Below are positions 1 to 64,000 of a DNA stretch of 64,000 nucleotides, piece after piece. Source of the DNA: an uncultured candidatus Porisulfidus sp. (GTDB lineage: Bacteria > Pseudomonadota > Gammaproteobacteria > Poriferisulfidales > Poriferisulfidaceae); the NCBI GenBank assembly GCA_965204575.1, contig OZ241993.1, positions 1,696,001 to 1,760,000 of the forward strand, read 5' to 3'. The notes beneath the pieces were generated by a model. That model saw nothing but the letters and a program-made list of their open reading frames with translations, was not told the origin of the DNA and did no database searches. Positions within the stretch are counted from its first letter, which is position 1, and the number at the start of each line of letters is the position of its first letter. A program made the position numbers and the translations under genes.

Positions 1-9
1 GACGTCATC

Positions 10-1116
10 ATGATGCTGGAGGCTCTGCCCTCAGCTTTTACGAAAGACTACGATTATGGACTAGGCTTGGCAAAAAAATATCGATTTATCGTTGAATCGG
101 TAGAGGAACTCTCCGAATGTACCGAACTTGTAATTTCTAGTTGGCATGGCACAAAAATTGAATCAGAGGAAAAGCGTTTTTATCTCTCGTTCAGTGACTT
201 TGAAATTGCACGCAAATCCATCAATAATACGAACAGAATTTGTCAAACTTCCGCACGGTCTGTCAATACCTCAGTAACACACAATCTCTTGGCAGAACGG
301 ACAGGGCAACCAACAATTCCAGTACAAATCGGAAGGCACCCACTGCGTAAAAAAATTTCCGCAGCAGCTCAAGAGAATGAAGCATTGTCGAAAGAAGATC
401 AGGCAATGGTCCTAAAAATTATTCAGAAAAATGTGGACTCCATTGCCCTGGCAGAACCCAGCAAACTGTTCAAGCTTAAGCACGATATCGAACTCGCCAA
501 TCTTGAGACTCTGATTATTCGTTACAGAGAAATGATTTCTGCAAACACGCCTGAAGGCCATTGGCAAGCTTTCTTGAACGAGAATCCATTTGTTTTAAGT
601 TTAGCTTTTGGATACCCTGTGGTAATCACTCAAGATCAGGCGTCTGTTGGAGGAAGAAAGTTTTCTGGCAGCGGCGAAAGCATTGCTGACTATATGGTAA
701 AAAACAGCATGACTAATAATGTTGCAATTGTTGAAATTAAAACGCCCAAAACAAAACTTCTCAATGAAACGCCTCCTCGCACGGGAATATTTGCCCCATC
801 CACTAAACTTTCCGAAGCCATCAGTCAAGCTCTTGATCAGAAATATAAGCTTGAGCAAAATTTCGCACAACTCCAAGTGAATAGCAAAAAGTACGATATC
901 GAAGCCTACTCAATACACTGTTGCTTGGTCATCGGGACATTACCAACCGGTGAAGATAAGTTAAAATCATTTGAATTATTTCGGGGAAATTCTAAAAACG
1001 TTGAAGTTGTCACGTTTGATGAACTCTTAAAAAAACTAGAACAACTTAGAGAATTCCTGAATCTGCCTGATACAAGGCCACCCCCCCAAACTCAGCACAT
1101 TGAACCACCTTTTTAG
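10..1116 (+). CDS. sduA: Shedu immune nuclease (DUF4263), probably 5'-truncated by the window edge
   Basis: C-terminal WQAFLNENP, ADY, VEIKTP (PD-(D/E)xK) and LSEAISQ (ExxxQ), ending VEVVTFDELL. The frame is open back to base 1. Confidence 0.85.
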   Translation: MMLEALPSAFTKDYDYGLGLAKKYRFIVESVEELSECTELVISSWHGTKIESEEKRFYLSFSDFEIARKSINNTNRICQTSARSVNTSVTHNLLAERTGQPTIPVQIGRHPLRKKISAAAQENEALSKEDQAMVLKIIQKNVDSIALAEPSKLFKLKHDIELANLETLIIRYREMISANTPEGHWQAFLNENPFVLSLAFGYPVVITQDQASVGGRKFSGSGESIADYMVKNSMTNNVAIVEIKTPKTKLLNETPPRTGIFAPSTKLSEAISQALDQKYKLEQNFAQLQVNSKKYDIEAYSIHCCLVIGTLPTGEDKLKSFELFRGNSKNVEVVTFDELLKKLEQLREFLNLPDTRPPPQTQHIEPPF

Positions 1117-1195
1117 GTGCTTCGCGGTTTCATGGGGGATTTGCGGGAAGCAAGTGACTATACTTTCGGCATTTGTCATAGTTCCCTTTTGAGTT

Positions 1196-2209
1196 CTAAT
1201 GCGTCTCGACCAATTTTAGAACTTGGTCGAAAACCTGTTGCGGAGTAATGTCTCTCATGCAGGAGTGATGCCCATACGGGCATTGATTCTGATAGCAAGG
1301 GCTACACAAAGTTCCCATCCACAATATCTCCCGAGAATCTGATAATGGAGGATACGATTGGGGACTGGTTGGTCCGTAAATTCCCACGACTGGAGTCTCG
1401 ACAGCTGCGGCTACATGCATAAGCCCGGAGTCATTGGAAACTACGCATTTAGACGCAACAATCACGTCCACCGCCTCACTTATGGAAGATTTCCCACACA
1501 AGTTCGTAATACCCTGAGGATGTTCTGCGGCAATCACTTGACCCAAAGCAAATTCTTGATCTCCACCCATAACGCACACATGTTGTTTCTCAGCCAACAT
1601 CCTGGAAAGTTGCACAAAATATTCAATTGGCCATTTTTTGGTGCTCCACTTCGAAGCTCCAGGGGCAAGTACGATCAAAGGTTTTTGGGAAATATTCATT
1701 TCGAAACGGCCAACTGTCTCAGCGATTTCTTTTTCGCTAGTCTGCAGGCGCGGATATGGCAGATGATCTGGAACAGGCATTTCTTTCGGGAGTAAGCCGA
1801 TCGTTTTCTGGTGAAAATTGCCTGGGCGCCCTCCCCGCTGGTCATTAATTAGACCCGGTCGAACCTGCTTGAAGCCGGTACGAATCTTGATCTTGGAAAA
1901 GAAAATTAACCAAGCGGCGCTTGTGGAACGTGGGATCAAGATGGCCTGCCGGTAACCTTCTCCACGCAAATCCAAGCAGGCGTTCAGCCACTTGCGGGAC
2001 AATAACCGAATCGACCGGACATCCAAGGAGAAGTGCTTTCGCACCTCCGGCATCCGCTTGATTAACCCTTGAGCCATCGGAGGAGCAATTACATCGATCT
2101 CTAGGTCCGGCTCATGCTGCTTCAGCAAGCAAAGCAGCGTGTGGTTCATCACGATGTCGCCCACACTGAAATCCAAGACAACTAGAATGCGGCGAGAGGA
2201 TTCAGTCAT
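1196..2209 (-). CDS. GT9 glycosyltransferase, LPS heptosyltransferase II-like
   Basis: VGDIVM, LAPGA..KKWP, SNDSGLMHVAAA, YGPT and CSPC..CP..H..CM motifs of WaaF-type proteins. Confidence 0.85.
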   Translation of the reverse strand: MTESSRRILVVLDFSVGDIVMNHTLLCLLKQHEPDLEIDVIAPPMAQGLIKRMPEVRKHFSLDVRSIRLLSRKWLNACLDLRGEGYRQAILIPRSTSAAWLIFFSKIKIRTGFKQVRPGLINDQRGGRPGNFHQKTIGLLPKEMPVPDHLPYPRLQTSEKEIAETVGRFEMNISQKPLIVLAPGASKWSTKKWPIEYFVQLSRMLAEKQHVCVMGGDQEFALGQVIAAEHPQGITNLCGKSSISEAVDVIVASKCVVSNDSGLMHVAAAVETPVVGIYGPTSPQSYPPLSDSREILWMGTLCSPCYQNQCPYGHHSCMRDITPQQVFDQVLKLVETH

Positions 2210-2359
2210 ATCAGAGTATTGGGCTCCCTGCTAACCACGTAACTCACAAGGGGTTTGGCGTATTTATGTAAATCATCCTTGATAGGTCATTTTAAAGATA
2301 CATCCCACCCTAATACAATACGACACTTGTTCAAACCCGAACATCTCCAAATCTCCTGT

Positions 2360-3049
2360 ATGGCCAACGAAACATCAAAGACACGCCTTGTTCGGGATGA
2401 AGATTTCGACGAGAAGTACCTGCGGGGAAAAGTTTTGGACATCGGCGCCGGTAAGGATCGGGTTTGTGCCAGTGCTGATGGATTTGACACTGATGACGGG
2501 GATGCCAATCAAATATTGGGGGTTCTGGAAAGAGAGTCTTATGACACGGTTTATTCCAGCCATTGTCTTGAGCACATGTTTGACCCCCCTCAAGCCTTGA
2601 AACAATGGTGGGAATTAATCAAACCCGATGGGTATCTTGTGCTCGTTGTTCCAGATGAAGATCTATATGAGCAAGGAATTTGGCCCAGCATCTTCAACAC
2701 GGACCACAAAGCGACTTTCCGTATGGACTCCGATCTTTCATGGTCGCCGGTCTCACATGATGTATGTTCTTTAGTTCGCTCACTGCCGAGAGCCACGGTG
2801 ATCTCCGTGGAAAGGCATGACATGCACTACGACTACCAGCTCATGGCCAAGCCAGGAGAGGCATGGAGACCGAAGACTTTCTTTGTCAAGTATTTGTACC
2901 GGATTGCACGTCAAATGCCCACAAAGATGAAACCTATTTGTCGCAAGTGGGTCGACCAATTCGCCCGATTCCGAAAAATTCCTGTCGACCAAACACTGGG
3001 ACCCGCATTGGCTCAGATACAAGTGGTCGCCCAGAAACAACAGATCTAG
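2360..3049 (+). CDS. Class I SAM-dependent methyltransferase
   Basis: VLDIGAG, YSSHCLEH and LIKPDGYLVLVVP motifs. Start moved to ATG 2360 (MANETS). Confidence 0.8.
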   Translation: MANETSKTRLVRDEDFDEKYLRGKVLDIGAGKDRVCASADGFDTDDGDANQILGVLERESYDTVYSSHCLEHMFDPPQALKQWWELIKPDGYLVLVVPDEDLYEQGIWPSIFNTDHKATFRMDSDLSWSPVSHDVCSLVRSLPRATVISVERHDMHYDYQLMAKPGEAWRPKTFFVKYLYRIARQMPTKMKPICRKWVDQFARFRKIPVDQTLGPALAQIQVVAQKQQI

Positions 3050-3080
3050 CCCGAGTTGCAGAACGCTGAAGAAAGTAAAA

Positions 3081-3824
3081 ATGCTTCCCAGACAATTCCA
3101 GCCAACCGCAACTTATGACCTAATCCGCCTGGGTAGAAACCATGATGGAGGATACCTTGTAGATCCAACATCGGTTGTTAAAGCAGAATCGCTGATTTCC
3201 TTCGGGCTTTCTACTGATTGGTCATTTGAAAAAGATTTTTTGGCCAAAAGCAACATTCCACTATTAGCGTATGACGGCACCATTGCAACAAAACATTTAT
3301 TTCGACGTGTCGTTAGAAATTTCTTGCAACTCAGATTACGAAAGCTATTTTTCTCAATCTGCACGCTTGTGGACTACTTCTCGTTTTTTAAGCACCCTCG
3401 CGTACATCATCGTCTTAATGTCGGATACGATTCTCAAAAATCCACTTCCTTATCATCCATTTTGCTGAAAGAACAACCTAAAACCCCAATTTTTGTCAAG
3501 ATGGACATTGAAGGTTCGGAATACCGAGTACTTGGCGACCTCCTAAAACATTCGTCAAGCATTAGCGGTTTGGTGGCCGAATTTCATGATGTCGATCTTC
3601 ACCAAGAGAGGATTTTAGATTTCATGAAAGAATTTCCCCTAACCCTAGTCCACATTCATAGTAATAATTGTGGTCAATTGGTCGATTCTGCCGGGGATCC
3701 AATTACACTTGAAATGACTTTCTCGGCGTCCCCCATCGAAATCGCTCCCCAGCCGTCAATCCCACATCCTCTCGATCAGGAAAACTGTCCGAACGAAAAA
3801 GACTTGCCGCTCGGATTCATCTAG
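3081..3824 (+). CDS. FkbM-like methyltransferase
   Basis: RLG..HDGGY, SFG...DWSFE, KMDIEGSEY, EFH and HIHSNN motifs. Confidence 0.75.
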   Translation: MLPRQFQPTATYDLIRLGRNHDGGYLVDPTSVVKAESLISFGLSTDWSFEKDFLAKSNIPLLAYDGTIATKHLFRRVVRNFLQLRLRKLFFSICTLVDYFSFFKHPRVHHRLNVGYDSQKSTSLSSILLKEQPKTPIFVKMDIEGSEYRVLGDLLKHSSSISGLVAEFHDVDLHQERILDFMKEFPLTLVHIHSNNCGQLVDSAGDPITLEMTFSASPIEIAPQPSIPHPLDQENCPNEKDLPLGFI

Positions 3825-3837
3825 CTACTGCACCATT

Positions 3838-5430
3838 TCAGTTCAAAACCGATCCATAATCCTGGTAGACCTTTATATGCTCTTTCGCTATCAACTCCGG
3901 GCTGTACTCTTTCGCCCTCTCAATCCCCTTCTCTGACAGACTTCGCCTCAACCCTTCTGACCGATATAGACGAAGCAATTGCTCTGCCAATGCCCCCGCA
4001 TCTCCAGGCGGAACCAAAATTCCGCACCCTTCAGCAATGATTTCCGGGATCCCATCCACCCGGCTCGCCACGATTGGCACGCCCGCGCGCATTACATCCA
4101 GAAGCGTGGACCCCAACGGCTCGATCAGAGAAGGAAATGCGAAAAGATCAAAAGCGGCAATCCATGTGATGGGATCTTCAACCCAACCTGCAAAGTGCAC
4201 ATTGGATAAACTTCCGGCCTGCTGATGGAATTCTTCCTCCAAACGGCCACTCCCTAGCAAAACAAACTGGATATCTGGCACATCCTGCTGAAGGACTCGC
4301 GCCGCCTGAAGCAATATGGAGTGCCCCTTCTCCGGGCCATCCATCGCAGCAGCGTGCCCGACAATGCATTTACCCGAAAACTTCTCCCTGATCTTCCGCA
4401 CCTCCTCCGGATCAGGATACTCGGGATTCCAAGCATCGGGGATGCGGTCGATTGAAAGCTCCGGGAAACGATCCCGAAGACTGTTTTCCACCGCCTCAGT
4501 CAAAGCCACTACAGTTCGTGCATTCCGGTATACGGCAGAACTGTAGACATTGGAGCGCACAGGCCTTATCAACCGGCGTGTAATCAGATATTGCTTGCCA
4601 AACAGGCTGGCAGCATACGCCGCCTGCGCCGCATGCGCTTCATGCGCGTGCAGTAAAGATGCGCCTCGACAAGCGAATACCGCCGACAACCGGTTTCTGA
4701 CCCGGCAAACCTCCAAATCTGGGCTGCTTTGGAAGCGATTCGCCAAAGGACCGTGGCGCAGCACAACGACACGCTGCTTGGGCATGTTTTCGACCGCAAG
4801 TGCCTTGACTAGGATCTCAGTCTGACGCTCACCCCCTCGCAGTTTTGGGTTGCGGGCCAGATTGATATGGCAAACCAAAACATCCCCTTGGAGCCTCTCC
4901 CGATTCCACAATTTGGCATGGTACTGCGGAGATTGCGTCGCAAGCCGACGAATCAGCCAGAAAGGACCAATCAGTGTGCAGTATACCCTTGACGCATACC
5001 AACTGCCTCGGAGCTTCCAGAAAGTGCTCCAGATTGCTTTAATCTCCCATGACAAATCAAGGATCAAATCAGAAGAAACCTTTATCTCTACAGAATCTCC
5101 GTTTTTTAATTGAAATTTCTCCCTAAGCCGATAGGGAGAGAGAACCTCGACAATGTGCAGAGGATGTCCTTTTGCCCTTGTGAGCAGGCAACGGCTCCCG
5201 TTGATTTCTGCAGCCCAGTAATAGGCACGATGCCCTCCGGGAAATGCAACCTTCTCTGGATCAAATCGAATGGGCTTCTCAAGTGCAACGTTCAACGAGC
5301 CCGGGGCTTGGAGTTCCCCGAAAAAGTCTGAAATTGGCGATTCGCCGACTTTTGATCGAGAAGCAGTGCCGCGTCCGCTAATTACACGACCGTACATTAT
5401 TGCCTGTTTGGGCGTAGGACTTGGATTCAC
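3838..5430 (-). CDS. Fusion of a CTP-dependent riboflavin-kinase-like (DUF120) domain and a GT4 glycosyltransferase
   Basis: N-term GRVISGRG, PGSLN, VEVLSPYRLREKFQLKNGDSVEI. C-term GGERQ, KGH, FPSLIEPLG, SRVDGIPEII. Confidence 0.75.
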   Translation of the reverse strand: MNPSPTPKQAIMYGRVISGRGTASRSKVGESPISDFFGELQAPGSLNVALEKPIRFDPEKVAFPGGHRAYYWAAEINGSRCLLTRAKGHPLHIVEVLSPYRLREKFQLKNGDSVEIKVSSDLILDLSWEIKAIWSTFWKLRGSWYASRVYCTLIGPFWLIRRLATQSPQYHAKLWNRERLQGDVLVCHINLARNPKLRGGERQTEILVKALAVENMPKQRVVVLRHGPLANRFQSSPDLEVCRVRNRLSAVFACRGASLLHAHEAHAAQAAYAASLFGKQYLITRRLIRPVRSNVYSSAVYRNARTVVALTEAVENSLRDRFPELSIDRIPDAWNPEYPDPEEVRKIREKFSGKCIVGHAAAMDGPEKGHSILLQAARVLQQDVPDIQFVLLGSGRLEEEFHQQAGSLSNVHFAGWVEDPITWIAAFDLFAFPSLIEPLGSTLLDVMRAGVPIVASRVDGIPEIIAEGCGILVPPGDAGALAEQLLRLYRSEGLRRSLSEKGIERAKEYSPELIAKEHIKVYQDYGSVLN

Positions 5431-5479
5431 GTTCGTATCAATCCAAAAAGTTCCCGAGATTCGGCGCCTCGAGAAATGA

Positions 5480-7603
5480 CTACCAATGCATCTCTATGTA
5501 CTTGTGCGTTTCTTCAGAGTCAAGACAGCGAGAGGTATTTCCTGCACGAATATAGAACATTTTCTCTTTGCCGGATTCTTTTACAAATACCGGTTCAGGA
5601 GATCGTTCAACATCAATGATACAGACCGATTTGTCCTCAACATCTTCAAAGCGTATGCGGTAGCATTGCACAATAGCAACACCTATACTTTCGGAGATCA
5701 AATCAACTAGAAGGCGTTCGAAACGATCCCGCGATTGATTCACAAGCGCAAGATCTCTATCCAATCCCAAAACGCTTCCATCATCTTCCACCCCTATTAC
5801 CAAAGTGCCACCTTGCGAATTCAAGAATGCGGCGATTGTTTTTATAACAGACAACCGCAAAGCCTTATTCTGCTCATTTTTCACAATATCCCATTGGAGC
5901 GTACTCTTAAATTCGAGGACATAGCTCTCGCCATGCTGGACGATGTCTGTGATCGGTCTGAAAAAGGTTGGGTCATGGTCACTAATCAAACTATCCATGA
6001 ACTCATTGAGTTTTCGAGCTATGGTTTTCCGGCGAATTGCCAAAAAGTCCTTATAGTTTTCAACTGTCCATAGGCTAGGGTCCATGGGAACAAACTGTGC
6101 AGACAATGCGCCCGGGTAGTTCTCTTCGATCTTTGGGAGATATTCTTCAGGCAATTTGTTTTTTATTGATGCGGGTTCGGCAAGAAACGCCCGGTTTGCG
6201 ATTTCATTTACTGCTTGGCGCTGAATCCGATTCTCGGGGGACCAACCATTCTTGTAGAGGCGAGACTGCGGAAATATATGGATGTCATAAAACCCATCGT
6301 CTCTCGTTTGCCCCAGAGGAAGCCCATTGAACCAATCAACGGCCTGATGGGCTTTCGCTAAAATGTACGCCGCTGTGTAAAGCGGATTTTGAGAGCCTCG
6401 ACCCTCGAAATCCAAAGCCTTGACTTCAATGCGTCCACGTTGCTCAATGATATTCCCGCGAAGAGCCTCCCAAGGTTCAGTTTCCCTTACCACCAACTGA
6501 ACATCTGCTTCTAGTCGCTGGTCAGTCTGCGCAGTGTACCGGGACCACATGAGTGCGGCATACAACCAGTGGGAAGCATGGCGAATCGATTTTTCATTGG
6601 GAAACTGGCCATTATTCATTGAGAGGTAGACAATGAGGGGAATAAGCGCATTGCTCGTACTGAGATCGTAAGTAGAATGTATAAACATCTTCAGCGGGAG
6701 AATGGTCAGCAGATAATCCAATATCTTGGACAACTTGTCCCATCCATACTTCAATTCCTCGCGTGGACGCGAGTGAATCAATTCAAACAATGCACGATTT
6801 GTAACAGTTGTGGTTAACGCGCGCGTCATGAAAGTCAGTCCAAAATCAAATCCTTGATCGTTACAACTTTCCATCTTGGCTTTCAATTCACGTCTCGCCG
6901 CTGGCCATTTCCCAGTCATATGGGTCAGGGCAAGCTCAGCATCCGTCAGATGAGTTCCTTGCCTGTTCACTCTGTCGAAGATATCAATCGCTTCGTCCAA
7001 ATTGGCACTAGATGGCACCATTAATTCTGGAAGGTTGACGTCCTTAATCCTGCGAATTGAGTTGAGATTGTCCATCAGTAGTTGTGCCAATTCCATCGGG
7101 TCTTGCCCATCTTCGGCTTTTTCTTGGGCTATCTGGATGGGGCTAATTTCATTACTGTCTTCAAAGCAATCAGTCACTTGTTGCCAATAAGAATCGTCTT
7201 TCATTCGGGATGGCTGATAATATTGGAAGTCCAAGTTCCTTATATTTACGTAAAGATTGCGTGGATCATTTTCAATCTCATTTTCGGTGTAGTAGCACGG
7301 GATTTCGCCAATAATCAGCATGTGCAATGTCGTCAGACGTTGCTGACCATCAAGTAGAACTTGCACAGTGCCTATCTTTTCTGGCAGTGCCTTAATATTC
7401 TTAAGTTCAGGTGGGTTCTCCGTTTTCCATAACAACAAAACCCCAACAGGATACTCACGGGACAGTGAAATCATCAATTGTTTCGCTTGTTCCAAACTCC
7501 ATACATACTCACGCTGGAATTCTGGAAGCACAAGGTCATTCCTTTGAATGCAATCAAGTAGTTCACTAATTTTCATCTGGCTTGATTTTTTTATTGGACA
7601 CAT
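5480..7603 (-). CDS. GmrSD-like DUF262 protein with HNH-like region and C-terminal AlbA_2 (Schlafen-like) domain
   Basis: LPEFQREYVW, LLDGQQRLTT and FDRVN (DUF262); HIFP...IAN (DUF1524-like); ESYVLEFKS...FLNSQGGTLVIGVEDDG...YIRAG (AlbA_2). Confidence 0.85.
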   Translation of the reverse strand: MCPIKKSSQMKISELLDCIQRNDLVLPEFQREYVWSLEQAKQLMISLSREYPVGVLLLWKTENPPELKNIKALPEKIGTVQVLLDGQQRLTTLHMLIIGEIPCYYTENEIENDPRNLYVNIRNLDFQYYQPSRMKDDSYWQQVTDCFEDSNEISPIQIAQEKAEDGQDPMELAQLLMDNLNSIRRIKDVNLPELMVPSSANLDEAIDIFDRVNRQGTHLTDAELALTHMTGKWPAARRELKAKMESCNDQGFDFGLTFMTRALTTTVTNRALFELIHSRPREELKYGWDKLSKILDYLLTILPLKMFIHSTYDLSTSNALIPLIVYLSMNNGQFPNEKSIRHASHWLYAALMWSRYTAQTDQRLEADVQLVVRETEPWEALRGNIIEQRGRIEVKALDFEGRGSQNPLYTAAYILAKAHQAVDWFNGLPLGQTRDDGFYDIHIFPQSRLYKNGWSPENRIQRQAVNEIANRAFLAEPASIKNKLPEEYLPKIEENYPGALSAQFVPMDPSLWTVENYKDFLAIRRKTIARKLNEFMDSLISDHDPTFFRPITDIVQHGESYVLEFKSTLQWDIVKNEQNKALRLSVIKTIAAFLNSQGGTLVIGVEDDGSVLGLDRDLALVNQSRDRFERLLVDLISESIGVAIVQCYRIRFEDVEDKSVCIIDVERSPEPVFVKESGKEKMFYIRAGNTSRCLDSEETHKYIEMHW

Positions 7604-7852
7604 TTGCTGTGAGCAGTTTCGATTATACCTAGAGGCCCAGGCTGCATAAATGTGTGTGAGGATGAAGTCTGCTCATTGCCCACAGAGGAATGGTATTTGC
7701 CCAATATGGCTCTTCTACATGTTGGGCAGATATGAACCGATTGGCACACTCTGAAGCCTCTAAAGAGACTGCGGGGTTCCACGTGTGCATAGTATTCCCT
7801 ATGCCGCCATCGGGTCACACCACTCTGTATATACTCGTAAGCACCAGTAGCA

Positions 7853-10318
7853 TTACTCCAAGGATTTGCTTTTGGACAATGTTGCGTAAATTGCCAGTCC
7901 CACCGAACTCCTGTGCTTCGTACTTCCGGAGGCAATGAGAAGGCGCCGCACACTGTTAGTGGTCAATCCACCAAAAGGAATTTTACAGGTGAATCTTGCT
8001 CTGAATTCATCTCCAGTTGAGCCACGCCTCTTCCTTGTATATGCGGCGCGAAAAGTCTCCCACTGATGAATAGACGCTTTACATTCTTTTTGCATTCGAC
8101 AGCACAACTGTTCCACCATGAGCGGACTATCATGACCTAGTTCATCCTCTATGGCGACCTTCATTTCTCTAAAAACGCGTCTAACCCCTTTCAATTTTCC
8201 TGCGCGGCGCAATTCAAACACGAAGCGAGGGTCCGTATCCATCAAGAAATTGACGCTCTCTACCGTTTGAGCCAATTTGCTCTTGCCTTCCAGTCTCGCG
8301 CCGTTAGAATCCAAAATCGCTCTCTCAATTTCCTTCCAGCGATGCTTGTTATCTGTAACGACAACCACTCCGGTCAATTGCGCTAAAAGTAGTCCTAATT
8401 CAAAATTGGGAGTAAGATTCAAGCGTATTAGTTGACCCTTCCCGAAAAGAATATCCTCTTGCAACAATGCTAGCGGGTCTCTGAGACGTTTATTTTTTAA
8501 ATGCTGGAGAATTTCAATCAATTCAGCTTCTGACATAGAGGGAAATTGCTGCTGGATTATTGCCCGTCGCTCCGATTCCGACATTGAAAATAGGATGTGT
8601 TCAGCATCCGCAAAGATTAATTCGCGCATATCTCCAACATTCGATTCGTCTAGAGTTTTACCGCGCAAGCGCTTTTTAGCCATATCCAGCACATCCTCCC
8701 GAAGGTGGGCATTGAAAACACTTGGGTCTGGAATCAAATTGATATAGCCAGCTTCAATAAATGGCATTAATTGCAATATCAAAAAAACGTTCTTAAGTGT
8801 CTCTTGCTTGTATTTATGCGGAATGTTGACTGGGCTGCATTCGGGCCTGATTCCAGCAGGATTTACAAATGGATTGATAATAATTACTTCATCAAAGTAG
8901 AGCGTCAGACTAGTCGCAAACTTCGTAGTCATTCTAGGATCGACAATTCCCGAATAAATTGCGCGAGAGATTTTTTTGTTAGGTGCCGGAAGCAAACTAT
9001 AAATATCAGTATCTATTGGCCATAAGAATCCAAATGCTTCGTGGATCTTCTTTACTTGTTCGTTCGACAAATTTTCTCGAATATCGCGCCAAGTTTTACC
9101 TTGCGACAATCCAAGAGTATTGCAAACAATATTCGCGAAAGCTATGTTTCGTTCACGAACACTAAGTTCAGTGAATGATGGTCTTTCATTTATAGGTATG
9201 TCCCGGCAACACTCTTTGTACCTCCTGCCACTGCCACACGGACATGGCTTATTGGGCCAAACCCAACCAGATGGAGGCTTTTTCTTTAAATGGTCATGGT
9301 TGCTGGTGGTACGGCCAAATGCATCTTGGTAATGAACCGAACCATCTTTGTACTCCACAAATATTTCGCCCCCAAAACGGTGCAATTCTTCTTCGGGAGG
9401 TCTAAGCACCAAGTTAAGATCAGACCAAGGCGCACTGACTCGGTTTTCTGGAAATAGCCAGCCTTTCTCATGTGCTGCAACATATCTTTTCGCTCTAGAT
9501 TTGATAATAAAATTAATCTGCTCAACCTCAGAATCCGTTAGGCTACGACATCGGATAAAGGCATCTGTTCTAGCAAGGCTCGGCGCGAAGTATCGGGGGT
9601 TAGTTCGTTTTTCTAAGGGGTCTTCGGTATCTGGATTACTTGCGTATTCAAGGCTAGTCAGGATGAGGCAATGGTTAAATCCTAACGGAAATATAGTTTG
9701 CGTTCCTTTTAGAGAGACATGCGGGTCATAAGGGTCACGACAATAATTGGAATCCGGTGGGCAAGCACTGTTATATGTTGTTACTGGATGATCCGAAATA
9801 ATAAATTTGACCGTGGAATTTTCCGCAGACACGATTTCCCTAACTCCTTCTGCCCAAATGGTACAGTTGAGGTTCCGCAAGTGTTGCATCTCTTCCATTA
9901 ACGCTACTTGATCCAGATTGATATATTCTTCCCTCAACCAAGCAAGTCCTTTAGGCGTCCGGATTTTTTGTGCATCAATATATTGGAAAAAATTTAAAAA
10001 GTGCTTGTGGCACTGTTCGAAATCTCCAGAAATAAATGCGCGAACCGCCAAACATCCAAATTGATCAATTGTTCCAAATAAGTGCCTTTCGATATCATCG
10101 TTAATCTCTGAACCAAAGAAAGTTGTATATAAATCGCGCAACATAAAGCCTTTCGAAGGCGGCAGGGCTTCAAGTTCATTTATCCAAATTGTTCGGCCAT
10201 CAGGCAACTTCCGACTAGCAGGGGTTTTATCTGCAAACCACAGCACGCCCGTGCCGCCACAAGAAAACCCTTTTTGGTACCATTTCGGCACGTAATGATT
10301 ATTCCTTGACTTTGACAT
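7853..10318 (-). CDS. DUF4238 domain protein with internal SEC-C zinc motif
   Basis: N-term NNHYVPKWYQKGF and FIISDHPV; CPCGSGRRYKECC. Confidence 0.75.
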   Translation of the reverse strand: MSKSRNNHYVPKWYQKGFSCGGTGVLWFADKTPASRKLPDGRTIWINELEALPPSKGFMLRDLYTTFFGSEINDDIERHLFGTIDQFGCLAVRAFISGDFEQCHKHFLNFFQYIDAQKIRTPKGLAWLREEYINLDQVALMEEMQHLRNLNCTIWAEGVREIVSAENSTVKFIISDHPVTTYNSACPPDSNYCRDPYDPHVSLKGTQTIFPLGFNHCLILTSLEYASNPDTEDPLEKRTNPRYFAPSLARTDAFIRCRSLTDSEVEQINFIIKSRAKRYVAAHEKGWLFPENRVSAPWSDLNLVLRPPEEELHRFGGEIFVEYKDGSVHYQDAFGRTTSNHDHLKKKPPSGWVWPNKPCPCGSGRRYKECCRDIPINERPSFTELSVRERNIAFANIVCNTLGLSQGKTWRDIRENLSNEQVKKIHEAFGFLWPIDTDIYSLLPAPNKKISRAIYSGIVDPRMTTKFATSLTLYFDEVIIINPFVNPAGIRPECSPVNIPHKYKQETLKNVFLILQLMPFIEAGYINLIPDPSVFNAHLREDVLDMAKKRLRGKTLDESNVGDMRELIFADAEHILFSMSESERRAIIQQQFPSMSEAELIEILQHLKNKRLRDPLALLQEDILFGKGQLIRLNLTPNFELGLLLAQLTGVVVVTDNKHRWKEIERAILDSNGARLEGKSKLAQTVESVNFLMDTDPRFVFELRRAGKLKGVRRVFREMKVAIEDELGHDSPLMVEQLCCRMQKECKASIHQWETFRAAYTRKRRGSTGDEFRARFTCKIPFGGLTTNSVRRLLIASGSTKHRSSVGLAIYATLSKSKSLE

Positions 10319-10394
10319 TTCTGATGAATTCCATAGCACCCAAAGCGCGATCTTTGACTGGTTGCTCCGTGATTGCAGGATTTGGAAAATTCCC

Positions 10395-10904
10395 TTACAG
10401 AAGAGTTTTAAAGCTAGTTACTTTTGATCTGGAGCGATGTCTTTGTGCCCATTCAATGAGGAGTTGATCCGCATCTTCCAAGGTCATTTGGCCGTTGCGG
10501 ATAAGGCCAACAATTAAGTCTTCTGTCTGGCAAAACCGCAAGCCCTTGCTTCGCCGCTCCCCCTCTGTACGTGCCCTCCTATCCTGAACCCCCGCCACCA
10601 AGTTTCGAGTAATCGCTACTGCAAGAACGGCGCATTCACCAGCATCCAATCGACCGCTGGCGTGCAGATTGGCAAAAAGTTCCACCTCTTTAACATCTGT
10701 TACCCGCTCGAAATCAAAAATGCCTGAACTGATCGCTTTCTGTAGGGCTTTTTTCTGTTCCGGCTGTGTTATTTCTACGAGCACTTGATCAAGAAGTAGG
10801 ACCCGAAATCCAGCATGTCCCAACAGGCCAACACGTCCAACCTTCAAAAAATTCAAAAGTATCGACGTGTCGATTACTACTGTGGGCGGATTCTGCTGTG
10901 GCAC
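10395..10904 (-). CDS. PIN-domain ribonuclease (DUF3368-like toxin)
   Basis: VVIDTSILLNF, V..EI and LDAGE..LAVA...QDRRAR motifs. GTG start at 10904 follows GGAGGAG. Confidence 0.75.
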   Translation of the reverse strand: MPQQNPPTVVIDTSILLNFLKVGRVGLLGHAGFRVLLLDQVLVEITQPEQKKALQKAISSGIFDFERVTDVKEVELFANLHASGRLDAGECAVLAVAITRNLVAGVQDRRARTEGERRSKGLRFCQTEDLIVGLIRNGQMTLEDADQLLIEWAQRHRSRSKVTSFKTLL

Positions 10905-10923
10905 TGCTGACTTAACTCCTCCA

Positions 10924-12168
10924 TCACAACCCCACAGCTTCCGCCAAATCAAGCGTCATTTCATCATCGATGTGAAGCAATCGGCCTATTTCTAGAAGTC
11001 GATTCTGCGAAATTTCCCCACGCCGCCAAGCTTCCAAGGCAAGCGGCAGGATTTGCCATTTCAAATCATGATCTTCATGGTTTTCTGCCGGGGCTTGACT
11101 TTCTTCTCCCTCCAGCATCTCGTTGGTTTGAAGCGCGTCTAAGTAGCATCTGGCCATGTCCGTTTGATCCAGCAGGATTTTCGCTTCATGCGCACTTATG
11201 ATGTTTAGGCCTCGCAATCTCCAAACTGCGGCCGAATAGCTTACTCCGAAATTCCGGCCGAATAAGGCAACATCTGGGTAGGTAATATGTTGCGACCGTG
11301 GCGGCACACGCAGTTCCCCTCGAACAACCTGCTCTTCCACACTATCCATAACCGTCTCTTCGCGACGTGAACTACGGCCCTTGCCAAGTTCGTATATGAA
11401 ATCCCTCGCACCGGCTTCCGGAACCAGAAATGCTGCCGCAAAGGCATTTGCTCGTTGCTCTCTCACATGCTTGGCGTTATGTCGGCTAGTAACGGTAGCC
11501 TGATGAGCCCTATCCATCAGAGCATGTCCATATTCATGAGCATAGGAGAACCGCTGACGCACTGGCGATTGCCCTCCATTGACTAGAATTCCCATACCAA
11601 ACTCTAGGCTCTTCAAGAAAAGCCCAGATACCTCGTCGGATAATTGCAAGGCAGCAGTCCAAATTCCTTGGGACCCAATAAGCTTGGGAATTGAGAATAT
11701 TGGTGCCAAGCCAAGCCCGAGACGCCGCCGTTCCTGGTTGGCCACATCTTGACCCTGTGCAATCGCGAGCCCCGTTGACCGAGGTTCTGGAAGCTCATAA
11801 CGAGGCAACACGCCCATGGAAACTCGGCCAAGTAAATTTACTAGGGAGGCACCCGCAGAAAACAGGCGAATACAGTGTCTGGCCTGTTTCTCCACTGCTT
11901 CATTTTCTAAACTCGGTTCAGCTCGAAATAGAGCAAAGACAGGATCTTCGAGCGGCGCATCTGGATTCACAAACCACTCAACAGAGCGACCATACAATTC
12001 AGCAAGGCGCATTAGTTCTAGCGTGGAAACTTGGCGTTTCCCTGACTCCATCAAACTAATTGCTGAACTCTGGAGTCCGACTCCAGCCGCCACTGCGCTT
12101 TGGGTAAGCCCTCGACTCTCACGGGCGACCCGTAGCCGCTCTCCAAATTGTTTAGTGCTGATTGGCAT
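10924..12168 (-). CDS. XRE HTH fused to an ImmA/IrrE Zn-metallopeptidase
   Basis: N-term XRE HTH (RGLTQ..VA...AISLMESGKR); RQRFSYAHEYGH (HExxH), EQRANAFAAAFL, FGVS. GGAGG precedes the ATG at 12168. Confidence 0.9.
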   Translation of the reverse strand: MPISTKQFGERLRVARESRGLTQSAVAAGVGLQSSAISLMESGKRQVSTLELMRLAELYGRSVEWFVNPDAPLEDPVFALFRAEPSLENEAVEKQARHCIRLFSAGASLVNLLGRVSMGVLPRYELPEPRSTGLAIAQGQDVANQERRRLGLGLAPIFSIPKLIGSQGIWTAALQLSDEVSGLFLKSLEFGMGILVNGGQSPVRQRFSYAHEYGHALMDRAHQATVTSRHNAKHVREQRANAFAAAFLVPEAGARDFIYELGKGRSSRREETVMDSVEEQVVRGELRVPPRSQHITYPDVALFGRNFGVSYSAAVWRLRGLNIISAHEAKILLDQTDMARCYLDALQTNEMLEGEESQAPAENHEDHDLKWQILPLALEAWRRGEISQNRLLEIGRLLHIDDEMTLDLAEAVGL

Positions 12169-12253
12169 GTCCCTACCTCCTCTGAGAAGATTTTCACATC
12201 CCATAGATCAATTTTTCCATACAATGCATGAAATTACAAGTTTTTGGATAAAA

Positions 12254-12282
12254 TTGACATTTTAGATTAGATAATCTAAAAT
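12254..12282 (+). promoter_or_regulatory. Sigma70 promoter overlapped by a palindromic operator
   Basis: TTGACA (12254-59), 17 bp, TAAAAT (12277-82). Perfect inverted repeat ATTTTAGATTA-GA-TAATCTAAAAT at 12259-12282. Confidence 0.75.
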
Positions 12283-12445
12283 TTTTAGCAGCCAATTTCA
12301 AAAATGAAAATGCAACCAATACTCTGGAGAAAAAAAGAAAATGGCAAAAAAAAATGGAATGGATGGATTATTCGGGAGGGCGGCACGCCACCCCAACCTG
12401 CGCATGTGCTAAACACAAATTTAAGTGCAAAAGGAGGTGGTGAAT

Positions 12446-12562
12446 ATGAGAAGAATTAAATGTAGGTGTTTACGGACACGTCGGAGATCCGGACGAAAAG
12501 TTGTTCGTGTACGGTCACATGTTCGGTCTAGGCCGGGCTCAATTTCTAGGCGCTGCCGGTAA
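12446..12562 (+). CDS. 38-aa arginine-rich micropeptide (below the ORF-track cutoff)
   Basis: AAGGAGGT 7 nt before the ATG. Translation MRRIKCRCLRTRRRSGRKVVRVRSHVRSRPGSISRRCR. Confidence 0.6.
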   Translation: MRRIKCRCLRTRRRSGRKVVRVRSHVRSRPGSISRRCR

Positions 12563-12643
12563 GTGGCAGATTTGATTAACCGTGGCGTGCCGCTCCCCGA
12601 AACCGTTTCAATCTCAAACATCTGAAGAAAATTACATCATCCC

Positions 12644-13879
12644 TCAGGTCACTGCCCTTTGCATGGACAACACCACCCGCGTAAACCCTCCGGACACCTC
12701 GAACGAAGGTGCCGGCAGACGGAATTCTTCGACCTGCGCGAGCGCCTTGTCAATTCCGCTGCCGCGGTCCTCGCTGAAACCGAAACGGCGCATCAGGGAA
12801 ACCAGCGCCTCGTTGCGCGACCGCGGAGGCATGTCGACCAGACGGAGTTTATCGAGCAAGGGTTCGCCGGGGTTCGTAATCTCGACCCGGCTGTCGAAAA
12901 TCTCCACCATCGGGCCTGCCCCCGTCACGGTGAAATCCTGATGGATGAGCGCATTCGTGACCAATTCACGTACCGCGAGCGGGGGATACGCGAAGACCGT
13001 CCTGCGCAAGGCTCCCTTGATTACCTCGCGACTCGGCAACAGGTCGTCAATGTGGCCCGTGACCCCGCGAAGCCCCGCCGCATATCCCATGCCGTGGGAC
13101 CGCTCGACCGCGCTTCCGGTTCGGTCGTCCCCCGAATACTGAATCACCCGCATGGACTTCCGCCCGAGCCCGGGGAACTCATTGAGATCCTTGGCAAGGA
13201 GGGTCGCTCCAAGGTTGAGGATGTCCCAGCCCCCCGCATCGCACTGGCGGATCAGGCCGTCTCCGGCCAAGGCATCCATGATGCCGCTGCGGCTTTCCGG
13301 CAGCGGAAGGTCTAACAGGTCGAAATAGACCGGATAGTCGAGCAGGCGGAACACCTCGTCCGGAGCCATGTTCTCCAGACACGTCATGGCCTCGAACCGG
13401 GTCCGGTCGAAGGCGCGCCACAATGCCCTCTCTTTTTCCGGGACATTCCTCAGAGGCTTTGTCGTGCTTCCCACCCGCACGTAGTCCATTCCGTTGAAAC
13501 GCACTGGGTGGCGGGCGGCGCAGGCGATTTCCAAAACGACCAACGGCTTTCCATCAAAATCGATGGGATGGAAGCTGAAGTCGATTTTCGGCTCCAGCAA
13601 TCGGAGCAGCCAAGTCTCCAAAGGTTCATTGCCCTTCTTCGCGTGCTGCGGGGAGAACTTCGTGCCGACCGGCACATGCGTATCATCCTCCACGCCCCAG
13701 ACCACATACCCGTATGGCCGGTCATTCAATGTCGCTGCATTGGCCAGCGCTGAGATGTATTCCCCGATCTCCCTCGGATCGGCCTTGTCGCGCTTGAATT
13801 CCAACCACTCCGTCTCGGGCTGGCGGCACAGCGTTCGTGCAAGGTCGGCGAGATAGGCTGCTGTGCGTTGAGGGCTCAT
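12644..13879 (-). CDS. AlbA_2 + HATPase_c_4 (RecG C-terminal-like) ATP-binding protein, probably C-terminally truncated
   Basis: ETEWLEFK, ISALAN, VWGVED; AVRELVTNALIHQDF, VEITNPG, SRNE, EDRGSGI. Ends abruptly at a composition shift. Confidence 0.8.
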   Translation of the reverse strand: MSPQRTAAYLADLARTLCRQPETEWLEFKRDKADPREIGEYISALANAATLNDRPYGYVVWGVEDDTHVPVGTKFSPQHAKKGNEPLETWLLRLLEPKIDFSFHPIDFDGKPLVVLEIACAARHPVRFNGMDYVRVGSTTKPLRNVPEKERALWRAFDRTRFEAMTCLENMAPDEVFRLLDYPVYFDLLDLPLPESRSGIMDALAGDGLIRQCDAGGWDILNLGATLLAKDLNEFPGLGRKSMRVIQYSGDDRTGSAVERSHGMGYAAGLRGVTGHIDDLLPSREVIKGALRRTVFAYPPLAVRELVTNALIHQDFTVTGAGPMVEIFDSRVEITNPGEPLLDKLRLVDMPPRSRNEALVSLMRRFGFSEDRGSGIDKALAQVEEFRLPAPSFEVSGGFTRVVLSMQRAVT

Positions 13880-14083
13880 GTCGCGATTTCCCCTGAACAT
13901 AAAGAGAATCAGGGTATCCATTGTATAAGCACGACCCGCACGTTTGGCAAACACACAAGCGGAAGCCGCCCTGCACGAGGAGGCAGGATTCCGGTTTCGA
14001 ACACGCACCTGGAATCGGGATGAAGAATCTCCTGCGCGGTTTCAATCAAACAACCATCAAGCAAATATTTTTCTATAAAATCA

Positions 14084-14101
14084 TTATATTTCAATCTATT
14101 A
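14084..14101 (+). repeat. 18-bp direct repeat, copy 1 (contains an IHF-like site)
   Basis: TTATATTTCAATCTATTA, identical to 17132-17149. Confidence 0.7.
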
Positions 14102-14325
14102 TATAATATTCCTTTATTTTTTATCAGAAATAATGGATTTTCTATCAAACAAACTTTAGGGTTCCGGGTTATGGGCAATATGAGAACCCCAACCTTCTGG
14201 AACCGCGAGAGCCCCTCACCCTGTTTTCCACCCTCGTCTCCCATACTCATACTGTGGCGGAAGCCCTGAACCCTGTAAACTAATTGGAACCGCATCGCCT
14301 GATTTTCCGTACTGTAGTTTTCGAG

Positions 14326-16785
14326 ATGGGCAACAAAACACCTCCTCAATCACCTGACCCCCCATCAGACCAGAGCGACGTTCCGGCCATCAGGAAACGT
14401 CTTGCCGAACTCTCTGCCGAGCAGCGCGAACTGGAAGCACAACTCGCCGACCTGACCCGCCGACCATCACGCAAGCATCGTCCTGTCGCTCCCGCCAGAC
14501 AAGTGACCTGTGCGTCTCCCCCGGCCGAAAAAATCACCCTGTTCCGCTCCCTGTTCCGGGGACGGGAAGATGTCTTCCCCAAGTTCTGGATCAACACGAA
14601 AAGCGGGAAGTCAGGCTACTCGCCAGCCTGCGCCAACGAGTGGAAGCCCGGGCTGTGCCGCAAGCCAGCCATCAAATGCGGGGAATGCCCCAACAGCGCC
14701 TTCGCCCCGGTGACCGACGCGACCATCGAGCAGCACCTGCGCGGAAGCAACTCGAAAGACCAGGATTTCATGATGGGCATCTATCCCATGCTGACCGACG
14801 AGACCTGCTGGCTTCTGGTCGCCGACTTCGACGGAGACGCATGGCGCCGCGATGCTTTCGCCTTTCTCGAAACCTGCCAAATGCGGAATATCCCCGCTTC
14901 CCTTGAACGCTCCCGTTCCGGAAGCGGCGGCCATGTTTGGATCTTCTTTTCGGAACCCGTCCCGGCCACCCTGGCCCGCCGCTTCGGAACGCGACTTCTG
15001 GCCGAAACCATGGAACGCAGGCCGGAGGTCGGGTTCGGCTCCTACGACCGCTTCTTCCCCAGTCAGGACACCCTGCCGAATGGAGGATTTGGGAACCTGA
15101 TCGCCCTGCCCCTGCAGAAGCGGCCTAGGCAGGACGGCCACAGCCTGTTCGTGGACGAGAAATTCCAGCCTTATGCGGACCAGTGGGAATACCTGTCTTC
15201 GATACGGCGCCTGACCTTGCAAGAGATAGCTGCCCATCTGGAGGAAACCCAGCCATCGGAGTACCTGCCCGGCCTGCATCTGCCCACGAGCGAGGAAGAC
15301 GAAAAGGGTCCCTGGCTGATTCCTCCGTCCCGGGAAAAGCCCAAGATCCCTATCACTGGCCCTCTCCCGGAAACAATCGACATGGTGCTGGGGAATCAGG
15401 TGTACATTGACCGGAGCGGACTGCCCCCGGCTCTAGCGAACCGGCTCCTTCACCTGGCTGCATTCCAGAATCCAGAGTTCTACCAAGCCCAAGCCGTGCG
15501 CCGCTCCACTTTCGGCATCCCCCGAATCATAGGATGCGCAGAACTGCATTCGCGCCATATCGCCCTTCCCCGCGGCTGCCTTGAGCCGGCCGAATCGCTA
15601 CTGTCCTCGCTGGGCATTCGGGTCGCGTTCAGCGATAAACGCAACCCCGGACGCCCCATATCGGTTTCTTTCCTTGGCGAACTGACGCCGGAACAGCAGG
15701 AAGCAAAAGACGCCCTGCTGCCACATGAAACCGGAGTCTTGGCAGCAACCACCGCTTTCGGCAAAACCGTCGTCGCCTCCTCCATCATCGCTGCCCGAAA
15801 AACGAACACCCTGATTCTTGTTCACCGCCGCCAACTTCTCGACCAGTGGGTCGCGCGACTCCAGACCTTCCTGAACATCTCCGATGGCGAGGTCGGAAAA
15901 ATCGGCGGCGGCAAGCGAAATCCGGGCAGCATCGTGGATGTCGCGATCATCCAAAGCCTGGTACGGAAAGGAGAGGTCGATGATCTCGTCTCGGACTACG
16001 GCCAACTGATCGTCGACGAATGCCACCATCTGGCTGCCGTGAGTTTCGAGTCAGTCGCGCGCCGTTGCAGGGCCCGCTATGTTCTCGGACTGTCCGCCAC
16101 GGTCACACGGAAAGATGGCCACCATCCCATCATCTTTATGCAGTGCGGCCCGGTACGTTATCGCGCGAACGCCCGGAAACAGGCTGCCCGGCTGCCGTTC
16201 AGCCATCGGGTGGATGTCCGGCACACCGGGTTTGTCCCTCCTTTGGAAATGGCTGACGAACCACCACCCATCCAACAGGTCTACGCCACCCTGGCCCAAA
16301 GCGAAAAGCGAAACGACATGATCTTCGATGATATTCTGTCGGCCCTTGAAGCCAAGCGGTCGCCTCTAGTCCTGACCGAGCGGAGGGACCATGCGCTGTA
16401 TCTGGCCACACGACTTGCGCCCTTCGCCCGTAACGTCATTGTCCTGCACGGTGGCATGGGGGTGAAAGCCAGACGGACTACGATGCAGAAGCTGGAAAAC
16501 ATCGGAGACCGGGAAGAGCGATTGCTGATTGCCACAGGTCGCTACATCGGCGAAGGTTTCGATGACGCTCGACTGGATACGCTGTTCCTGACTATGCCGG
16601 TTTCCTGGCGTGGAACACTCGCGCAATACGCCGGTCGCCTGCATCGAATCCATCCGGGTAAACGCGAAGTCGTCATTTACGATTATGTCGATGACGCCAT
16701 GCCCGTGCTGGCCCGCATGAGCGACAGGCGGGCAAAAGGCTACGCCAGTTTGGGCTACTCGGTCAATAATCGTCAGGCATCATAG
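14326..16785 (+). CDS. AEP (TOTE-type) primase-like domain fused to an SF2 DEAD/H helicase
   Basis: LFRGREDV, ADFD, ERSRSG.GGHVWIFF, GNLIALPLQ; ATTAFGKT, DECHH, GLSAT, GEGFD, QYAGRLHR. Confidence 0.85.
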   Translation: MGNKTPPQSPDPPSDQSDVPAIRKRLAELSAEQRELEAQLADLTRRPSRKHRPVAPARQVTCASPPAEKITLFRSLFRGREDVFPKFWINTKSGKSGYSPACANEWKPGLCRKPAIKCGECPNSAFAPVTDATIEQHLRGSNSKDQDFMMGIYPMLTDETCWLLVADFDGDAWRRDAFAFLETCQMRNIPASLERSRSGSGGHVWIFFSEPVPATLARRFGTRLLAETMERRPEVGFGSYDRFFPSQDTLPNGGFGNLIALPLQKRPRQDGHSLFVDEKFQPYADQWEYLSSIRRLTLQEIAAHLEETQPSEYLPGLHLPTSEEDEKGPWLIPPSREKPKIPITGPLPETIDMVLGNQVYIDRSGLPPALANRLLHLAAFQNPEFYQAQAVRRSTFGIPRIIGCAELHSRHIALPRGCLEPAESLLSSLGIRVAFSDKRNPGRPISVSFLGELTPEQQEAKDALLPHETGVLAATTAFGKTVVASSIIAARKTNTLILVHRRQLLDQWVARLQTFLNISDGEVGKIGGGKRNPGSIVDVAIIQSLVRKGEVDDLVSDYGQLIVDECHHLAAVSFESVARRCRARYVLGLSATVTRKDGHHPIIFMQCGPVRYRANARKQAARLPFSHRVDVRHTGFVPPLEMADEPPPIQQVYATLAQSEKRNDMIFDDILSALEAKRSPLVLTERRDHALYLATRLAPFARNVIVLHGGMGVKARRTTMQKLENIGDREERLLIATGRYIGEGFDDARLDTLFLTMPVSWRGTLAQYAGRLHRIHPGKREVVIYDYVDDAMPVLARMSDRRAKGYASLGYSVNNRQAS

Positions 16786-17131
16786 GGATCGGAAATCCCG
16801 CATCAGCAAGGTTGCACACAGTACTCTCTCCGCATCATCACGAAATGCCTTCAAGCGACGCAGCCAGTTTTCCTTGCGGTGACGCCATCCTATTCCTCCC
16901 GCATCTGCAAGTAGATTACGCCGTGCAAGAACAAGTTTATTATGTTGTGGTCATGCAAGTGCATCGCGCGTGCTTGTCGGAGAATGCGAGCAAGCGCATA
17001 TCCTCAGGGCAACCCTAAAGACGTGCATGCGGTTCATCGTGTGCGGTCCGGGGCGAAAGAGCAGCAGTGCTTCCACGTCGGTTCTCTTGACGACACGGCG
17101 GCAATGCTCCCTGCTGATGCCAAAAAATACC

Positions 17132-17149
17132 TTATATTTCAATCTATTA
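17132..17149 (+). repeat. 18-bp direct repeat, copy 2
   Basis: TTATATTTCAATCTATTA, identical to 14084-14101. Confidence 0.7.
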
Positions 17150-17417
17150 GAAAAAATGAAAGTTAAGGGGGGTGAAAAACCAAAGTTTGCGTCTTCAGCT
17201 ATTTGAAATTAAATACATTTCCATGTTCTTTGGATGCCAGATCCAAAGAGGCCAAGAAATCTCACGAAATCTTCCAGAAAGCCAGATATTTATAGCCCGC
17301 CCGGCTACCCGCCATATGAAACTCCCGACTTGAAATCCGCGACCGGGAAACCACGGAGTCTCCACATCACAAATATCCCGAAGCCCCCCCAAGAGCCACC
17401 GCTCCATCCTTGCTAAA

Positions 17418-17864
17418 ATGCGGCATCCAGCCACTGCGCCCCCCATGGAGTTCCTGAAACCCCGCACCCTCAAGGCCCGCCAGAAAACCCTCGCCCTGCT
17501 CCTGCCCTGCCTCACACCCGTTCAGGATGACCTCGGAAATGTCCCGGTTTCGATGCAGCAGGACCCCCGCGTCAACGGTGCCTTGATCGGTTTGACTGAA
17601 CGCGTCTGCGCCTACTTCAAAGTCACCCGGCCAATCCACATCCAGCGTGTAATCGCTACTGTTTTCGAGGAAATCTACCGCCGCGAAGCAACCGCCGTCC
17701 TCACGCAGTGCGACGAACTTCTGGAAGACCCCCAGTCCGAACTGTCCCGAGCGCGCATCAGCATCGGGGAGCTGCAGCCGGAAACTCCAGATCCAAACTG
17801 GGTGAGCGAACTGAACGACTACATCCAGAAAAACTACGAACGCCCCGACATCCTGGTGCTCTGA
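17418..17864 (+). CDS. Hypothetical protein
   Basis: 148-aa ORF with host-like GC3, 11 bp upstream of the next gene. Confidence 0.6.
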   Translation: MRHPATAPPMEFLKPRTLKARQKTLALLLPCLTPVQDDLGNVPVSMQQDPRVNGALIGLTERVCAYFKVTRPIHIQRVIATVFEEIYRREATAVLTQCDELLEDPQSELSRARISIGELQPETPDPNWVSELNDYIQKNYERPDILVL

Positions 17865-17875
17865 ACTTCTGATTC

Positions 17876-19009
17876 ATGGACATCGCCCTGCACCGCTCAG
17901 CCTCCGACATCGAGGAAGACCTGGAATATTACTTCAGCGAACAGCGTGACAAGCACAACCAGATTCGTCCCTCGGATGACATCCGGAGTTTCACCACGGA
18001 TTCCCCGAATTTCACGGCAAATCCTAGTGAAGGCGAAATCGGCAACGTGTTTTATCCCTTTGCGCCATTCTCGCTGGATCGTATCTTCATCGGCATCAGC
18101 TTTCCCCTGTTCTCCAACAATTGGGGCGCCGCCTTCCTGCGCCACCTGCTGGGCCTGATTAAACCCAAAGGCGGCGTTATCCTCCCGGTCTACCCAGAAG
18201 TCCAGGCACGCGACCAAGGTCTGTGGTGTCGCAGTTCCCTAGAAAACATCTTTCGCAGCCGTTCGCGTTTCATCGGCATCAGCAACATCTGGGCGGAAAA
18301 CGACGGCGTCATGTCGATGCGGGTCGGCCGTCGGTGGCCACCTGTCATTCCAAGCACGGCCCGGTGGCTGTTCGAACAGGCACCACGGCGTGCGATGGCC
18401 TTAGGGCTACAAGGCAATACCGAGGCAGTCCGAGAGTTTTGGCAGTCCGAAGTCCAACGCTTCTGGCGTCTCGGCCGCTATCACGCCGTCATTGAACAGA
18501 TCATCCGCAATCAATACGGCCCGCGCCGGCCTGTGCGCTTGGCTGTCTCCGGCGAAGATGCAGGCATTCTCGCGCTTGAATGCCTCTACAGCCCTTATAC
18601 CCGTGTCACCCGGGCTGTTGCCTCCGGCACCAAGGAAGATATTGATGACCTGCAAGCCCTGGACCAAGCCTGTTCAACCCAAGCGCATGGTCCTCTAGAA
18701 CGTCCTGGCTCAACAGATTTCGGAAATTCGCTTGATGTGTTGTGCCTCGCCAACCCTCATGCTCTAAACCCAGACTCGGTCGTGTACCTACTTGCCAAAA
18801 ACGGTACGCTCATCCTGCCCCCCAAATGCGCCGAATTGACCCCGGGCCTTGGCTCGAGGTTCAACGAGCCAGAATATTATTCGGACATCGTCGCGCAGCG
18901 CCTCCACAGCAGCGTCCCGATCTACCATTACTCCGAGCGGATCGAGGAGGAAATCGCCCGGCAAATCGAATCACATCAAGACGCCTTCATGGTTCTGAGC
19001 AAGGCTTAG
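17876..19009 (+). CDS. Hypothetical protein, possibly a degenerate methyltransferase fold
   Basis: 377-aa ORF. LIKPKGGVIL and LLAKNGTLIL resemble MTase LKPGG motifs. Confidence 0.6.
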   Translation: MDIALHRSASDIEEDLEYYFSEQRDKHNQIRPSDDIRSFTTDSPNFTANPSEGEIGNVFYPFAPFSLDRIFIGISFPLFSNNWGAAFLRHLLGLIKPKGGVILPVYPEVQARDQGLWCRSSLENIFRSRSRFIGISNIWAENDGVMSMRVGRRWPPVIPSTARWLFEQAPRRAMALGLQGNTEAVREFWQSEVQRFWRLGRYHAVIEQIIRNQYGPRRPVRLAVSGEDAGILALECLYSPYTRVTRAVASGTKEDIDDLQALDQACSTQAHGPLERPGSTDFGNSLDVLCLANPHALNPDSVVYLLAKNGTLILPPKCAELTPGLGSRFNEPEYYSDIVAQRLHSSVPIYHYSERIEEEIARQIESHQDAFMVLSKA

Positions 19010-19239
19010 AGCCATTGGTAAATTGCTCCCGCGATGAACGCCACACTGACGATCAGGGCTACTGCATTGAACAACACGGGCTTCCAGCCGGCATCCCTCT
19101 TCCCCTGCCGTAGCCGTCCAATCTCATGGATCAGCACGTTCCCGCTGACCAGCGCTGGAAGAACCGCCAGCACGCCGAACAGCGTTATGCCATAGCGATA
19201 GTGCGGTAGGTTGATGATCCAGTCCCAATCCCAATCCAT
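19006..19239 (-). CDS. Small two-TM membrane protein
   Basis: Two hydrophobic stretches (ITLFGVLAVLPALVSG; VLFNAVALIVSVAFIAGAIYQWL). Fills an otherwise empty gap. Start uncertain. Confidence 0.45.
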   Translation of the reverse strand: MDWDWDWIINLPHYRYGITLFGVLAVLPALVSGNVLIHEIGRLRQGKRDAGWKPVLFNAVALIVSVAFIAGAIYQWL

Positions 19240-21187
19240 ACGGGCACTCCACACGCCCTACTCTTGCCGACAGTATACGTGCTGGCTGCTGGCCTTCGCC
19301 CTCCTGGCCGCCCTGCCCACTCTCGCCCCGGCAGCCAAATCCAGTGACTCCGAGCTGGCAGCCCAACGCGGGGTCTACAGTCAGGCCCTGAAAGCCCTGA
19401 AGAAAGGCCAAACCAAGCGCTTCCACCGCCTGCGCAAGCAACTCGGCGACTACCCGCTGGTCTCCTATCTCGACTACCGCTACCTGGTCGTACGCCGCGG
19501 TGGATCACACGACAAGCAGATCGCGAATTTCATCGTCGAGCATAAAGACTCCCACCTGAGCCGCCGGCTGCACAATGCCTGGTTGCGCTCCCTGTTCAAG
19601 CGTCGTCAATACACCAAGTTGATCAACTCTTACCAGGAAAACGGCGATGTCAGCCTCCAGTGCTTGTACGTCCGATCCCATATCCGCCTCAAAAGATCCA
19701 CTCAAGAGCTTGAGCCGCTGATCCATTCCATCTGGCTACACGGCAAGTCCCGGCCCAAGATCTGCGACCCCCTGTTCAAGTGGTTCCAAAGCAACGGGCT
19801 GACCAATGACCTGGTCTGGCAGCGCATCCAGTTGAGCATGGAGAAACGCAATACTCGCATGGCACGCTATCTCAAGCGCTTCCTGCCGAAAAAGGAGCGT
19901 GCCTGGGTCGACCTCTGGATCCGGGTTCACCGGAACCCGAAACGCTACCTGAGAGACCGCCGCCTTAAATCCGGTAGCCCCCACGCGAGCCGGATCGTCG
20001 CGCACGGCATCACGCGCCGTGCACGCAAAGACCCCGAAGCCGCTCACGAATGGTATCAAGGATTCCGCAAGGCCAAGGTGCTCAGCCTCAAGCAGGTCCA
20101 GGATTTGCGCTACCGCATTGCCCTGGAAGCCGCCAGCGACGGGTTGCCGCTGGCCCATTCATTGATGGAAGCCACTCCCAATTACTTGCGTGACGACACG
20201 TTCCGGCACATGCGTCTGCGCCTGGCCCTGCATGAAAGGGACTGGCAGAAGATTCTCGAGGCTGCCCAAGAACTGCCGGATGCCTATCCGTACAACCAAA
20301 TGGGCTCGTACTGGCAGGCCCGCGCGCTGAAGCAACTCGGCCGCACTGCCGAAAGTGTCAAGCTGTTCGAGGAAGTCGCCAATCACCGCAGTTACTACGG
20401 GTTCCTCGCGGCTGAACGGCTCAACCGGCCACACTCCGTGAACAATGCCCCCACTCCTCTGGAAAAGGTTTCCAGGAAAGAACCACCCGCGCTGAAGCGG
20501 GCCCGCGAGTTCCTCCATCAAGGGAGCATCATGAACGCGCGCGAAGAATGGTACGACCTGATGGATCAAGGCAGCATAGAGGAACTCAATCTTGCAGCCA
20601 TCGCCGCCAGCAACTGGGGTTGGCATGAAGGCACGATCCGCGCCTTCGGGAAAAACCGAAACTTCGACGATCTCAAGCGCCGCTTCCCGCGGGCTCACGC
20701 CAAACTGTTCGAAAGAGAGGCCCGCCGCAACAAGGTCGACTCTTCCCTGTTGTTCGCCATCTCTCGACGCGAAAGTGCTTTCGCGGCCGACACGCGCTCC
20801 CGAGCCGGGGCCGTCGGCCTGATGCAATTGATGCCGGGAACCGCACGGCAGGTCGCCCGGTCCCTCAAGCTCAAGCGCCCCCGGACCCAGTCCCTCAAAA
20901 AGCCTTCCCTGAATATCCGCCTGGGCAGCCGCTACATTGCCGACATGCTCAAGCGCTACAACGGCAACCCTGCCATGGCCCTGGCCGCCTACAACGCCGG
21001 TCCCGGAGCCGTTGACCGCTGGCGTCCCGATTTCGAGACGGATGCCGATATCTGGATCGACACCATCCCGTTCGAAGAGACCCGGAAATACGTCCGCATC
21101 GTGCTGGAATACGCCGTCATCTACCAGTGGCAGGCCGGCCGGAAAACTTCGCCGATCTGGCCGCAGATCCAGCCGATCCGCCCCTGA
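19214..21187 (+). CDS. slt: Soluble lytic murein transglycosylase Slt70
   Basis: Signal peptide, helical repeats, and SLT domain RRESAF, GAVGLMQLMP, AYNAGPG, IPFEETRKYV. Confidence 0.92.
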   Translation: MIQSQSQSIRALHTPYSCRQYTCWLLAFALLAALPTLAPAAKSSDSELAAQRGVYSQALKALKKGQTKRFHRLRKQLGDYPLVSYLDYRYLVVRRGGSHDKQIANFIVEHKDSHLSRRLHNAWLRSLFKRRQYTKLINSYQENGDVSLQCLYVRSHIRLKRSTQELEPLIHSIWLHGKSRPKICDPLFKWFQSNGLTNDLVWQRIQLSMEKRNTRMARYLKRFLPKKERAWVDLWIRVHRNPKRYLRDRRLKSGSPHASRIVAHGITRRARKDPEAAHEWYQGFRKAKVLSLKQVQDLRYRIALEAASDGLPLAHSLMEATPNYLRDDTFRHMRLRLALHERDWQKILEAAQELPDAYPYNQMGSYWQARALKQLGRTAESVKLFEEVANHRSYYGFLAAERLNRPHSVNNAPTPLEKVSRKEPPALKRAREFLHQGSIMNAREEWYDLMDQGSIEELNLAAIAASNWGWHEGTIRAFGKNRNFDDLKRRFPRAHAKLFEREARRNKVDSSLLFAISRRESAFAADTRSRAGAVGLMQLMPGTARQVARSLKLKRPRTQSLKKPSLNIRLGSRYIADMLKRYNGNPAMALAAYNAGPGAVDRWRPDFETDADIWIDTIPFEETRKYVRIVLEYAVIYQWQAGRKTSPIWPQIQPIRP

Positions 21188-21208
21188 CGGCCCGCATGCG
21201 GACTGCAA

Positions 21209-22483
21209 TCAGGCTTTCGCCGCGAGCAAGGCTTGGTCGAGATCTTCGAGAATGTCGTCGATATGCTCAATGCCGATCGACAGGCGCACCATGTCCGGGC
21301 TGACCCCGGCGGCCTTCATGGAAGCCTCGTCCAACTGGCGGTGAGTGGTGGTCGCCGGGTGGCAGGCCAGCGACTTGGCGTCCCCGATGTTGACCAGCCG
21401 GACAATCAGGTTCAGGGCATCGATAAACCGCCCGCCGGCTTCTGCGCCTCCTTTAATTCCAAAACTCAGGATGGACGAGGCCTGCCCGCCCATGTAGCGC
21501 TGCACGCGGTCGTGATGCGGATGATCCTCAAGCCCCGCGAACTGCACCCAGCCCACCTGGTTGTGCCCCTGCAGGAACTCCGCGACCTTTTGCGCGTTCT
21601 CGCAATGCCGCTCCATGCGCAACGGCAGGCTCTCGATTCCCTGCAGAACCAGGAAGCTGTTGAACGGTGACAATGCCGCGCCCATATTGCGCAACGGAAT
21701 TAGCCGGACCCGCGTAATGTAGGCTGCCGCACCCAGATCGGTGTAGACCACGCCGTGGTAGGAAGCGTCCGGCTCGCTCATCATGGGAAAACGGTCCGCG
21801 TGATCGAGCCATGGGAATTTCCCGGAATCCACCACGACACCGCCGATGGACGTGCCGTGCCCACCCATGTACTTGGTCAGGGAATGGATCACGATGTCGG
21901 CCCCGAATTCGACAGGCCGACACAGTACCGGGGTCGGAACCGTGTTGTCCACCACCAGCGGCAATCCGTGCGCATGCGACAAATCGGCCAACGCCGTCAG
22001 ATCCGCGACATTGCCAAGCGGATTCCCGATGGTCTCGCAAAAAACCAGCCGCGTATGGTCGTCAATGCTTGCCTCCATGGTTTCCAGGTCATCCGGGTCG
22101 ACGAAACGGACTTCGATGCCCAGCCTCGGCAAGGCATGCGCGAACAGGTTGTAGGTGCCACCGTACAGGGTATGCGTGGAAACAATGTTGTCACCGCTGC
22201 CCGCGATCGTGAAGATTGCATCGGTAATGGCCGCCATTCCGGAGGACAGCCCCAGCGCCCCGACGCCACCCTCCATTTCGGCAACGCGCTTCTCCAGCAC
22301 CGCCGTGGTCGGATTCATGATCCGGGTGTAGATGTTGCCCTCGACCTTGAGGTCGAACAGGTCCGCCCCGTGTTGCGTATCGTCGAAAGCGTACGACGTG
22401 GTCTGGTAGACCGGCACGGCCACCGCCTTGGTTGTGGCTTCCGGTTCGTAGCCGCCGTGCACGGCCAGAGTTTCCATCTTCAT
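21209..22483 (-). CDS. metY: O-acetylhomoserine aminocarboxypropyltransferase (sulfhydrylase)
   Basis: YTRIMNPT, HSLTKYMGGHG (PLP Lys), NIGDAKSL, HPATTTH. GAGGA precedes ATG 22483. Confidence 0.92.
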   Translation of the reverse strand: MKMETLAVHGGYEPEATTKAVAVPVYQTTSYAFDDTQHGADLFDLKVEGNIYTRIMNPTTAVLEKRVAEMEGGVGALGLSSGMAAITDAIFTIAGSGDNIVSTHTLYGGTYNLFAHALPRLGIEVRFVDPDDLETMEASIDDHTRLVFCETIGNPLGNVADLTALADLSHAHGLPLVVDNTVPTPVLCRPVEFGADIVIHSLTKYMGGHGTSIGGVVVDSGKFPWLDHADRFPMMSEPDASYHGVVYTDLGAAAYITRVRLIPLRNMGAALSPFNSFLVLQGIESLPLRMERHCENAQKVAEFLQGHNQVGWVQFAGLEDHPHHDRVQRYMGGQASSILSFGIKGGAEAGGRFIDALNLIVRLVNIGDAKSLACHPATTTHRQLDEASMKAAGVSPDMVRLSIGIEHIDDILEDLDQALLAAKA

Positions 22484-22573
22484 GTTGTCAGTCCTCAATG
22501 TCGGCCAAAACCACGCTTCCTGCATGGATTAAACTGCCAGTATATAGAATAAGTACGCTTTTCAGGCTTCTCC

Positions 22574-23356
22574 ATGTCCCCGCTGCTGCCCGTCATTTCG
22601 TTCGCCCTGTACCTGGTTGCCCTAGCGGGCATCATGTCGGACAAATTGAGTCGCAACTCCACGGCCGTCGCCTGGGCGGCAGGCTGCGTACTGCACGCCT
22701 GGGTCCTGTTCGACCCGACCGGGGCTGGAGGAAGCTTCACGTTTACCTTCTTCAATGCCATGGCGTTGACCGCCCTGCTGATCAACGCGCTGGTCCTGGC
22801 CTGGGCCGTATTCCAGCCGACCTGGCATTTGGGTCTGATTACTCTTCCCTGCGCTCTGGCCGCCATCTGGATCGAACCCGCCACAGGCTCACAGGTGACC
22901 ACCCTTCCATGGAGCGTCGGCACGCACATCATGATTTCGCTTCTGGCCTACGGCACACTGATGCTGGCCGGGGCCCAAGCCCTGATGCTGTTGCTGAAAG
23001 AACACCAACTTGCTTCTCGCCATCTAACCGACCGGATTTCTGTCCTATTGCCGCCATTGGACCGGATGGAATCTCTATTGATCAAGATTATTGCGCTGGG
23101 CCTGATCTTGCTTTCAATTGGCCTCGCTGTCGGCGGCAGTGCACTGACCGAACCGTTCAGCCCCGGCATGTTGCACAAGATGACGTTTTCCGCCTTGGCG
23201 TGGATCACACTCGTCGCGCTTCTGTGGGGACATTGGCAATTCGGCTGGCGAGGACGGCTGGCCGCCGGCATGACTCTGGCGGGTCTTGTCTTCCTGATTC
23301 TCGGTTTTCTCGGCACCAAGCTGGTTCTGGAAATAATTATTAATCAACCTGTTTAG
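22574..23356 (+). CDS. ypjD: Cytochrome c assembly family inner-membrane protein (YpjD/CcsA)
   Basis: Multi-TM; LPPLDRME..L, HKMTFS, FGWRGR and GTKLVLE motifs. Confidence 0.85.
   Translation: MSPLLPVISFALYLVALAGIMSDKLSRNSTAVAWAAGCVLHAWVLFDPTGAGGSFTFTFFNAMALTALLINALVLAWAVFQPTWHLGLITLPCALAAIWIEPATGSQVTTLPWSVGTHIMISLLAYGTLMLAGAQALMLLLKEHQLASRHLTDRISVLLPPLDRMESLLIKIIALGLILLSIGLAVGGSALTEPFSPGMLHKMTFSALAWITLVALLWGHWQFGWRGRLAAGMTLAGLVFLILGFLGTKLVLEIIINQPV
23057..23356 (+). repeat. 3' end of ypjD/ccsA, repeated in diverged form at 26605-26906
   Basis: Manual codon alignment gives about 52 mismatches in 300 bp, plus one 2-bp insertion in the copy. Confidence 0.9.
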
Positions 23357-23435
23357 TGGGATATCGTTATCTGATACACATTTCGTAAACTACTTTCATT
23401 AATTAATTTTTAAATAACTAAATAATAAAAATACC

Positions 23436-25466
23436 ATGTCAGAATTAGGCTCAGGCAGGGATGCCGTCGCAAATTACATCAATATTTGCCACACGATTGC
23501 AGATTCATACCCAGAAAGTATTGCGCATGGTTTGCAAAAAGACGCCATACAGAATTCCGTTGATGCCCGTAAAAGCAAGAGACTTCCCGTGCATGTCGAG
23601 TTCCAGGTGATTGAAAATGAGCGCGGCACTTTCTTGACTTTCACCGACAGCAATACTGTTGGGCTGACTGGGGATGTAGTGAATTCCGCATCAGATTACA
23701 GCAATCTCAGAAGCGATGACCACTGGGCACGATTTGAAGCATTCGCCTTCACCAAGGACGATCCTGATGCACTAGGTGCCAGAGGACAAGGAAAATTCAT
23801 TTTCCTTCGTGCGTCCCAGCAATACAAGATGGTGTATGACACTTTGCGAGACGACGGCACATACCGGCTTGGCGCCACGCAAGCGACGGAAACTGGTCGT
23901 CCAGTGTATCCCCAATACGGCGAAAGCTGGGAAGACTCAATTGCGGCAGCCAAGCTATTCGAGCTCTGCGGCTTAGAGCCTTTGAGGGAAGTCGGAACGA
24001 GGATTATCGTCTGTGACCCACTGCCAGAGGTTTTAGAGGAAATTGAAAGCGATGATTTCGAGAGGGCGATTCAGGAGACATGGCTTCGCGCTATTGATAA
24101 AAAACAATTGAATGTGCGAATCAATTCAGCACAAAACAGCAAGGAAATCAGTATGCCGTTTCCATATCCATTGCCTGACGTTGACACTCCGAACGTCAAA
24201 ACCTGGATATATGGCAGGGATTTTAATGATTTTGAAATCATCTCGGCTGACGGGACATTCAAGATCAAAAAGTTTCATGCTGTTTTCTTCCGTGAAAACG
24301 ACATCCGGGACGATCTCCAAGGAATTGCGATCGTGCAGAACGGCATGAAAATTTCCTCGCTTAATATGGAGATGGCTCCTGCTGATATTTCCCGAGGAAT
24401 CACTGGATTCATTGAATTCGACCGGGAGCTTGACCGAGAGTTACGCAAAGGAAGGAACCAGAGCCCGAATCATTACAGCCTGAAGTGGCGAAGCTCCACT
24501 CCACGAGCAATAAAGCAATTCATCATTAAACAGCTGGATGCGTTCGGACGACAGAAACTCGGCATTGGAGAGAATGAAAAAGAAAAGCAGAGACGTCTTC
24601 GAAATAGTGCAGAAAAGGAAGCCATGGAACTGTTCCGCCGTTTCGCTCCTGATATTGACTTGCGGACTCCACGCCCTGGACCTGGGCCGGGGCCCTCTCC
24701 AGACCCAAACCCTGATCCCAAACCGCCCCCGCACAAGGAAATTGGATTGATGGCCCGCGCAAAGTTTCCAGATGAAGGGAAAAAGCCTAGAGTCGACTGG
24801 GGTGAAACGATATTTCTGTTCGTACAGATTTTCAATAAAACTACTGATTTTGTAGAAGGGCTATTATCAGCCCGGGTTCTTTCAGGCGACTCGTGCATAG
24901 AAGTATTACTGGATAATAGTCACGTAGAGTTAGGGCCTAGCGAAAATGGGCCATTTGTAGTGAAGCCAGACAACACCTCACCAACCACGGTGGGCATTGA
25001 TGCCTCTCGCTACAAAGTCCCTGGGGAATACCGTATCAGGCTTGTGCTGACCGATGCCGAAACTGGGAGCCAGCTGGATATTCGCACAGTGAGATTCTGG
25101 GTGGAAGATAATCCTCCCCACCGCATGCCTTTTAATCTGGAACCCGCTGAACTCCCTACGCGCCGTGCGTGGCACCCCCATGGCGACCTCCACGATGACC
25201 CTACCATCTACTACAATACGTTGCACCCTGAATATCGTTGTGCGCAAGAAAGTGAAGAGGAGCAGGCTGACTATCTCTTCACCATCTGCCTAGAAGGTGC
25301 ACTGCATTTCATCCTGACCCGCCCACATACAGACCAAGGGCCTGATTACCATCCCTTGGATACTGACAAAATTGTAAAGAGTGGTGAGGATATGATGCCT
25401 GAAAAAGTCTTTGAGGAAATTAGCAGGTATATGTCGGAAGTCCTCTGGCGGCGTTTTAGAGAGTAG
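23436..25466 (+). CDS. MORC-like GHKL ATPase with Pro linker and Ig-like domain
   Basis: Bergerat motifs KDAIQNSVDA, DSNTVG, GARGQGK, GTRII; PGPGPGPSPDPNPDPKPPP linker; beta-rich domain; IYYNTLHP. Confidence 0.75.
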   Translation: MSELGSGRDAVANYINICHTIADSYPESIAHGLQKDAIQNSVDARKSKRLPVHVEFQVIENERGTFLTFTDSNTVGLTGDVVNSASDYSNLRSDDHWARFEAFAFTKDDPDALGARGQGKFIFLRASQQYKMVYDTLRDDGTYRLGATQATETGRPVYPQYGESWEDSIAAAKLFELCGLEPLREVGTRIIVCDPLPEVLEEIESDDFERAIQETWLRAIDKKQLNVRINSAQNSKEISMPFPYPLPDVDTPNVKTWIYGRDFNDFEIISADGTFKIKKFHAVFFRENDIRDDLQGIAIVQNGMKISSLNMEMAPADISRGITGFIEFDRELDRELRKGRNQSPNHYSLKWRSSTPRAIKQFIIKQLDAFGRQKLGIGENEKEKQRRLRNSAEKEAMELFRRFAPDIDLRTPRPGPGPGPSPDPNPDPKPPPHKEIGLMARAKFPDEGKKPRVDWGETIFLFVQIFNKTTDFVEGLLSARVLSGDSCIEVLLDNSHVELGPSENGPFVVKPDNTSPTTVGIDASRYKVPGEYRIRLVLTDAETGSQLDIRTVRFWVEDNPPHRMPFNLEPAELPTRRAWHPHGDLHDDPTIYYNTLHPEYRCAQESEEEQADYLFTICLEGALHFILTRPHTDQGPDYHPLDTDKIVKSGEDMMPEKVFEEISRYMSEVLWRRFRE

Positions 25467-25470
25467 TGTT

Positions 25471-26172
25471 ATGGCTGTACTTCTAAGAGTAGTCGTAAAC
25501 CTCACAGGGCAAGAAGAGGAAATCAAGGTCTACCATCCGCCTGGGGAACTTTCTAGAGAGAATCAGAAACGTGCGGACGATCTCGACGAATTTCTAGCGA
25601 AAGAAGTGCCGGTATCGGCCGAACGAACCATGCACCTGCCAGATCAGGCTCACCCTATGCGGAAGTGGTACTTATTTGGTCAGGAACTCCGGCGGATCGT
25701 GGACGGTAATGAACTAGTGCTAGATCGAGACTTGAAAGAAGGATACATATGGGAGGCAATTAAACAACACCTTCCAGAAAGTTTCGGCTTGAAGGGAGCC
25801 GGGCAGGCTCGAATGAGAAAATCAAAGACGCACCTATCTTCCAACCGGGGGCACCTACCTGTGTGCTATGCAGTAGCACATTATGGTTGGGAGGATGTGA
25901 GTTGGATTCGCCGTTGGACCGATTGGTGTGCTATTTATTACCGTGAGAGTATGTGGAAAGATCGCAGAGTACTAGTTTCTCTTCGGAAAGAGATCGAAAA
26001 CATGAAAACATACCCCAAAGGTACTGAATTCAGGGAAATCATAGGCAACTTAGCAAAGCAAACGACGAAAAAGAACCTAGAGGTGCTTGATGATTCCACT
26101 ATTGTCGAGAAGGTTCACCGTGCAGTTGTGCAAGCAAGACTCAAGAAAGACGGAACGGAAAGTTCCGAATGA
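25471..26172 (+). CDS. Hypothetical helical, Trp-rich protein coupled to the GHKL ATPase
   Basis: ATG 4 bp after the ATPase stop, 233 aa, no recognised family. Confidence 0.7.
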   Translation: MAVLLRVVVNLTGQEEEIKVYHPPGELSRENQKRADDLDEFLAKEVPVSAERTMHLPDQAHPMRKWYLFGQELRRIVDGNELVLDRDLKEGYIWEAIKQHLPESFGLKGAGQARMRKSKTHLSSNRGHLPVCYAVAHYGWEDVSWIRRWTDWCAIYYRESMWKDRRVLVSLRKEIENMKTYPKGTEFREIIGNLAKQTTKKNLEVLDDSTIVEKVHRAVVQARLKKDGTESSE

Positions 26173-26256
26173 CTGATGATGCGGTCGCATATTCGCGATT
26201 AATCCCACTATCAAACCAGAATCAAATGAAGGAAATCGTAAGTGGGTTCCATCTGC

Positions 26257-26276
26257 AGCCACTTGTGGGCTTTTTT
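26257..26276 (+). terminator. Possible intrinsic terminator
   Basis: Short AGCCAC-TT-GTGGGCT hairpin followed by a T run, downstream of the ATPase operon. Confidence 0.3.
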
Positions 26277-26319
26277 CGCCTTCAGCTTTATGAATCACCT
26301 TCCATGATAGGATCGGGCC

Positions 26320-26544
26320 ATGAGCGGATCAAGCCCCAAAAGCTATACGGCCGTTGTCGAACGTTGCCCAGATACAGGACTCTATGTCGGTTACGTCCCC
26401 GGTTTTCCCGGTGCATATAGCCAAGGTGAGACGCTTGAGGAACTCAACGACAACCTCAAGGAAGCTATCGCCATGATACTCGACGACGGCATGCCTGCAA
26501 TGGCGGGAGAATTTGTCGGCACGCAAGTTGTCGTGGTGGCCTGA
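26320..26544 (+). CDS. hicB: HicB family antitoxin
   Basis: YTAVVE..TGLYVGYVPGFPGAYSQGETLEEL..NLKEAI. Confidence 0.85.
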   Translation: MSGSSPKSYTAVVERCPDTGLYVGYVPGFPGAYSQGETLEELNDNLKEAIAMILDDGMPAMAGEFVGTQVVVVA

Positions 26545-26550
26545 GACCGA

Positions 26551-26610
26551 GTGCCTCTGGTCCCTGTCCTCAAGCCGCGAGAGGTGATAGCCCTCCCCAA
26601 AGCACTGGAC
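26551..26610 (+). pseudogene. hicA: HicA toxin 5' remnant
   Basis: GTG-PLVPVLKPREVIAL..AL matches HicA N-termini, then runs into the ccsA copy. Confidence 0.6.
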
Positions 26611-26906
26611 TGCATGGGATTCCCACTAATCAAGATTATCGTCCTTGGCCTGATTCTGCTTTCAATTGGCCTCGCACTGTCGGCGGCAGCGCACTGACCA
26701 AACCATTCAGCCCCGGGATGCTGCACAAAATGACGTTCTCCGCCTTGGCGTGGGTCACGCTCGTCGCACTTCTATGGGAACATTGGCAGTTCGGCTGGCC
26801 AGGACGGCTGGCCGCCGGCATGACGCTGGCAGGCATCGTCTTTCTAATCCTGGGTTTTCTTGGAACAAAACTGGTGCTAGAAATAATTCTAAGCCCGCCT
26901 ATTTAA
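26605..26906 (+). pseudogene. Frameshifted copy of the ypjD/ccsA 3' end
   Basis: Encodes HKMTFSALAW...FGW.GRLAAG...GTKLVLE, with a 2-bp insertion near 26675. Confidence 0.9.
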
Positions 26907-26966
26907 CCAACTCAAAACTGTCATGGGGCAATTTGAAGAATATATCACGCTCCGATGACGCTGAGA

Positions 26967-29699
26967 TTAGCGTCGCGCGGCAGCTGAAAGGCGACGAAAC
27001 TCTGGAAAGTCGCTAAGAGCTGGGGCTACCGACAAGATTTGATCTAGTGCATCGGACAAGTCATCAGGAATAATGTCGTCTTCGGAAGTTCCTATAGTCG
27101 AATCAAGTAACCGCAAAAATGCCCTTGCTTTAGGCTCATCGTCAATGAGTACAAGTTTCTTTATCCCATTTTCATCGCCATAAAGATCGTAATCAATCAT
27201 TGACCAGCATCTAAATGGCACCAGAAAACGTTCAATTAAATCTACAGTCTCGGCAAAAGCAGTCTTGGAGGTGGCAGGCAAAACTGCTAACGCACGACTA
27301 ATATCTGGTGTAGTCAGAGAGCGTTCTTGTGGCCACACATTTTGGAGGAAAGGTTTCGCGGATAAACGAAACAGGTCTTCTGCCGACAACACAGTGCCAT
27401 TTTCGAGTTCCTTTCCAGAAAGATCCTGTATAAATCGCCGAATAGTATCAGCCGCTGCTACACGAGTTTCACTGTCAGAGGATCGGAGCATTTGTTGAAT
27501 GCGAGAGTTAGCGACCGCTGGTTCACCGCTTTCTCGTAAAGCATGTAGGGAATCGACAACGAGACTAAAAACGAGGCTTTCTCGCTCATCACGACCGAGT
27601 CGCTGATCAGTAACCTTGTTGACCATATCAGGGCCAATAATTTCTAAGACTTCGGCATATTGCCTCTGTCGTGCGACAGAGACCCAAAGAACTAGAGATT
27701 CTTCTCCATCTTCTTGAAGAGGAGAGATCAAATGCTTTTTTGTCCAAGCAAGGTCAGCACGAAAAAAATACGGTAAGTGCTCAATCAATCGGTATCTTGC
27801 AATCAAACCACTCTGGCCTTTAGCTTGTATTACTTTATTTCGCATTTGGCGCAACGCACTTCTGGGCGTAAAAGGATTCATGCTTTTCTTTAGTCTGGGA
27901 CATGCTGCTAGAAATACGCCAATGAGTCTTCCTGATGGTGTGTTAAGCGTATCAATATCTTTAACCTGTTGATTGTCTCCCTCAGAAACAGGCCAAACAT
28001 TCAAATTTATATCATCTTCTGGTTCACGCTCAGCGTTAGTCGCTTCAACAGCAATTGGCCAAATTCGCAACCAAACTGGTGTCCCTAAAGGCGACGCGAC
28101 AACTTGTCTATCCCAAGCACCCAACCAACTGCTAATACCTGCGATAGCGCTTGACAGAGTTGACTTAGACAGTTTTTTTAACAGTATGAGGACTCGTTCT
28201 GCTTCAATTATTGAGTCGCGCCGCAAAATCTTTTCTTCCACAGGCTGCTCAGGTCTGTGTCTCCAGCCAAAGCCACCCCACACATGCGGAAATTCATTCT
28301 TATCGCTCTGAATAGACTCTAGGTCCTCAAGAATAAGGGTTGCTTTCCCTGGTTGCTGCAACCAAGCATCTGCTGCCGCTGCAGAATCATTGTCCCAACT
28401 GTTCTGCTCACTCCCCAAAGCCTTTTCTAAAGCGTGGAGGCGTTGACCTCCTTGGAGAAAATCGTACTGATCATCGGGATGAGAAATTACCCTAGAGGCT
28501 TCAGGACATTCAGGGAAATCCTCTTCCAGAGTCATCCCAGAAAGATCAGGAAATTGCGTGATTTCTGCCTTCAGCCAAGTCTGCGCTTTATCTGACAACT
28601 TGCCCCCTGCCAACTCTATGCGCCTTAATTCCCGAAGAATCCAACGTAGGCGTATGTTTTCTATCCTCTCCAGACCTAATTCTTTTGCCCAATAGCGATG
28701 TGGTGGGCCTTTCCGGAGTCGGGTAATTATGGCTTTTTGTGTTTGATGGCTGAAGGCAGAATAACGTCGTGCTCGGAGTGCAGAAATTTCTGGATATTGC
28801 CTAGTATCCCAAAACTGATTTAGATCAAGTTCAGAAAAAAATGTTTCAACCTCCTCTGCTAGCGCCAAGGAAGGATCCAGTGCAGTAGCAGCCCATAACC
28901 GAGCATGGACGGGAGAACTACTGAAAAGCCAACGTTGGACAAATGGTCGTGCTGACGTGCTTCTCAATTTCGCGAGATGTACTACAACAGCATAAAGAAG
29001 CTTGACTACGGGGGCTATGCCGCGACTATAAGCATCAGGTTCAATTCTCTCGTAAAAGCCATGAGTTTGTTGTCCGTAGCCCGCCCAACGTAGTTGACCT
29101 AATCGAAAAGACCACTTCATGCCATCCCAGCCGATTCGGCGAGCGATGTTTAATCCACGGTTCATGGCAGCATCAAGTCCATCTGCCAAAGCAATCAAAA
29201 ACGAAATTTCTTCGATCTCTTCCAAGTCCAAGTAATTCAAAATAGTAAGTCTATTGCTCGTTAATCCCGCCCATAGTAAGTGGTCGAATGTCCTAGGGCG
29301 ATGAGGTTTTTTAATTTCCCCGTACAGCGAAGGTCCAACTGGCTTAACTTCTAGATATGGTTCAACAGAGTTCACAATTTGAGAGATGATCGCACCAGAT
29401 CTATCTCCATCTTCAAGTCGTTTTTGGATAATTGCCATTGATACGTCATCATCAACGAATTCATGAGACCAGCTTTCTTCAATTAATCGCCACGCACTTC
29501 TCCAAGGTTCGGCGATTTTGCGCCCGTCCATCCCATTTAATACACGAATGATTGCCATTCGCTCAACATGCTGGCTTGGGCTCAACTGTAATGCCCATTC
29601 GATTGCATCGGAATCAGTAAGTCGATTTTTCACAAAGGAAACAACCGTCCAAAATGTTGTTTGGTCTTTGCCCGTGAGAATAACTTGGTCAGAAATCAC
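26967..29699 (-). CDS. Dsr1-like helical C-terminal part, encoded as a separate ORF
   Basis: C-term PF.Q.VWPQERSL.TP..S..LA and L..ALDQI..AP.L...FRRL resemble Dsr1 C-termini from recall. GGAG plus GTG start at 29699 (alternative ATG 29717). Confidence 0.65.
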   Translation of the reverse strand: MISDQVILTGKDQTTFWTVVSFVKNRLTDSDAIEWALQLSPSQHVERMAIIRVLNGMDGRKIAEPWRSAWRLIEESWSHEFVDDDVSMAIIQKRLEDGDRSGAIISQIVNSVEPYLEVKPVGPSLYGEIKKPHRPRTFDHLLWAGLTSNRLTILNYLDLEEIEEISFLIALADGLDAAMNRGLNIARRIGWDGMKWSFRLGQLRWAGYGQQTHGFYERIEPDAYSRGIAPVVKLLYAVVVHLAKLRSTSARPFVQRWLFSSSPVHARLWAATALDPSLALAEEVETFFSELDLNQFWDTRQYPEISALRARRYSAFSHQTQKAIITRLRKGPPHRYWAKELGLERIENIRLRWILRELRRIELAGGKLSDKAQTWLKAEITQFPDLSGMTLEEDFPECPEASRVISHPDDQYDFLQGGQRLHALEKALGSEQNSWDNDSAAAADAWLQQPGKATLILEDLESIQSDKNEFPHVWGGFGWRHRPEQPVEEKILRRDSIIEAERVLILLKKLSKSTLSSAIAGISSWLGAWDRQVVASPLGTPVWLRIWPIAVEATNAEREPEDDINLNVWPVSEGDNQQVKDIDTLNTPSGRLIGVFLAACPRLKKSMNPFTPRSALRQMRNKVIQAKGQSGLIARYRLIEHLPYFFRADLAWTKKHLISPLQEDGEESLVLWVSVARQRQYAEVLEIIGPDMVNKVTDQRLGRDERESLVFSLVVDSLHALRESGEPAVANSRIQQMLRSSDSETRVAAADTIRRFIQDLSGKELENGTVLSAEDLFRLSAKPFLQNVWPQERSLTTPDISRALAVLPATSKTAFAETVDLIERFLVPFRCWSMIDYDLYGDENGIKKLVLIDDEPKARAFLRLLDSTIGTSEDDIIPDDLSDALDQILSVAPALSDFPEFRRLSAAARR

Positions 29700-30897
29700 T
29701 AGGTGTATCTCCCGCATTTTCTCTATTTACTCTCACAATGGCATCAAGCCATTCCATATCTGCTTTTACTTTAGATGCTATTTCTGATAAGTGGATACGT
29801 TCACTACTGTTACTCCTTCTGAAGAAGTGATCGAAAAGATCTCGATCTGTATCGGTAGCACTTCCTCGCGGGTTTTTAACAATTCGGCGAATTTCTTTTT
29901 CGACTGCATTTTCTTTTCCATTAATTACAGAAAGATTAGCCCATCGTTCAAAAACCTCATGTAGGACAACATGATCATCACCACTGTGGTAGTGAATTGG
30001 AGTGATTCCGCGAGATTTCCAGTCTTCCAATGCGACAGGGTCTCGTGTGCGTGCACCAAAAAAAGTGAATCGTTCCTTGAGGTCATCAAAGCGATGTCCA
30101 TCTGCAGCAACGGCATTGAGAAGGTATCTCATCGGCGGATCGTTTGCACTATAGCCAACCAACACTAAGCTAAACAAGCGGGCCGCATCGTAGATAAAAT
30201 CGGGAACAATACGTCGCCTTAGATAAAATTCACCAAAATCTTGATCCGAAAGGACAAGTTCAGAATGACGCTTGGGGTCCGTAGCCAGCGCCCCATGGAT
30301 GTGAAGTACTCCTGAAAAATCTATTCGTTTTGTTGGTCGTGGGATTTCCCCTAATGAATAAGTCTCGGGTGAAAGACGAAGGCGCCCACCTGCAGCCTCA
30401 AGCAAGCGATCAAAGTTGGTCGTAACAATCGTTACTGCATTGCCACGAACAGCAAGGCGCATAAGATTTCTATGAATATCCGAGTATTTCTTGCCTTTTG
30501 CACGCAGAATATCATTGACTTTCTGCCTTACTTGGCTATCTCCTTTTGCCCAATCGTCTAAACGGCGTTCAAGCATACCAAGTACAACATCGTAATCACC
30601 GGCAATATACCTTTTCACTTCGGCTGTTTGAAATTGATTAAGACTCGAACAATCCACTCCCCATTTATTGCATATTCCACGTGGCAAATCGACAAGAATC
30701 TGATGCACTGGTGAGTCAAGCTCCTGATACACACTCAACACAAGGTCTCGAAAATCAGGCAGACCTGCTGATTTTGAAATACCTGCACCACAAATAAACA
30801 GTACTTCTCCACGTCCGTGTGCTAGCAATAGACGCTCAGGAATCGGAGGGAGCCCTTCACCAAGGACAATTTCACGATCTTCCTTAATTTGAGTCAT
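29689..30897 (-). CDS. SIR2-family NADase, Dsr1-type N-terminal part
   Basis: IPERLL.AH..G.VLFICGAGIS, VTTNFD, LHIHG, DFG..YL and VGYS.NDP.MRY motifs. Confidence 0.85.
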   Translation of the reverse strand: MTQIKEDREIVLGEGLPPIPERLLLAHGRGEVLFICGAGISKSAGLPDFRDLVLSVYQELDSPVHQILVDLPRGICNKWGVDCSSLNQFQTAEVKRYIAGDYDVVLGMLERRLDDWAKGDSQVRQKVNDILRAKGKKYSDIHRNLMRLAVRGNAVTIVTTNFDRLLEAAGGRLRLSPETYSLGEIPRPTKRIDFSGVLHIHGALATDPKRHSELVLSDQDFGEFYLRRRIVPDFIYDAARLFSLVLVGYSANDPPMRYLLNAVAADGHRFDDLKERFTFFGARTRDPVALEDWKSRGITPIHYHSGDDHVVLHEVFERWANLSVINGKENAVEKEIRRIVKNPRGSATDTDRDLFDHFFRRSNSSERIHLSEIASKVKADMEWLDAIVRVNRENAGDTPSDF

Positions 30898-30965
30898 GTG
30901 TAAATAAGTTTCAATACGCCTGTGTCTACCCTCATTGATGAACAGTTCGAAATCCTGCAATGACT

Positions 30966-32822
30966 TCAAGTTTCCATTTGATATCCGGCAACCGACTTTC
31001 TAATCCCTTCCGTATCCAAGCCCACCGACGCCAACTGTTCCTCACGAGCCCCATGCTCCACATAGTGATCCGGCAGACCCAATTGCAACAACCGCACAGA
31101 ACTATTCAAATCCAAGGCCTCGCTCACCGCGCTGCCCGCCCCGCCTGCCACCACGTTGTCCTCGACCGTCACCAGCAGGCTGTGGGTCCCCGCCACTTCG
31201 TTCAGACACTCTATATCCAGAGGCTTGACGAAACGCATGTCGATCAGCGTCGCATCCAGTTCCTCCGCGACCGGGGCCACCTGATCCAACAAGCTGCCAA
31301 ACACCAGGAACGCGATCTCCCTCCCTTCGCGAACCTTCCGCGCCTTGCCGATCGGGATCGGCTCCAAAGTCTTCTCAACCTCGATCCCCGGTCCCTTGCC
31401 ACGCGGATAACGCACCGCCGCCGGACCTTCGTGCAGATATCCGGTCGTCAGCATCTTCCGGCATTCGTTTTCATCGGACGGCGCCATAATCACCACGCCC
31501 GGCAAACAACGCAAGTAGGACAGGTCGAAAGCACCGACATGGGTCTTCCCATCGTTCCCGACCATCCCGGCCCGGTCGATGGCAAGCAGCACGTCCAGTT
31601 CCTGAACCACGATGTCATGGACCAACTGGTCGTATCCGCGCTGCAGGAATGTCGAGTAGATGGCCACCACCGGCTTCGCGCCCGCACAGGCCATGCCCGC
31701 GCCCACGGTAACCGAATGCTGCTCAGCGATCCCGACATCGAAATAACGGTCCGGATGCTCTTTCTCAAAGCGAACCAAGCCACTGCCCTCCCGCATCGCC
31801 GGAGTGACCGCCATCAATCGGGGGTCCGCGGCGGCCTGGTCACACAGCCACTCGCCGAACACCTGCGTATACGTCGGCCCTCCGCTTGATCCTTTCTTCT
31901 CCACGCCGATTTCCGGATCGAAGGTCGGCACCGCGTGGTAGCCCACGGGGTCTCCTTCTGCCGGCTCGTAGCCCATTCCTTTCTGGGTGATGACGTGCAA
32001 CAGGCGCGGGCCAGTCTGGTCGCGCATCTGTTCTATGACATCCAGCAGTCCCAACACGTCATGGCCACCAACCGGCCCGAAATACTGCACGCCCAGTTCC
32101 TCGAACAACATGCCCGCCGGCAAAATCATTCCCTTGAGCTGCCCTTCCACCCTCATCGCGAACTTTTTCACCCTTGGCACCGAACTCAGCATGCGTTGGC
32201 CGGTTTCCCGCACCGAGGCGTACAGGCTCCCTGCCAGCAGGCGGGTCAGGTAACGGGACATGGCGCCCACATTCGGGGAAATCGACATCTCGTTGTCGTT
32301 GAGGATCACCAGCACGTCTGCCTCGGAAACCCCCAGGTGGTTGAGCGCTTCGTAGGCCAGGCCGGCCGTCAGCCCGCCGTCCCCGATCACGGCCACCGAC
32401 TTGCACGGTTTCCCCGCATTGCGGCTGGCCAATGCCATGCCCAGGGCCGCACTGATCGAGGTGCTGGAGTGCCCCACCCCGAAACTGTCGTAAGGGCTCT
32501 CATGCCGTTCCGGGAACGGCGCCAGGCCCCCCCAGCGGCGAATCGTCTCCAACTGGTCGCGACGCCCCGTCAGGATCTTGTGGCCATAGCTCTGATGCCC
32601 CACGTCCCAGACCAGCCAGTCTTCCGGCGTGTTGAACGCGTAGTGCAGGGCCACGGTCAATTCGATCGCGCCGAGGCTGGCCCCGAAGTGCCCCCCGCAG
32701 CGGGCCACGCCCTGAATCAGGAATTCGCGAAGTTCGTCTGCAACCGCAGGGAGATTCTCGCGGTCCAGCGCGCGTAAATCAGCCGGGCTTTCGATCTTCG
32801 ATAGGAAAGGGAAATCGTCCAC
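30966..32822 (-). CDS. dxs: 1-deoxy-D-xylulose-5-phosphate synthase
   Basis: [46 protein letters not shown]. Confidence 0.97.
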
Positions 32823-32824
32823 AA

Positions 32825-33097
32825 TCAGCCATCCTTGTCCTCGTCGTCATCCCCCATGAGGCCCATGGGTTGCGCGGCCGTCTCACCGCCTTCCTGTTCC
32901 ACAATCTTGTCGACCCTCTGCTGCGCCTGGTCCAGGCGCTCGCGCAAGGTGCGCACCAAGGCAACGCCATGCTCGAAATCCTGCAGCGATTCTTCCAGCG
33001 AAACCTCACCGCTCTCCAGCCGTTCGACCAGATCCTCAAGTTGCTTGAGGGACTCCTCGAATGGAAAGACCTGCGGGTCGCTTGATTGATTCTTCAT
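32825..33097 (-). CDS. xseB: Exodeoxyribonuclease VII small subunit
   Basis: FEESL..LE.LV..LESG..SLEESL..FE.G motif. Confidence 0.93.
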
Positions 33098-33156
33098 GCC
33101 TCGCCGCCATGAAATTGGGCTGCAGTTAGTTTATCATCGGGCGTGCGCCCGTTACA

Positions 33157-34125
33157 ATGGAAAAACAGAAATTGAATCCAGTCATGTCCAGGAAACCCGG
33201 CCCGAGCATCTACGCACTCGACGACTGGACCGTCCTCGCCGTCGGCGGCGCCGATGCCTCCGACTTCCTGCACGGCCAGTTCACCAACGACCTCCTGGCC
33301 TTGCCCGACAACCGGGCCCAGCTGTCCGCCTATTGCATGCCCAAGGGACAGATGATTGCCAACTTCCTGGTCTGGCGTACAAGCGGGAACCAGTACCGGA
33401 TCGCGCTTCCTTCGGGCCTCGACGAAGCCGTGCTGCAACGTTTGCAGTTGTTCAAGCTGCGCTCCAACGTCGAAATCGAATCTCTGGCGGAATCCTTTTC
33501 CCTGTTCGGCGTCACCGGATCCTACCTCGAGGACAACCCCGAATCCCCCGTTGAATTGCCCCGACCCCCCCTCGGCAAAATGGAGACCGACCCATACACC
33601 GCCATTGCCTGGCCCGGGCAACGCGCCCGATGGCTGGTGGTCAGCCCCCAGGATGCGACATCCACCCTGTGGGGGGGCGGCAAGGCTCCCGGTTCGGGCT
33701 CCGACCTGTGGCGTCTCTGGGATATCGAAGACGGGATTGCGTTCGTCCGCGCCGAGAACCGCGAGCAGTTCATCCCACAGCACCTGAACCTGGACCTGGT
33801 CGATGCGATCAGTTTCAGCAAGGGATGCTACCCCGGCCAGGAAGTCGTCGCGCGCATGAAATACCGTGGCCAGGTCAAGTTCCGCACCTACCGCCTGAGC
33901 GGCAACTGCGACGAGACCCCGGTCCCGGGTGACCCCATCCATCTGAGCGAGGATCCCGATGCCCGCCCCTGCGGGCGGGTGGTCGACGCGTGCGTCCCGC
34001 CCGACGGCGGACCGTGCCAGATGCTGGCCTCCGTCCGCGCAGCGGACGCCAGCCAGCCGCTTCGTGCGCAACGCCCGGACGGCCCCTCGCTGGAACCGCT
34101 CCCGCTCCCCTACCAGCTGACCTGA
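33157..34125 (+). CDS. ygfZ: Folate-binding Fe-S repair protein YgfZ
   Basis: DFLHGQFTND and KGCYPGQEVVAR signature. Confidence 0.93.
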   Translation: MEKQKLNPVMSRKPGPSIYALDDWTVLAVGGADASDFLHGQFTNDLLALPDNRAQLSAYCMPKGQMIANFLVWRTSGNQYRIALPSGLDEAVLQRLQLFKLRSNVEIESLAESFSLFGVTGSYLEDNPESPVELPRPPLGKMETDPYTAIAWPGQRARWLVVSPQDATSTLWGGGKAPGSGSDLWRLWDIEDGIAFVRAENREQFIPQHLNLDLVDAISFSKGCYPGQEVVARMKYRGQVKFRTYRLSGNCDETPVPGDPIHLSEDPDARPCGRVVDACVPPDGGPCQMLASVRAADASQPLRAQRPDGPSLEPLPLPYQLT

Positions 34126-34135
34126 GGCGATTGAC

Positions 34136-34291
34136 ATGTCCCGGATGATGCTGATCCTGTACGTGGCGATCCTGCTGCTGATCGGCGGCTACATCCTGTT
34201 CAACCGCCAGCGCGACATCGGCATGCTTCTCTACATCCTCGGCGCGATCGCCGCCGGGCTGGCGATCATCGGTTTCCTGGAAATTATCTAG
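34136..34291 (+). CDS. 51-aa two-TM membrane protein (not in ORF track)
   Basis: MSRMMLILYVAILLLIGGYILFNRQRDIGMLLYILGAIAAGLAIIGFLEII. GAGG upstream, high GC3, fills the ygfZ-lysS gap. Confidence 0.7.
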   Translation: MSRMMLILYVAILLLIGGYILFNRQRDIGMLLYILGAIAAGLAIIGFLEII

Positions 34292-34297
34292 TTCGGA

Positions 34298-35794
34298 TCA
34301 GCCCGCTTCCGGGCGCATGTGCGGGAACAGCAGCACGTCGCGGATCGACGGCGCATCGCAGAAAAACATCACCAGCCGGTCGATGCCGATGCCAATCCCG
34401 GCCGTCGGCGGCATGCCGTATTCCAGGGCACGGATATAGTCGGCGTCGTAGTGCATCGCCTCCGGGTCGCCCGCATCCCGCCTCTCCACCTGCTCCCGGA
34501 ACCGCTCCGCCTGATCCTGCGGATCATTCAGCTCGGAAAATCCGTTCGCGATCTCCCGCCCGGCCACGAACAATTCAAAGCGGTCCACGAAATCAGGGTT
34601 ATGGTCGCAACGCCGCGCCAGCGGCGAGACTTCGAGCGGATACTCGGTCACAAACGTCGGCTGCTCCAGCTTCTCCTCCACCGACGACTCGAAAAGGTCG
34701 AACAGCAGCCCTCCCTCGCCCCGGTTTTTATCGACCTCTACGCCACTGTCCCGGCACAATCCGGCCAGTAGTTCCCGGTTGGACAGGTCGGACCGATCCA
34801 GGCTCGGATGATGCGCCAGCACCGCGTCGGTCAGCGTGGTGCGCTGGAAAGGCTGCTCCAGGTCGTATTCCCGGCCCTGGTAGGACACGGTCGTGCTGCC
34901 CAGCACGGACTGCGCCATCTCCCGCATCAATGCTTCCGCGAGGTTCATCAGGTCTTGGTAATCGGCGAACGCCTGGTACAACTCCATCATGGTGAATTCC
35001 GGGTTGTGCCGCGACGACACCCCTTCGTTGCGGAAGCTGCGGTTGATTTCGAACACCTTCTCGAACCCCCCCACCACCAGGCGCTTGAGGTACAACTCGG
35101 GCGCGACGCGCAGGTACAGGTCCTGGTGCAACACGTTGTGGTGCGTCACGAAGGGACGCGCCGTCGCGCCGCCTGCGATCGAATGCATCATGGGGGTCTC
35201 GACTTCCAGAAATTCGCGCTGCTCCAGTTGCTGCCGCAGGCAGTTGAGCAACTGGCTGCGTTTCTGGAACACGCCCCGGGCCTCGCTGTTCATGATCAGG
35301 TCCACGTGACGCTGCCGGTAACGCTGTTCGATATCCGTCAATCCGTGGTATTTCTCCGGCAACGGCCGCAGGGACTTACTCAGCAGCCGCACTTCCTGCA
35401 CGTCCACCGACAGCTCCCCGGTCTTGGTCTTCATCAGGACGCCCTGCGCCCCGACGATGTCGCCGATGTCCCAAGTCTTGAAGTCCGCGTAGTCCGATTC
35501 GCCCAGCCCGTCGCGGCGCACCAGCAACTGAATTCGCCCCGTCCGGTCCTGCACATGCGCGAACGCGGACTTGCCCATCACGCGCTGGCTCATCAACCGT
35601 CCCCCCAGGGCCACGCTCACCTGGCCGCCGGTCAACTCCTCCGCCGTCTGCTCCGCATGCGCCTCCTGCAACTCCTGCGCCGCATGCGTGGGCCGGAAAT
35701 CATTCGGATACGCCCAGCCGGACGTCCGCAGTTCCTGCAGCTTCTCCTGACGCTGCGCGAGCAGGCGCTCTTCGCCGGTTTTCGCCTTGGCCAT
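34298..35794 (-). CDS. lysS: Lysine--tRNA ligase
   Basis: RYRQR.VDL, FRNEG..RHNPEF and GMPPTAG.GIGIDRL motifs. Confidence 0.98.
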
Positions 35795-36889
35795 TACAAC
35801 CCCGCCTTGAGACTGGCTTCCAGGAAAGCGTCGAGGTCGCCATCCAATACGACCTGCGGCGTGCCGGTCTCGACCTGGGTGCGCAGGTCCTTGATTCGCG
35901 ACTGGTCCAGCACGTAGGAACGGATCTGGCTGCCCCAGCCGATATCGGCCTTCTCTCCGGCACTCTGCTGCTCGGCTTCACGCCGCTTCTGCTCTTCCAG
36001 CTGGTAGAGCTTGGCCCGCAACTGCCGCATCGCCATCTCCTTGTTCTTGTGCTGTGAGCGACTATTCTGACATTGTGTGACCACGCCGCTCGGAAGATGC
36101 GTGAGCCGCACCGCCGATTCGGTCTTGTTGACGTGCTGCCCACCGGCCCCGCTGGCCCGGTACACGTCGACCCTCAGGTCGCTCGGGTCGATTTCGATTT
36201 CGATCTCGTCGCTGACCACCGGCGAGACCACCACCGCCGCGAACGAGGTATGCCGGCGGTTGCCGGAATCGAACGGCGACTTGCGCACCAAGCGATGCAC
36301 GCCGGTCTCCGTGCGCAGCCAGCCGTAGCAATAGTCGCCGGTGTACTTGATGGTCGCACTCTTGATTCCCGCCACTTCGCCCGCCGAGGCGGCGATCAAC
36401 TCAGTCCCGTAGCCGCGCTTCTCCCCCCAGCGCAGGTACATGCGCAACAGCATCTCGGCCCAGTCCTGCGCCTCGGTGCCGCCGGAACCGGCCTGGATGT
36501 CAAGAAAAGCGTCGCCGGCGTCGAACCGCCCGGAAAACATGCGCTGGAACTCGAGGTCATGCACCCGTTTCGCACAGCCCCGGATATCCGACGCCAAGGC
36601 CGCCATTGTGTCCTCGTCCTGCTCCTCCAGGGCGAGGTCCAGCAACTCCCCGCTGTCGCGCAGGGAGTCTCCGAGATCGTCGAGCGTCAGCACGACAAAC
36701 TCCAGGCGGGCACGCGCCTGGCCCAGTTCGCGCGCCTGGTCCGGATCCTTCCAGATTTCGGGGTTTTCCAGTTGCTGCTTTATTTCGTCCAGCTGGCGGC
36801 GTTTGCCGTCGAGGTCAAAGATACCCCCTAAGCGCATCCACCCGCTGTGTCAGGTCACGCAACTGTTCCGGCAGAGAGAGTTCTTCCAT
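35794..36889 (-). CDS. prfB: Peptide chain release factor 2 (programmed +1 frameshift)
   Basis: ATG 36889 MEELSL...ALRGYL, then CTT TGA C. The +1 frame carries SPF and GGQ. Confidence 0.97.
36814..36829 (-). promoter_or_regulatory. RF2 frameshift signal
   Basis: AGGGGG-TAT-CTTTGAC: internal SD plus the slippery CTT-TGA. Confidence 0.95.
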
Positions 36890-36913
36890 AGTCAGGGCCT
36901 CGCAGGCCGCGGA

Positions 36914-38176
36914 TTATACGCGGATTTGTCCGTCGCCGTAGACTACGAACTTCTGGCTGGTCAGCCCTTCCAGTCCGACCGGCCCGCGAGCGTGCAACTT
37001 GTCCGTGCTGATCCCGATCTCCGCACCCAGTCCGTACTCGAATCCGTCCGCGAACCGGGTCGAGGCATTCAGCATCACGGAGCTGGAATCCACCTCGCGC
37101 ATGAACCGCTTCGCCCGCTCCTCGTCCTCAGTGACAATGGCATCGGTATGGTGCGAACCGTATTTCGCGATGTGATCCATCGCTTCGTCGAGGCCTGCGA
37201 CCACCCGCACCGACAGAATCGGCGACAGGTACTCCTCGGCCCAGTCCTCCTCGGCCGCCGGGACGGCCTGCTCCAGCAAATCGCAAGTACGGGGACAGCC
37301 CCGAATCTCCACCCCATGCTCAGCGTAGGCGTCGCCCAGGGTCGGCAGCAATTCTTCGGCACGGGACTCCGCGACCAGCAGGGTTTCCATTGCATTGCAG
37401 ACGCCGTAGCGCTGGGTCTTGGCGTTCACGGCAATGCGGATCGCCTGGTCCCGGTCTGCGGCATCGTCGATGTACACGTGGCATACGCCATGCAGATGCT
37501 TGAGGATCGGAATATGGGTATTGTCGTGAACCCGTTTGATCAGGTCCGTCCCGCCCCGGGGGATGATCAGATCCACCCATTCGTCCATCTTGAGCAGCGC
37601 GTCGATCGCGGCCCGGTCCGTGGTCGGCAGCAACTGCGCGCCTTCCGGAGGCAGCGAAGCCTGGCGCAGGCCTTCCTGCAGGCACTCTACCAGCGCCTGG
37701 CTAGAACGGTACGACTCGGAGCCGCCGCGCAAAATGACCGCATTGCCAGACTTGATGCACAATCCGCCCGCTTCCACTGTCACGCCGGGACGGGCCTCGT
37801 AAATCATGCCGATGACCCCGATCGGCACCCGCATCCGCCCGACCTTCAGGCCATTGGACCGATCCTGCATGTCCGAGATCCGGCCCAAGAGGTCCGGCAA
37901 CTCGGCAATATGCTCCAGTTCCACCGCCAGCCCCTCAATCCGCGATTCATCCAGTGCCAGGCGGTCGATGAACGCATCGTCCCGATGCGGCCTCGCGGCT
38001 TCCACGTCTTCCGTGTTGGCTTCAATGATCGCGCCCGCACGCTCCCGGATCAGGCCGGCCGTGGTTCGCATGACCTGGTTGCGCGCCTCCGTGCTGGAAG
38101 CCGCAACGACCCGCCCGGCCGCTCGCGCGGCCTGACCCAGTCCGGCAATCCGGGCGTCCAGATTTTCCTCAGGCAT
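36914..38176 (-). CDS. proA: Gamma-glutamyl phosphate reductase
   Basis: IYEARP, GVCNAMETLL, NASTRFADG and HARGPVGL motifs. Confidence 0.97.
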   Translation of the reverse strand: MPEENLDARIAGLGQAARAAGRVVAASSTEARNQVMRTTAGLIRERAGAIIEANTEDVEAARPHRDDAFIDRLALDESRIEGLAVELEHIAELPDLLGRISDMQDRSNGLKVGRMRVPIGVIGMIYEARPGVTVEAGGLCIKSGNAVILRGGSESYRSSQALVECLQEGLRQASLPPEGAQLLPTTDRAAIDALLKMDEWVDLIIPRGGTDLIKRVHDNTHIPILKHLHGVCHVYIDDAADRDQAIRIAVNAKTQRYGVCNAMETLLVAESRAEELLPTLGDAYAEHGVEIRGCPRTCDLLEQAVPAAEEDWAEEYLSPILSVRVVAGLDEAMDHIAKYGSHHTDAIVTEDEERAKRFMREVDSSSVMLNASTRFADGFEYGLGAEIGISTDKLHARGPVGLEGLTSQKFVVYGDGQIRV

Positions 38177-39185
38177 GGTCGGAGACTCCCTGTACAGGCA
38201 ACAATCGATCCTTTCCTGAAAAAGCCAGGCAGGCGTTCTGGATGGCGGGCCACGGGCTTTCCGGCCCCTGTCCCTTGACCACCCGTTCCAGGTGGATGAA
38301 GCGTTTCAGTATAGCGCGAAAATGCCCCTGAGAGTGCTGGTTCAGGGCTCTTTTCAGCAGGTCGCGGCGAGTGAACGGGAAAATCGAGTCCAGTCCGGAC
38401 GGCTGGCGGCTCAAGGCGAGCAACTGTCGGATCTCACGCATCAGCATGGCATGCGTCGTGACCGGGTCGTGACCCTCGCTCTCCAGGTTCCGCGCCACGC
38501 TGATGATGCGGCGTCCCCGGCCCTGCAGCATGGCCATGGCCAGATCCATCGCCTCGTAGCGGGCGTCCTGCCCCAGGGACTGCTGCAAGGACTCCATCGA
38601 GACCGACCCCGGCCCGTTCAGGATGTGCAGCTTGTGCAATTCCTGCTCGGCCGCCAGCAGGTTGCCCTCCACGCAGGACAGGAAATAATCCGTCTCGAAG
38701 CTGTCCATCTCCAGCTCGCGCTTTCGAAGCGCCCCCTGCAACCACTGCCGGGTCTCTCCTTCGTCCATCGGCATGATCCGCACGATCAGGCCGATCTTGT
38801 CTATGGCGCGCACCCACGCCTCGTTCAAGGCCCGATTGTCCAACCGCGGCACCTGCAGGGTAATCAGGCTACCCTCCGGGGACTGTTCGCACCATTCCTT
38901 GAGCCGGGCTTTCGCCGTCGCGTCCGGCTTGCCGCTCAGCACCCGCATGTCGAGCATGGCCTGGTCCCCGAACAGGGACGGGCTGCACAGCGTCGGCAGT
39001 TCCTCCCAGGCAAAGCCCCGCTCGATGATCCGCAGTTCACGGCGATCAAAGCCTTCCTGCTTCGCCCGCTGGCGAATCATCCGTGCCGCATCCCGCATCT
39101 GCACCGGCTCGTCCCCGGTAATCAGGTACACCGGCAGGAGCGGCCCGTCCAGGACCTCGCGGAGTTTTCGAAAGTAGACTTTCAC
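38169..39185 (-). CDS. holA: DNA polymerase III delta subunit
   Basis: PVYLITGDEP, SLFG and EGNLLAA.QEL.KL motifs. Confidence 0.9.
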   Translation of the reverse strand: MKVYFRKLREVLDGPLLPVYLITGDEPVQMRDAARMIRQRAKQEGFDRRELRIIERGFAWEELPTLCSPSLFGDQAMLDMRVLSGKPDATAKARLKEWCEQSPEGSLITLQVPRLDNRALNEAWVRAIDKIGLIVRIMPMDEGETRQWLQGALRKRELEMDSFETDYFLSCVEGNLLAAEQELHKLHILNGPGSVSMESLQQSLGQDARYEAMDLAMAMLQGRGRRIISVARNLESEGHDPVTTHAMLMREIRQLLALSRQPSGLDSIFPFTRRDLLKRALNQHSQGHFRAILKRFIHLERVVKGQGPESPWPAIQNACLAFSGKDRLLPVQGVSDHA

Positions 39186-39229
39186 GATGCGGGTATGATG
39201 CGTTCGTATTGTAAAGGGAACAAAACCCC

Positions 39230-40117
39230 ATGAGTGAACTTTCCATCGGCTGGGTCGGCCCCGGAATCATGGGCCGCCCGATGGTTCTCAACCTGCTGCA
39301 CGCCGGCTATCCGGTCAAGGCATTTGCGCGTCGGCCCGAACAGTTAGAGCCCCTAATCGGGGCTGGCGCCACAACCGGAGATACCCCGGCTGAAGTCAGC
39401 GCGGCAACCGACCTGACCATCGTCATGGTGGCGGACACCCCGGACATGCTGGAAGTCGTGACGGGGGACAATGGGATCGAAAAAGGCGCCCAACCTGGCC
39501 ACATCGTGGTCGACATGAGCACCGTCTCGCCGACCGAAACGCGGACTGTAGCCCAACAATTGGAAGCAAAAGGCATCGCCATGCTGGACGCCCCGGTATC
39601 CGGCGGCGAAACCGGAGCCATCGACGGCACTCTCTCGATCATGGTCGGCGGGCCGGCAGAAACCTTTGATCGCGTCCGGCCGGTATTCGAGGTGCTGGGG
39701 GGGCAGGTGCGTCTAATCGGTGATGCCGGAGCCGGACAAGTGGCCAAAGCCTGCAACCAGTTGCTCGTGGCTCAGACGATGGCGGCGGTGGCAGAGGCTT
39801 TCCTGCTGGCGGAATCAAGCGGCGTGAGCCGCGAACAAGTGCGCGACGCTCTGCTTGGCGGATTTGCCTACAGCCGCATCCTGGAAGTCCACGGGCAACG
39901 CATGCTGACCGGCGACTACCAGCCGGGCTTCAAGGCCGAACTGCATCTCAAGGATCTTCGCATCGTGGACCGGGAGGCTCGGGAGACCGGCATCTCCCTG
40001 TCCGGTGCGAAAGACGCGCTGCACCTGATGGAGCAATTGGTCGAGCAAGGTGATGGCGGTTTGGATTCCGCCGCTCTGGCGAAAATGGTGCGCCAGCGCG
40101 CCCTGAAGAAAGGCTGA
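39230..40117 (+). CDS. 2-hydroxy-3-oxopropionate reductase / beta-hydroxyacid dehydrogenase
   Basis: G.GIMG.PM, LDAPVSGG, GAGQVAKACNQ and KDL motifs. Confidence 0.9.
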   Translation: MSELSIGWVGPGIMGRPMVLNLLHAGYPVKAFARRPEQLEPLIGAGATTGDTPAEVSAATDLTIVMVADTPDMLEVVTGDNGIEKGAQPGHIVVDMSTVSPTETRTVAQQLEAKGIAMLDAPVSGGETGAIDGTLSIMVGGPAETFDRVRPVFEVLGGQVRLIGDAGAGQVAKACNQLLVAQTMAAVAEAFLLAESSGVSREQVRDALLGGFAYSRILEVHGQRMLTGDYQPGFKAELHLKDLRIVDREARETGISLSGAKDALHLMEQLVEQGDGGLDSAALAKMVRQRALKKG

Positions 40118-40135
40118 ACCTGAAGCTTCATTCGC

Positions 40136-40459
40136 ATGGACAGAGTCGAAGAAGGGATTCTGGACAGCGTCTCAGTTATCGACGAGGCGCTCAGAGAGAT
40201 GAGGCGAATCATGTCGCAAGACTCGGGCATGCCGGTAGCAAGCCCTGTCGTGGCAATCGACGAAGTCGCCGAATGGTTGATCGAAGACGGGGAATGGCGC
40301 GAAGAAGTAAAGGATTTGGTGTTCGGTCTGCTGGCGAGAGAAATCGTTGGAGAAGAGGCCCTAGAGTGCCCGGATGAGAGAAATCGTGAGATCGTCGACC
40401 ATCACGACGACATCATCGAAGTGATGCAACTCGTCGTGGACTCCGTCAACGAATTGTGA
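40136..40459 (+). CDS. Acidic hypothetical protein
   Basis: 107-aa D/E-rich ORF, no motif recognised. Confidence 0.55.
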   Translation: MDRVEEGILDSVSVIDEALREMRRIMSQDSGMPVASPVVAIDEVAEWLIEDGEWREEVKDLVFGLLAREIVGEEALECPDERNREIVDHHDDIIEVMQLVVDSVNEL

Positions 40460-40629
40460 ATTAAAACATTCTCTCTGACGAATCCCACCAGACTCTCGAA
40501 AAGTCGACAACTCATACAATACCGGGCTAGTTCGACACCTCCAAGCGCCACCTATCACTTACGGAAATCCGAGCACCATAGCCAAACGGATCATTCATCC
40601 GTCTACGAGGTCCGATCAATATCGGTGGT

Positions 40630-41238
40630 TCAAAAAACCGGATCAAGCGATAGAAGCAATCGTTCACCAGCTTCATGGGGAGATCGGTGAACGACACCGC
40701 TAAAGCAATCGTTCCACGCGCCACCCTTCAGTAACGACCAGTGACCTGTGGTCAATTGCTGGATCTGCCGGTTCGCCTGGATGGGAGGTGCCGTGGTTTC
40801 GAGATCGGCGAAAACAGCCCAATCGACATCGCTGTTGGGAATCCATTCCGTGCCCACTCCGCTGAGCGTGATCAACATGCGGCAAGGGATACGATCCACA
40901 TGGAATCGCGGGCACATAGGAGCGCTCAGTGTATCGAGTCGAACACCGACCCGTTCACAGCCCATAAGTTCGCCCAGCATTTCGCTGGCCTCAGCGATTT
41001 GATCGAGCAGCGCAGAATGTACGTCGGCGTCGATGGTCGCGGGCAGCTGACTCGCCGGGGCTTCGGGATCATCCGCAGGCTGGACCCATCGTAATCGCGG
41101 AACCTGGCGCGAACGGATCAATCGCCTTGATAAGGCTTCACAGGTGCTCGCTTGTGGGCGCGCCACGCTGACGATTTCCACATCCTCATCGTAGATCGCT
41201 GCAAAGTCGCCCAGCTGACCACTGATTACCTGGCGCAT
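40630..41238 (-). CDS. DUF1826 family protein
   Basis: MCPRFHVD..PCR...T..G.GTEW, LLKG and HRSP motifs. TGATG coupling to zigA. Confidence 0.85.
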   Translation of the reverse strand: MRQVISGQLGDFAAIYDEDVEIVSVARPQASTCEALSRRLIRSRQVPRLRWVQPADDPEAPASQLPATIDADVHSALLDQIAEASEMLGELMGCERVGVRLDTLSAPMCPRFHVDRIPCRMLITLSGVGTEWIPNSDVDWAVFADLETTAPPIQANRQIQQLTTGHWSLLKGGAWNDCFSGVVHRSPHEAGERLLLSLDPVF

Positions 41239-42467
41239 CAGACGTCTGCCTCCCCTACTTCGCGGATCCATCGCGGGAAAGGGTCCGGGAACTGTTTCCA
41301 GCTATCCGGACCGGCAGCAAGTTCTTCCTCATTTAGAAGGCATGCATCCAATGCTCGGCTGGCTTGTTCTTCGTCAAGTCCTTGTCCAATGAAGACAATC
41401 TCCTGACGCCGGTCACCGTAAGGCGGCTCGAACTTGCTTTCGATCGCCGCTCTATGTTCCATGTGATCAGGCCACTGATCCTCAGGCATCGCTGCCCAGA
41501 ACAGGCCTGCAAATCCGTGATTCATGATACCGCCTGCCTGAGACCATGCACCCACTTGATCGAAGCGTGAAGCCAACCAGAAGTAACCTTTTGATCGAAC
41601 AAGGTTGCCGTGGCGCCAACCCTTTACGAGAAAGTCATAGAGTCGCTGAGGGTGAAACGGCTTGCGCGCCTGGTAGACGAAGCTACCGATGCCGTATTCC
41701 TCGGTCTCCGGCACGTGTTCGCCACGAAGTTCCGCCAGCCAGCCAGGCGCGTTCGCGGCCTCGGCCATATCAAACTTGCTTGTGCCAAGAATGGCGGCTG
41801 GCTCAATCTCTCCGTGGTCCGCGACGAGTACCTCGGCACTGGGATTCAAGCGACGGAGCGTGGCAAGCAGCTCGTCAGTTTGAGAGGGATTGAGCAAATC
41901 GGTTTTTGTCACCACGATGACATTACTGAACTCGACCTGGTCAATGAGGAGAGCGGCGATATTGCGTTCGTCGTCCTCGCCGACCTCCATGTTCTTGTCT
42001 TTTAGGCTTTCAGCCTCGGCCATTAGCCGTGGAAAATTGTAAGCGTCGACGACGGTAACCATGGTGTCGAGCTGGGCTACCGAGGACAGCGAGCGGCCTA
42101 TTTCATCCTTGAACGTAAATGTTTCCGCCACGGGTAACGGCTCAGAGACACCGCTCGATTCGATGAGGAGGTAATCGAACCGTTGCTCATCCGCAAGGCG
42201 CGCGACCTCGACGAGCAGGTCCTCCCTGAGCGTGCAGCAGATGCAGCCGTTAGTCATCTCGACAAGCTTCTCATCCACTTGCTGGAGTGACACATTTTCT
42301 CGGAGGAGATCAGCGTCGATGTTGACCTCTCCCATGTCGTTCACAATGACCGCAACCCGCAGGCCTTCGCGATTGTTGAGAACATGATTCATGAGCGTCG
42401 TTTTGCCAGATCCAAGAAACCCTGACAACACGGTTACGGGTAGAGGTGAGCCCAAGTCTGCCTCCAA
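41238..42467 (-). CDS. zigA: COG0523 zinc metallochaperone GTPase (ZigA/CobW family)
   Basis: SGFLGSGKTT, GCICCTLREDL, EHVPETEEYG, RSKG.FW and GDRRQEIVFIG motifs. Confidence 0.92.
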   Translation of the reverse strand: MEADLGSPLPVTVLSGFLGSGKTTLMNHVLNNREGLRVAVIVNDMGEVNIDADLLRENVSLQQVDEKLVEMTNGCICCTLREDLLVEVARLADEQRFDYLLIESSGVSEPLPVAETFTFKDEIGRSLSSVAQLDTMVTVVDAYNFPRLMAEAESLKDKNMEVGEDDERNIAALLIDQVEFSNVIVVTKTDLLNPSQTDELLATLRRLNPSAEVLVADHGEIEPAAILGTSKFDMAEAANAPGWLAELRGEHVPETEEYGIGSFVYQARKPFHPQRLYDFLVKGWRHGNLVRSKGYFWLASRFDQVGAWSQAGGIMNHGFAGLFWAAMPEDQWPDHMEHRAAIESKFEPPYGDRRQEIVFIGQGLDEEQASRALDACLLNEEELAAGPDSWKQFPDPFPRWIREVGEADV

Positions 42468-42490
42468 ATAGTAGTTAAGTTCAAAGAATA

Positions 42491-42508
42491 GTTATGTTAT
42501 AACATTCT
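42491..42508 (-). promoter_or_regulatory. Zur box
   Basis: Palindrome ATGTTATAACAT (42494-42505), reading GAATGTTATAACATAAC on the minus strand, just upstream of zigA. Confidence 0.75.
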
Positions 42509-42780
42509 ACTATCTAGCAATTCTCATTTTGGCTGATTGCCTTCTCCGTTGAGGTTTCCCCACCCTGGCTTTTGCAGTTTCCGCCTTTGGCGTCATCGCG
42601 ACGAAGGGGCACCGCAACCCGCGAGCCGCCTGAGACCTCCCGTATTCACTCGCCAGACGATCTCCCAGCTGGTGCTTCAGGTATGCACAACGGAAGCGCG
42701 ATGCATATACAAGTGCGGGAGGAGTTTTTGTCCCGCCCTTTCATGCCGAATCGACAATCCACGCTAACTATAATGCGATC

Positions 42781-43773
42781 ATGAACGCGCCGGGAGAAAA
42801 ACTCCTTATTCGGCTCTGGGACACGCTCGAAAATGTCCTCGGAGGGCTAATGAGTCCTTGGCATATTCGACGAATTGGGCAGGCGCGCGCCGCGGCTCAG
42901 CGAGATGAGATGTTGGCTCTTGCCCAGACGGAGCGAGACATCAAAGAAATCCAATCCGGTCGTAAGGTTTTCACTGCGGATTGGCAACTTGCCGAAGCCT
43001 CGAGTCTCCGGACCGAACACTCATCTCGAGAGGCATCGAAACTGGCGGCCTTCGCGGCAACCACACAAAGCAAGCTCGTTTTGCGCGAAATCCGTGGCGA
43101 TAGGAATATCAGCGCAGCCGTGTCGCATGCGGAAGCTAATTTGAGGAACGATCCGCAGGAACCACCGGAGCGGACCGTTGACGAAGACTGGCTGTATCGC
43201 TGGAGAGATTCCGCAAGCAACGTATCCGCAGAGGAACTACAGTCCTTGTGGGGGCGCGTGCTGGCTGGCGAGGTCAAGTCACCGGGCACGTTCTCGCTGC
43301 GCACCCTGGAATTCCTGAAGAATTTATCGAAGGAGGAAGCGCGAAAAATCGAGAAGTTGGCACCGTTCGTTGTCGATGACGATTTTGTATTCAAAGGTGG
43401 GAGCTCGCTGGAGAAAGCAGGTATCACGATGAACTTTCTTCTAGGCCTCCAAGACTTGGGAGTCATCCTGACACAAGCTCTGCAGAAGCCATGGAAGTCA
43501 GTGTCGCCAGAAGAGTTCAAGCTGGCTCTCGTTGCATACACGCGAGCATTGGTCGTAACTCACCCAGACCCAACCAAGGAACTCGCTTTGAACGGTTATC
43601 GGCTTACGTCGCTCGGCAGGCAAGTCCTCAAGATCGGTACGTTCGCGCCGTGCGAGTCTTATCTTCGAAACCTCGGGCAGGCAATCCGCGATTTGGATTT
43701 CAACGTCGTTATTGCTCAATGGGAGTGGGTCACCGAGACGCAAGGGCGCTACTTCAACAGTGAGGATTTGTGA
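42781..43773 (+). CDS. DUF2806 domain protein
   Basis: VDEDWL.RW...A..VS..ELQ.LWGRVLAGE...PG.FSLRTL..LKNLS motif. Confidence 0.85.
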   Translation: MNAPGEKLLIRLWDTLENVLGGLMSPWHIRRIGQARAAAQRDEMLALAQTERDIKEIQSGRKVFTADWQLAEASSLRTEHSSREASKLAAFAATTQSKLVLREIRGDRNISAAVSHAEANLRNDPQEPPERTVDEDWLYRWRDSASNVSAEELQSLWGRVLAGEVKSPGTFSLRTLEFLKNLSKEEARKIEKLAPFVVDDDFVFKGGSSLEKAGITMNFLLGLQDLGVILTQALQKPWKSVSPEEFKLALVAYTRALVVTHPDPTKELALNGYRLTSLGRQVLKIGTFAPCESYLRNLGQAIRDLDFNVVIAQWEWVTETQGRYFNSEDL

Positions 43774-44849
43774 TTGGAACCGACTTTCGCCGGTGCACAT
43801 CTTGAACAGGCGGAACCATTCGCATGTGGGGTACTCAAAAAGGCAACTTGGACAAGACCTACATGCACGGGGCGACAGGGGCGACGTAGGCGCTGCCCAA
43901 CAGGCGCGCGAAAGCAAACCAAACTCGCGGGTTCTGGTCGAGTTTTCGCCACTATGCGGCGGAACAGACGCACACTGCCGCATGCCGTGATGAAAAGGGC
44001 GTTGGCGCACTCGAACAAAAACAAGACCGAGGCAGCCTTCGTCTGACCGCGGTCCGCGCAGGACTGCACCTCCGCCATTTCCTTGATCACGGTCTCTCTG
44101 ACAAATTCCACGGGGATCACTTCGGCGAGGCCTGCATCTTCCTCGAAGACGATGCGTGGTTTGCCGGTCTGCTCGCTGACAGCGACCTCCCGGCTACGGA
44201 GTTGCTGGCTGGTCACTCCTACGAGGAGGCAGTGTGTGTTCGGCTTAGTGTCCGCGATGGCCGCAAGTTCTGGCTTGAGGATGACTGGCCCATCGCTGTT
44301 GCCTGGGAAAACGGAGGCATCGATTAGGAAAGTGCATTCCTGTCGTTGTATCCAATCTTGGATTCTTGAAACGACACCATAGCAGACGACAGGAAAGTTC
44401 CGGGCTTCGCCGACCAAACCGAGAGGAAAGCCGATTACAAACACACCGTCGCCCTCAACCGGTTGGATACCTTCGCCAATCGTCGTTCCTACGTCTTCAA
44501 TGAACATCCCTAGGCCCTGCAACTCGCGCCCCTGGCGTAAAGGACTCGAATCTAGGAGAGGCGTGACGGCCAAATTGGCACCCGCCGGATGCAAGGTCCA
44601 ATCCCCCGAAGCGACCGTATGGGTCGCCGCTAACGTCAGTCCCGTGTCAGAATGGTTGAAGTGGACGCGCGTAATTGCGCCATCCACGACATGTTTATTG
44701 GTGACTAGGAATGCCCGATAAGGTGTTCGCTCATCCATGCTCGGCAGTGGGTGAGCGTAAAGGAAGCCAGTGCCTACATGGTGAAACGTAGTACTGTTTG
44801 TGCCCAAGGAAACAACGGCATCCAGGTATCCGGGAGGTATGAGGGCCAT
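43749..44849 (-). CDS. Trypsin-like serine protease, probably degenerate (real domain ends near 44060)
   Basis: GTGF, VTNKHV, GFPLG and FPGNSDGP (G to D). Catalytic Asp position reads N. The tail runs antisense over the integrase relic. Confidence 0.65.
   Translation of the reverse strand: MALIPPGYLDAVVSLGTNSTTFHHVGTGFLYAHPLPSMDERTPYRAFLVTNKHVVDGAITRVHFNHSDTGLTLAATHTVASGDWTLHPAGANLAVTPLLDSSPLRQGRELQGLGMFIEDVGTTIGEGIQPVEGDGVFVIGFPLGLVGEARNFPVVCYGVVSRIQDWIQRQECTFLIDASVFPGNSDGPVILKPELAAIADTKPNTHCLLVGVTSQQLRSREVAVSEQTGKPRIVFEEDAGLAEVIPVEFVRETVIKEMAEVQSCADRGQTKAASVLFLFECANALFITACGSVRLFRRIVAKTRPEPASLVCFRAPVGQRLRRPCRPVHVGLVQVAFLSTPHANGSACSRCAPAKVGSNHKSSLLK
43926..44046 (+). pseudogene. P4-like tyrosine integrase C-terminal remnant
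   Basis: RGFWSSFRHYAAEQTHT, frameshift, PHAVMKRALAHSNKNKTEAAF. Compare the integrase consensus HGFRSSFRDWAAE...E.ALAH...EAAY. Confidence 0.75.
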
Positions 44850-44963
44850 CTAACGTTCGGTGAGAAGATCTGTATGCGATGCCGTGAGACCCCTCGAATC
44901 TTTGCACCAAGTCATTTAATCTTGCGGTAGAATCATCAGAACATATTGTTTTTATTTGTATAT

Positions 44964-45054
44964 TGGCGGAGAGGGAGGGATTCGAACCCTCGATGGGGTA
45001 TCAGCCCATACTCCCTTAGCAGGGGAGCGCTTTCAGCCACTCAGCCACCTCTCC
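44964..45054 (-). tRNA. tRNA-Ser(GCT)
   Basis: GGAGAGGTGGCTGAGTGG...CTGCTAA...GGTTCGAATCC...CTCTCCGCCA, long variable arm, downstream of csrA. Confidence 0.97.
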
Positions 45055-45064
45055 GATCAACGAT

Positions 45065-45253
45065 CTACTCTTCCTCGGATTCCCGCGCCTTGTCGCTTGC
45101 ATCACGCGGGAAAATCTCTTCGCGATATATACGAACATTTCTTGGCGCATCAATGCCAAGCCGCACTTGGTTTCCCTTCATTCCCATGACCGTCACCGTG
45201 ACCTTGTCATCGATAATCAGGGATTCACCGATCTTCCGCGTCAGAATCAGCAT
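45065..45253 (-). CDS. csrA: Carbon storage regulator
   Basis: MLILTRK.GESL.I...QVRLGIDAP....YREEI. Confidence 0.97.
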
Positions 45254-45294
45254 TCCTCGCGTCCCGGGCTTCCGGCCCAGGCAAAAACAGGCTC

Positions 45295-46527
45295 TCAGTG
45301 TAGCACTTCGCTGGCCTCCGCCAATTCGAACTCCTTATGCAGCACCTGGACACAGGTTTCAAGCAGCGCCTCTTCGATTACCACCGAGATCTTGATTTCC
45401 GAGGTGGAGATCATGGAGATATTTACGCCTGCATCGGCCAGAGCCTGGAACATGCGGCTCGCGATCCCCGCGTGCGAGCGCATCCCGACCCCGACCAACG
45501 ATACCTTGACGATGTCCCGGTTACCGCAGGTCTCGCGTGCGCCGAGTTCGCCGCCGATCTTCTCCAGAATCTCCAGCGCCTTGGCGTAATCGTTGCGGTG
45601 CACCGTAAAGGTGAAGTCCGCCGTACCGTCTTGCCCGACGTTCTGCACGATCATGTCCACTTCGATCTGCGCTTCGGCAATCGGCCCCAGGATACGCGCC
45701 GCAACACCCGGCATGTCCTGCACGCCGGAGATAGTCAATTGCGCCTCGTCGCGGTTGTGCGCAATGCCCGCGATAGTAGCCTGTTCCATGTTTTCAGCCT
45801 CCTCTGAGATCAGTGTTCCAGGGCCGGACCCGAACGCGGAAAGAACCCGTAGCGGAACATTGTACTTTTCCGCAAACAATACCGAGCGCAATTGCAGCAC
45901 CCTGGAGCCCAGCCCGGACATCTCCAGCATTTCCTCGTAGGTGAGGTGCTCCAGTCTGCGCGCCTCCGGTACGAGCCGGGGATCCGCCGTATACACCCCC
46001 TCGACATCGGTGTAGATATGACATTCGTCCGCACCCAGCGAGGCTGCCAACGCAACCGCGGTCGTGTCCGACCCGCCCCGGCCCAAGGTCGTCACTCGCC
46101 CAGACTCATCCATGCCTTGGAATCCAGCCACCACGACCACCTGCCCTTCGTCGAGAAGCCCACTCAAGCGGTCGCTGTCGATGTTCTTGATCCGGGCTTT
46201 GTTGGCTTGTCCTTCGGTCAGGATTCCCGCCTGCCGCCCGGTCAATGCAATGGCCGGGCACCCGAGCGCCTGCAGCGCCAGTGCCAGCAACGCAATGCTG
46301 ACCCGTTCACCGGAGGACAGCAACAAGTCCAGCGCAGGACCTCCCGCCTGCGAACTTACCTGGCGTGCCAGCGACAGCAGATGGTCGGTTTCCCCACCCA
46401 TCGCGGACAGCACCACCACCAAGCGATGCCCCTGGCTATGCTGCTCGTGAAGCCGCTCGGCAATCGTCAAGAGTTTCTCGGTGCTGGCCACCGAGGTCCC
46501 GCCGTATTTCTGTACCCACAGACTCAT
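45295..46527 (-). CDS. lysC: Aspartate kinase
   Basis: [27 protein letters not shown] and two ACT domains. Confidence 0.96.
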
Positions 46528-46528
46528 A

Positions 46529-49129
46529 TCAGTGCAGCCGCTCGCGAACCCATTCCGGAATCGATTCCAATGCCTCCTTCAACGCCTCCGGATGATTCCC
46601 TCCGGCCTGCGCCATATCCGGGCGGCCCCCGCCCTTTCCGCCAACCTGACCGGCCACGGAATTAACCAGGTCCCCGGCCTTGATTCGCTCGGTCTGATCC
46701 GGGGTCACCCCGGCTACCAGTGTCACTTTTTTGTTCTTAACCGAGGCCAGCACGATCACTGCACTGCCCAATTTATCCTTGAGTTGATCCAGCATGCTGC
46801 GCATGGATTTGGCGTCAGCGTCCACCTGAGCGCTCAACACCTTGATCCCTTCGACCTCCACCGCTTGCTGCGCCAAGTCCCCGCCCGCCCGGTGCGCCTG
46901 CCGGCTCTTGAGCCGCTCCAGTTCCTTCTCAAGGCTTTGGTTCTGTTCGACCAGGCGTTCAAGCTTTTCGCGGAAGTTGTCCGGCACGGCCCGAATCATC
47001 TCGGCCGTGTCGCGCAATAACTCTTTCTGCTCCCAGGCCCAGCGGTTCGCCACCGCCCCGGTGAGGGCCTCGATCCGTCGCACGCCGGACGCGATACCCG
47101 TCTCGCCGACAATGCAGAAGAACCCGATATCCCCGGTTCGCGAAACGTGCGTGCCCCCGCACAGTTCCATCGAGAAGTCGCCCATCCGCAGCACGCGGAC
47201 TTCCTCTCCGTACTTGTCGCCGAAGAACGCAAGCGCGCCCGCATCCATCGCTTCCCGGAACGGCATGACCGTCGATTCCGTCTCGTAGTTCCGGCGGACG
47301 GCCGCATTGACCATTTCTTCGATCCGGTGTAATTCTTCCGCCGTGACCGGTTGCGGATGCGAGAAATCGAAGCGCAGCCGGTCTGGTGCGACCAGCGAAC
47401 CTTTCTGCATTACATGAGAACCCAGAACCTCGCGCAGAGCCGCATGCATCAGATGCGTGGCGGAATGATTGAGAACAATCGACTGGCGGCGTTCCGCATC
47501 TATCTCCGCAGTCACCGAATCGCCGACTTTCAGGCTTCCTTCGCGCAGCCGGCCCAGATGCAAATGGGCCTGCCCATGTTTTTGCGTGTCGCGGACTTCG
47601 AACCGGGCATTCTCGCCGCGCAGCCAGCCGGTGTCACCAACTTGCCCACCTGATTCGGCATAAAACGGGGTCTCTTCCAGTACCACGACCGCGTCGTCTC
47701 CCGCTTCCACCGCCTGCACGCTGCGCCCATCAGCATAGAGCGCGGCCACCGAACTGTCCTGGCTGGCCCGTTCGTAACCGCTGAAGCGACCATCCTGCGC
47801 CACATCCTTGAGTTGGGAGTAATCCACCGAAAACTGCGCGGTATCCCGAGCACGGTCGCGCTGTTCGTCCATTCGGCGTTCGTAATCTTCGACATCGACC
47901 GTCAGGTTGCGCTCCCGGGCGATGTCCTGCGTCAAGTCGATCGGGAAGCCGTACGTGTCGTAAAGCAGGAACGCGAGTTCTCCCGGGATGGTCTTGTCCT
48001 GAAGCTGGGCCAGCCCGTCGTCCAGAACCTTCAAGCCCGTCTGGAGCGTCTGCGCGAAACGTTCCTCTTCCTGCAGCAAGGCCTCCTCGATACGGTCGCG
48101 GGCTTCCGCCAGGTCCGGATGGGCTTTTCCCATCACGTCGACCAGCGGCCCCACCAGACGATGGAAGAAAGGCTCGGTCAGGCCGATCTTGTTGCCGTGG
48201 CGCAAAGCGCGGCGAATGATCCGGCGCAGCACGTAGCCCCGCCCCTCGTTGGACGGCAGCATGCCGTCCATGATCAGGAATCCGCTGGTCCGGATATGGT
48301 CCGCGATCACGTTGAGCGACGCCGAATGCGGCGTCTCCGAATTCACCATCTCGGACGCGGCCTGCCGCAACGGGATGAACAGGTCCGTCTGATAGTTGTC
48401 GTGCACGCCCTGCATGACGGCCGCGATGCGCTCGAGCCCCATGCCGGTATCCACCGACGGGCTCGGCAGCGGCTCCATGCTCCCGTCCGCTTCGCGCCGG
48501 TACTGCATGAAGACCAGGTTCCAGATCTCCACGAAGCGGTCGCTGTCGTCGCCCTGTCCCGGCGGCTTTCCGGGAATCCCTTCCCCGTGGTCGTAGTACA
48601 CCTCGGTGCAAGGCCCGCACGGCCCGGTGTCGCCCATCGACCAGAAGTTCTCTTCCGCGCCCAGCCGCGCCAGCCGCTTTGGATCCACCCCGATGCCTTC
48701 GAGCCAGATCTTCTCCGCTTCGTCATCGTCCTGGTACACCGAGACCCAGAGCCGGTCCGGCGGCAACGCCAGGGTGTCGGTCAGGAACTCCCAGCAGTAC
48801 TGGATCGCTTCTTCCTTGAAGTAGTCGCCGAAGCTGAAATTCCCCAGCATCTCGAAGAACGTGTGATGCCGGGCGGTATAGCCGACGTTCTCCAGGTCAT
48901 TGTGCTTCCCGCCGGCACGGACGCAACGCTGTGCGCTGGCCGCCCGGGGCGGCGTGCGGGTTTCGTGCCCGAGGAAGACGTCCTTGAACTGCACCATGCC
49001 GGCATTGGCGAACAGCAGGCTCGGGTCGTTCGCTGGAACCAGCGGACTGGAAGGCACGACCTGGTGGCCGTGACCCGCGAAATAATCCAGGAAAGCCTGG
49101 CGGATCTCGTCGCTTTGCTGACTAGTCAT
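46529..49129 (-). CDS. alaS: Alanine--tRNA ligase
   Basis: [36 protein letters not shown] and GGKGGG motifs. Confidence 0.98.
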
Positions 49130-49545
49130 CTCGACTCTCCCGAAGTGCCGCACCGACCGCCCGTCTCGCGATCCCGCCCGGATACCCCCGCTGGTTCAGG
49201 AAACGCAACTGTTGCTGCCGCGTTCCCGTCTTTCGGCGCAAGGCTTCGCAGGCGCGTTCAAATTCCCCTTCCCTGGCCAAAGACTCGAACTCCTGCGCAA
49301 TGTCTCCCGGCACGCCGCGTTCGCGCAATTCGCCCGCCACGCGAAGGCTGCCGTAGCCGCGATTCATCAGGGAACGGGTGCAGGCTTCCGCAAAACGGTC
49401 GTCACTCTGAAGGTCCTGCTCGCGCAGTGTCGCCAGCGCCGATTCCACCGCCTCGGCGGAAAAACTCCGCGCCCGCAGCTTTTCGCGTAACTCCCGGCTC
49501 GAATGTTCGCGTCGCGCCAGAAGACTGACCGCCTGCTGCACGGCG

Positions 49546-49565
<20 letters not shown>
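49122..49565 (-). CDS. recX: Regulatory protein RecX
   Basis: [16 protein letters not shown] and L..RG motifs; directly after recA. Confidence 0.9.
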
Positions 49566-50595
<1,030 letters not shown>

Positions 50596-50699
50596 AGGTG
50601 ATTTAACCTCCCTGTTTCAAGGGCGGTTCCGGTTTCGCAAGCGTATTATTCCACAGGGGCTGCCCTGGATTAATCCGGGGGCGCTTCGCCCTGAAAGTA

Positions 50700-51188
50700 C
50701 TAGGAAATCTCTTCCGCCAGCCGACGCAATGCATGCAGCACGGACGCCCGCCGGACCGCGTCGCGGTCGCCGGAGAAATCCCGCCGTTCGCTGCATACCT
50801 CGCCGCCCGCGCGCAGGAACGCGAACCATACGCAGCCAACCGGCGCACGTTCCGTCCCGCCGGATGGCCCGGCCACGCCGCTGATCGCGCAGGCCAGGTC
50901 GCATTGCGCACGCTCCAGGGCTCCTGCCGCCATCGCTTCGGCCACGGCCCGGGAAACCGCGCCTTCCTGGCGGATCAGTTCCGGGTCGACACCCAGCGAT
51001 TCGCTTTTCGCCTCGTTGCCGTAGGTCACCCACCCGCACCCGAACCAGTCCGAACTGCCCGGCAGGTCGGTGCAGCATTTGGCGAGCCAGCCACCGGTGC
51101 AGGATTCGGCTGCCGCCATGCGCAGGCCCTGTGCCCGGCTGCGGTCAGCCAACACTTTTGCCGCTTCGAGCAACGATGCGTCGTCCAT
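50700..51188 (-). CDS. pncC: CinA/PncC NMN deamidase
   Basis: AESCTGG, PGSS.WF, GAVS and SGVAGP motifs. Confidence 0.9.
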   Translation of the reverse strand: MDDASLLEAAKVLADRSRAQGLRMAAAESCTGGWLAKCCTDLPGSSDWFGCGWVTYGNEAKSESLGVDPELIRQEGAVSRAVAEAMAAGALERAQCDLACAISGVAGPSGGTERAPVGCVWFAFLRAGGEVCSERRDFSGDRDAVRRASVLHALRRLAEEIS

Positions 51189-51226
51189 GCCCCAATCATA
51201 CCCGCTTGACAAGCCATCTCGCTTGC

Positions 51227-51265
51227 TTCACACTCCTCCAGCAGTGTATTACACTATGTAACACA
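51227..51265 (+). promoter_or_regulatory. Promoter with putative autoregulatory operator of the MNT-HEPN pair
   Basis: TTCACA-17 bp-TACACT. GTGTATTACAC palindrome over the -10, followed by a TGTAACACA box. Confidence 0.5.
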
Positions 51266-51276
51266 TAGGAGGAGCC

Positions 51277-51810
51277 ATGAATACTCCGACAATCAGTTTC
51301 CGCGTGCGCCAGGACTGGCAGGCCGACATCCGCGAATTGGTCAACTACATCAAAGACGACCCGGAATTGATCGGCCTGGCGCTGGAATACGTCCGCAGCG
51401 AACCCCGGCCGGAGCCCGAGGCCGAAGCCGCAAATGAAAATATTGGCCCGTTCCGCAATGCGGGGGCGGCTCTTTCCGTTCTGACGACGAACCTGGCCAT
51501 TGCATTCCAGCCCGATGCCATTTTCCTGTTCGGCAGCCGCGCACGCGGCACCGAACGCCCGGACAGCGACTTCGACCTGATGGTCGTGACTCCGGACAGC
51601 CAGCCTCTCGACCACCTGTCGGTGCGAAAACCCGTCGCCGGGTTCGGCATTCCGGTGGACGTGGTCCCTTGCCGCTACTCCGCGTTCGAGAGAAACCGGA
51701 ACGTGCCCGGCATGCTCCCCTACGAAGTCGACCAGGAGGGGAAATTGCTGGACGCGCGCATCGACGGTCCATTCTGGACACGCTATCGCGAGGCGTTCCC
51801 CCTGCGATGA
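51277..51810 (+). CDS. Minimal nucleotidyltransferase antitoxin with N-terminal extension
   Basis: LFGSRARG...DSDFDL and VDVV motifs; strong AGGAGG RBS. Confidence 0.85.
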   Translation: MNTPTISFRVRQDWQADIRELVNYIKDDPELIGLALEYVRSEPRPEPEAEAANENIGPFRNAGAALSVLTTNLAIAFQPDAIFLFGSRARGTERPDSDFDLMVVTPDSQPLDHLSVRKPVAGFGIPVDVVPCRYSAFERNRNVPGMLPYEVDQEGKLLDARIDGPFWTRYREAFPLR

Positions 51811-52196
51811 CCTTTCCGCTCGCCTTGGGACTCCTGAAGGCGGCCGGACGGGACGCCGCCGGCATCGAGCGCCTTCTTCCAGACCTCCCGGACCTGGCCG
51901 CCTTCCATGCCCAGCAGGCCGCAGAGAAACTCGCGCGCGCCGTATGCCTGCACGAGGACCTTCCGGGCCTTCACTCTCACGACATCGCGCGAATTGCCGA
52001 ACAGCTGGCCCAGGAGCACCCGCTCAGGAAAAGCCTCGCCAAACTCGACAGCCTCACCGGGGCGGCAACCGCCTGGCGTTATCCGGGCGCCGAGGGCGAA
52101 CTCCCGAAACCCCCCGAACCTCGTGAAATTCGGACGGCACTCAAACAGATCAAGAGCACTGAGGCCGAAATTCGCGATTGGCTCTCAGCTTCGTAA
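51807..52196 (+). CDS. HEPN domain toxin
   Basis: AAFHAQQAAEK, HSHDI and WRYP motifs; ATGA overlap with the MNT gene. Confidence 0.85.
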   Translation: MTFPLALGLLKAAGRDAAGIERLLPDLPDLAAFHAQQAAEKLARAVCLHEDLPGLHSHDIARIAEQLAQEHPLRKSLAKLDSLTGAATAWRYPGAEGELPKPPEPREIRTALKQIKSTEAEIRDWLSAS

Positions 52197-52326
52197 CCCT
52201 CTCAGGGCCTGTCCACTGCCATGTACCGCAGCGACGAAGATTTCAGGTTCCAGTTGTGCGCCCTGATCTTTTTTATGGCTTCTCTCGGCTTTTTAATCTT
52301 CGCCCTCATGACGATGGCGAAGGAAC

Positions 52327-52544
52327 GTACTGAGGCCCGTTTCCAAGATCAGCTGGAAGCCTGCAATGAGCGTTTGGGTGCCATTGTTCAGGATGATTGA
52401 GCGCTGCCACCTTGATCCTGAGCAAGCGGGATTGAAGCAAGCACACACGTAGTCCAACTGTCGCGCGGCCGTTGCAGGGGTCTGCTTGGTGGAATGGAAT
52501 GTCGGAACGCTGCCACTGTCCTCGGAAGAGCCGGCAGACCATGG
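52327..52544 (-). pseudogene. Degenerate copy of the 3' end of the EEP gene (53212-53427)
   Basis: Shares blocks such as ACACGTAGTCCAA, CAGGGGTCTGCTTG and TGGAATGGAATGTCGGAACG. Has indels and a lost stop. Confidence 0.85.
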
Positions 52545-52597
52545 AAAAACGCGAAAAACTCCCGGAAATCCGACTTGCAGGTACCTAGAGATGCATC

Positions 52598-52610
52598 TAA
52601 CTCATTGATT
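52598..52610 (-). promoter_or_regulatory. IHF consensus site
   Basis: AATCAATGAGTTA matches WATCAANNNNTTR, near the junction of the duplication. Confidence 0.45.
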
Positions 52611-52755
52611 CTAATATTGAAAGAATGGTCTAAAAATTCCGGCCATTTTTCCTTGATTTCCGTTGATTCTGTGTCATCATCCCGACTTGGGCCATGCAGG
52701 CCCCTCCATGGAGGAGCCTCTCCACATCACCCCATTCCTGTCAAGGAGGACCGAC

Positions 52756-53151
52756 ATGAACCCGCACGCCAAAAAGTCCGGCACCAACCCCGATCAACGC
52801 GAGAAAGCCACCCCGCCCCCGCCTTCATTTGATACACTTCGAGCTGTCGAGAGATTGAAGAATGCGGAATTCGGAGAGAAGCAGGCCGTGACCTTGGTCG
52901 AAACCCTACAGAATGTGCAAAGCGAGTTGGCCACAAGAGCCGACTTGGAAAAGACGGAACTTGCCTTGCGCGGTGACATGGAGAAGATGGAATCTAGCAT
53001 CCGTGCCGACATGGTGAAGATGGAACTCAGGCTACGCAGCGACTTTGAGAGTCAATTTGTCTCACTGCATCGGTTCTTGCTTATCGGCGGAGGCGTCATG
53101 ACCGCCATTCTCAGCGTCGTAATCACTCTCGCCACCACTCTCGCCAAGTGA
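52756..53151 (+). CDS. DUF1640/CCDC90-like coiled-coil protein with C-terminal TM helix
   Basis: FDTL..V..L....F.E.QA, LAT.ADL, heptad repeats, hydrophobic C-terminus; AAGGAGG RBS. Confidence 0.75.
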   Translation: MNPHAKKSGTNPDQREKATPPPPSFDTLRAVERLKNAEFGEKQAVTLVETLQNVQSELATRADLEKTELALRGDMEKMESSIRADMVKMELRLRSDFESQFVSLHRFLLIGGGVMTAILSVVITLATTLAK

Positions 53152-53211
53152 AGGCGGCCTGCACACGCTCATCCACCTATTCCAAACACACCGCAATCAT
53201 AACCAAACCAC

Positions 53212-54048
53212 CTACTGAAACCCGTTTTCAAGATCAACTAGGATCTTGCAGTGGTCACTCGGGCCCCATTGCTCAGGATCGTTGAGTGCCATCACCTTAA
53301 TCCTGGCAGCAAGCGGGGTTGAAGCAAACACGTAGTCCAATTGTCGAGTAGCTTTCTCAGGGGTCTGCTTGATGGAATGGAATGTCGGAACGTTGTCGCT
53401 GTCCTTAGGAAGTTCGGCAGGCCACGGTTTTGCCTGCCGACCGTGAGGAAACTGAGGTCCGATACAGGGAAGACCCAGCGCTTTCATCCTGTCGAACACG
53501 GTGGCATACCGGTTCGCCCAGTAGGCACTGCCATCTTCGCCGTAACCCTTGAGAATGTTCAGGTCACCCGCGGCAATAATGCGGTGTCCAGACTGTTGCC
53601 CAATGAATGCGGATAGATCCGAAATCAATCGATGAACTGAACCATCGGCGTAAATCCAACTGCTCTTAGTGCTTGAATGCGGGCTCTCCCAGCAAGCGTA
53701 CAAAGAAACGAGCGTCAAGGTCTCTCCCGACATCCCGGTCACCCTTGCGGCAGCAAGCGTCCCCGGCCGGCTTACCCCCAAGTCTCCCGAACACGATTCA
53801 TTGATGGGTTTCGCATTAATCCACTCGACTGCAACGCGGTCGCTCAGTTTGACGATGGCCGTGCGCCACGCGATGCTCTTCCCGCCGCAACCGTGCTCCC
53901 AGTCCACATCTCCAGTCTCAAATCTCCCCGCTAGATCTTCAGGCGGAGCCCCTGCCTCCTGAAGAAGCGCAACGTCCGCATCCAATTCGGCGAGATGCCG
54001 CCATGCCTGATGGCAATGCGCCATGTTCCAACTAATGATTCTGATCAA
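53212..54048 (-). CDS. Endonuclease/exonuclease/phosphatase (EEP) family protein
   Basis: IISWN, LLQEA, AGDLN, LDYVF and SDH motifs. Confidence 0.9.
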   Translation of the reverse strand: MIRIISWNMAHCHQAWRHLAELDADVALLQEAGAPPEDLAGRFETGDVDWEHGCGGKSIAWRTAIVKLSDRVAVEWINAKPINESCSGDLGVSRPGTLAAARVTGMSGETLTLVSLYACWESPHSSTKSSWIYADGSVHRLISDLSAFIGQQSGHRIIAAGDLNILKGYGEDGSAYWANRYATVFDRMKALGLPCIGPQFPHGRQAKPWPAELPKDSDNVPTFHSIKQTPEKATRQLDYVFASTPLAARIKVMALNDPEQWGPSDHCKILVDLENGFQ

Positions 54049-54296
54049 TTATCCCCCCCGAGACGACCGCAAAAAAATTTCGCATTAGCATGATGAAGTT
54101 TGTTCAAATTATGTCATCAGTCATGTCGCGAGGGATGGCTGGAGGCAGATCGGTAAATTGCAGTCGCCTGATTGGCTGGAAACGAGGCGGCTATGGCGGT
54201 GGACGCCGGTATATCCTGGCCACTGTTGAATACTCTGCCTGCGTGCCCTCGATACCGTCAAACATGGATGAAAAAGTTTCGGAATCAGGGCACAAG

Positions 54297-54471
54297 ATGA
54301 CTTCGGGACCGAACATACCCGGCAATTCATCGGCTGCACCCGTTTTTGTCACCGGCGCGGCCGGGCACGTGGGGCGCCAATCTCGTGCGCCGGCTGCTCA
54401 ACGAAGGCACCCGGGTCCGGGTGTTGCTGCGATACGAAGAAAGCAACGACGCACTGGAAGGTCTTGACTGA
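54297..54471 (+). pseudogene. NAD-dependent epimerase/dehydratase 5' remnant
   Basis: VFVTGAAGHVG, then a frameshift in a G run to ANLVRRLLNEGTRVRVLLR...LEGLD-stop. Confidence 0.7.
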
Positions 54472-54576
54472 GTAAAGCGCATTTTTGAGCCGAGTTCCCC
54501 GCGAACCCTCTACCCCGCCGCGGACTTCTGCCGGCAACCGTCCCAAGGGAGTTCAGAAATTTGACAAAATAGCCGG

Positions 54577-57177
54577 ATGGCACTGCAACCGGCTCCACTG
54601 TTGACTTCACCCACGCCGCAGCAGCATACTCCCAGCATGCGCCAGTACCTTGAGTTCAAGGCGCAATACCCCCAGCACCTGCTGCTTTACAGAATGGGAG
54701 ACTTCTACGAGCTGTTCTTCGAAGACGCCAAGCGCGGCTCCGAATTGCTGGATATCGTGCTGACCGAGCGTGGCCGCTCCAAGGGCCAGCCCATCCCGAT
54801 GGCAGGCATCCCGGTCGTCTCGCTCGACTCCTATCTCGCAAAACTCGTCGACCTCGGAGAATCCGCAGTGGTCTGCGAACAGGTCGGTGACAGCCCGTCC
54901 GGCCGGGGGCCGATGGAGCGCCAGATCTCGCGCATCGTTACGCCCGGCACCCTGATCGAGGACGAACTGCTGGACGCCGGGCGCGACACCCTGCTGCTCG
55001 CGCTGTGGCCGGGGGACCCGATCGGGCTGGCCAGCCTGAACCTGAGCTCGGGCCGTTTCAACGTAATGGAACTTCCATCCATCGAAGACCTGTACGCGGA
55101 ACTGGAGCGCCTCCAGCCGGCGGAAATCCTGTACCCGGAATCGAACACCCCTCCGGACTGGGAAGACACGCACTGGCAGCCTCTTTCGGACTGGCATTTC
55201 GATGTCGAGACCGCCACACGGCTCTTGTGCCAGCAACTCAAAGTCCATGACCTGTCCGCCTTCGACTGCCAGGATGCGCCTTCTGCCACCGGAGCTGCCG
55301 GAGCCCTGCTCTACTACGCCCAAGAGACGCAACGGGCGGCCCTGCCCCACATCACCAGCCTGCAGCGGGAGCGGCGCGACACCCATATCTACCTGGATGC
55401 CACCAGCCGGCGCAATCTTGAACTGGAGGAGACCATCTCCGGCGACTCCCGCCACAGCCTGCTGGGCGTGTTGGACAAAACCGTCACGGCGATGGGCCGC
55501 CGTTGCCTCAGCCGATGGATCCAGTCCCCCCTTCGCGACCGGGAAATGCTGGCGACACGTCATCAAATCGTCTCTCACTTGCTGGACAACACGCACCGCG
55601 CCCCGATCCGCGAACAGTTGAAGAAGGTCTCCGACATCGAGCGCGTGATCGCCCGCCTCGCCCTGTACACCGCTTCCCCGCGGGACCTGTGCGGCCTGGC
55701 CCAGACCCTGCAGCGCCTGCCGGACCTGCGCCGCCTGCTGGAGAACATCGACGCGACGGAATTCGATTCCTACCGCACCCATCTGCAATCGGACCCGGAA
55801 CTGGCCGCACACCTGGCCTCGGCACTCGCGGAGAATCCTCCTCCGACCATTCGCGAAGGCGGCGCCATCGCGGCGGGCTTCGATTCCGAACTGGATGAAC
55901 TGCGCGAACTGTCGCGCGGAGCCGACGATTTCCTCCTGGAGATGGAGGCGACCGAACGGGAACGCACCGGCATCGCCCAACTCAAGGTCGCCTACAACCG
56001 GATTCACGGCTACTACATCGAGGTCCCGCGCAGCCAGGCCGAGCGGGTGCCCGACCACTACCGGCGGCGGCAGACGCTCAAGAACTCCGAGCGCTACCTG
56101 ACATCGGAACTGAAGGAATTCGAGGACCGCGTCCTGAGTGCGCGCAGCCGGGCGCTGGAGCGGGAGAAGCAGGTCTACCAGAATCTCCTGGAAAGCCTGG
56201 CGCCACACCTGAATCACTTCAAGCAATGCGCGGCCGCGCTGTCCGAGCTGGACGTGCTCGGCAGCTTCGCCGAGCAGGCCAAGGCGCACCACTACTGCTG
56301 CCCCGAACTGGTCGACGAACCCGGTGTCGAGATCGAAGCCGGTCGCCACCCGGTCATCGAGCTGACTTGGAACGAACCATTCGTGCCAAACGACACGCGG
56401 CTTTCCGAGCAACGTCGCCTGCTCCTCGTCACCGGCCCGAACATGGGCGGAAAATCCACCTACATGAGGCAGACCGCACTAATCGTGCTGATGGCCTGCA
56501 TCGGCAGCCATGTGCCGGCCAAGCAGGCCCGGGTCGGCCCCATCGACCGAATCTTCACCCGCATCGGGGCCTCCGACGACCTGACTTCTGGCCGTTCCAC
56601 GTTCATGGTCGAGATGACGGAAGCGGCCAACATCCTGCACCACGCCTCCGAATACAGCCTGGTGTTGATGGACGAGATTGGTCGCGGCACCAGCACTTTC
56701 GACGGGATGGCGCTGGCATTGGGCTGCGCCGAATACCTAGCCACCCGAAACCGGGCCTTCACCCTCTTCTCCACGCACTACTTCGAACTAACCCAACTGG
56801 CCGAGATCCATCCCGGAATCGTCAACCTGCACCTGGACGCCACGATGCATGGCCAGCAGATCGTCTTCCTGCACGCCGTCAAGGAAGGACCCGCCAGCCA
56901 GAGCTACGGCCTGCAGGTCGCACGCCTCGCGGGCATTCCCACACCGGTGCTGGAGCGGGCCCAGGCATACCTGTTGGAACTCGAGGACGACAGCACCCAG
57001 CGTTGGGCGCGCAGCAATCCGCAGAAAGACCTGTTCGTGCCACCCTCCGACCCTCCATCCGTTCCGGCCGCCCTGGAACGCCTCCGCCAGGTCAGGCCCG
57101 ACCAATTGTCGCCGAAGGAGGCCCTGGACCTGATCTATGAATTGCAGAAACTGGATTCCCCCGAGGATGACGATTGA
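54577..57177 (+). CDS. mutS: DNA mismatch repair protein MutS
   Basis: [31 protein letters not shown] and SYG..VA motifs. Confidence 0.98.
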
Positions 57178-57211
57178 CTTTGCCGAATCCGGCACCTACG
57201 GATAGTTCACG

Positions 57212-59446
57212 ATGCCGGCTCGATCATTCCTGAAATTGATCCTCGGCAAGCTTGCCGCACCGTGGGTCCAGTTGTACCGAAACGTCCGCCAAGGCTCGGC
57301 CCGGCTGCCGGAAGAACTGATCGAACAAGGCCCCCGCATCCGCGCCAGCGCCCGGTACGGCGGGATGGGCGAACGCGAACTGGAACTGCGCATGGAGCAG
57401 ATCATCGAGCGCATCCTTTCCACTCGACGCCGCGTGCACGAGCCCGCAAAGCAACTGGCCCCCTTCAACCACTTCGAGCAGCGCCGCTTCTTGGATTCCG
57501 GGCAGGCCCTGGCCGACCGCGACGTCGAACTCGCCTACCAATTCTTCCATTTCGGCATCCCGTCGCTTCGGCTGATCGATGAGGAACACTGGGACGGCTG
57601 GCTCGACCATCTGCGCGCCTGCCACGAGCTGGCCGGAGTCGATGCCGCCGTGCACGCCATGCAGGAAGTCGAAGGCTACCTGCAGAAAATCCTCGGTGGC
57701 GCCCGCGCCATCCGTCTCAACGACGTGGAGCGGCTGGTCGAGTCGCTGCTGGTCGGCTTCGGCGGACGGCCGCTCAAAGTCGGAATCGCCCCGGAGCCGT
57801 ACACCGACACGGAAACCGTCTACCTGCCCGAACTGATGGATGCCTGCGGCACCCGGGAGGAAAACTTCGAATTGCTCAAGGCTACCGCCGCGTACCTGTG
57901 GGCGCAAACCCGGTACGGGACATACCGGGCGCCCGCCGACGCCTTCGCCGGCTATTCGGACCGCGGCCGCGCCCGCCGCTACTTCCACGCACTGGAAATG
58001 CTCCGTTTGGATGCCCGGATCCGGCGCGGCATGCCCGGCATCGGCCGCATCCTCAAGCGCCACAACCCGCCCGACGCATGGACGGGACTGCCCGACACAT
58101 GGACGGCCGCCGTCGCGGAAATCTCGGATCCGAAAGCCACGGTCGAAGACTCTCTTCGCCTGCTCGAAGGGCTCTACCCGACCGCGGTCACGCTCCCGGA
58201 GATCCCGTACCAGGGCGTGCTGCGCCCGGAACTGGCCTCCGAAATCCTGATCAAACGGGTGGACGAGGAGCAGCATCAACTGGCGAATGCCCTGCTCAGC
58301 CTGAAGAAGGAACTGTCTCCTTTCCAGTCCGAGAAGGAACAAAACGAACGTTTCACCGTGCGCAGGGAGCAGAATCAGGTGGCCGACGAATTCGCGTTTT
58401 CCCTGGAACTCGGCGACGAAACCGTCACTCCGCCCGAGAATATCCAGCAACTGCTCGAGTCCATCATCCAGGACCTCGGGGAAATCCCCGACGAGTATCT
58501 TGAGCCAGCCGGCGCCGGCGCCTATCCCCCGGCTTCGGAAGAACCGGAGGATGCGTCTTCGCCCGCGAGCGGAGATGCGGATTACGTCTACCCGGAGTGG
58601 GATCATTCCCGCCAGAAGTACCGGGCCGACTGGTGCCAGTTGTATGAACGCCCGATCACCGGCGCCAGCGAACAGTTCGCACAGGACACGCTGGACCGGC
58701 ACCGCCGCCTGCTCGCCGGGCTCCGGCGCACGTTCGAGGCCCTGCGCGACGAGGAAAAACGCGTCCGTCGGGAAATGCACGGTGACGAGGTGGACCTGGA
58801 CAGCTTCATCAACGCCTACAGCGACTATGTCGGCGGCTCGGAACTGGACGAACGTTTATTCACCCGCATGAAAAAACTGGACCGCGACATCGCCGTGATG
58901 TTCCTGGTCGACATGAGCAGCTCCACGTCCGGCTGGATCAACAACCTGATGCGCGAGGCGCTGGTGCTGCTGTGCGGGGCGCTGGAAGCGTTGGGGGACC
59001 GCTACGCGATCTACGGATTTTCCGGGCGCACCCATCGCAATTGCGAGTTGTATCCGATCAAGGACCTGGATGAGGCCTACGGCGGCGACGTCCGCCGCCG
59101 CATCAGCGGCATTACGCCCCGGAACTACACCCGCATGGGCGTGATGATCCGCCATCTCACGCAACTGCTCAAGGACACGGAAGCCCGAACCCGCTTGCTG
59201 ATCACGCTGTCCGACGGCAAGCCGGACGACCAGGACGGCTACCGGGGCACTTACGGCATCGAGGATACCCGCCAGGCGCTGAACGAGGCCCGGCATTTGG
59301 GAATCCACCCGTATTGCATTACCATAGACAAAGCGGGCATGGAGTACCTCCCGCACATGTACGGGACCTCTAATTTTGCCGTAGTGAGCCGCATCGAGAA
59401 ACTCCCGACCAAAGTGTCCGACATCTACCGCCGCATTACCCTATGA
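57212..59446 (+). CDS. CbbO/NorD-type vWA domain protein
   Basis: YPEWD, GDEVDLD, MIDAS DMSSS, YTRMG..IRH, LSDGKP and YG.EDT motifs. Confidence 0.88.
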   Translation: MPARSFLKLILGKLAAPWVQLYRNVRQGSARLPEELIEQGPRIRASARYGGMGERELELRMEQIIERILSTRRRVHEPAKQLAPFNHFEQRRFLDSGQALADRDVELAYQFFHFGIPSLRLIDEEHWDGWLDHLRACHELAGVDAAVHAMQEVEGYLQKILGGARAIRLNDVERLVESLLVGFGGRPLKVGIAPEPYTDTETVYLPELMDACGTREENFELLKATAAYLWAQTRYGTYRAPADAFAGYSDRGRARRYFHALEMLRLDARIRRGMPGIGRILKRHNPPDAWTGLPDTWTAAVAEISDPKATVEDSLRLLEGLYPTAVTLPEIPYQGVLRPELASEILIKRVDEEQHQLANALLSLKKELSPFQSEKEQNERFTVRREQNQVADEFAFSLELGDETVTPPENIQQLLESIIQDLGEIPDEYLEPAGAGAYPPASEEPEDASSPASGDADYVYPEWDHSRQKYRADWCQLYERPITGASEQFAQDTLDRHRRLLAGLRRTFEALRDEEKRVRREMHGDEVDLDSFINAYSDYVGGSELDERLFTRMKKLDRDIAVMFLVDMSSSTSGWINNLMREALVLLCGALEALGDRYAIYGFSGRTHRNCELYPIKDLDEAYGGDVRRRISGITPRNYTRMGVMIRHLTQLLKDTEARTRLLITLSDGKPDDQDGYRGTYGIEDTRQALNEARHLGIHPYCITIDKAGMEYLPHMYGTSNFAVVSRIEKLPTKVSDIYRRITL

Positions 59447-60180
59447 ACACGATTTACCCCCATGGAATCCGCATTGGCCTGGCACTGACACTGGTGCTGG
59501 CGCTGACCGGCTGCAAAACCGACCTCTTCAGCACTCAGGACATCCCCGAGGAAGTCAAGAGAATCGCCAAAACCAGCGTGGACTACGCCTTGGACGCACA
59601 CCTGAACGCGACCACCGGGGGGCTCGAAGAACTGATGCGGGAGTTGTACCGGCTCAACCCCGGGGAACTGGAGAAAATGCCAGGCGCCACGGTCGACGAG
59701 CGGGTCGCCCTGGTGCTGCCGAACCGCACTTACGACGAGTTGCGATTCGGAGAACTGGACAGCCACCGCAGCACCGAAGCGATGCAGCTGGCATTCGAGC
59801 CCCGCTTCATCGGCGACCGGGTTTTCGCGCTGATGGTCGGCATCGTCAGCCAGATGCGGGTCGCGTACAACGACAAGCTGGAATTTTTCGCGCTGAACCG
59901 GCTGGATTCCGAGAATCTCGAGAACTTCGCCAACAACCTGGAAATCGTCCGCGTCAGCCTGGAACGCCGGACCGGGCCGGATGGCCAGCCGATCATACGG
60001 TACGAGGGCGACGCCCAACTCCTGGAATCGGGGCTTCCCAGGCCGACTTCCAAGCAGATCCTGGATCGGCTCGTCGGGCACCAGCGGGTGCTGGTCAGCA
60101 TCGCGCATGGCTGGCGGGACCGCGCTCACCAGGCCGCAGTGAGGACGATGGGCGCCGTCATCATGCTGCCTATCCCCTAA
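59443..60180 (+). CDS. Putative lipoprotein
   Basis: Lipobox LALTGC; ATGA overlap with the vWA gene. Confidence 0.7.
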   Translation: MNTIYPHGIRIGLALTLVLALTGCKTDLFSTQDIPEEVKRIAKTSVDYALDAHLNATTGGLEELMRELYRLNPGELEKMPGATVDERVALVLPNRTYDELRFGELDSHRSTEAMQLAFEPRFIGDRVFALMVGIVSQMRVAYNDKLEFFALNRLDSENLENFANNLEIVRVSLERRTGPDGQPIIRYEGDAQLLESGLPRPTSKQILDRLVGHQRVLVSIAHGWRDRAHQAAVRTMGAVIMLPIP

Positions 60181-60193
60181 GCCCCCCACGCGC

Positions 60194-61152
<959 letters not shown>

Positions 61153-61155
61153 AAT

Positions 61156-61863
61156 TCAGAGCCGACTCTCCGAAGTCGGCGGCTCGGCCAACACCTCGCG
61201 CACGAACGGCACGGTAATACGCCGCTGCTGGCTCAGCGAGGCCTGCTCCAACCGGTCCAGCAACTGGCAGAGTTGCCCCAGACCGCGGACCACATGGCGC
61301 TGCATGTAGCGCACCGCATCCTCCGGCAGGTCGTACCCCTGGCTGTGCGCGCGGCGGCGCAACGCTTCGGATTGCCGTTCGTCATCCAGAGGCTGCAGCG
61401 GAAACGACACGGCGCCGCGGAGCCGGGAACGCAGGTCGGGCAACTCCACCGACACGCTTGCCGCAGGCCGGCGCGCCGCCATCAGCAGGCTGGCGCCATG
61501 ATCCATCGCCTGGTTGACCAAGCCGAACAGCCGGTGCTCCCAGTCTCCTTGCTCCAGCACGGCATCCACGTCATCCAGGCAAATCCACAGGCACTGCTCC
61601 AAGCCGTCCAGGGTTTCCGGGCCCAGTTCCCGCATCTGCTTCAGCGGCAGATAGGCCGCGGACTCCTCCCGGGTCTTCGCCTGATGGCAGACCGCTTGTA
61701 GCAGGTGCGTCTTTCCGCTGTCTTGAGGACCATGCAGCCACAAGGACCCGCCCTGTCGCGGCAAGGATTCCAGCGCGTCGAGAATTCCCGCGTTGCCGTC
61801 CGTGCAGAAATTGGCAAAGGTATGCCGCGGATTGGAGCCAAGCGGCAGAATCAATTGGCTCAT
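61156..61863 (-). CDS. hda: DnaA regulatory inactivator Hda
   Basis: QL.LPL clamp motif, G...SGKTHLL, LPDLRSRL and ITVPFV. Confidence 0.92.
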   Translation of the reverse strand: MSQLILPLGSNPRHTFANFCTDGNAGILDALESLPRQGGSLWLHGPQDSGKTHLLQAVCHQAKTREESAAYLPLKQMRELGPETLDGLEQCLWICLDDVDAVLEQGDWEHRLFGLVNQAMDHGASLLMAARRPAASVSVELPDLRSRLRGAVSFPLQPLDDERQSEALRRRAHSQGYDLPEDAVRYMQRHVVRGLGQLCQLLDRLEQASLSQQRRITVPFVREVLAEPPTSESRL

Positions 61864-62411
61864 TGGGAAGCGTCCCCGGGATCCGCCAGCAATCCGCCCC
61901 AGACCAGCATGTACCCGATCCCGCTGACGAACGTAGCGATCACGGTCGCCCACAACAGGGCATCAAGCAGCATCGGCGGCAGAACGGCCAGCTGGTTTCC
62001 CATCAGCGCGAATACCATGACGATCTGTACGAAAGTATTAATTTTCCCGACTTTCAGAACTGCGGTTTTCTGACCAGGATGGAGCAGGTAATTCAGTAGG
62101 GTCCCCCCGACGACCATGACATCGCGCCCCACCACCAGCGCCACCAGCCATACCGGCAGCAATTCCAGATGGCCCAGGACCACGAAGGCAGCCACCAGCA
62201 TCACCTTGTCCGCGAGCGGGTCCAGCCCCGCCCCCAGGGCGCTTGAGGCCTTCAAGTAGCGGGCCAGGAAACCGTCCAGGGCATCCGATATGCCCATCAC
62301 GATAAACAGGATCAGTGCCAAGCTGAACTGCTGTTCCAGCAGTAGCATTGCGAACCACGGCACCAGAAGCAGGCGCAGGACACTAATCAGGTTGGGAATA
62401 TGCTGAATCAT
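61860..62411 (-). CDS. CDP-alcohol phosphatidyltransferase
   Basis: IPNLIS..R and DALDGFLAR...G..LDPLADK motifs. Confidence 0.92.
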   Translation of the reverse strand: MIQHIPNLISVLRLLLVPWFAMLLLEQQFSLALILFIVMGISDALDGFLARYLKASSALGAGLDPLADKVMLVAAFVVLGHLELLPVWLVALVVGRDVMVVGGTLLNYLLHPGQKTAVLKVGKINTFVQIVMVFALMGNQLAVLPPMLLDALLWATVIATFVSGIGYMLVWGGLLADPGDASQ

Positions 62412-62441
62412 AACTACTTAATATTTTAATGCAGGAGTAAA

Positions 62442-63494
62442 ATGGCGCGCGTACCGAGTGGTTCCGTGCCAGAAAAAGAATCTTCTGCTTCCGCCTACCG
62501 GGAAGCCGGGGTCGATATCGACGCCGGCAACCGCTTGGTGAAACGCCTTGCTCCGCTTGCGAAGCAGACCTTCAACGAACACGTCCTCAGCGATCTCGGC
62601 GGATTCGGCGGGCTCTACCAGCTAGCGCAGGATTACACGCAGCCCGTGCTGGTCTGCGGTACGGACGGGGTCGGCACCAAACTGCTTCTGGCTCAAAAGC
62701 TCCAGCAGCACGAAACCATTGGCATCGACCTCGTGGCCATGTGCGCGAACGACGTCCTGACGCACGGCGCACGCGCCCTGCTGTTCCTCGACTATTACGC
62801 CTGCGGGACGCTGAACATGGAGGAAGCGGAAGACGTGATCCGCGGAATCGCGGCGGGATGTCAGCAGGCCGGCTGCGTCCTGCTCGGCGGGGAGACGGCC
62901 GAAATGCCTCGGCTCTACCGCCCGGGCGACTACGACCTTGCCGGGTTCTGTGTCGGTCTCGCAGACCGCGACCGCCTGCTCCCTCGCCCGGATATCCAGC
63001 CGGGTGATGTTTTGGTCGGGATGGACTCCAGCGGTGTGCACGCCAACGGCTTCTCTCTCGTCAACCGCCTGCTGGAGACAGTGCCGGAGGACCCGGACCG
63101 GCTGGAAGCGCTACTGCAACCCACCACGATTTACGAACCGCACCTTCGGGAAGCCATCGATTCCGGGAAAGTCCTGGCGCTGGCCCACATTACGGGCGGC
63201 GGCCTGACTGAAAACGTCCCGCGCGTCCTGCCGGAAGGCCTGTCCGCGCAAATCGACATCGAAAGCTGGACGCGCCCGGAGTTGTTCGACTGGATACAGT
63301 CGGAGGGCAACGTGGACGAAGAAGAGATGCGGCAGATTTTCAACTGCGGAATCGGCATGATCGCGCTGGTCCGTTCGGAAGACGCAAAAACCGTAGCGCA
63401 GGCCATCCAATCCACCGGATTGGGGGCCCGAATCATCGGTGAAATCATTGCCTGGAAAGGCCCGGCTCAAACAATTTATAATACGCGACCATGA
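62442..63494 (+). CDS. purM: Phosphoribosylformylglycinamidine cyclo-ligase
   Basis: GVDIDAG, TDGVGTK, GGETAEMP, HITGGG and FNCGIG motifs. Confidence 0.97.
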   Translation: MARVPSGSVPEKESSASAYREAGVDIDAGNRLVKRLAPLAKQTFNEHVLSDLGGFGGLYQLAQDYTQPVLVCGTDGVGTKLLLAQKLQQHETIGIDLVAMCANDVLTHGARALLFLDYYACGTLNMEEAEDVIRGIAAGCQQAGCVLLGGETAEMPRLYRPGDYDLAGFCVGLADRDRLLPRPDIQPGDVLVGMDSSGVHANGFSLVNRLLETVPEDPDRLEALLQPTTIYEPHLREAIDSGKVLALAHITGGGLTENVPRVLPEGLSAQIDIESWTRPELFDWIQSEGNVDEEEMRQIFNCGIGMIALVRSEDAKTVAQAIQSTGLGARIIGEIIAWKGPAQTIYNTRP

Positions 63495-64000
63495 TCCCGA
63501 TGGCGATCTTGTTCTCCGGCGAGGGAACAAACCTACAAGCCCTGATCGATGCGGTCCACCAGCGCCGCATCTACGCTGAAATTCGCTGTGTTATCAGCAA
63601 CAAACCGCAGGCGCACGGGCTGGACCGTGCCCGCGCAGCCGGGATCGAGACGCTGGTCATCGGCGACTCCGACCGCGTTGCCCGGGAAGAAAAAACACTC
63701 GCGGCCCTGCAGGAACGCGGCGTCGAACTGGTCTGCCTGGCCGGCTACATGCGTGTCCTGTCCGAAATCATGGTCGGCCCCTATCTCGGGCGCATGCTCA
63801 ACATCCACCCCTCCCTGCTTCCGGCCTACCGCGGCGCGAACACTCACCGCCGGGTCTTGGAGGCTGGGGAAAAACACCACGGGTGCAGCGTGCACTTCGT
63901 CACCGTAGACCTGGATGAAGGCCCGTTGATCATCCAGGCGAGCGTACCCGTGCACTTAGACGATACCGAAAGAGCGCTGGCTCTTCGAGTATTGGAACAG
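63491..64000 (+). CDS. purN: Phosphoribosylglycinamide formyltransferase (runs off the window end)
   Basis: ATG 63491 MIPMAILFSGEGTNLQAL, LAGYMR, NIHPSLLP, GCSVHFV, LDEGP. Confidence 0.95.
   Translation, partial: MIPMAILFSGEGTNLQALIDAVHQRRIYAEIRCVISNKPQAHGLDRARAAGIETLVIGDSDRVAREEKTLAALQERGVELVCLAGYMRVLSEIMVGPYLGRMLNIHPSLLPAYRGANTHRRVLEAGEKHHGCSVHFVTVDLDEGPLIIQASVPVHLDDTERALALRVLEQ

Follow-up and report, generated by a model that had tools for sequence, protein, structure and literature searches.

A RosmerTA-type regulator-PIN nuclease module with a divergent, operator-covered promoter that has probably been stranded without cargo

The 64-kb stretch of DNA analyzed here (the window) contains a two-gene module in which a fused HTH-M78 peptidase regulator of the ImmA/IrrE/CapP kind, matching RmrA, is followed by a predicted VapC-like PIN nuclease, with a near-consensus promoter facing away from both genes. 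We give a probability of roughly 0.6 to the reading that this is a module of the RosmerTA or CapH-CapP-fusion type whose cargo promoter has been stranded at this site. The features discussed below are collected in Table 1.

Table 1. Features of the regulator-PIN locus and its divergent side (window positions)
Feature	Position	Strand	Details
PIN (VapC-like) nuclease gene, predicted	10395..10904	-	169 aa from GTG 10904; PADLOC PDC-S70, fold, conserved acidic residues
rmrA-like gene	10924..12168	-	414 aa; Pfam, PADLOC, and Foldseek matches
Candidate proximal rmrA promoter	12211..12239	-	TTGTAA (12239-12234), 17-nt spacer, TGG + AAAAAT (12219-12211); putative, from sequence reading
Divergent promoter TTGACA-17-TAAAAT	12254..12282	+	Consensus match; operator over spacer and -10
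Family-type operator ATTAGATAATCTAAA	12266..12280		Core palindrome TTAGAT-A-ATCTAA; weight matrix; inside 24-bp repeat 12259-12282
Alternative promoter-like site toward rmrA, TTGAAA-17-TAGATT	12273..12301	-	9/12; -10 inside palindrome
A-rich 5' leader of divergent transcript, predicted	12289..12445	+	Short direct repeats 12299-12362; sequence reading
17-nt inverted repeat bracketing the ORF	12375..12598	+	12375-12391 / 12582-12598, 88% complementary; repeat search
Shine-Dalgarno AAGGAGGT (12431-12438) and Arg-rich ORF (12446-12562)	12431..12562	+	38 codons; unconserved
Terminator-like hairpin over ORF stop codon	12553-12569	+	Sequence scan

An earlier note on this DNA had recognized the HTH-peptidase gene, which is indeed present, but had started it at 12204, where we favor the ATG at 12168, preceded by a GGAGG Shine-Dalgarno sequence. 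In the encoded protein, an XRE-type HTH (residues 7-66) is followed by an M78/ImmA-IrrE peptidase domain with an HEYGH motif (residues 167-261) and then by an all-helical C terminus. Pfam matched both domains (HTH_3, 6.5e-11; HTH_31, 2.8e-11; Peptidase_M78, 1.9e-14), and PADLOC matched 15 RmrA models, the best at 1.6e-26, as well as capP (1.8e-13) and capH (7.3e-8). The HExxH residues H211, E212, and H215 are invariant among 40 sequences. Structural comparison with Foldseek gave Thauera CapP (7t5t; E, 9.3e-5; 206 columns) and IrrE (3dti; 5.7e-4) as the top matches, while the HTH fold came nearest to C-proteins, ImmR (7t8i), and the N-terminal domain of CapH (7t5u; target-normalized TM-score, 0.83). 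Residues 235-413 of the AlphaFold2 model consist of helices only, with low confidence at 265-291; as no beta-strand is predicted past residue 228, a GAF-like domain of the CapP kind is lacking. The closest relative among the 80 homologous loci that we compared, L001, comes from a Candidatus Porisulfidus genome and encodes a regulator that is 90% identical.

Likewise, the PIN gene described in the earlier note is present with a different start, most likely GTG 10904; starting instead at TTG 10952 would give a longer frame that runs into the end of the upstream gene. The predicted protein matches the PADLOC model PDC-S70 (HMM, 5.2e-10), and its AlphaFold2 model (pLDDT, 89.1) gave 19 PDB matches at E of 0.001 or below in Foldseek, the best being 1y82, VapC15 (4chg), and VapC4 (5h4h), with E values of 2.7e-5 to 1e-3. 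Across 28 sequences of the family, D12, E44, and E90 never vary, and conservation of D108 and D129 is 90% or higher; by analogy, these acidic residues would form the active site. A search of PDB sequences with the family returned 0 matches, and the protein itself matched no Pfam PIN model, while weak Pfam matches were found among the 28 members to PIN_6 (10 members) and PIN (6 members). The proposed order of an HTH plus ImmA/IrrE/CapP-like metallopeptidase and then a PIN nuclease is thus borne out by Pfam, PADLOC, and Foldseek combined.

The two genes lie on the same strand, with the PIN gene 19 nt 3' of the regulator gene, and a PIN homologue occupies the position directly 3' of the regulator in 66 of the 80 loci. 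PDC-S70 figures in the literature as a candidate system made up of one PIN gene (PMC12988326); in contrast to that stand-alone description, the PIN gene here, as in the 66 loci, is paired with rmrA. In the 14 loci that lack a downstream PIN gene, the sequence at this position is either short (L018 and L057, no ORF of at least 60 aa; L019, one 74-aa ORF) or holds different ORFs. Six PIN-less loci that were scanned (L001, L004, L008, L016, L020, and L021) showed GmrSD, pentapeptide-repeat, AAA, or KAP NTPase domains or had no Pfam match.

On the divergent side, the perfect 11-bp inverted repeat that had been reported over the spacer and -10 of the outward promoter was found as described, with arms ATTTTAGATTA (12259-12269) and TAATCTAAAAT (12272-12282) that are 100% complementary across a 2-nt gap. 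Even with a tolerance of 3 mismatches, nothing else in the 64-kb window matches this 24-bp repeat, and 0 of 100 shuffles did. Comparison with the relatives corrects the earlier picture in that the family operator is a 13- to 15-bp palindrome nested in the 24-bp one, with the motif GTTCGAT-N-ATCGAAC, of which TTAGATAATCTAA is the window version. Within 250 nt upstream of the 80 homologous genes, the motif shows a 16- to 36-fold enrichment. Its core, GAT[AT]ATC, has 31 matches in the 20 kb upstream of rmrA homologues versus 66 in the remaining 666 kb of the loci (1.55 versus 0.099 per kb) and is present in 26 of the 80 loci. A weight matrix built from the 31 upstream sites, with a cutoff of 8 bits, gave 82 upstream matches in 66 of the 80 loci, the training sites included, versus 76 in 665 kb elsewhere, an enrichment somewhat inflated by training on upstream sites. 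In the 64 kb of the window, the operator is the best match to this matrix (score, 16.8; next best, 11.4). Perfect palindromes with arms of at least 9 nt occur upstream of the relatives in only 1 of the 80 loci (L041), and the conserved signal is therefore the motif rather than a long perfect repeat. Hence, the expectation that the palindrome should recur near homologous loci is upheld for the motif that it contains. We infer from the sequence that the HTH domain binds this site (12266-12280). The window holds only this one strong operator, with at best a degenerate copy at the proximal rmrA promoter, so that autoregulation is less clear than in the relatives.

The outward promoter itself, TTGACA (12254-12259) and TAAAAT (12277-12282) separated by 17 nt, matches 11 of 12 consensus positions, in line with the earlier note, with 86 nt separating its -35 from the start codon of rmrA. 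It is the best promoter-like site in 10200-12900, an interval in which such sites, scored as consensus matches only, number 4 and are not above shuffles (2.0; sd, 1.5). Toward rmrA, the candidate proximal promoter was missed by the scan because it matches only 8 of 12 positions plus an extended -10 TG; the same position in L001 reads TTGAGA-17-TGG-CAAAAT. The alternative rmrA-facing site (12273..12301) is not conserved in L001, homology to which stops at about 12283, just past the -10. At the position of the divergent promoter, L001 has AAGACA ... TAATAC, a degraded repeat, and no ORF behind it. Among the relatives, sites matching at least 10 of 12 positions were found toward rmrA in 39 of the 80 loci, 21 of these 39 with the operator over the spacer or -10, and away from rmrA in 18 of the 80 loci. 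The operator covers the spacer or -10 in 12 of these 18 away-facing promoters, which makes the divergent, operator-covered promoter a recurrent design of the rmrA family; where the operator sits in the spacer, the promoter is found at -83 to -109 in the majority of these relatives, with L059 at -139.

In the relatives, the genes behind the away-facing promoter that can be named belong to CBASS (patatin effector, cyclase) or are other defense genes. Found behind this promoter or on the divergent side are a patatin CBASS effector (1.5e-98), a cyclase (7.8e-114), the cyclases of L032 and L071, and, in L079, a kinase-like protein; patatin, whole or partial, lies on the divergent strand in 13 loci. 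CBASS genes stand back to back with the regulator, for example, in L049, L032, and L071. In contrast, the window has no opposite-strand defense operon. The outward promoter is followed by a 38-codon ORF only and faces just 355 nt before the 3' end of a convergent gene is reached, and when 1520 upstream ORFs were clustered, those of the window had no counterpart in the 80 loci. Given the missing cargo and the nearby convergent gene, the promoter has most likely been stranded, either by cargo loss or by cassette exchange. L001 is flanked by different genes on both sides, and the cassette breakpoints fall right at the operator, which suggests that the regulator and its two promoters behave as a portable unit with partners that can be exchanged on either side.

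One observation counts against stranding: the promoter and the perfect palindrome are intact here and degraded in L001. Since decay is what one would expect of a promoter without use, this one may be in use or have been acquired recently.

If the promoter is in use, it might express, as a lineage-specific cargo, the Arg/Cys-rich peptide proposed in the earlier note, which would bind nucleic acids or ribosomes and, on derepression, be toxic or modulate the PIN protein. We consider this unlikely. The ORF exists as described: from ATG 12446 to TAA 12562 it encodes a 38-aa peptide that has 15 Arg, 2 Lys, and 3 Cys, lacks Asp and Glu, and includes a VRVRSHVRSRP segment, and it is preceded at an ideal spacing of 7 nt by the perfect Shine-Dalgarno sequence AAGGAGGT, an octamer with two copies in the window, of which only this one precedes a start codon. 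When 12283-12643 was dinucleotide-shuffled 5000 times, 87 shuffles produced GGAGG followed by a start codon and a closed ORF of 30 codons or more, and 0 of the 5000 did so with an Arg content of 30% or above. Together with the near-consensus promoter under an operator, a promoter and palindrome better preserved than in L001, and a terminator-like hairpin over the stop codon, this argues for a peptide and counts against an ORF formed by chance. On the other hand, comparably Arg-rich off-frame ORFs are found elsewhere in the window. The 45-aa form with a GTG start ranks 2nd of 671 window ORFs by Arg fraction, and a count of 15 or more Arg is reached by 23 of the 57,938 38-aa windows free of stops, including some that overlap the ORF itself.

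More importantly, the peptide does not recur. A phmmer search against 1.84 billion representative proteins gave 0 matches, neither Pfam at E up to 10 nor PADLOC recognized the 38-aa peptide, no homologue of the 45-aa form was found, and the best Atlas score, 0.78, lies within the stated noise range of that tool. The exact sequences of four small spacer ORFs were absent from a collection of 15 billion proteins. In the 80 loci, tblastn with the peptide gave scattered Arg-rich frames only (E of at least 0.017), none of them at the expected place. The closest relative, L001, has no such ORF, its homology being lost right after the palindrome. When the 80 loci were scanned by composition for small basic ORFs preceded by a Shine-Dalgarno sequence, a single one emerged, in L002, which we rejected as a relative: it lies off-frame within a frame of 132 aa. 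The view of the peptide as a conserved third part of the system therefore falls with the tblastn search, the ORF clustering, the composition scan, and the protein and Pfam searches. Likewise, its role as the derepressed product finds no parallel in the relatives, where the divergent promoter drives CBASS and other defense genes, that is, full-size defense proteins. Among the full-text matches listed for arginine-rich small proteins together with ImmA or anti-phage systems, nothing relevant was found. In all, the sequence comparisons suggest that the system most likely does not have the 38-codon ORF among its conserved working parts.

The ORF has no internal tandem repeat. We also considered whether the Arg-rich frame might be the off-frame of a dead gene, a pseudogene remnant, and obtained no support for it: six-frame stop-free segments of 12284-12660 had no matches in the loci or the window, and a protein-like +1 frame of 41 aa, in a weak search against longer proteins, had none at E up to 1.

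Conceivably, the plus-strand promoter is no more than an accident of an AT-rich palindromic operator that only autoregulates rmrA and the PIN gene as a type II toxin-antitoxin or abortive-infection pair, with a useless rightward transcript. The arm ATCTAAAAT would yield the -10 simply by symmetry, the 9/12 rmrA-facing promoter overlaps the same palindrome, L001 has no good promoter at the corresponding place, and 62 of the 80 relatives lack a strong away-facing promoter. Such an accident nevertheless seems quite unlikely to us. TTGACA lies outside the family operator, and the exact 17-nt spacing would be a further coincidence; moreover, the relatives that place the operator over the spacer or -10 of an away-facing promoter mostly do so at the same distance from rmrA, and several of these promoters drive named defense genes.

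It is very unlikely that the cargo is instead a noncoding RNA of about 300 nt, starting at 12289 and folded through the long-range 17-nt stem, since the fold of 12289-12625, although more stable than all 100 shuffles (-105.4 versus -87.7 kcal/mol; sd, 5.1; z, -3.47), is weak evidence at a z of about -3.5 from one sequence, belongs to no Rfam family at the gathering score (three matches at E of 3.3 to 8.7 fell far below the thresholds), and has no second copy in the window or the 80 loci and no plasmid or phage match. A repeat or mobile element at 12375-12598 was likewise rejected, the window having no second copy and the plasmid and phage collections nothing that matches. Taken more broadly, a repressed cargo that consists of the 38-aa, 39%-arginine, cysteine-bearing micropeptide or of a structured RNA carrying it, and that is released on DNA damage or infection, strikes us as improbable.

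Control of defense operons by CapH/CapP-type regulators is established, as is, for ImmA/ImmR, IrrE/DdrO, and CapP/CapH, activation of the peptidase by DNA damage or phage with consequent loss of the repressor. Following a similar reasoning, rmrA and the VapC-like PIN nuclease gene would be co-transcribed in the preferred two-gene module with a stranded cargo promoter, and in unstressed cells the HTH domain might keep the outward promoter shut by covering its spacer and -10. DNA damage or phage infection may then activate the peptidase, upon which loss of the repressor would open the outward promoter and might also release the PIN toxin from its antitoxin. In the window, that promoter would most likely open onto nothing, its cargo having been lost or exchanged.

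The module resembles several known systems without coinciding with any of them. With RosmerTA, an anti-phage toxin-antitoxin type (toxin RmrT, antitoxin RmrA), it shares an HTH plus Zn-peptidase antitoxin beside a variable toxin gene, and the same partner swapping is seen here among close relatives (PIN, GmrSD, pentapeptide-repeat, AAA, and KAP NTPase). It differs in that the toxin is a predicted PIN nuclease filed by PADLOC under the single-gene candidate PDC-S70, and neither the operator-covered outward promoter nor the defense cargo of rmrA relatives appears in the available parts of the published RosmerTA description. The ImmA domain has been described as an antitoxin hub associated with PIN-like domains and toxins (PMC10440598). 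With CapH/CapP, the module shares the HTH repressor and the ImmA/IrrE-like peptidase, CapP being its closest solved fold, and relatives of rmrA likewise stand back to back with CBASS genes. Fusions of capH and capP have been reported in 15 CBASS systems, and in one DISARM system a vapC-like gene adjoins such a fusion (bioRxiv 10.1101/2022.04.27.489752). In contrast to Thauera CapP, in which a GAF domain follows the peptidase at the C terminus (bioRxiv 10.1101/2022.04.27.489752), the modeled order here is HTH, peptidase, and helices. Furthermore, capH and capP are encoded upstream of the defense operons that they repress, on the opposite strand (bioRxiv 10.1101/2022.04.27.489752), an arrangement that relatives such as L049, L032, and L071 have and the window lacks.

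The gene pair and its order match exactly, as far as the available text of these sources goes, the three-component toxin-antitoxin systems built on a fusion of HTH and COG2856 (DUF955) together with PIN (Makarova 2009; Matelska 2017). HTH-COG2856 fusions have been linked to PIN and RelE toxins, and the arrangement described is that of a fused Xre-COG2856 protein and a PIN toxin in one predicted operon (PMC2701414, PMC5499597). The present PIN protein differs from those in falling outside the Pfam PIN models. Finally, ImmR/ImmA of ICEBs1 and phage cI-like switches likewise have an operator-bound repressor between back-to-back promoters and a dedicated M78 peptidase, and the HTH fold resembles that of ImmR. 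Unlike in those switches, no integrase, excisionase, or phage genes were found near the rmrA-PIN locus, which sits in a defense island.

The module itself is thus ordinary, the pairing of an HTH-peptidase fusion with PIN having been published since 2009. Relative to the published descriptions, in the parts available, what our comparison adds is a concrete and testable operator consensus for a large subfamily of fused regulators, the wiring of one regulator-PIN pair back to back to CBASS, kinase-like, and other genes, and, in the window, an intact cargo promoter with the cargo missing. Were the small ORF real, a minority reading on present evidence, damage-responsive control would seem to extend to micropeptide effectors; such a micropeptide, or the structured RNA carrying it, would be the smallest effector known for the CapH-CapP-fusion/RmrA regulator class, and this in an uncultured bacterium. 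The rmrA subfamily of fused regulators spans several phyla, mainly in records of uncultured genomes. A protein search also returned regulators (P0002-P0009) at 74 to 86% identity, of which P0002-P0005 are 84 to 86% identical to the one described here.

The regulator gene opens with an ATG at 12168, preceded by a GGAGG site, and encodes a product of 414 aa with an XRE-type HTH at the N terminus and an M78 (ImmA/IrrE) peptidase domain (Pfam). It matches 15 RmrA models in PADLOC (best, 1.6e-26), with weaker matches to capP and capH; its HEYGH motif is invariant in an alignment of 40 relatives. The structures nearest to its AlphaFold2 model (pLDDT 78.6) are Thauera CapP (7t5t; E, 9.3e-5) and IrrE/PprI (Foldseek), and in structure comparison of the model the HTH resembles restriction-modification controller proteins, ImmR, and the N-terminal domain of CapH. 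Beyond residue 235 the model is all helical, so that the regulator lacks the type of GAF-like domain reported for CapP in the accessible part of a preprint (bioRxiv 10.1101/2022.04.27.489752). In the PDB, the family's top match by sequence is 9vzy chain A (E, 2e-10, across the peptidase core), a 393-aa "HTH cro/C1-type domain-containing protein" that might represent a solved RmrA-like protein; it was absent among the Foldseek matches listed for the regulator model.

Regulator relatives numbered at least 1628 among 8000 scored candidates; when genomes were scanned at one per species, 505 were confirmed, and 80 loci were retained for comparison, many of them uncultured-bacterium records titled Latescibacterota, Entotheonella, Binatia, Porisulfidus, or Alphaproteobacteria. 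A PIN gene lies directly 3' of the regulator, in the same orientation, in 66 of these. In the window, its start is most likely GTG 10904, judging from the point where homologues begin to align. The window's PIN protein itself has no Pfam match; it matches PADLOC PDC-S70 (5.2e-10), listed as a PIN domain candidate in the available portion of PMC12988326, and its model (pLDDT 89.1) matches PIN/VapC structures. Across 28 sequences, D12 and E44 never vary and D108 and D129 rarely do; PIN_6 is weakly matched by 10 of them and PIN by 6. The 14 loci without PIN comprise two with no ORF of at least 60 aa downstream within the short sequence available (L018 and L057), one with a single 74-aa ORF there (L019), and others with different downstream ORFs. 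Six of the latter were scanned with Pfam, giving GmrSD (L001), pentapeptide-repeat (L004 and L016), AAA (L008), and KAP NTPase (L020) partners and no match for L021. Both this exchange of partners and the occurrence of HTH-COG2856 fusions alongside PIN toxins are already described in the parts available of three articles (PMC2701414, PMC5499597, PMC10440598). The earlier note's assignment of an HTH-metallopeptidase and a PIN nuclease thus holds on domain, profile, fold, and conserved-residue grounds, with small corrections to the two gene starts.

Upstream of the regulator, a perfect inverted repeat (12259-12282; 11-nt arms, 2-nt gap) encloses the spacer and -10 of the outward promoter, as the earlier note had described. 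No second copy was found in the 64-kb window with 3 mismatches permitted, and none of 100 shuffles matched it. Such long perfect palindromes are not conserved, arms of at least 9 nt occurring upstream in just 1 of the 80 loci. What recurs, in the 220 nt upstream of the regulator gene in the 30 closest loci, is an element around GAT[AT]ATC. This motif occurs 31 times in 20 kb of upstream sequence (250 nt per gene) versus 66 times in the other 666 kb (1.55 versus 0.099 per kb), with a match in 26/80 loci, and extends to the palindromic consensus GTTCGAT-N-ATCGAAC. A weight matrix derived from these upstream sites (cutoff, at least 8 bits) gave 82 upstream matches covering 66 of the 80 loci versus 76 in 665 kb elsewhere; as the 82 include the 31 training sites, independent enrichment is about 22-fold. 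By far the best site in the window, ATTAGATAATCTAAA at 12266-12280 (score, 16.8; runner-up, 11.4), falls within the inverted repeat. An unrelated perfect repeat with 14-nt arms (CACTCTACCCTGCA / TGCAGGGTAGAGTG) lies in L041, 51 nt upstream of the regulator start, between promoter region and gene.

The outward promoter, described earlier as near consensus, is the top promoter-like site in 10200-12900, but the stretch as a whole has no excess of promoter-like sites (4 versus 2.0 [SD, 1.5] in shuffles). At a cutoff of at least 10/12 positions, promoters facing the regulator were present in 39 of the 80 loci, 21 of them with the operator over the spacer or -10, and promoters facing away in 18, of which 12 had this arrangement. 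The -35 of the latter mostly lies 83 to 109 nt from the regulator start codon (139 nt in L059), and that of the window lies at 86 nt. Since both design and distance recur in relatives, the window's plus-strand promoter is the family's outward promoter rather than an oddity. Operator and outward promoter are thus well supported by comparison among relatives, and phylogenetic footprinting suggests that the regulator HTH binds the motif. Bound at 12266-12280, the HTH would shut the outward promoter; less certainly, it might also control its own operon via the site at 12301-12273 or 12239-12211. The analogous ImmA/ImmR, IrrE/DdrO, and CapP/CapH systems suggest that the peptidase would be activated by damage or infection, with loss of repression, and that the PIN protein may be freed as well.

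Among relatives, genes on the divergent side include defence genes. In L049, a patatin-like CBASS effector (1.5e-98) is followed by a CD-NTase (7.8e-114); patatin, complete or partial, is on the divergent strand in 13 loci, cyclases are directly divergent from the regulator in L032 and L071, and L079 has a kinase-like protein there. Some other loci carry divergent-side proteins of unknown family. This fits the layout reported for capH and capP, which, in the part of the preprint at hand, sit opposite defence operons; the same part gives 15 capH-capP fusions and one DISARM locus with a vapC-like gene adjoining the fusion (bioRxiv 10.1101/2022.04.27.489752). The arrangement differs in four loci (L003, L006, L012, and L013), where patatin is encoded behind PIN and codirectionally with it, as at L003:5781-6626 (CBASS-type phospholipase; PADLOC, 2.7e-81). 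A divergent-side protein of ~390 aa is common to five loci (L038 [2592-3764], L044, L028, L046, and L061); the three copies scanned (L038, L044, and L061) match no Pfam or PADLOC family. Its position behind an operator-bearing promoter in L038 and L044 makes it a candidate unknown cargo.

In the window, the outward promoter has no comparable cargo behind it: ~355 nt beyond ~12289 lead to the 3' end of the convergent AlbA_2 + HATPase_c_4 gene, and the cargo side looks empty. The earlier note had proposed an Arg-rich micropeptide encoded there as a part of the switch. Its ORF is present with the composition described, and an AAGGAGGT SD lies 7 nt upstream of the ATG, a perfect match at ideal spacing behind an intact promoter. 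When the region was shuffled 5000 times, an SD with a start and a closed ORF of 30 codons or more appeared in just 87 cases, never with 30% Arg or more, and random open stretches averaged 8.7% Arg (maximum, 26.7%). However, no homology search, including one beside the 80 loci, found a relative, and the sole basic small ORF found beside a regulator homologue is off-frame. Arg-rich off-frame ORFs of similar content occur elsewhere in the window (e.g., 31244-31402; 34.6% Arg), and of the 57,938 stop-free stretches of 38 aa in the window, 23 carry at least 15 Arg, some of these overlapping the ORF itself. We regard a real peptide as unlikely. Of the earlier interpretation, the operator and outward promoter are borne out by comparison, and the micropeptide has no support from conservation. 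Nor could a dead gene be demonstrated in another frame. A 17-nt inverted repeat (12375-12391 / 12582-12598; 88% complementary) with arms 190 nt apart flanks the ORF exactly; it shows no target-site duplication and has no further copy in the window. The predicted outward transcript folds more stably than shuffles (z, -3.47) and matches no RNA family.

The nearest relative among the 80 loci, L001 (a Candidatus Porisulfidus record; regulator 90% identical), is alignable with the window across the palindrome and no farther than ~12283. A FitA-like RHH + PIN (VapBC-like) pair lies upstream of its regulator (L001:2813-3843), a GmrSD (HEC-06) gene replaces PIN downstream (L001:5283-7112), and its counterpart of the outward promoter is degraded (AAGACA ... 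TAATAC). Both points at which L001 and the window part company coincide with the limits of the regulator cassette, and clustering of upstream ORFs grouped none from the window with any from the 80 loci; hence, regulator and control region behave as a cassette with exchangeable neighbors.

Features of the defence island and of the regulator control region
Feature	Position	Strand	Remarks
Shedu SduA	10-1116		PADLOC 1.9e-138
GmrSD_N + AlbA_2 protein	5480-7603		HEC-05, 2e-45
DUF4238 + SEC-C protein	7853-10339		828 aa
Candidate proximal promoter of regulator	12239-12211	-	TTGTAA-17-TGG-AAAAAT; conserved in L001
Outward promoter	12254-12259 / 12277-12282	+	TTGACA-17-TAAAAT; 11/12 consensus positions
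Candidate promoter of regulator	12301-12273	-	9/12
Arg-rich ORF	12446-12562	+	38 codons; 15 Arg, 2 Lys, 3 Cys, zero acidic residues
AlbA_2 + HATPase_c_4 protein	12644-14008		Convergent
TOTE-type AEP primase fused to helicase	14284-16785		PF22548, 1.1e-97
Dsr1-like SIR2 protein	26967-29717 and 29689-30969	-	Two overlapping ORFs

The window is a defence island. Its Dsr1-like ORFs, a SIR2 part of 426 aa (Dsr1, 1.9e-47) and a C-terminal part of 916 aa (Dsr1, 7.9e-17), represent a gene that is split or else frameshifted. At ~12400-12800, the G+C content rises from ~0.45-0.52 (7.6-12.6 kb) to 0.60-0.63 (12.8-13.8 and 14.4-16.6 kb), so that the rmrA-PIN cassette differs in composition from the genes to its right.

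Follow-up and report, generated by a model that had tools for sequence, protein, structure and literature searches.

The A–B locus

Two same-strand open reading frames, here termed genes A and B, lie 4 nt apart (gene A stop TAG, then tgtt, then the gene B ATG) in the window, i.e., the whole 64,000-nucleotide stretch of DNA from an uncultured candidatus Porisulfidus sp. that was analysed (Table 1). The initial annotation had described a coupled pair encoding 676 and 233 aa behind an AT-rich leader, and both descriptions are borne out, the former by the ORF reading and the latter by a sequence count of 8 G/C in the last 56 nt before the gene A ATG. The mechanical ORF list begins gene B at an upstream TTG at 25411; the start is placed here at 25471 (MAV...) because the homologues begin there. 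A promoter scan of the leader region returned 5 sites against a shuffle mean of 4.1 and a terminator scan 5 sites against 3.7, no excess in either case, and Rfam gave no match near the pair. Both genes can be regarded as more than chance ORFs because A has 258 homologues at E ≤ 0.001 (best E = 0), all of them unnamed and without Pfam domains, and because B retrieved 27 relatives in a word search and 281 when 1.84 billion representatives were searched with a profile.

The pair sits in a variable ccsA–dxs spot shared with hicB and Dsr1, in a region of 47–52% GC compared with about 60–64% in the flanks, and this low-GC hotspot also holds a duplicated ccsA 3' end; the earlier placement of the pair in a low-GC variable spot beside defence genes is thus upheld. 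The further claim that the pair is an insert beside hicB and Dsr1 holds for the neighbours but not for the insertion, as the A–B–hicB stretch is common to the window and a related record (L001) at the same site. It is instead the Dsr1 piece, itself split in the window, that is a window-specific insert relative to L001, from which it is absent. The two A–B pairs share 83% DNA identity and the same minimal layout, and both genes are full-length in the window.

Table 1. Features of the A–B locus; positions are those of the window.
Feature	Position	Strand	Description
Leader	23357..23435	+	AT-rich intergenic; between CcsA-like gene and gene A
Gene A	23436..25466	+	676 aa, ATG start; predicted divergent GHL-type ATPase (Hsp90/MORC-like N-terminal half)
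A, residues about 1–220	23436..24095	+	Bergerat-fold ATP-binding domain, motifs I–IV; boundary approximate
A, residues about 221–403	24096..24644	+	S5/transducer-like domain and long helices; boundary approximate
A, residues 404–432	24645..24731	+	Pro-rich flexible hinge
A, residues 433–596	24732..25223	+	All-beta domain ending in YNTxHP motif
A, residues 597–676 and stop codon	25224..25466	+	C-terminal helical domain
Gene B	25471..26172	+	233 aa; N-terminal beta-hairpin and all-alpha body
HicB-like ORF	26320..26544		Downstream of gene B
Dsr1-like ORFs	26967..30969	−	Convergent with A–B

Gene A encodes a predicted GHL-type ATPase

The GHKL motifs have the consensus ExxxNxxD (I), DxGxG (II), GxxGxG (III) and GT (IV). 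In gene A, motif I reads QKDAIQNSVDA (D36 in place of Glu; N40), while motifs II, III and IV read DSNTVGLTG, GARGQGKF and GTRIIV, respectively. All four, D36 and N40 included, are kept in 33–35 of 35 family members, in agreement with the four motifs and the Asp noted initially. Four residues ahead of the motif I Asn, where the catalytic Glu is expected, 33 of these 35 sequences have Asp36, the other two being without an N-terminus; Asp at this position could mean weak or no hydrolysis.

The remaining domains were delineated on an AF2 model (pLDDT 87.5). Residues 225–403 are modelled as alpha+beta, and G296, M304, G324, P344 and H346 are kept in 33–35 of 35 sequences. Within this domain, residues 296–306 (GIAIVQNGMKI) resemble the MORC S5-domain motif GhXhhpXXRhl (PMC2292703, main text) without its Arg. 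The Pro-rich hinge of the initial annotation is recognisable from 13 Pro in residues 405–432 and a pLDDT below 50 at 413–424. Beta strands span 436–594 of the model, with N467, G530, Y532, P560, F566 and H597 conserved, and the NxxHP tail described before corresponds to YNTLHP at 593–598, in which N594 and H597 are invariant in 43 sequences. Helices are predicted at 598–603, 607–627 and 650–675, and by analogy with the GHL architecture set out in the accessible text of bioRxiv 10.64898/2026.09.30.754977 we infer that this C-terminal domain is a candidate for constitutive dimerisation. The only polar residues conserved family-wide outside the ATPase motifs are H346, N467 and H597.

Foldseek comparison of the gene A model with the PDB gave at least 500 matches at E ≤ 1e-3, with a probability of 1.00 to Hsp90-family and MORC4 chains. 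The top matches are Hsp90/TRAP1/GRP94 (E 3e-10, 400–460 columns), and the MORC4 chain 7k7t_B matches at E 3e-9 with a TMt of 0.56; the alignments to the Hsp90 N-terminal plus middle domains and to MORC4, over 400–460 columns, are consistent with the transducer-like region that had been proposed. The label “MORC-like” fared less well, as Hsp90-family chains rank first in the structural comparison and A reproduces the MORC-specific S5 motif only inexactly. Sequence libraries were nearly silent: Pfam gave 0 relevant families even at E ≤ 10, NCBIfam 0 at E ≤ 1 and PHROGs none, and the only library match, in PADLOC, was to PDC-M33A (E 4.5e-5) over 33 residues (31–63). A profile of 43 gene A sequences found only 2 irrelevant matches among PDB sequences (E ≥ 0.28), phmmer found none there, and an ESM Atlas search with residues 430–676 returned unnamed clusters only. 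No fused form of A was seen among the longer proteins searched, which is weak evidence. Fold and motifs, rather than any sequence library, thus support the prediction that A belongs to the GHKL/GHL-type ATPases and that its second domain is transducer-like; as modelled, the protein is very divergent and represents a new GHL ATPase family.

Gene B encodes a partner of predicted novel fold

The gene B protein is basic (pI 8.72; family median 9.1) and contains 7 Trp (3.0%), and no family was found for it in Pfam, NCBIfam, PADLOC or PHROGs, all as the initial annotation had it. Its AF2 model is confident (pLDDT 90.7, pTM 0.85). The Foldseek check proposed for this partner returned 0 matches at E ≤ 1e-3 against both the PDB (best 0.57) and BFVD (best 0.12), and an ESM Atlas search gave unnamed clusters only. 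Among the best 150 of its 281 relatives, lengths range from 97 to 343 aa, with no fused form among the matches listed. Only G70, L73, W94, Y133, W152 and R188 reach 90% conservation in the family, and these six do not form a catalytic-looking set; conservation and model likewise reveal no membrane-spanning or enzymatic signature. The earlier designation of B as an “effector” is therefore unsupported, because B is without conserved catalytic residues. Two candidate assignments were rejected. A sub-threshold lead to the helical domain DUF1016_N (PF17761), prompted by a motif resemblance, consists of one match among 149 representatives (E 3.6e-4; 21 bits, with the cut-off at 32.8) and one among 40 alignment members, and DUF6782 matched 5 of 40 members, with a best E of 0.0021 that was not accepted. 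On its predicted model, B is an obligate partner of A with a novel fold, confidently predicted yet matching nothing in the PDB or BFVD.

A and B form one horizontally mobile module

A scan of 185,579 species genomes yielded 38 related loci, which span at least 13 phyla, archaea included. The check proposed in the initial annotation, whether homologs of both genes co-occur, gave a near-exceptionless answer: B lies directly 3' of A on the same strand in 35 of the 38 loci, with a median gap of 6 nt (≤ 30 nt in 32 of 35). In the three exceptions, A is frameshifted and cut by the end of the contig (L022), A is reduced to a fragment of 237 aa (L026), or an IS3-like transposase ORF occupies the contig end (L029). 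Pairwise identities of A and of B are correlated (r = 0.95; Mantel 0/999), and the main clades of the A tree reappear in the B tree. Cross-phylum sister pairs with starred support join Pseudomonadales with Spirochaetia, Elusimicrobia with Pseudomonadota, Gammaproteobacteria with Planctomycetota, and KSB1 with Eubacteriales. Co-occurrence, co-diversification and transfer support a reading of A and B as one horizontally mobile two-gene module. Copies of A that look broken occur in six loci (L005, L013, L019, L022, L026 and L036), and B is intact beside four of them (L005, L013, L019 and L036). The hosts belong almost only to uncultured lineages, among them sponge-associated Gammaproteobacteria, Dehalococcoidia, candidate phyla and Bathyarchaeota, which may be why the family escaped screens of cultured genomes.

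Genomic neighbourhoods

Only A and B recur in more than 9 loci, and A–B alone is the commonest arrangement. Upstream accessory genes, c3 in 9 loci and c5 in 5, are shuffled between subfamilies; no Pfam or PHROGs family matches the accessory proteins c3, c5 or c24, and hhalign gave no relationship between B and c5 (probability 1.6) or between c5 and c3 (0.2). No DNA methyltransferase was found in the window's island with Pfam or PADLOC, so the earlier statement that no methylase is present holds for the window. It does not hold for the relatives: a C5 methylase (Dcm) stands in the operon in 3 of 38 loci (L023, L025 and L032), which have the order A–B–Dcm(–Vsr or –HhH-GPD nickase) and represent both the long and the short subfamily, and a Dcm plus FokI-like REase pair adjoins 2 more (L020 and L021), giving 5 of 38 in all. 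Vsr lies beside Dcm in L023, and HhH-GPD occurs in L032 and near L021. The companion claim, that the pair contains no recognisable nuclease, agrees with the absence of any nuclease domain or conserved acidic site in A or B by Pfam, PADLOC and conserved residues.

The proposed check for defence islands gave a mixed result. By our reading, 12 of 38 loci have clear defence or RM matches within 5 kb, among them GmrSD-like, MzaA, AbiD, TIR and type I MTase genes. However, PADLOC matches at E ≤ 1e-5 were found for 43 of 269 neighbours (16%) against 3 of 33 window core genes (9%), a small control, several of the 43 being generic ATPases or DprA, and at many loci the pair is flanked by housekeeping genes (histidinol dehydrogenase, peptidase M24 or acyl-CoA dehydrogenase, for example). 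The defence-island signal of the family is accordingly moderate. Transposase or IS remnants lie near some copies of A–B. In one locus (L006), an HKD-Snf2 gene lies about 5 kb from the pair.

Comparison with known systems

The nearest theme is that of the prokaryotic MORC and paraMORC1–5 GHKL ATPases of restriction-modification systems (Iyer, Abhiman, Aravind 2008; PMC2292703, main text). Gene A shares with them a GHKL domain with motifs I–IV, an S5/transducer domain and a family-specific C-terminal extension, and its family resembles theirs in a sporadic, laterally transferred distribution in bacteria and archaea and in the presence, at some loci, of cytosine methylases and Vsr-type repair. 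Unlike them, A has no Pfam HATPase_c-type match even at E ≤ 10, and its S5 motif has Met-Lys for the required Arg, K305 not being kept in the short subfamily. A superfamily II helicase is described in about 70% of MORC neighbourhoods (PMC2292703, main text), whereas across the 38 loci the genes beside A include no recurrent helicase family. As far as that main text describes them, paraMORCs carry additions, i.e., ExxxH in S5 (pM2), a C-terminal RE-fold nuclease (pM3), TIR (pM4) and an HxH domain (pM5), none of which was seen among the conserved residues or domains of A, and its family descriptions contain no counterpart of the obligate partner B; the A family might nevertheless coincide with one of the rarer families of that study. 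Since relatives of the pair carry linked methylases, the A–B family fits the theme of GHL ATPases in RM contexts (PMC2292703, main text).

Residues of about 1–430 of A match the N-terminal and middle domains of Hsp90/HtpG/TRAP1, and the layout of N-terminal ATPase, middle domain, flexible linker and C-terminal domain is also that of Hsp90. However, sequence identity is 12–15% with no sequence-profile match to any PDB chain, Asp replaces the catalytic Glu, the C-terminal half consists of beta and helical domains, and A is mobile, patchily distributed and accompanied by an operon partner. Further, Tiamat (bioRxiv 10.64898/2026.09.30.754977, accessible text) and VcSduA, a GHKL-DUF4263 Shedu protein (PMC12137116, accessible text), are GHL ATPases with a transducer and some methylase or nuclease neighbours, and for both a substrate clamp controlling immune output has been proposed. 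In contrast to Tiamat, with its DUF3883-like C-terminus, and to VcSduA and Shedu type I-D, with DUF4263, A and B are without a fused PD-(D/E)xK nuclease, and the PADLOC Tiamat and Shedu models match neither protein. The PADLOC candidate PDC-M33 is the only library model that touches A, around motif I, but 33 of its 627 model positions are covered and B has no match; the literature searched does not mention it. The initial annotation had expected PADLOC to return nothing, which proved correct for B and, given this short match, not for A. No description of the A–B pair was found in Pfam, NCBIfam, PADLOC, PHROGs or the literature searched, so that the claim of an undescribed system stands to that extent, although the pair fits the known GHL-in-RM theme and is not a wholly separate kind.

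Discussion

Taken together, these data allow a model to be proposed in which A–B is a mobile GHL clamp with a non-enzymatic, DNA-directed partner that provides immunity against phages and mobile DNA. The model extends to ATP hydrolysis, a dimeric clamp, A–B binding, DNA as the target and defence, each of which we infer, and we favour it tentatively, at somewhat short of an even chance. In this model, A would be a dimer held at its C-terminus, whose N-terminal domains close on ATP binding and so clamp a substrate, most likely DNA; the conserved Asp in place of the catalytic Glu suggests a slow, switch-like hydrolysis. B would probably be a stoichiometric, non-enzymatic subunit that either recognises nucleic acid or another target or couples the clamp to its substrate. 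The role of the pair would most likely be immunity against phages or other mobile DNA. In the methylase-linked relatives, the pair may stand in place of the restriction component while the methylase marks self; in the lineage of the window, which has no linked methylase, discrimination between self and non-self may depend on something else or on an unlinked methylase. The cleaving or killing step is unexplained by this model, because neither A nor B has a nuclease or effector domain and few polar residues are conserved. It is conceivable, if rather unlikely, that no such step is needed and that the pair is a nuclease-free counterpart of MORC-type silencing, in which the ATP-gated clamp A, loaded by B, traps or compacts invading DNA without cutting it. 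B would then be a DNA reader of new fold, the replication or expression of the invader would be blocked, linked Dcm methylation would exempt self DNA, and the Asp-for-Glu substitution would make the clamp long-lived.

Several other explanations need to be weighed against a defensive DNA clamp. That Hsp90-family chaperones are the best structural matches of A, that A and B are tightly coupled, that B is basic with a fold of no known match, and that toxin-antitoxin genes lie near the pair (hicB in the window, MazE-PIN in L019, MazE in L030) would all suit an abortive-infection or toxin-antitoxin-like system, in which A, as an Hsp90-like sensor or chaperone, holds B back until infection and then frees it as a toxin without enzymatic activity, perhaps a growth inhibitor that binds DNA or protein. 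This appears unlikely, as there is no sign of B toxicity and no membrane-spanning or enzymatic signature in B, the in-operon methylase and T:G repair genes of three loci favour DNA over protein clients, and the persistence of intact B beside broken A argues against A as an antidote. A chance that is smaller again attaches to a role in DNA repair or maintenance, with A as a MutL-like matchmaker and B as its adaptor, the two assisting T:G repair linked to the methylase or some other transaction on DNA. In E. coli, Vsr is stimulated by MutL, A has a GHL architecture resembling that of MutL and lies near Dcm and Vsr (L023) or HhH-GPD (L032, L021), and housekeeping flanks are frequent; however, a methylase is nearby in only the 5 loci of 38, no MutL endonuclease-like site exists among the conserved residues of A, and a patchy cross-phylum spread, a low-GC island and rarity (38 loci in 185,579 genomes) fit mobile accessory genes better.

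The pair in the window might also be what is left of a larger known RM or (para)MORC operon after the loss of a methylase, helicase or nuclease, as the Dcm, Vsr or REase genes of relatives, the upstream accessory genes elsewhere and the split Dsr1 neighbour could suggest. There is only a slight chance of this, given that A–B alone is commonest with no third gene beyond 9 loci, that accessory genes are shuffled between subfamilies, that no SFII helicase is conserved next to A, and that the window pair is full-length and repeats the layout of its L001 counterpart. About as slim is the prospect that A–B works for a mobile element itself, in DNA partition, compaction or entry exclusion for instance, and not for defence of the host: cross-phylum transfer, the low-GC hotspot with its duplicated ccsA 3' end and nearby transposase or IS remnants are compatible with it, but the 38 loci show no conserved integrase, relaxase or replication gene beside the pair, and tblastn of A against 72,556 plasmid and 50,697 phage records found no match. 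Two-gene modules of a GHKL protein and a small partner (CapK/CapS) are known to adjoin immune operons (PMC13373217, accessible text), and Tyr133 of B is invariant, so that a regulatory GHKL kinase and its substrate (CapK/CapS- or SpoIIAB/SpoIIAA-like), controlling a neighbouring immune operon, were also considered. This is highly improbable: the transducer domain and Hsp90/MORC-type match place A with the GHL rather than the kinase type, A and B differ from CapK/CapS in having no STAS, HTH or wHTH domain in Pfam and, for B, a fold without a PDB match, no operon is conserved downstream of B in the 38 loci, and Dsr1 is convergent in the window and missing from L001.

The A–B family is thus read here as a new GHL ATPase family whose partner is obligate and novel, the two probably forming a defence module directed at DNA. 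In prokaryotes and eukaryotes alike, GHL ATPases (MORC, paraMORC, Tiamat and Hsp90-like proteins) are increasingly recognised as parts of immune systems, and A–B would be a minimal, two-protein version of them. It is unusual in combining an ATPase family that current sequence libraries fail to detect, Asp at the catalytic position throughout that family and an obligate partner of predicted new fold. The methylase-linked relatives offer a direct route to methylation-dependent self-recognition, and as the pair has no apparent nuclease, it could reveal the clamp's own action, whether this be sensing, silencing or recruitment.

Conservation of the A-B pair

When 185,579 species, each represented by one genome, were scanned with two peptide patterns, 38 loci related to gene A, the divergent GHL-type ATPase ORF of the window, were recovered; this number is a lower bound, since relatives without those patterns escape the scan. 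An iterated profile places a homolog of gene B, the small basic partner, immediately 3' of A and on the same strand at 35 of these loci, as expected from the initial annotation, which had treated the two genes as one cassette. The intergenic gap has a median of 6 nt and is at most 30 nt in 32 of the 35. The remaining three loci are uninformative or degraded: A is frameshifted and cut by the contig end in L022, is present only as a 237-aa fragment in L026, and is followed at the contig end by an IS3-like transposase ORF in L029. The pairwise identities of A track those of B (r = 0.95, a value reached by none of 999 Mantel permutations), and the B tree mirrors the main groups of the A tree, among them a clean division into a long type (A of ~670 aa, B of ~225-238 aa) and a short one (A of ~603 aa, B of ~190-205 aa); as relatedness inflates these statistics, the correlation and the matching trees show co-inheritance and not interaction. 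Gene A is interrupted by an internal stop or frameshift, or is a fragment, in six of the 38 loci (L005, L013, L019, L022, L026, and L036), and intact B still adjoins four of these broken copies, which reflect either decay or errors of MAG assembly.

Properties of the two proteins

Gene A has no relevant match in Pfam up to E<=10 and none in NCBIfam or PHROGs, and neither a phmmer search nor a search with a 43-sequence profile found a relevant match among all PDB sequences. The absence of any PADLOC match, which had been predicted, held for B only, as A matches the candidate model PDC-M33A over 33 residues around motif I (E 4.5e-5). Homologs of A number 258 at E<=0.001 in a collection of 5.8 billion clusters, and are mostly full-length, 660-690 aa, and unnamed. 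In an AlphaFold2 model built from 43 homologs (mean pLDDT 87.5), residues 1 to 400-460 resemble Hsp90, Hsc82, TRAP1, GRP94, and HtpG chains by Foldseek (E ~3e-10), and they also match the ATPase module of human MORC4 (E 3e-9, TM 0.56 on the target). The four GHKL motifs described initially are indeed present (I, QKDAIQNSVDA; II, DSNTVGLTG; III, GARGQGKF; IV, GTRIIV) and are kept in 33-35 of 35 sequences drawn from both subfamilies. GHKL ATPases normally have their catalytic Glu four positions ahead of the motif I Asn; all A sequences that have an N-terminus carry Asp there, again as first described. The ATPase domain is followed by a transducer-like domain and then by the hinge, beta, and helical parts (see table); the transducer-like region, Pro-rich hinge, beta domain, and NxxHP tail of the initial annotation are all recognized in the model or sequence. 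Beyond the ATPase motifs, only H346, N467, and H597 are polar residues conserved across the family, too few for a nuclease-like active site to be seen in A; the earlier statement that no recognizable nuclease is present stands.

The partner is likewise as first portrayed, a basic, Trp-rich protein of no recognizable family. It has a pI of 8.72 (family median 9.1) and 7 Trp, and none of 149 relatives scanned reached a Pfam cut-off. Searching 1.84 billion representatives with a profile gave 281 relatives, and the sizes of 97-343 aa among the 150 listed indicate that they stand alone. The model of B (pLDDT 90.7, pTM 0.85) consists of an N-terminal beta-hairpin followed by an all-helical body, for which the best Foldseek E-values, 0.57 in PDB and 0.12 in BFVD, fall short of the 1e-3 threshold. 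Conservation of 90% or above is confined to G70, L73, W94, Y133, W152, and R188, a pattern that suggests, from sequence, a structural or binding protein and not an enzyme.

Features of the window locus and of related loci (nucleotide positions refer to the window unless a locus or gene A residues are named)
Feature	Position	Strand	Remarks
Shedu SduA	10-1113		cut by window start
HEC-05/DUF262-like gene	5483-7603		
ORF, unassigned	7856-10339		828 aa
PDC-S70 match	10398-10952		
RosmerTA RmrA-like gene	10927-12204		
PrimPol-helicase gene	14284-16782		
ccsA 3' end, ~300 bp	23055-23355		duplicated
Gene A	23436-25466	+	676 aa, ATG start, TAG stop
Gene B	25471-26172	+	233 aa; starts 4 nt past stop of A
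HicB-like ORF	26320-26544		downstream of B; Pfam UPF0150/HicB_lk, E 6e-8 and 3.5e-7
HicA-like ORF	26551-26697		after HicB-like ORF
ccsA repeat, second copy	26603-26905		
Dsr1-like gene, C-terminal part	26967-29717	-	916 aa
Dsr1-like gene, SIR2 part	29689-30969	-	426 aa
PDC-S45 match	43752-44849		ORF
tRNA-Ser (gct)	44964-45054	-	
A, Pro-rich hinge	residues 405-432		13 Pro; pLDDT <50 at 413-424
A, all-beta domain	residues 436-594		ends in YNTxHP
A, helical C-terminal domain	residues 598-676		AlphaFold2 model
Methylase region, L023	2830-4949	same as B	
Methylase region, L025	2364-3194	same as B	
Methylase region, L032	2562-4609	same as B	

The window locus

The start adopted for gene B is preferred because its homologs begin at the MAV... 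methionine; the mechanical ORF list places it at an upstream TTG (25411). The gap 5' of gene A is 79 nt and AT-rich, with 8 G/C in its last 56 nt by our count, and promoter and terminator consensus scans found no more sites than in shuffled sequences. GC content is 44-52% across the ~23-31 kb that hold A-B, against ~60-64% in the flanks. The first residues of the ORF after the HicB-like gene look HicA-like by eye and it continues into a repeat copy of ccsA; it is probably a truncated hicA. The repeated 3' end comes from the CcsA-like gene that precedes A; its second copy lies 3.55 kb downstream and is 84% identical over 229 nt and 79% identical over 73 nt. The pair had been considered an insert beside hicB and a Dsr1-type system. 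However, the related record L001 has ccsA-A-B (83.5%), the hicB piece (89%), and the sequence from dxs onward (90%) in common with the window, and the piece that the window has and L001 does not is 26605-30988, the ccsA fragment with Dsr1; the most recent insertion is therefore not the A-B-hicB block. Cargo has entered the variable ccsA-dxs gap more than once, and the ccsA repeat and this window-specific piece give the gap the look of a recombination hotspot for defense cargo. The Dsr1-like gene consists of two ORFs with a 29-nt overlap, which may point to a frameshift or to a genuine split, and as their NCBIfam Dsr1 scores (199 and 109 bits) lie far below the 1400-bit cut-off, it is taken as a distant Dsr1 relative. 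Elsewhere in the window, 10-16782 forms a second defense-rich region of lower GC, and a tRNA-Ser adjoins a lower-GC stretch (0.54-0.57) within 40000-45054 which, with a PADLOC PDC-S45 match, may be another integrated element.

Neighborhoods and distribution of related loci

Across the 38 loci the only widely recurring genes are A and B, although three accessory genes of no known family lie directly upstream of A in some. The first, c3, is a helical protein of ~75 aa (72-92 aa; consensus ...ERFKRIAExRTNAVLDKIRILGNLSN...) found in nine loci (L014, L017, L022, L028, L033, L034, L035, L037, and L038) and absent from the window locus. The second, c5 (338-389 aa; L012, L016, L020, L021, and L027), has by eye a ribbon-helix-helix-like N-terminus and a winged-helix-like C-terminus (weak PaaX match, E 0.0097), and could serve either as an accessory subunit that reads DNA or as a regulator. 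The third, c24 (170-200 aa), occurs in the two archaeal loci. As c3 and c5 are found with both subfamilies, the system is modular. The initial annotation noted that no methylase accompanies the pair, which describes the window but not the family: L023, L025, and L032 have the order A-B-C5 cytosine methylase, the methylase starting between a 4-nt overlap with B and 26 nt after it, and L020 and L021 have a Dcm/FokI-like REase pair just upstream. Vsr follows the methylase in L023, while in L032 an HhH-GPD “nicking endonuclease” follows it and a PDC-S06/LmuB-like gene (751 aa) lies further on. By our own reading, clear defense or restriction-modification genes occur within 5 kb in 12 of the 38 loci, such as GmrSD/HEC-06-like, MzaA, and HKD-Snf2 genes (L006), AbiD with a TIR protein (L014), TIR (L015), and a type I MTase (L004), and 43 of 269 neighbor proteins within 5 kb match PADLOC at E<=1e-5. 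Against a small control, in which 3 of 33 core genes of the window gave weak matches, this enrichment is suggestive but not established, and many of the 38 loci have housekeeping flanks. Among 72,556 plasmid and 50,697 phage records, no relative of A was found.

Starred sisters in the A tree join Pseudomonadales with Spirochaetia, Elusimicrobia with Pseudomonadota, Gammaproteobacteria with Planctomycetota, and KSB1 with Eubacteriales; a Saccharibacteria copy is nested in Dehalococcoidia (starred), and one copy is archaeal (Bathyarchaeota). MAG binning errors could lie behind some cross-phylum pairs, but not behind the overall patchiness. In two such pairs, L009/L011 (Pseudomonadales, Spirochaetia) and L015/L017 (Elusimicrobia, Pseudomonadota), both A and B are close across phylum labels, with end branches of 0.02-0.14, reflecting either recent transfer or mis-binned contigs.

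A model for A-B function

Among known systems, A comes nearest to the prokaryotic MORC/paraMORC GHKL ATPases of restriction-modification contexts (PMC2292703). As far as the main text of that study describes them, A shares with these the GHKL motifs, an S5-like domain, mobility by lateral transfer, and a linkage to Dcm/Vsr in some loci, but it is not recognized by sequence models and lacks the MORC S5 motif and a helicase neighborhood, and none of the paraMORC add-ons described there was seen among its conserved residues or domains. The motif said to define MORC there is GhXhhpXXRhl (section 4), which GIAIVQNGMKI of A approximates without the Arg. Because the distinction from paraMORC draws on main-text descriptions, A could be one of the rarer families. 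Tiamat (bioRxiv 10.64898/2026.09.30.754977), GHKL-Shedu (PMC12137116), and CapK/CapS (PMC13373217) differ from A-B in domain content. No description of the pair was found in the openly readable full-text literature, in agreement with its initial designation as undescribed.

By analogy with GHL architecture, as set out in the Tiamat preprint (bioRxiv 10.64898/2026.09.30.754977), and with what Iyer et al. (2008; PMC2292703) proposed, A may dimerize via its C-terminus, and ATP would shut its N-terminal gate around DNA, with B possibly serving in recognition or coupling. An Asp where the catalytic Glu would be may slow hydrolysis, and the closed state would therefore be long-lived. This reading of A-B as an ATP-gated DNA clamp, which would be the restriction arm where it is methylase-linked, is tentative, and we give it slightly less than an even chance. 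It is weakest in that an effector is missing: the clamp alone might block an invader, a host nuclease might be recruited, or a catalytic site might have been overlooked.

Several rival explanations, each held less likely, are to be set beside the clamp. The pair may be a toxin-antitoxin or abortive module, or a kinase-substrate regulator; alternatively, A may act as a MutL-like repair helper with B, or the two genes may be the remnant of a larger operon. A mobile-element function is a further candidate.

A is classed here as a new GHL family whose obligate partner is also new: an ATPase of GHL type that retains its nucleotide-binding motifs, paired with a basic protein of new fold. The pair is mobile, and its links to cytosine methylation and defense genes recur without being universal.
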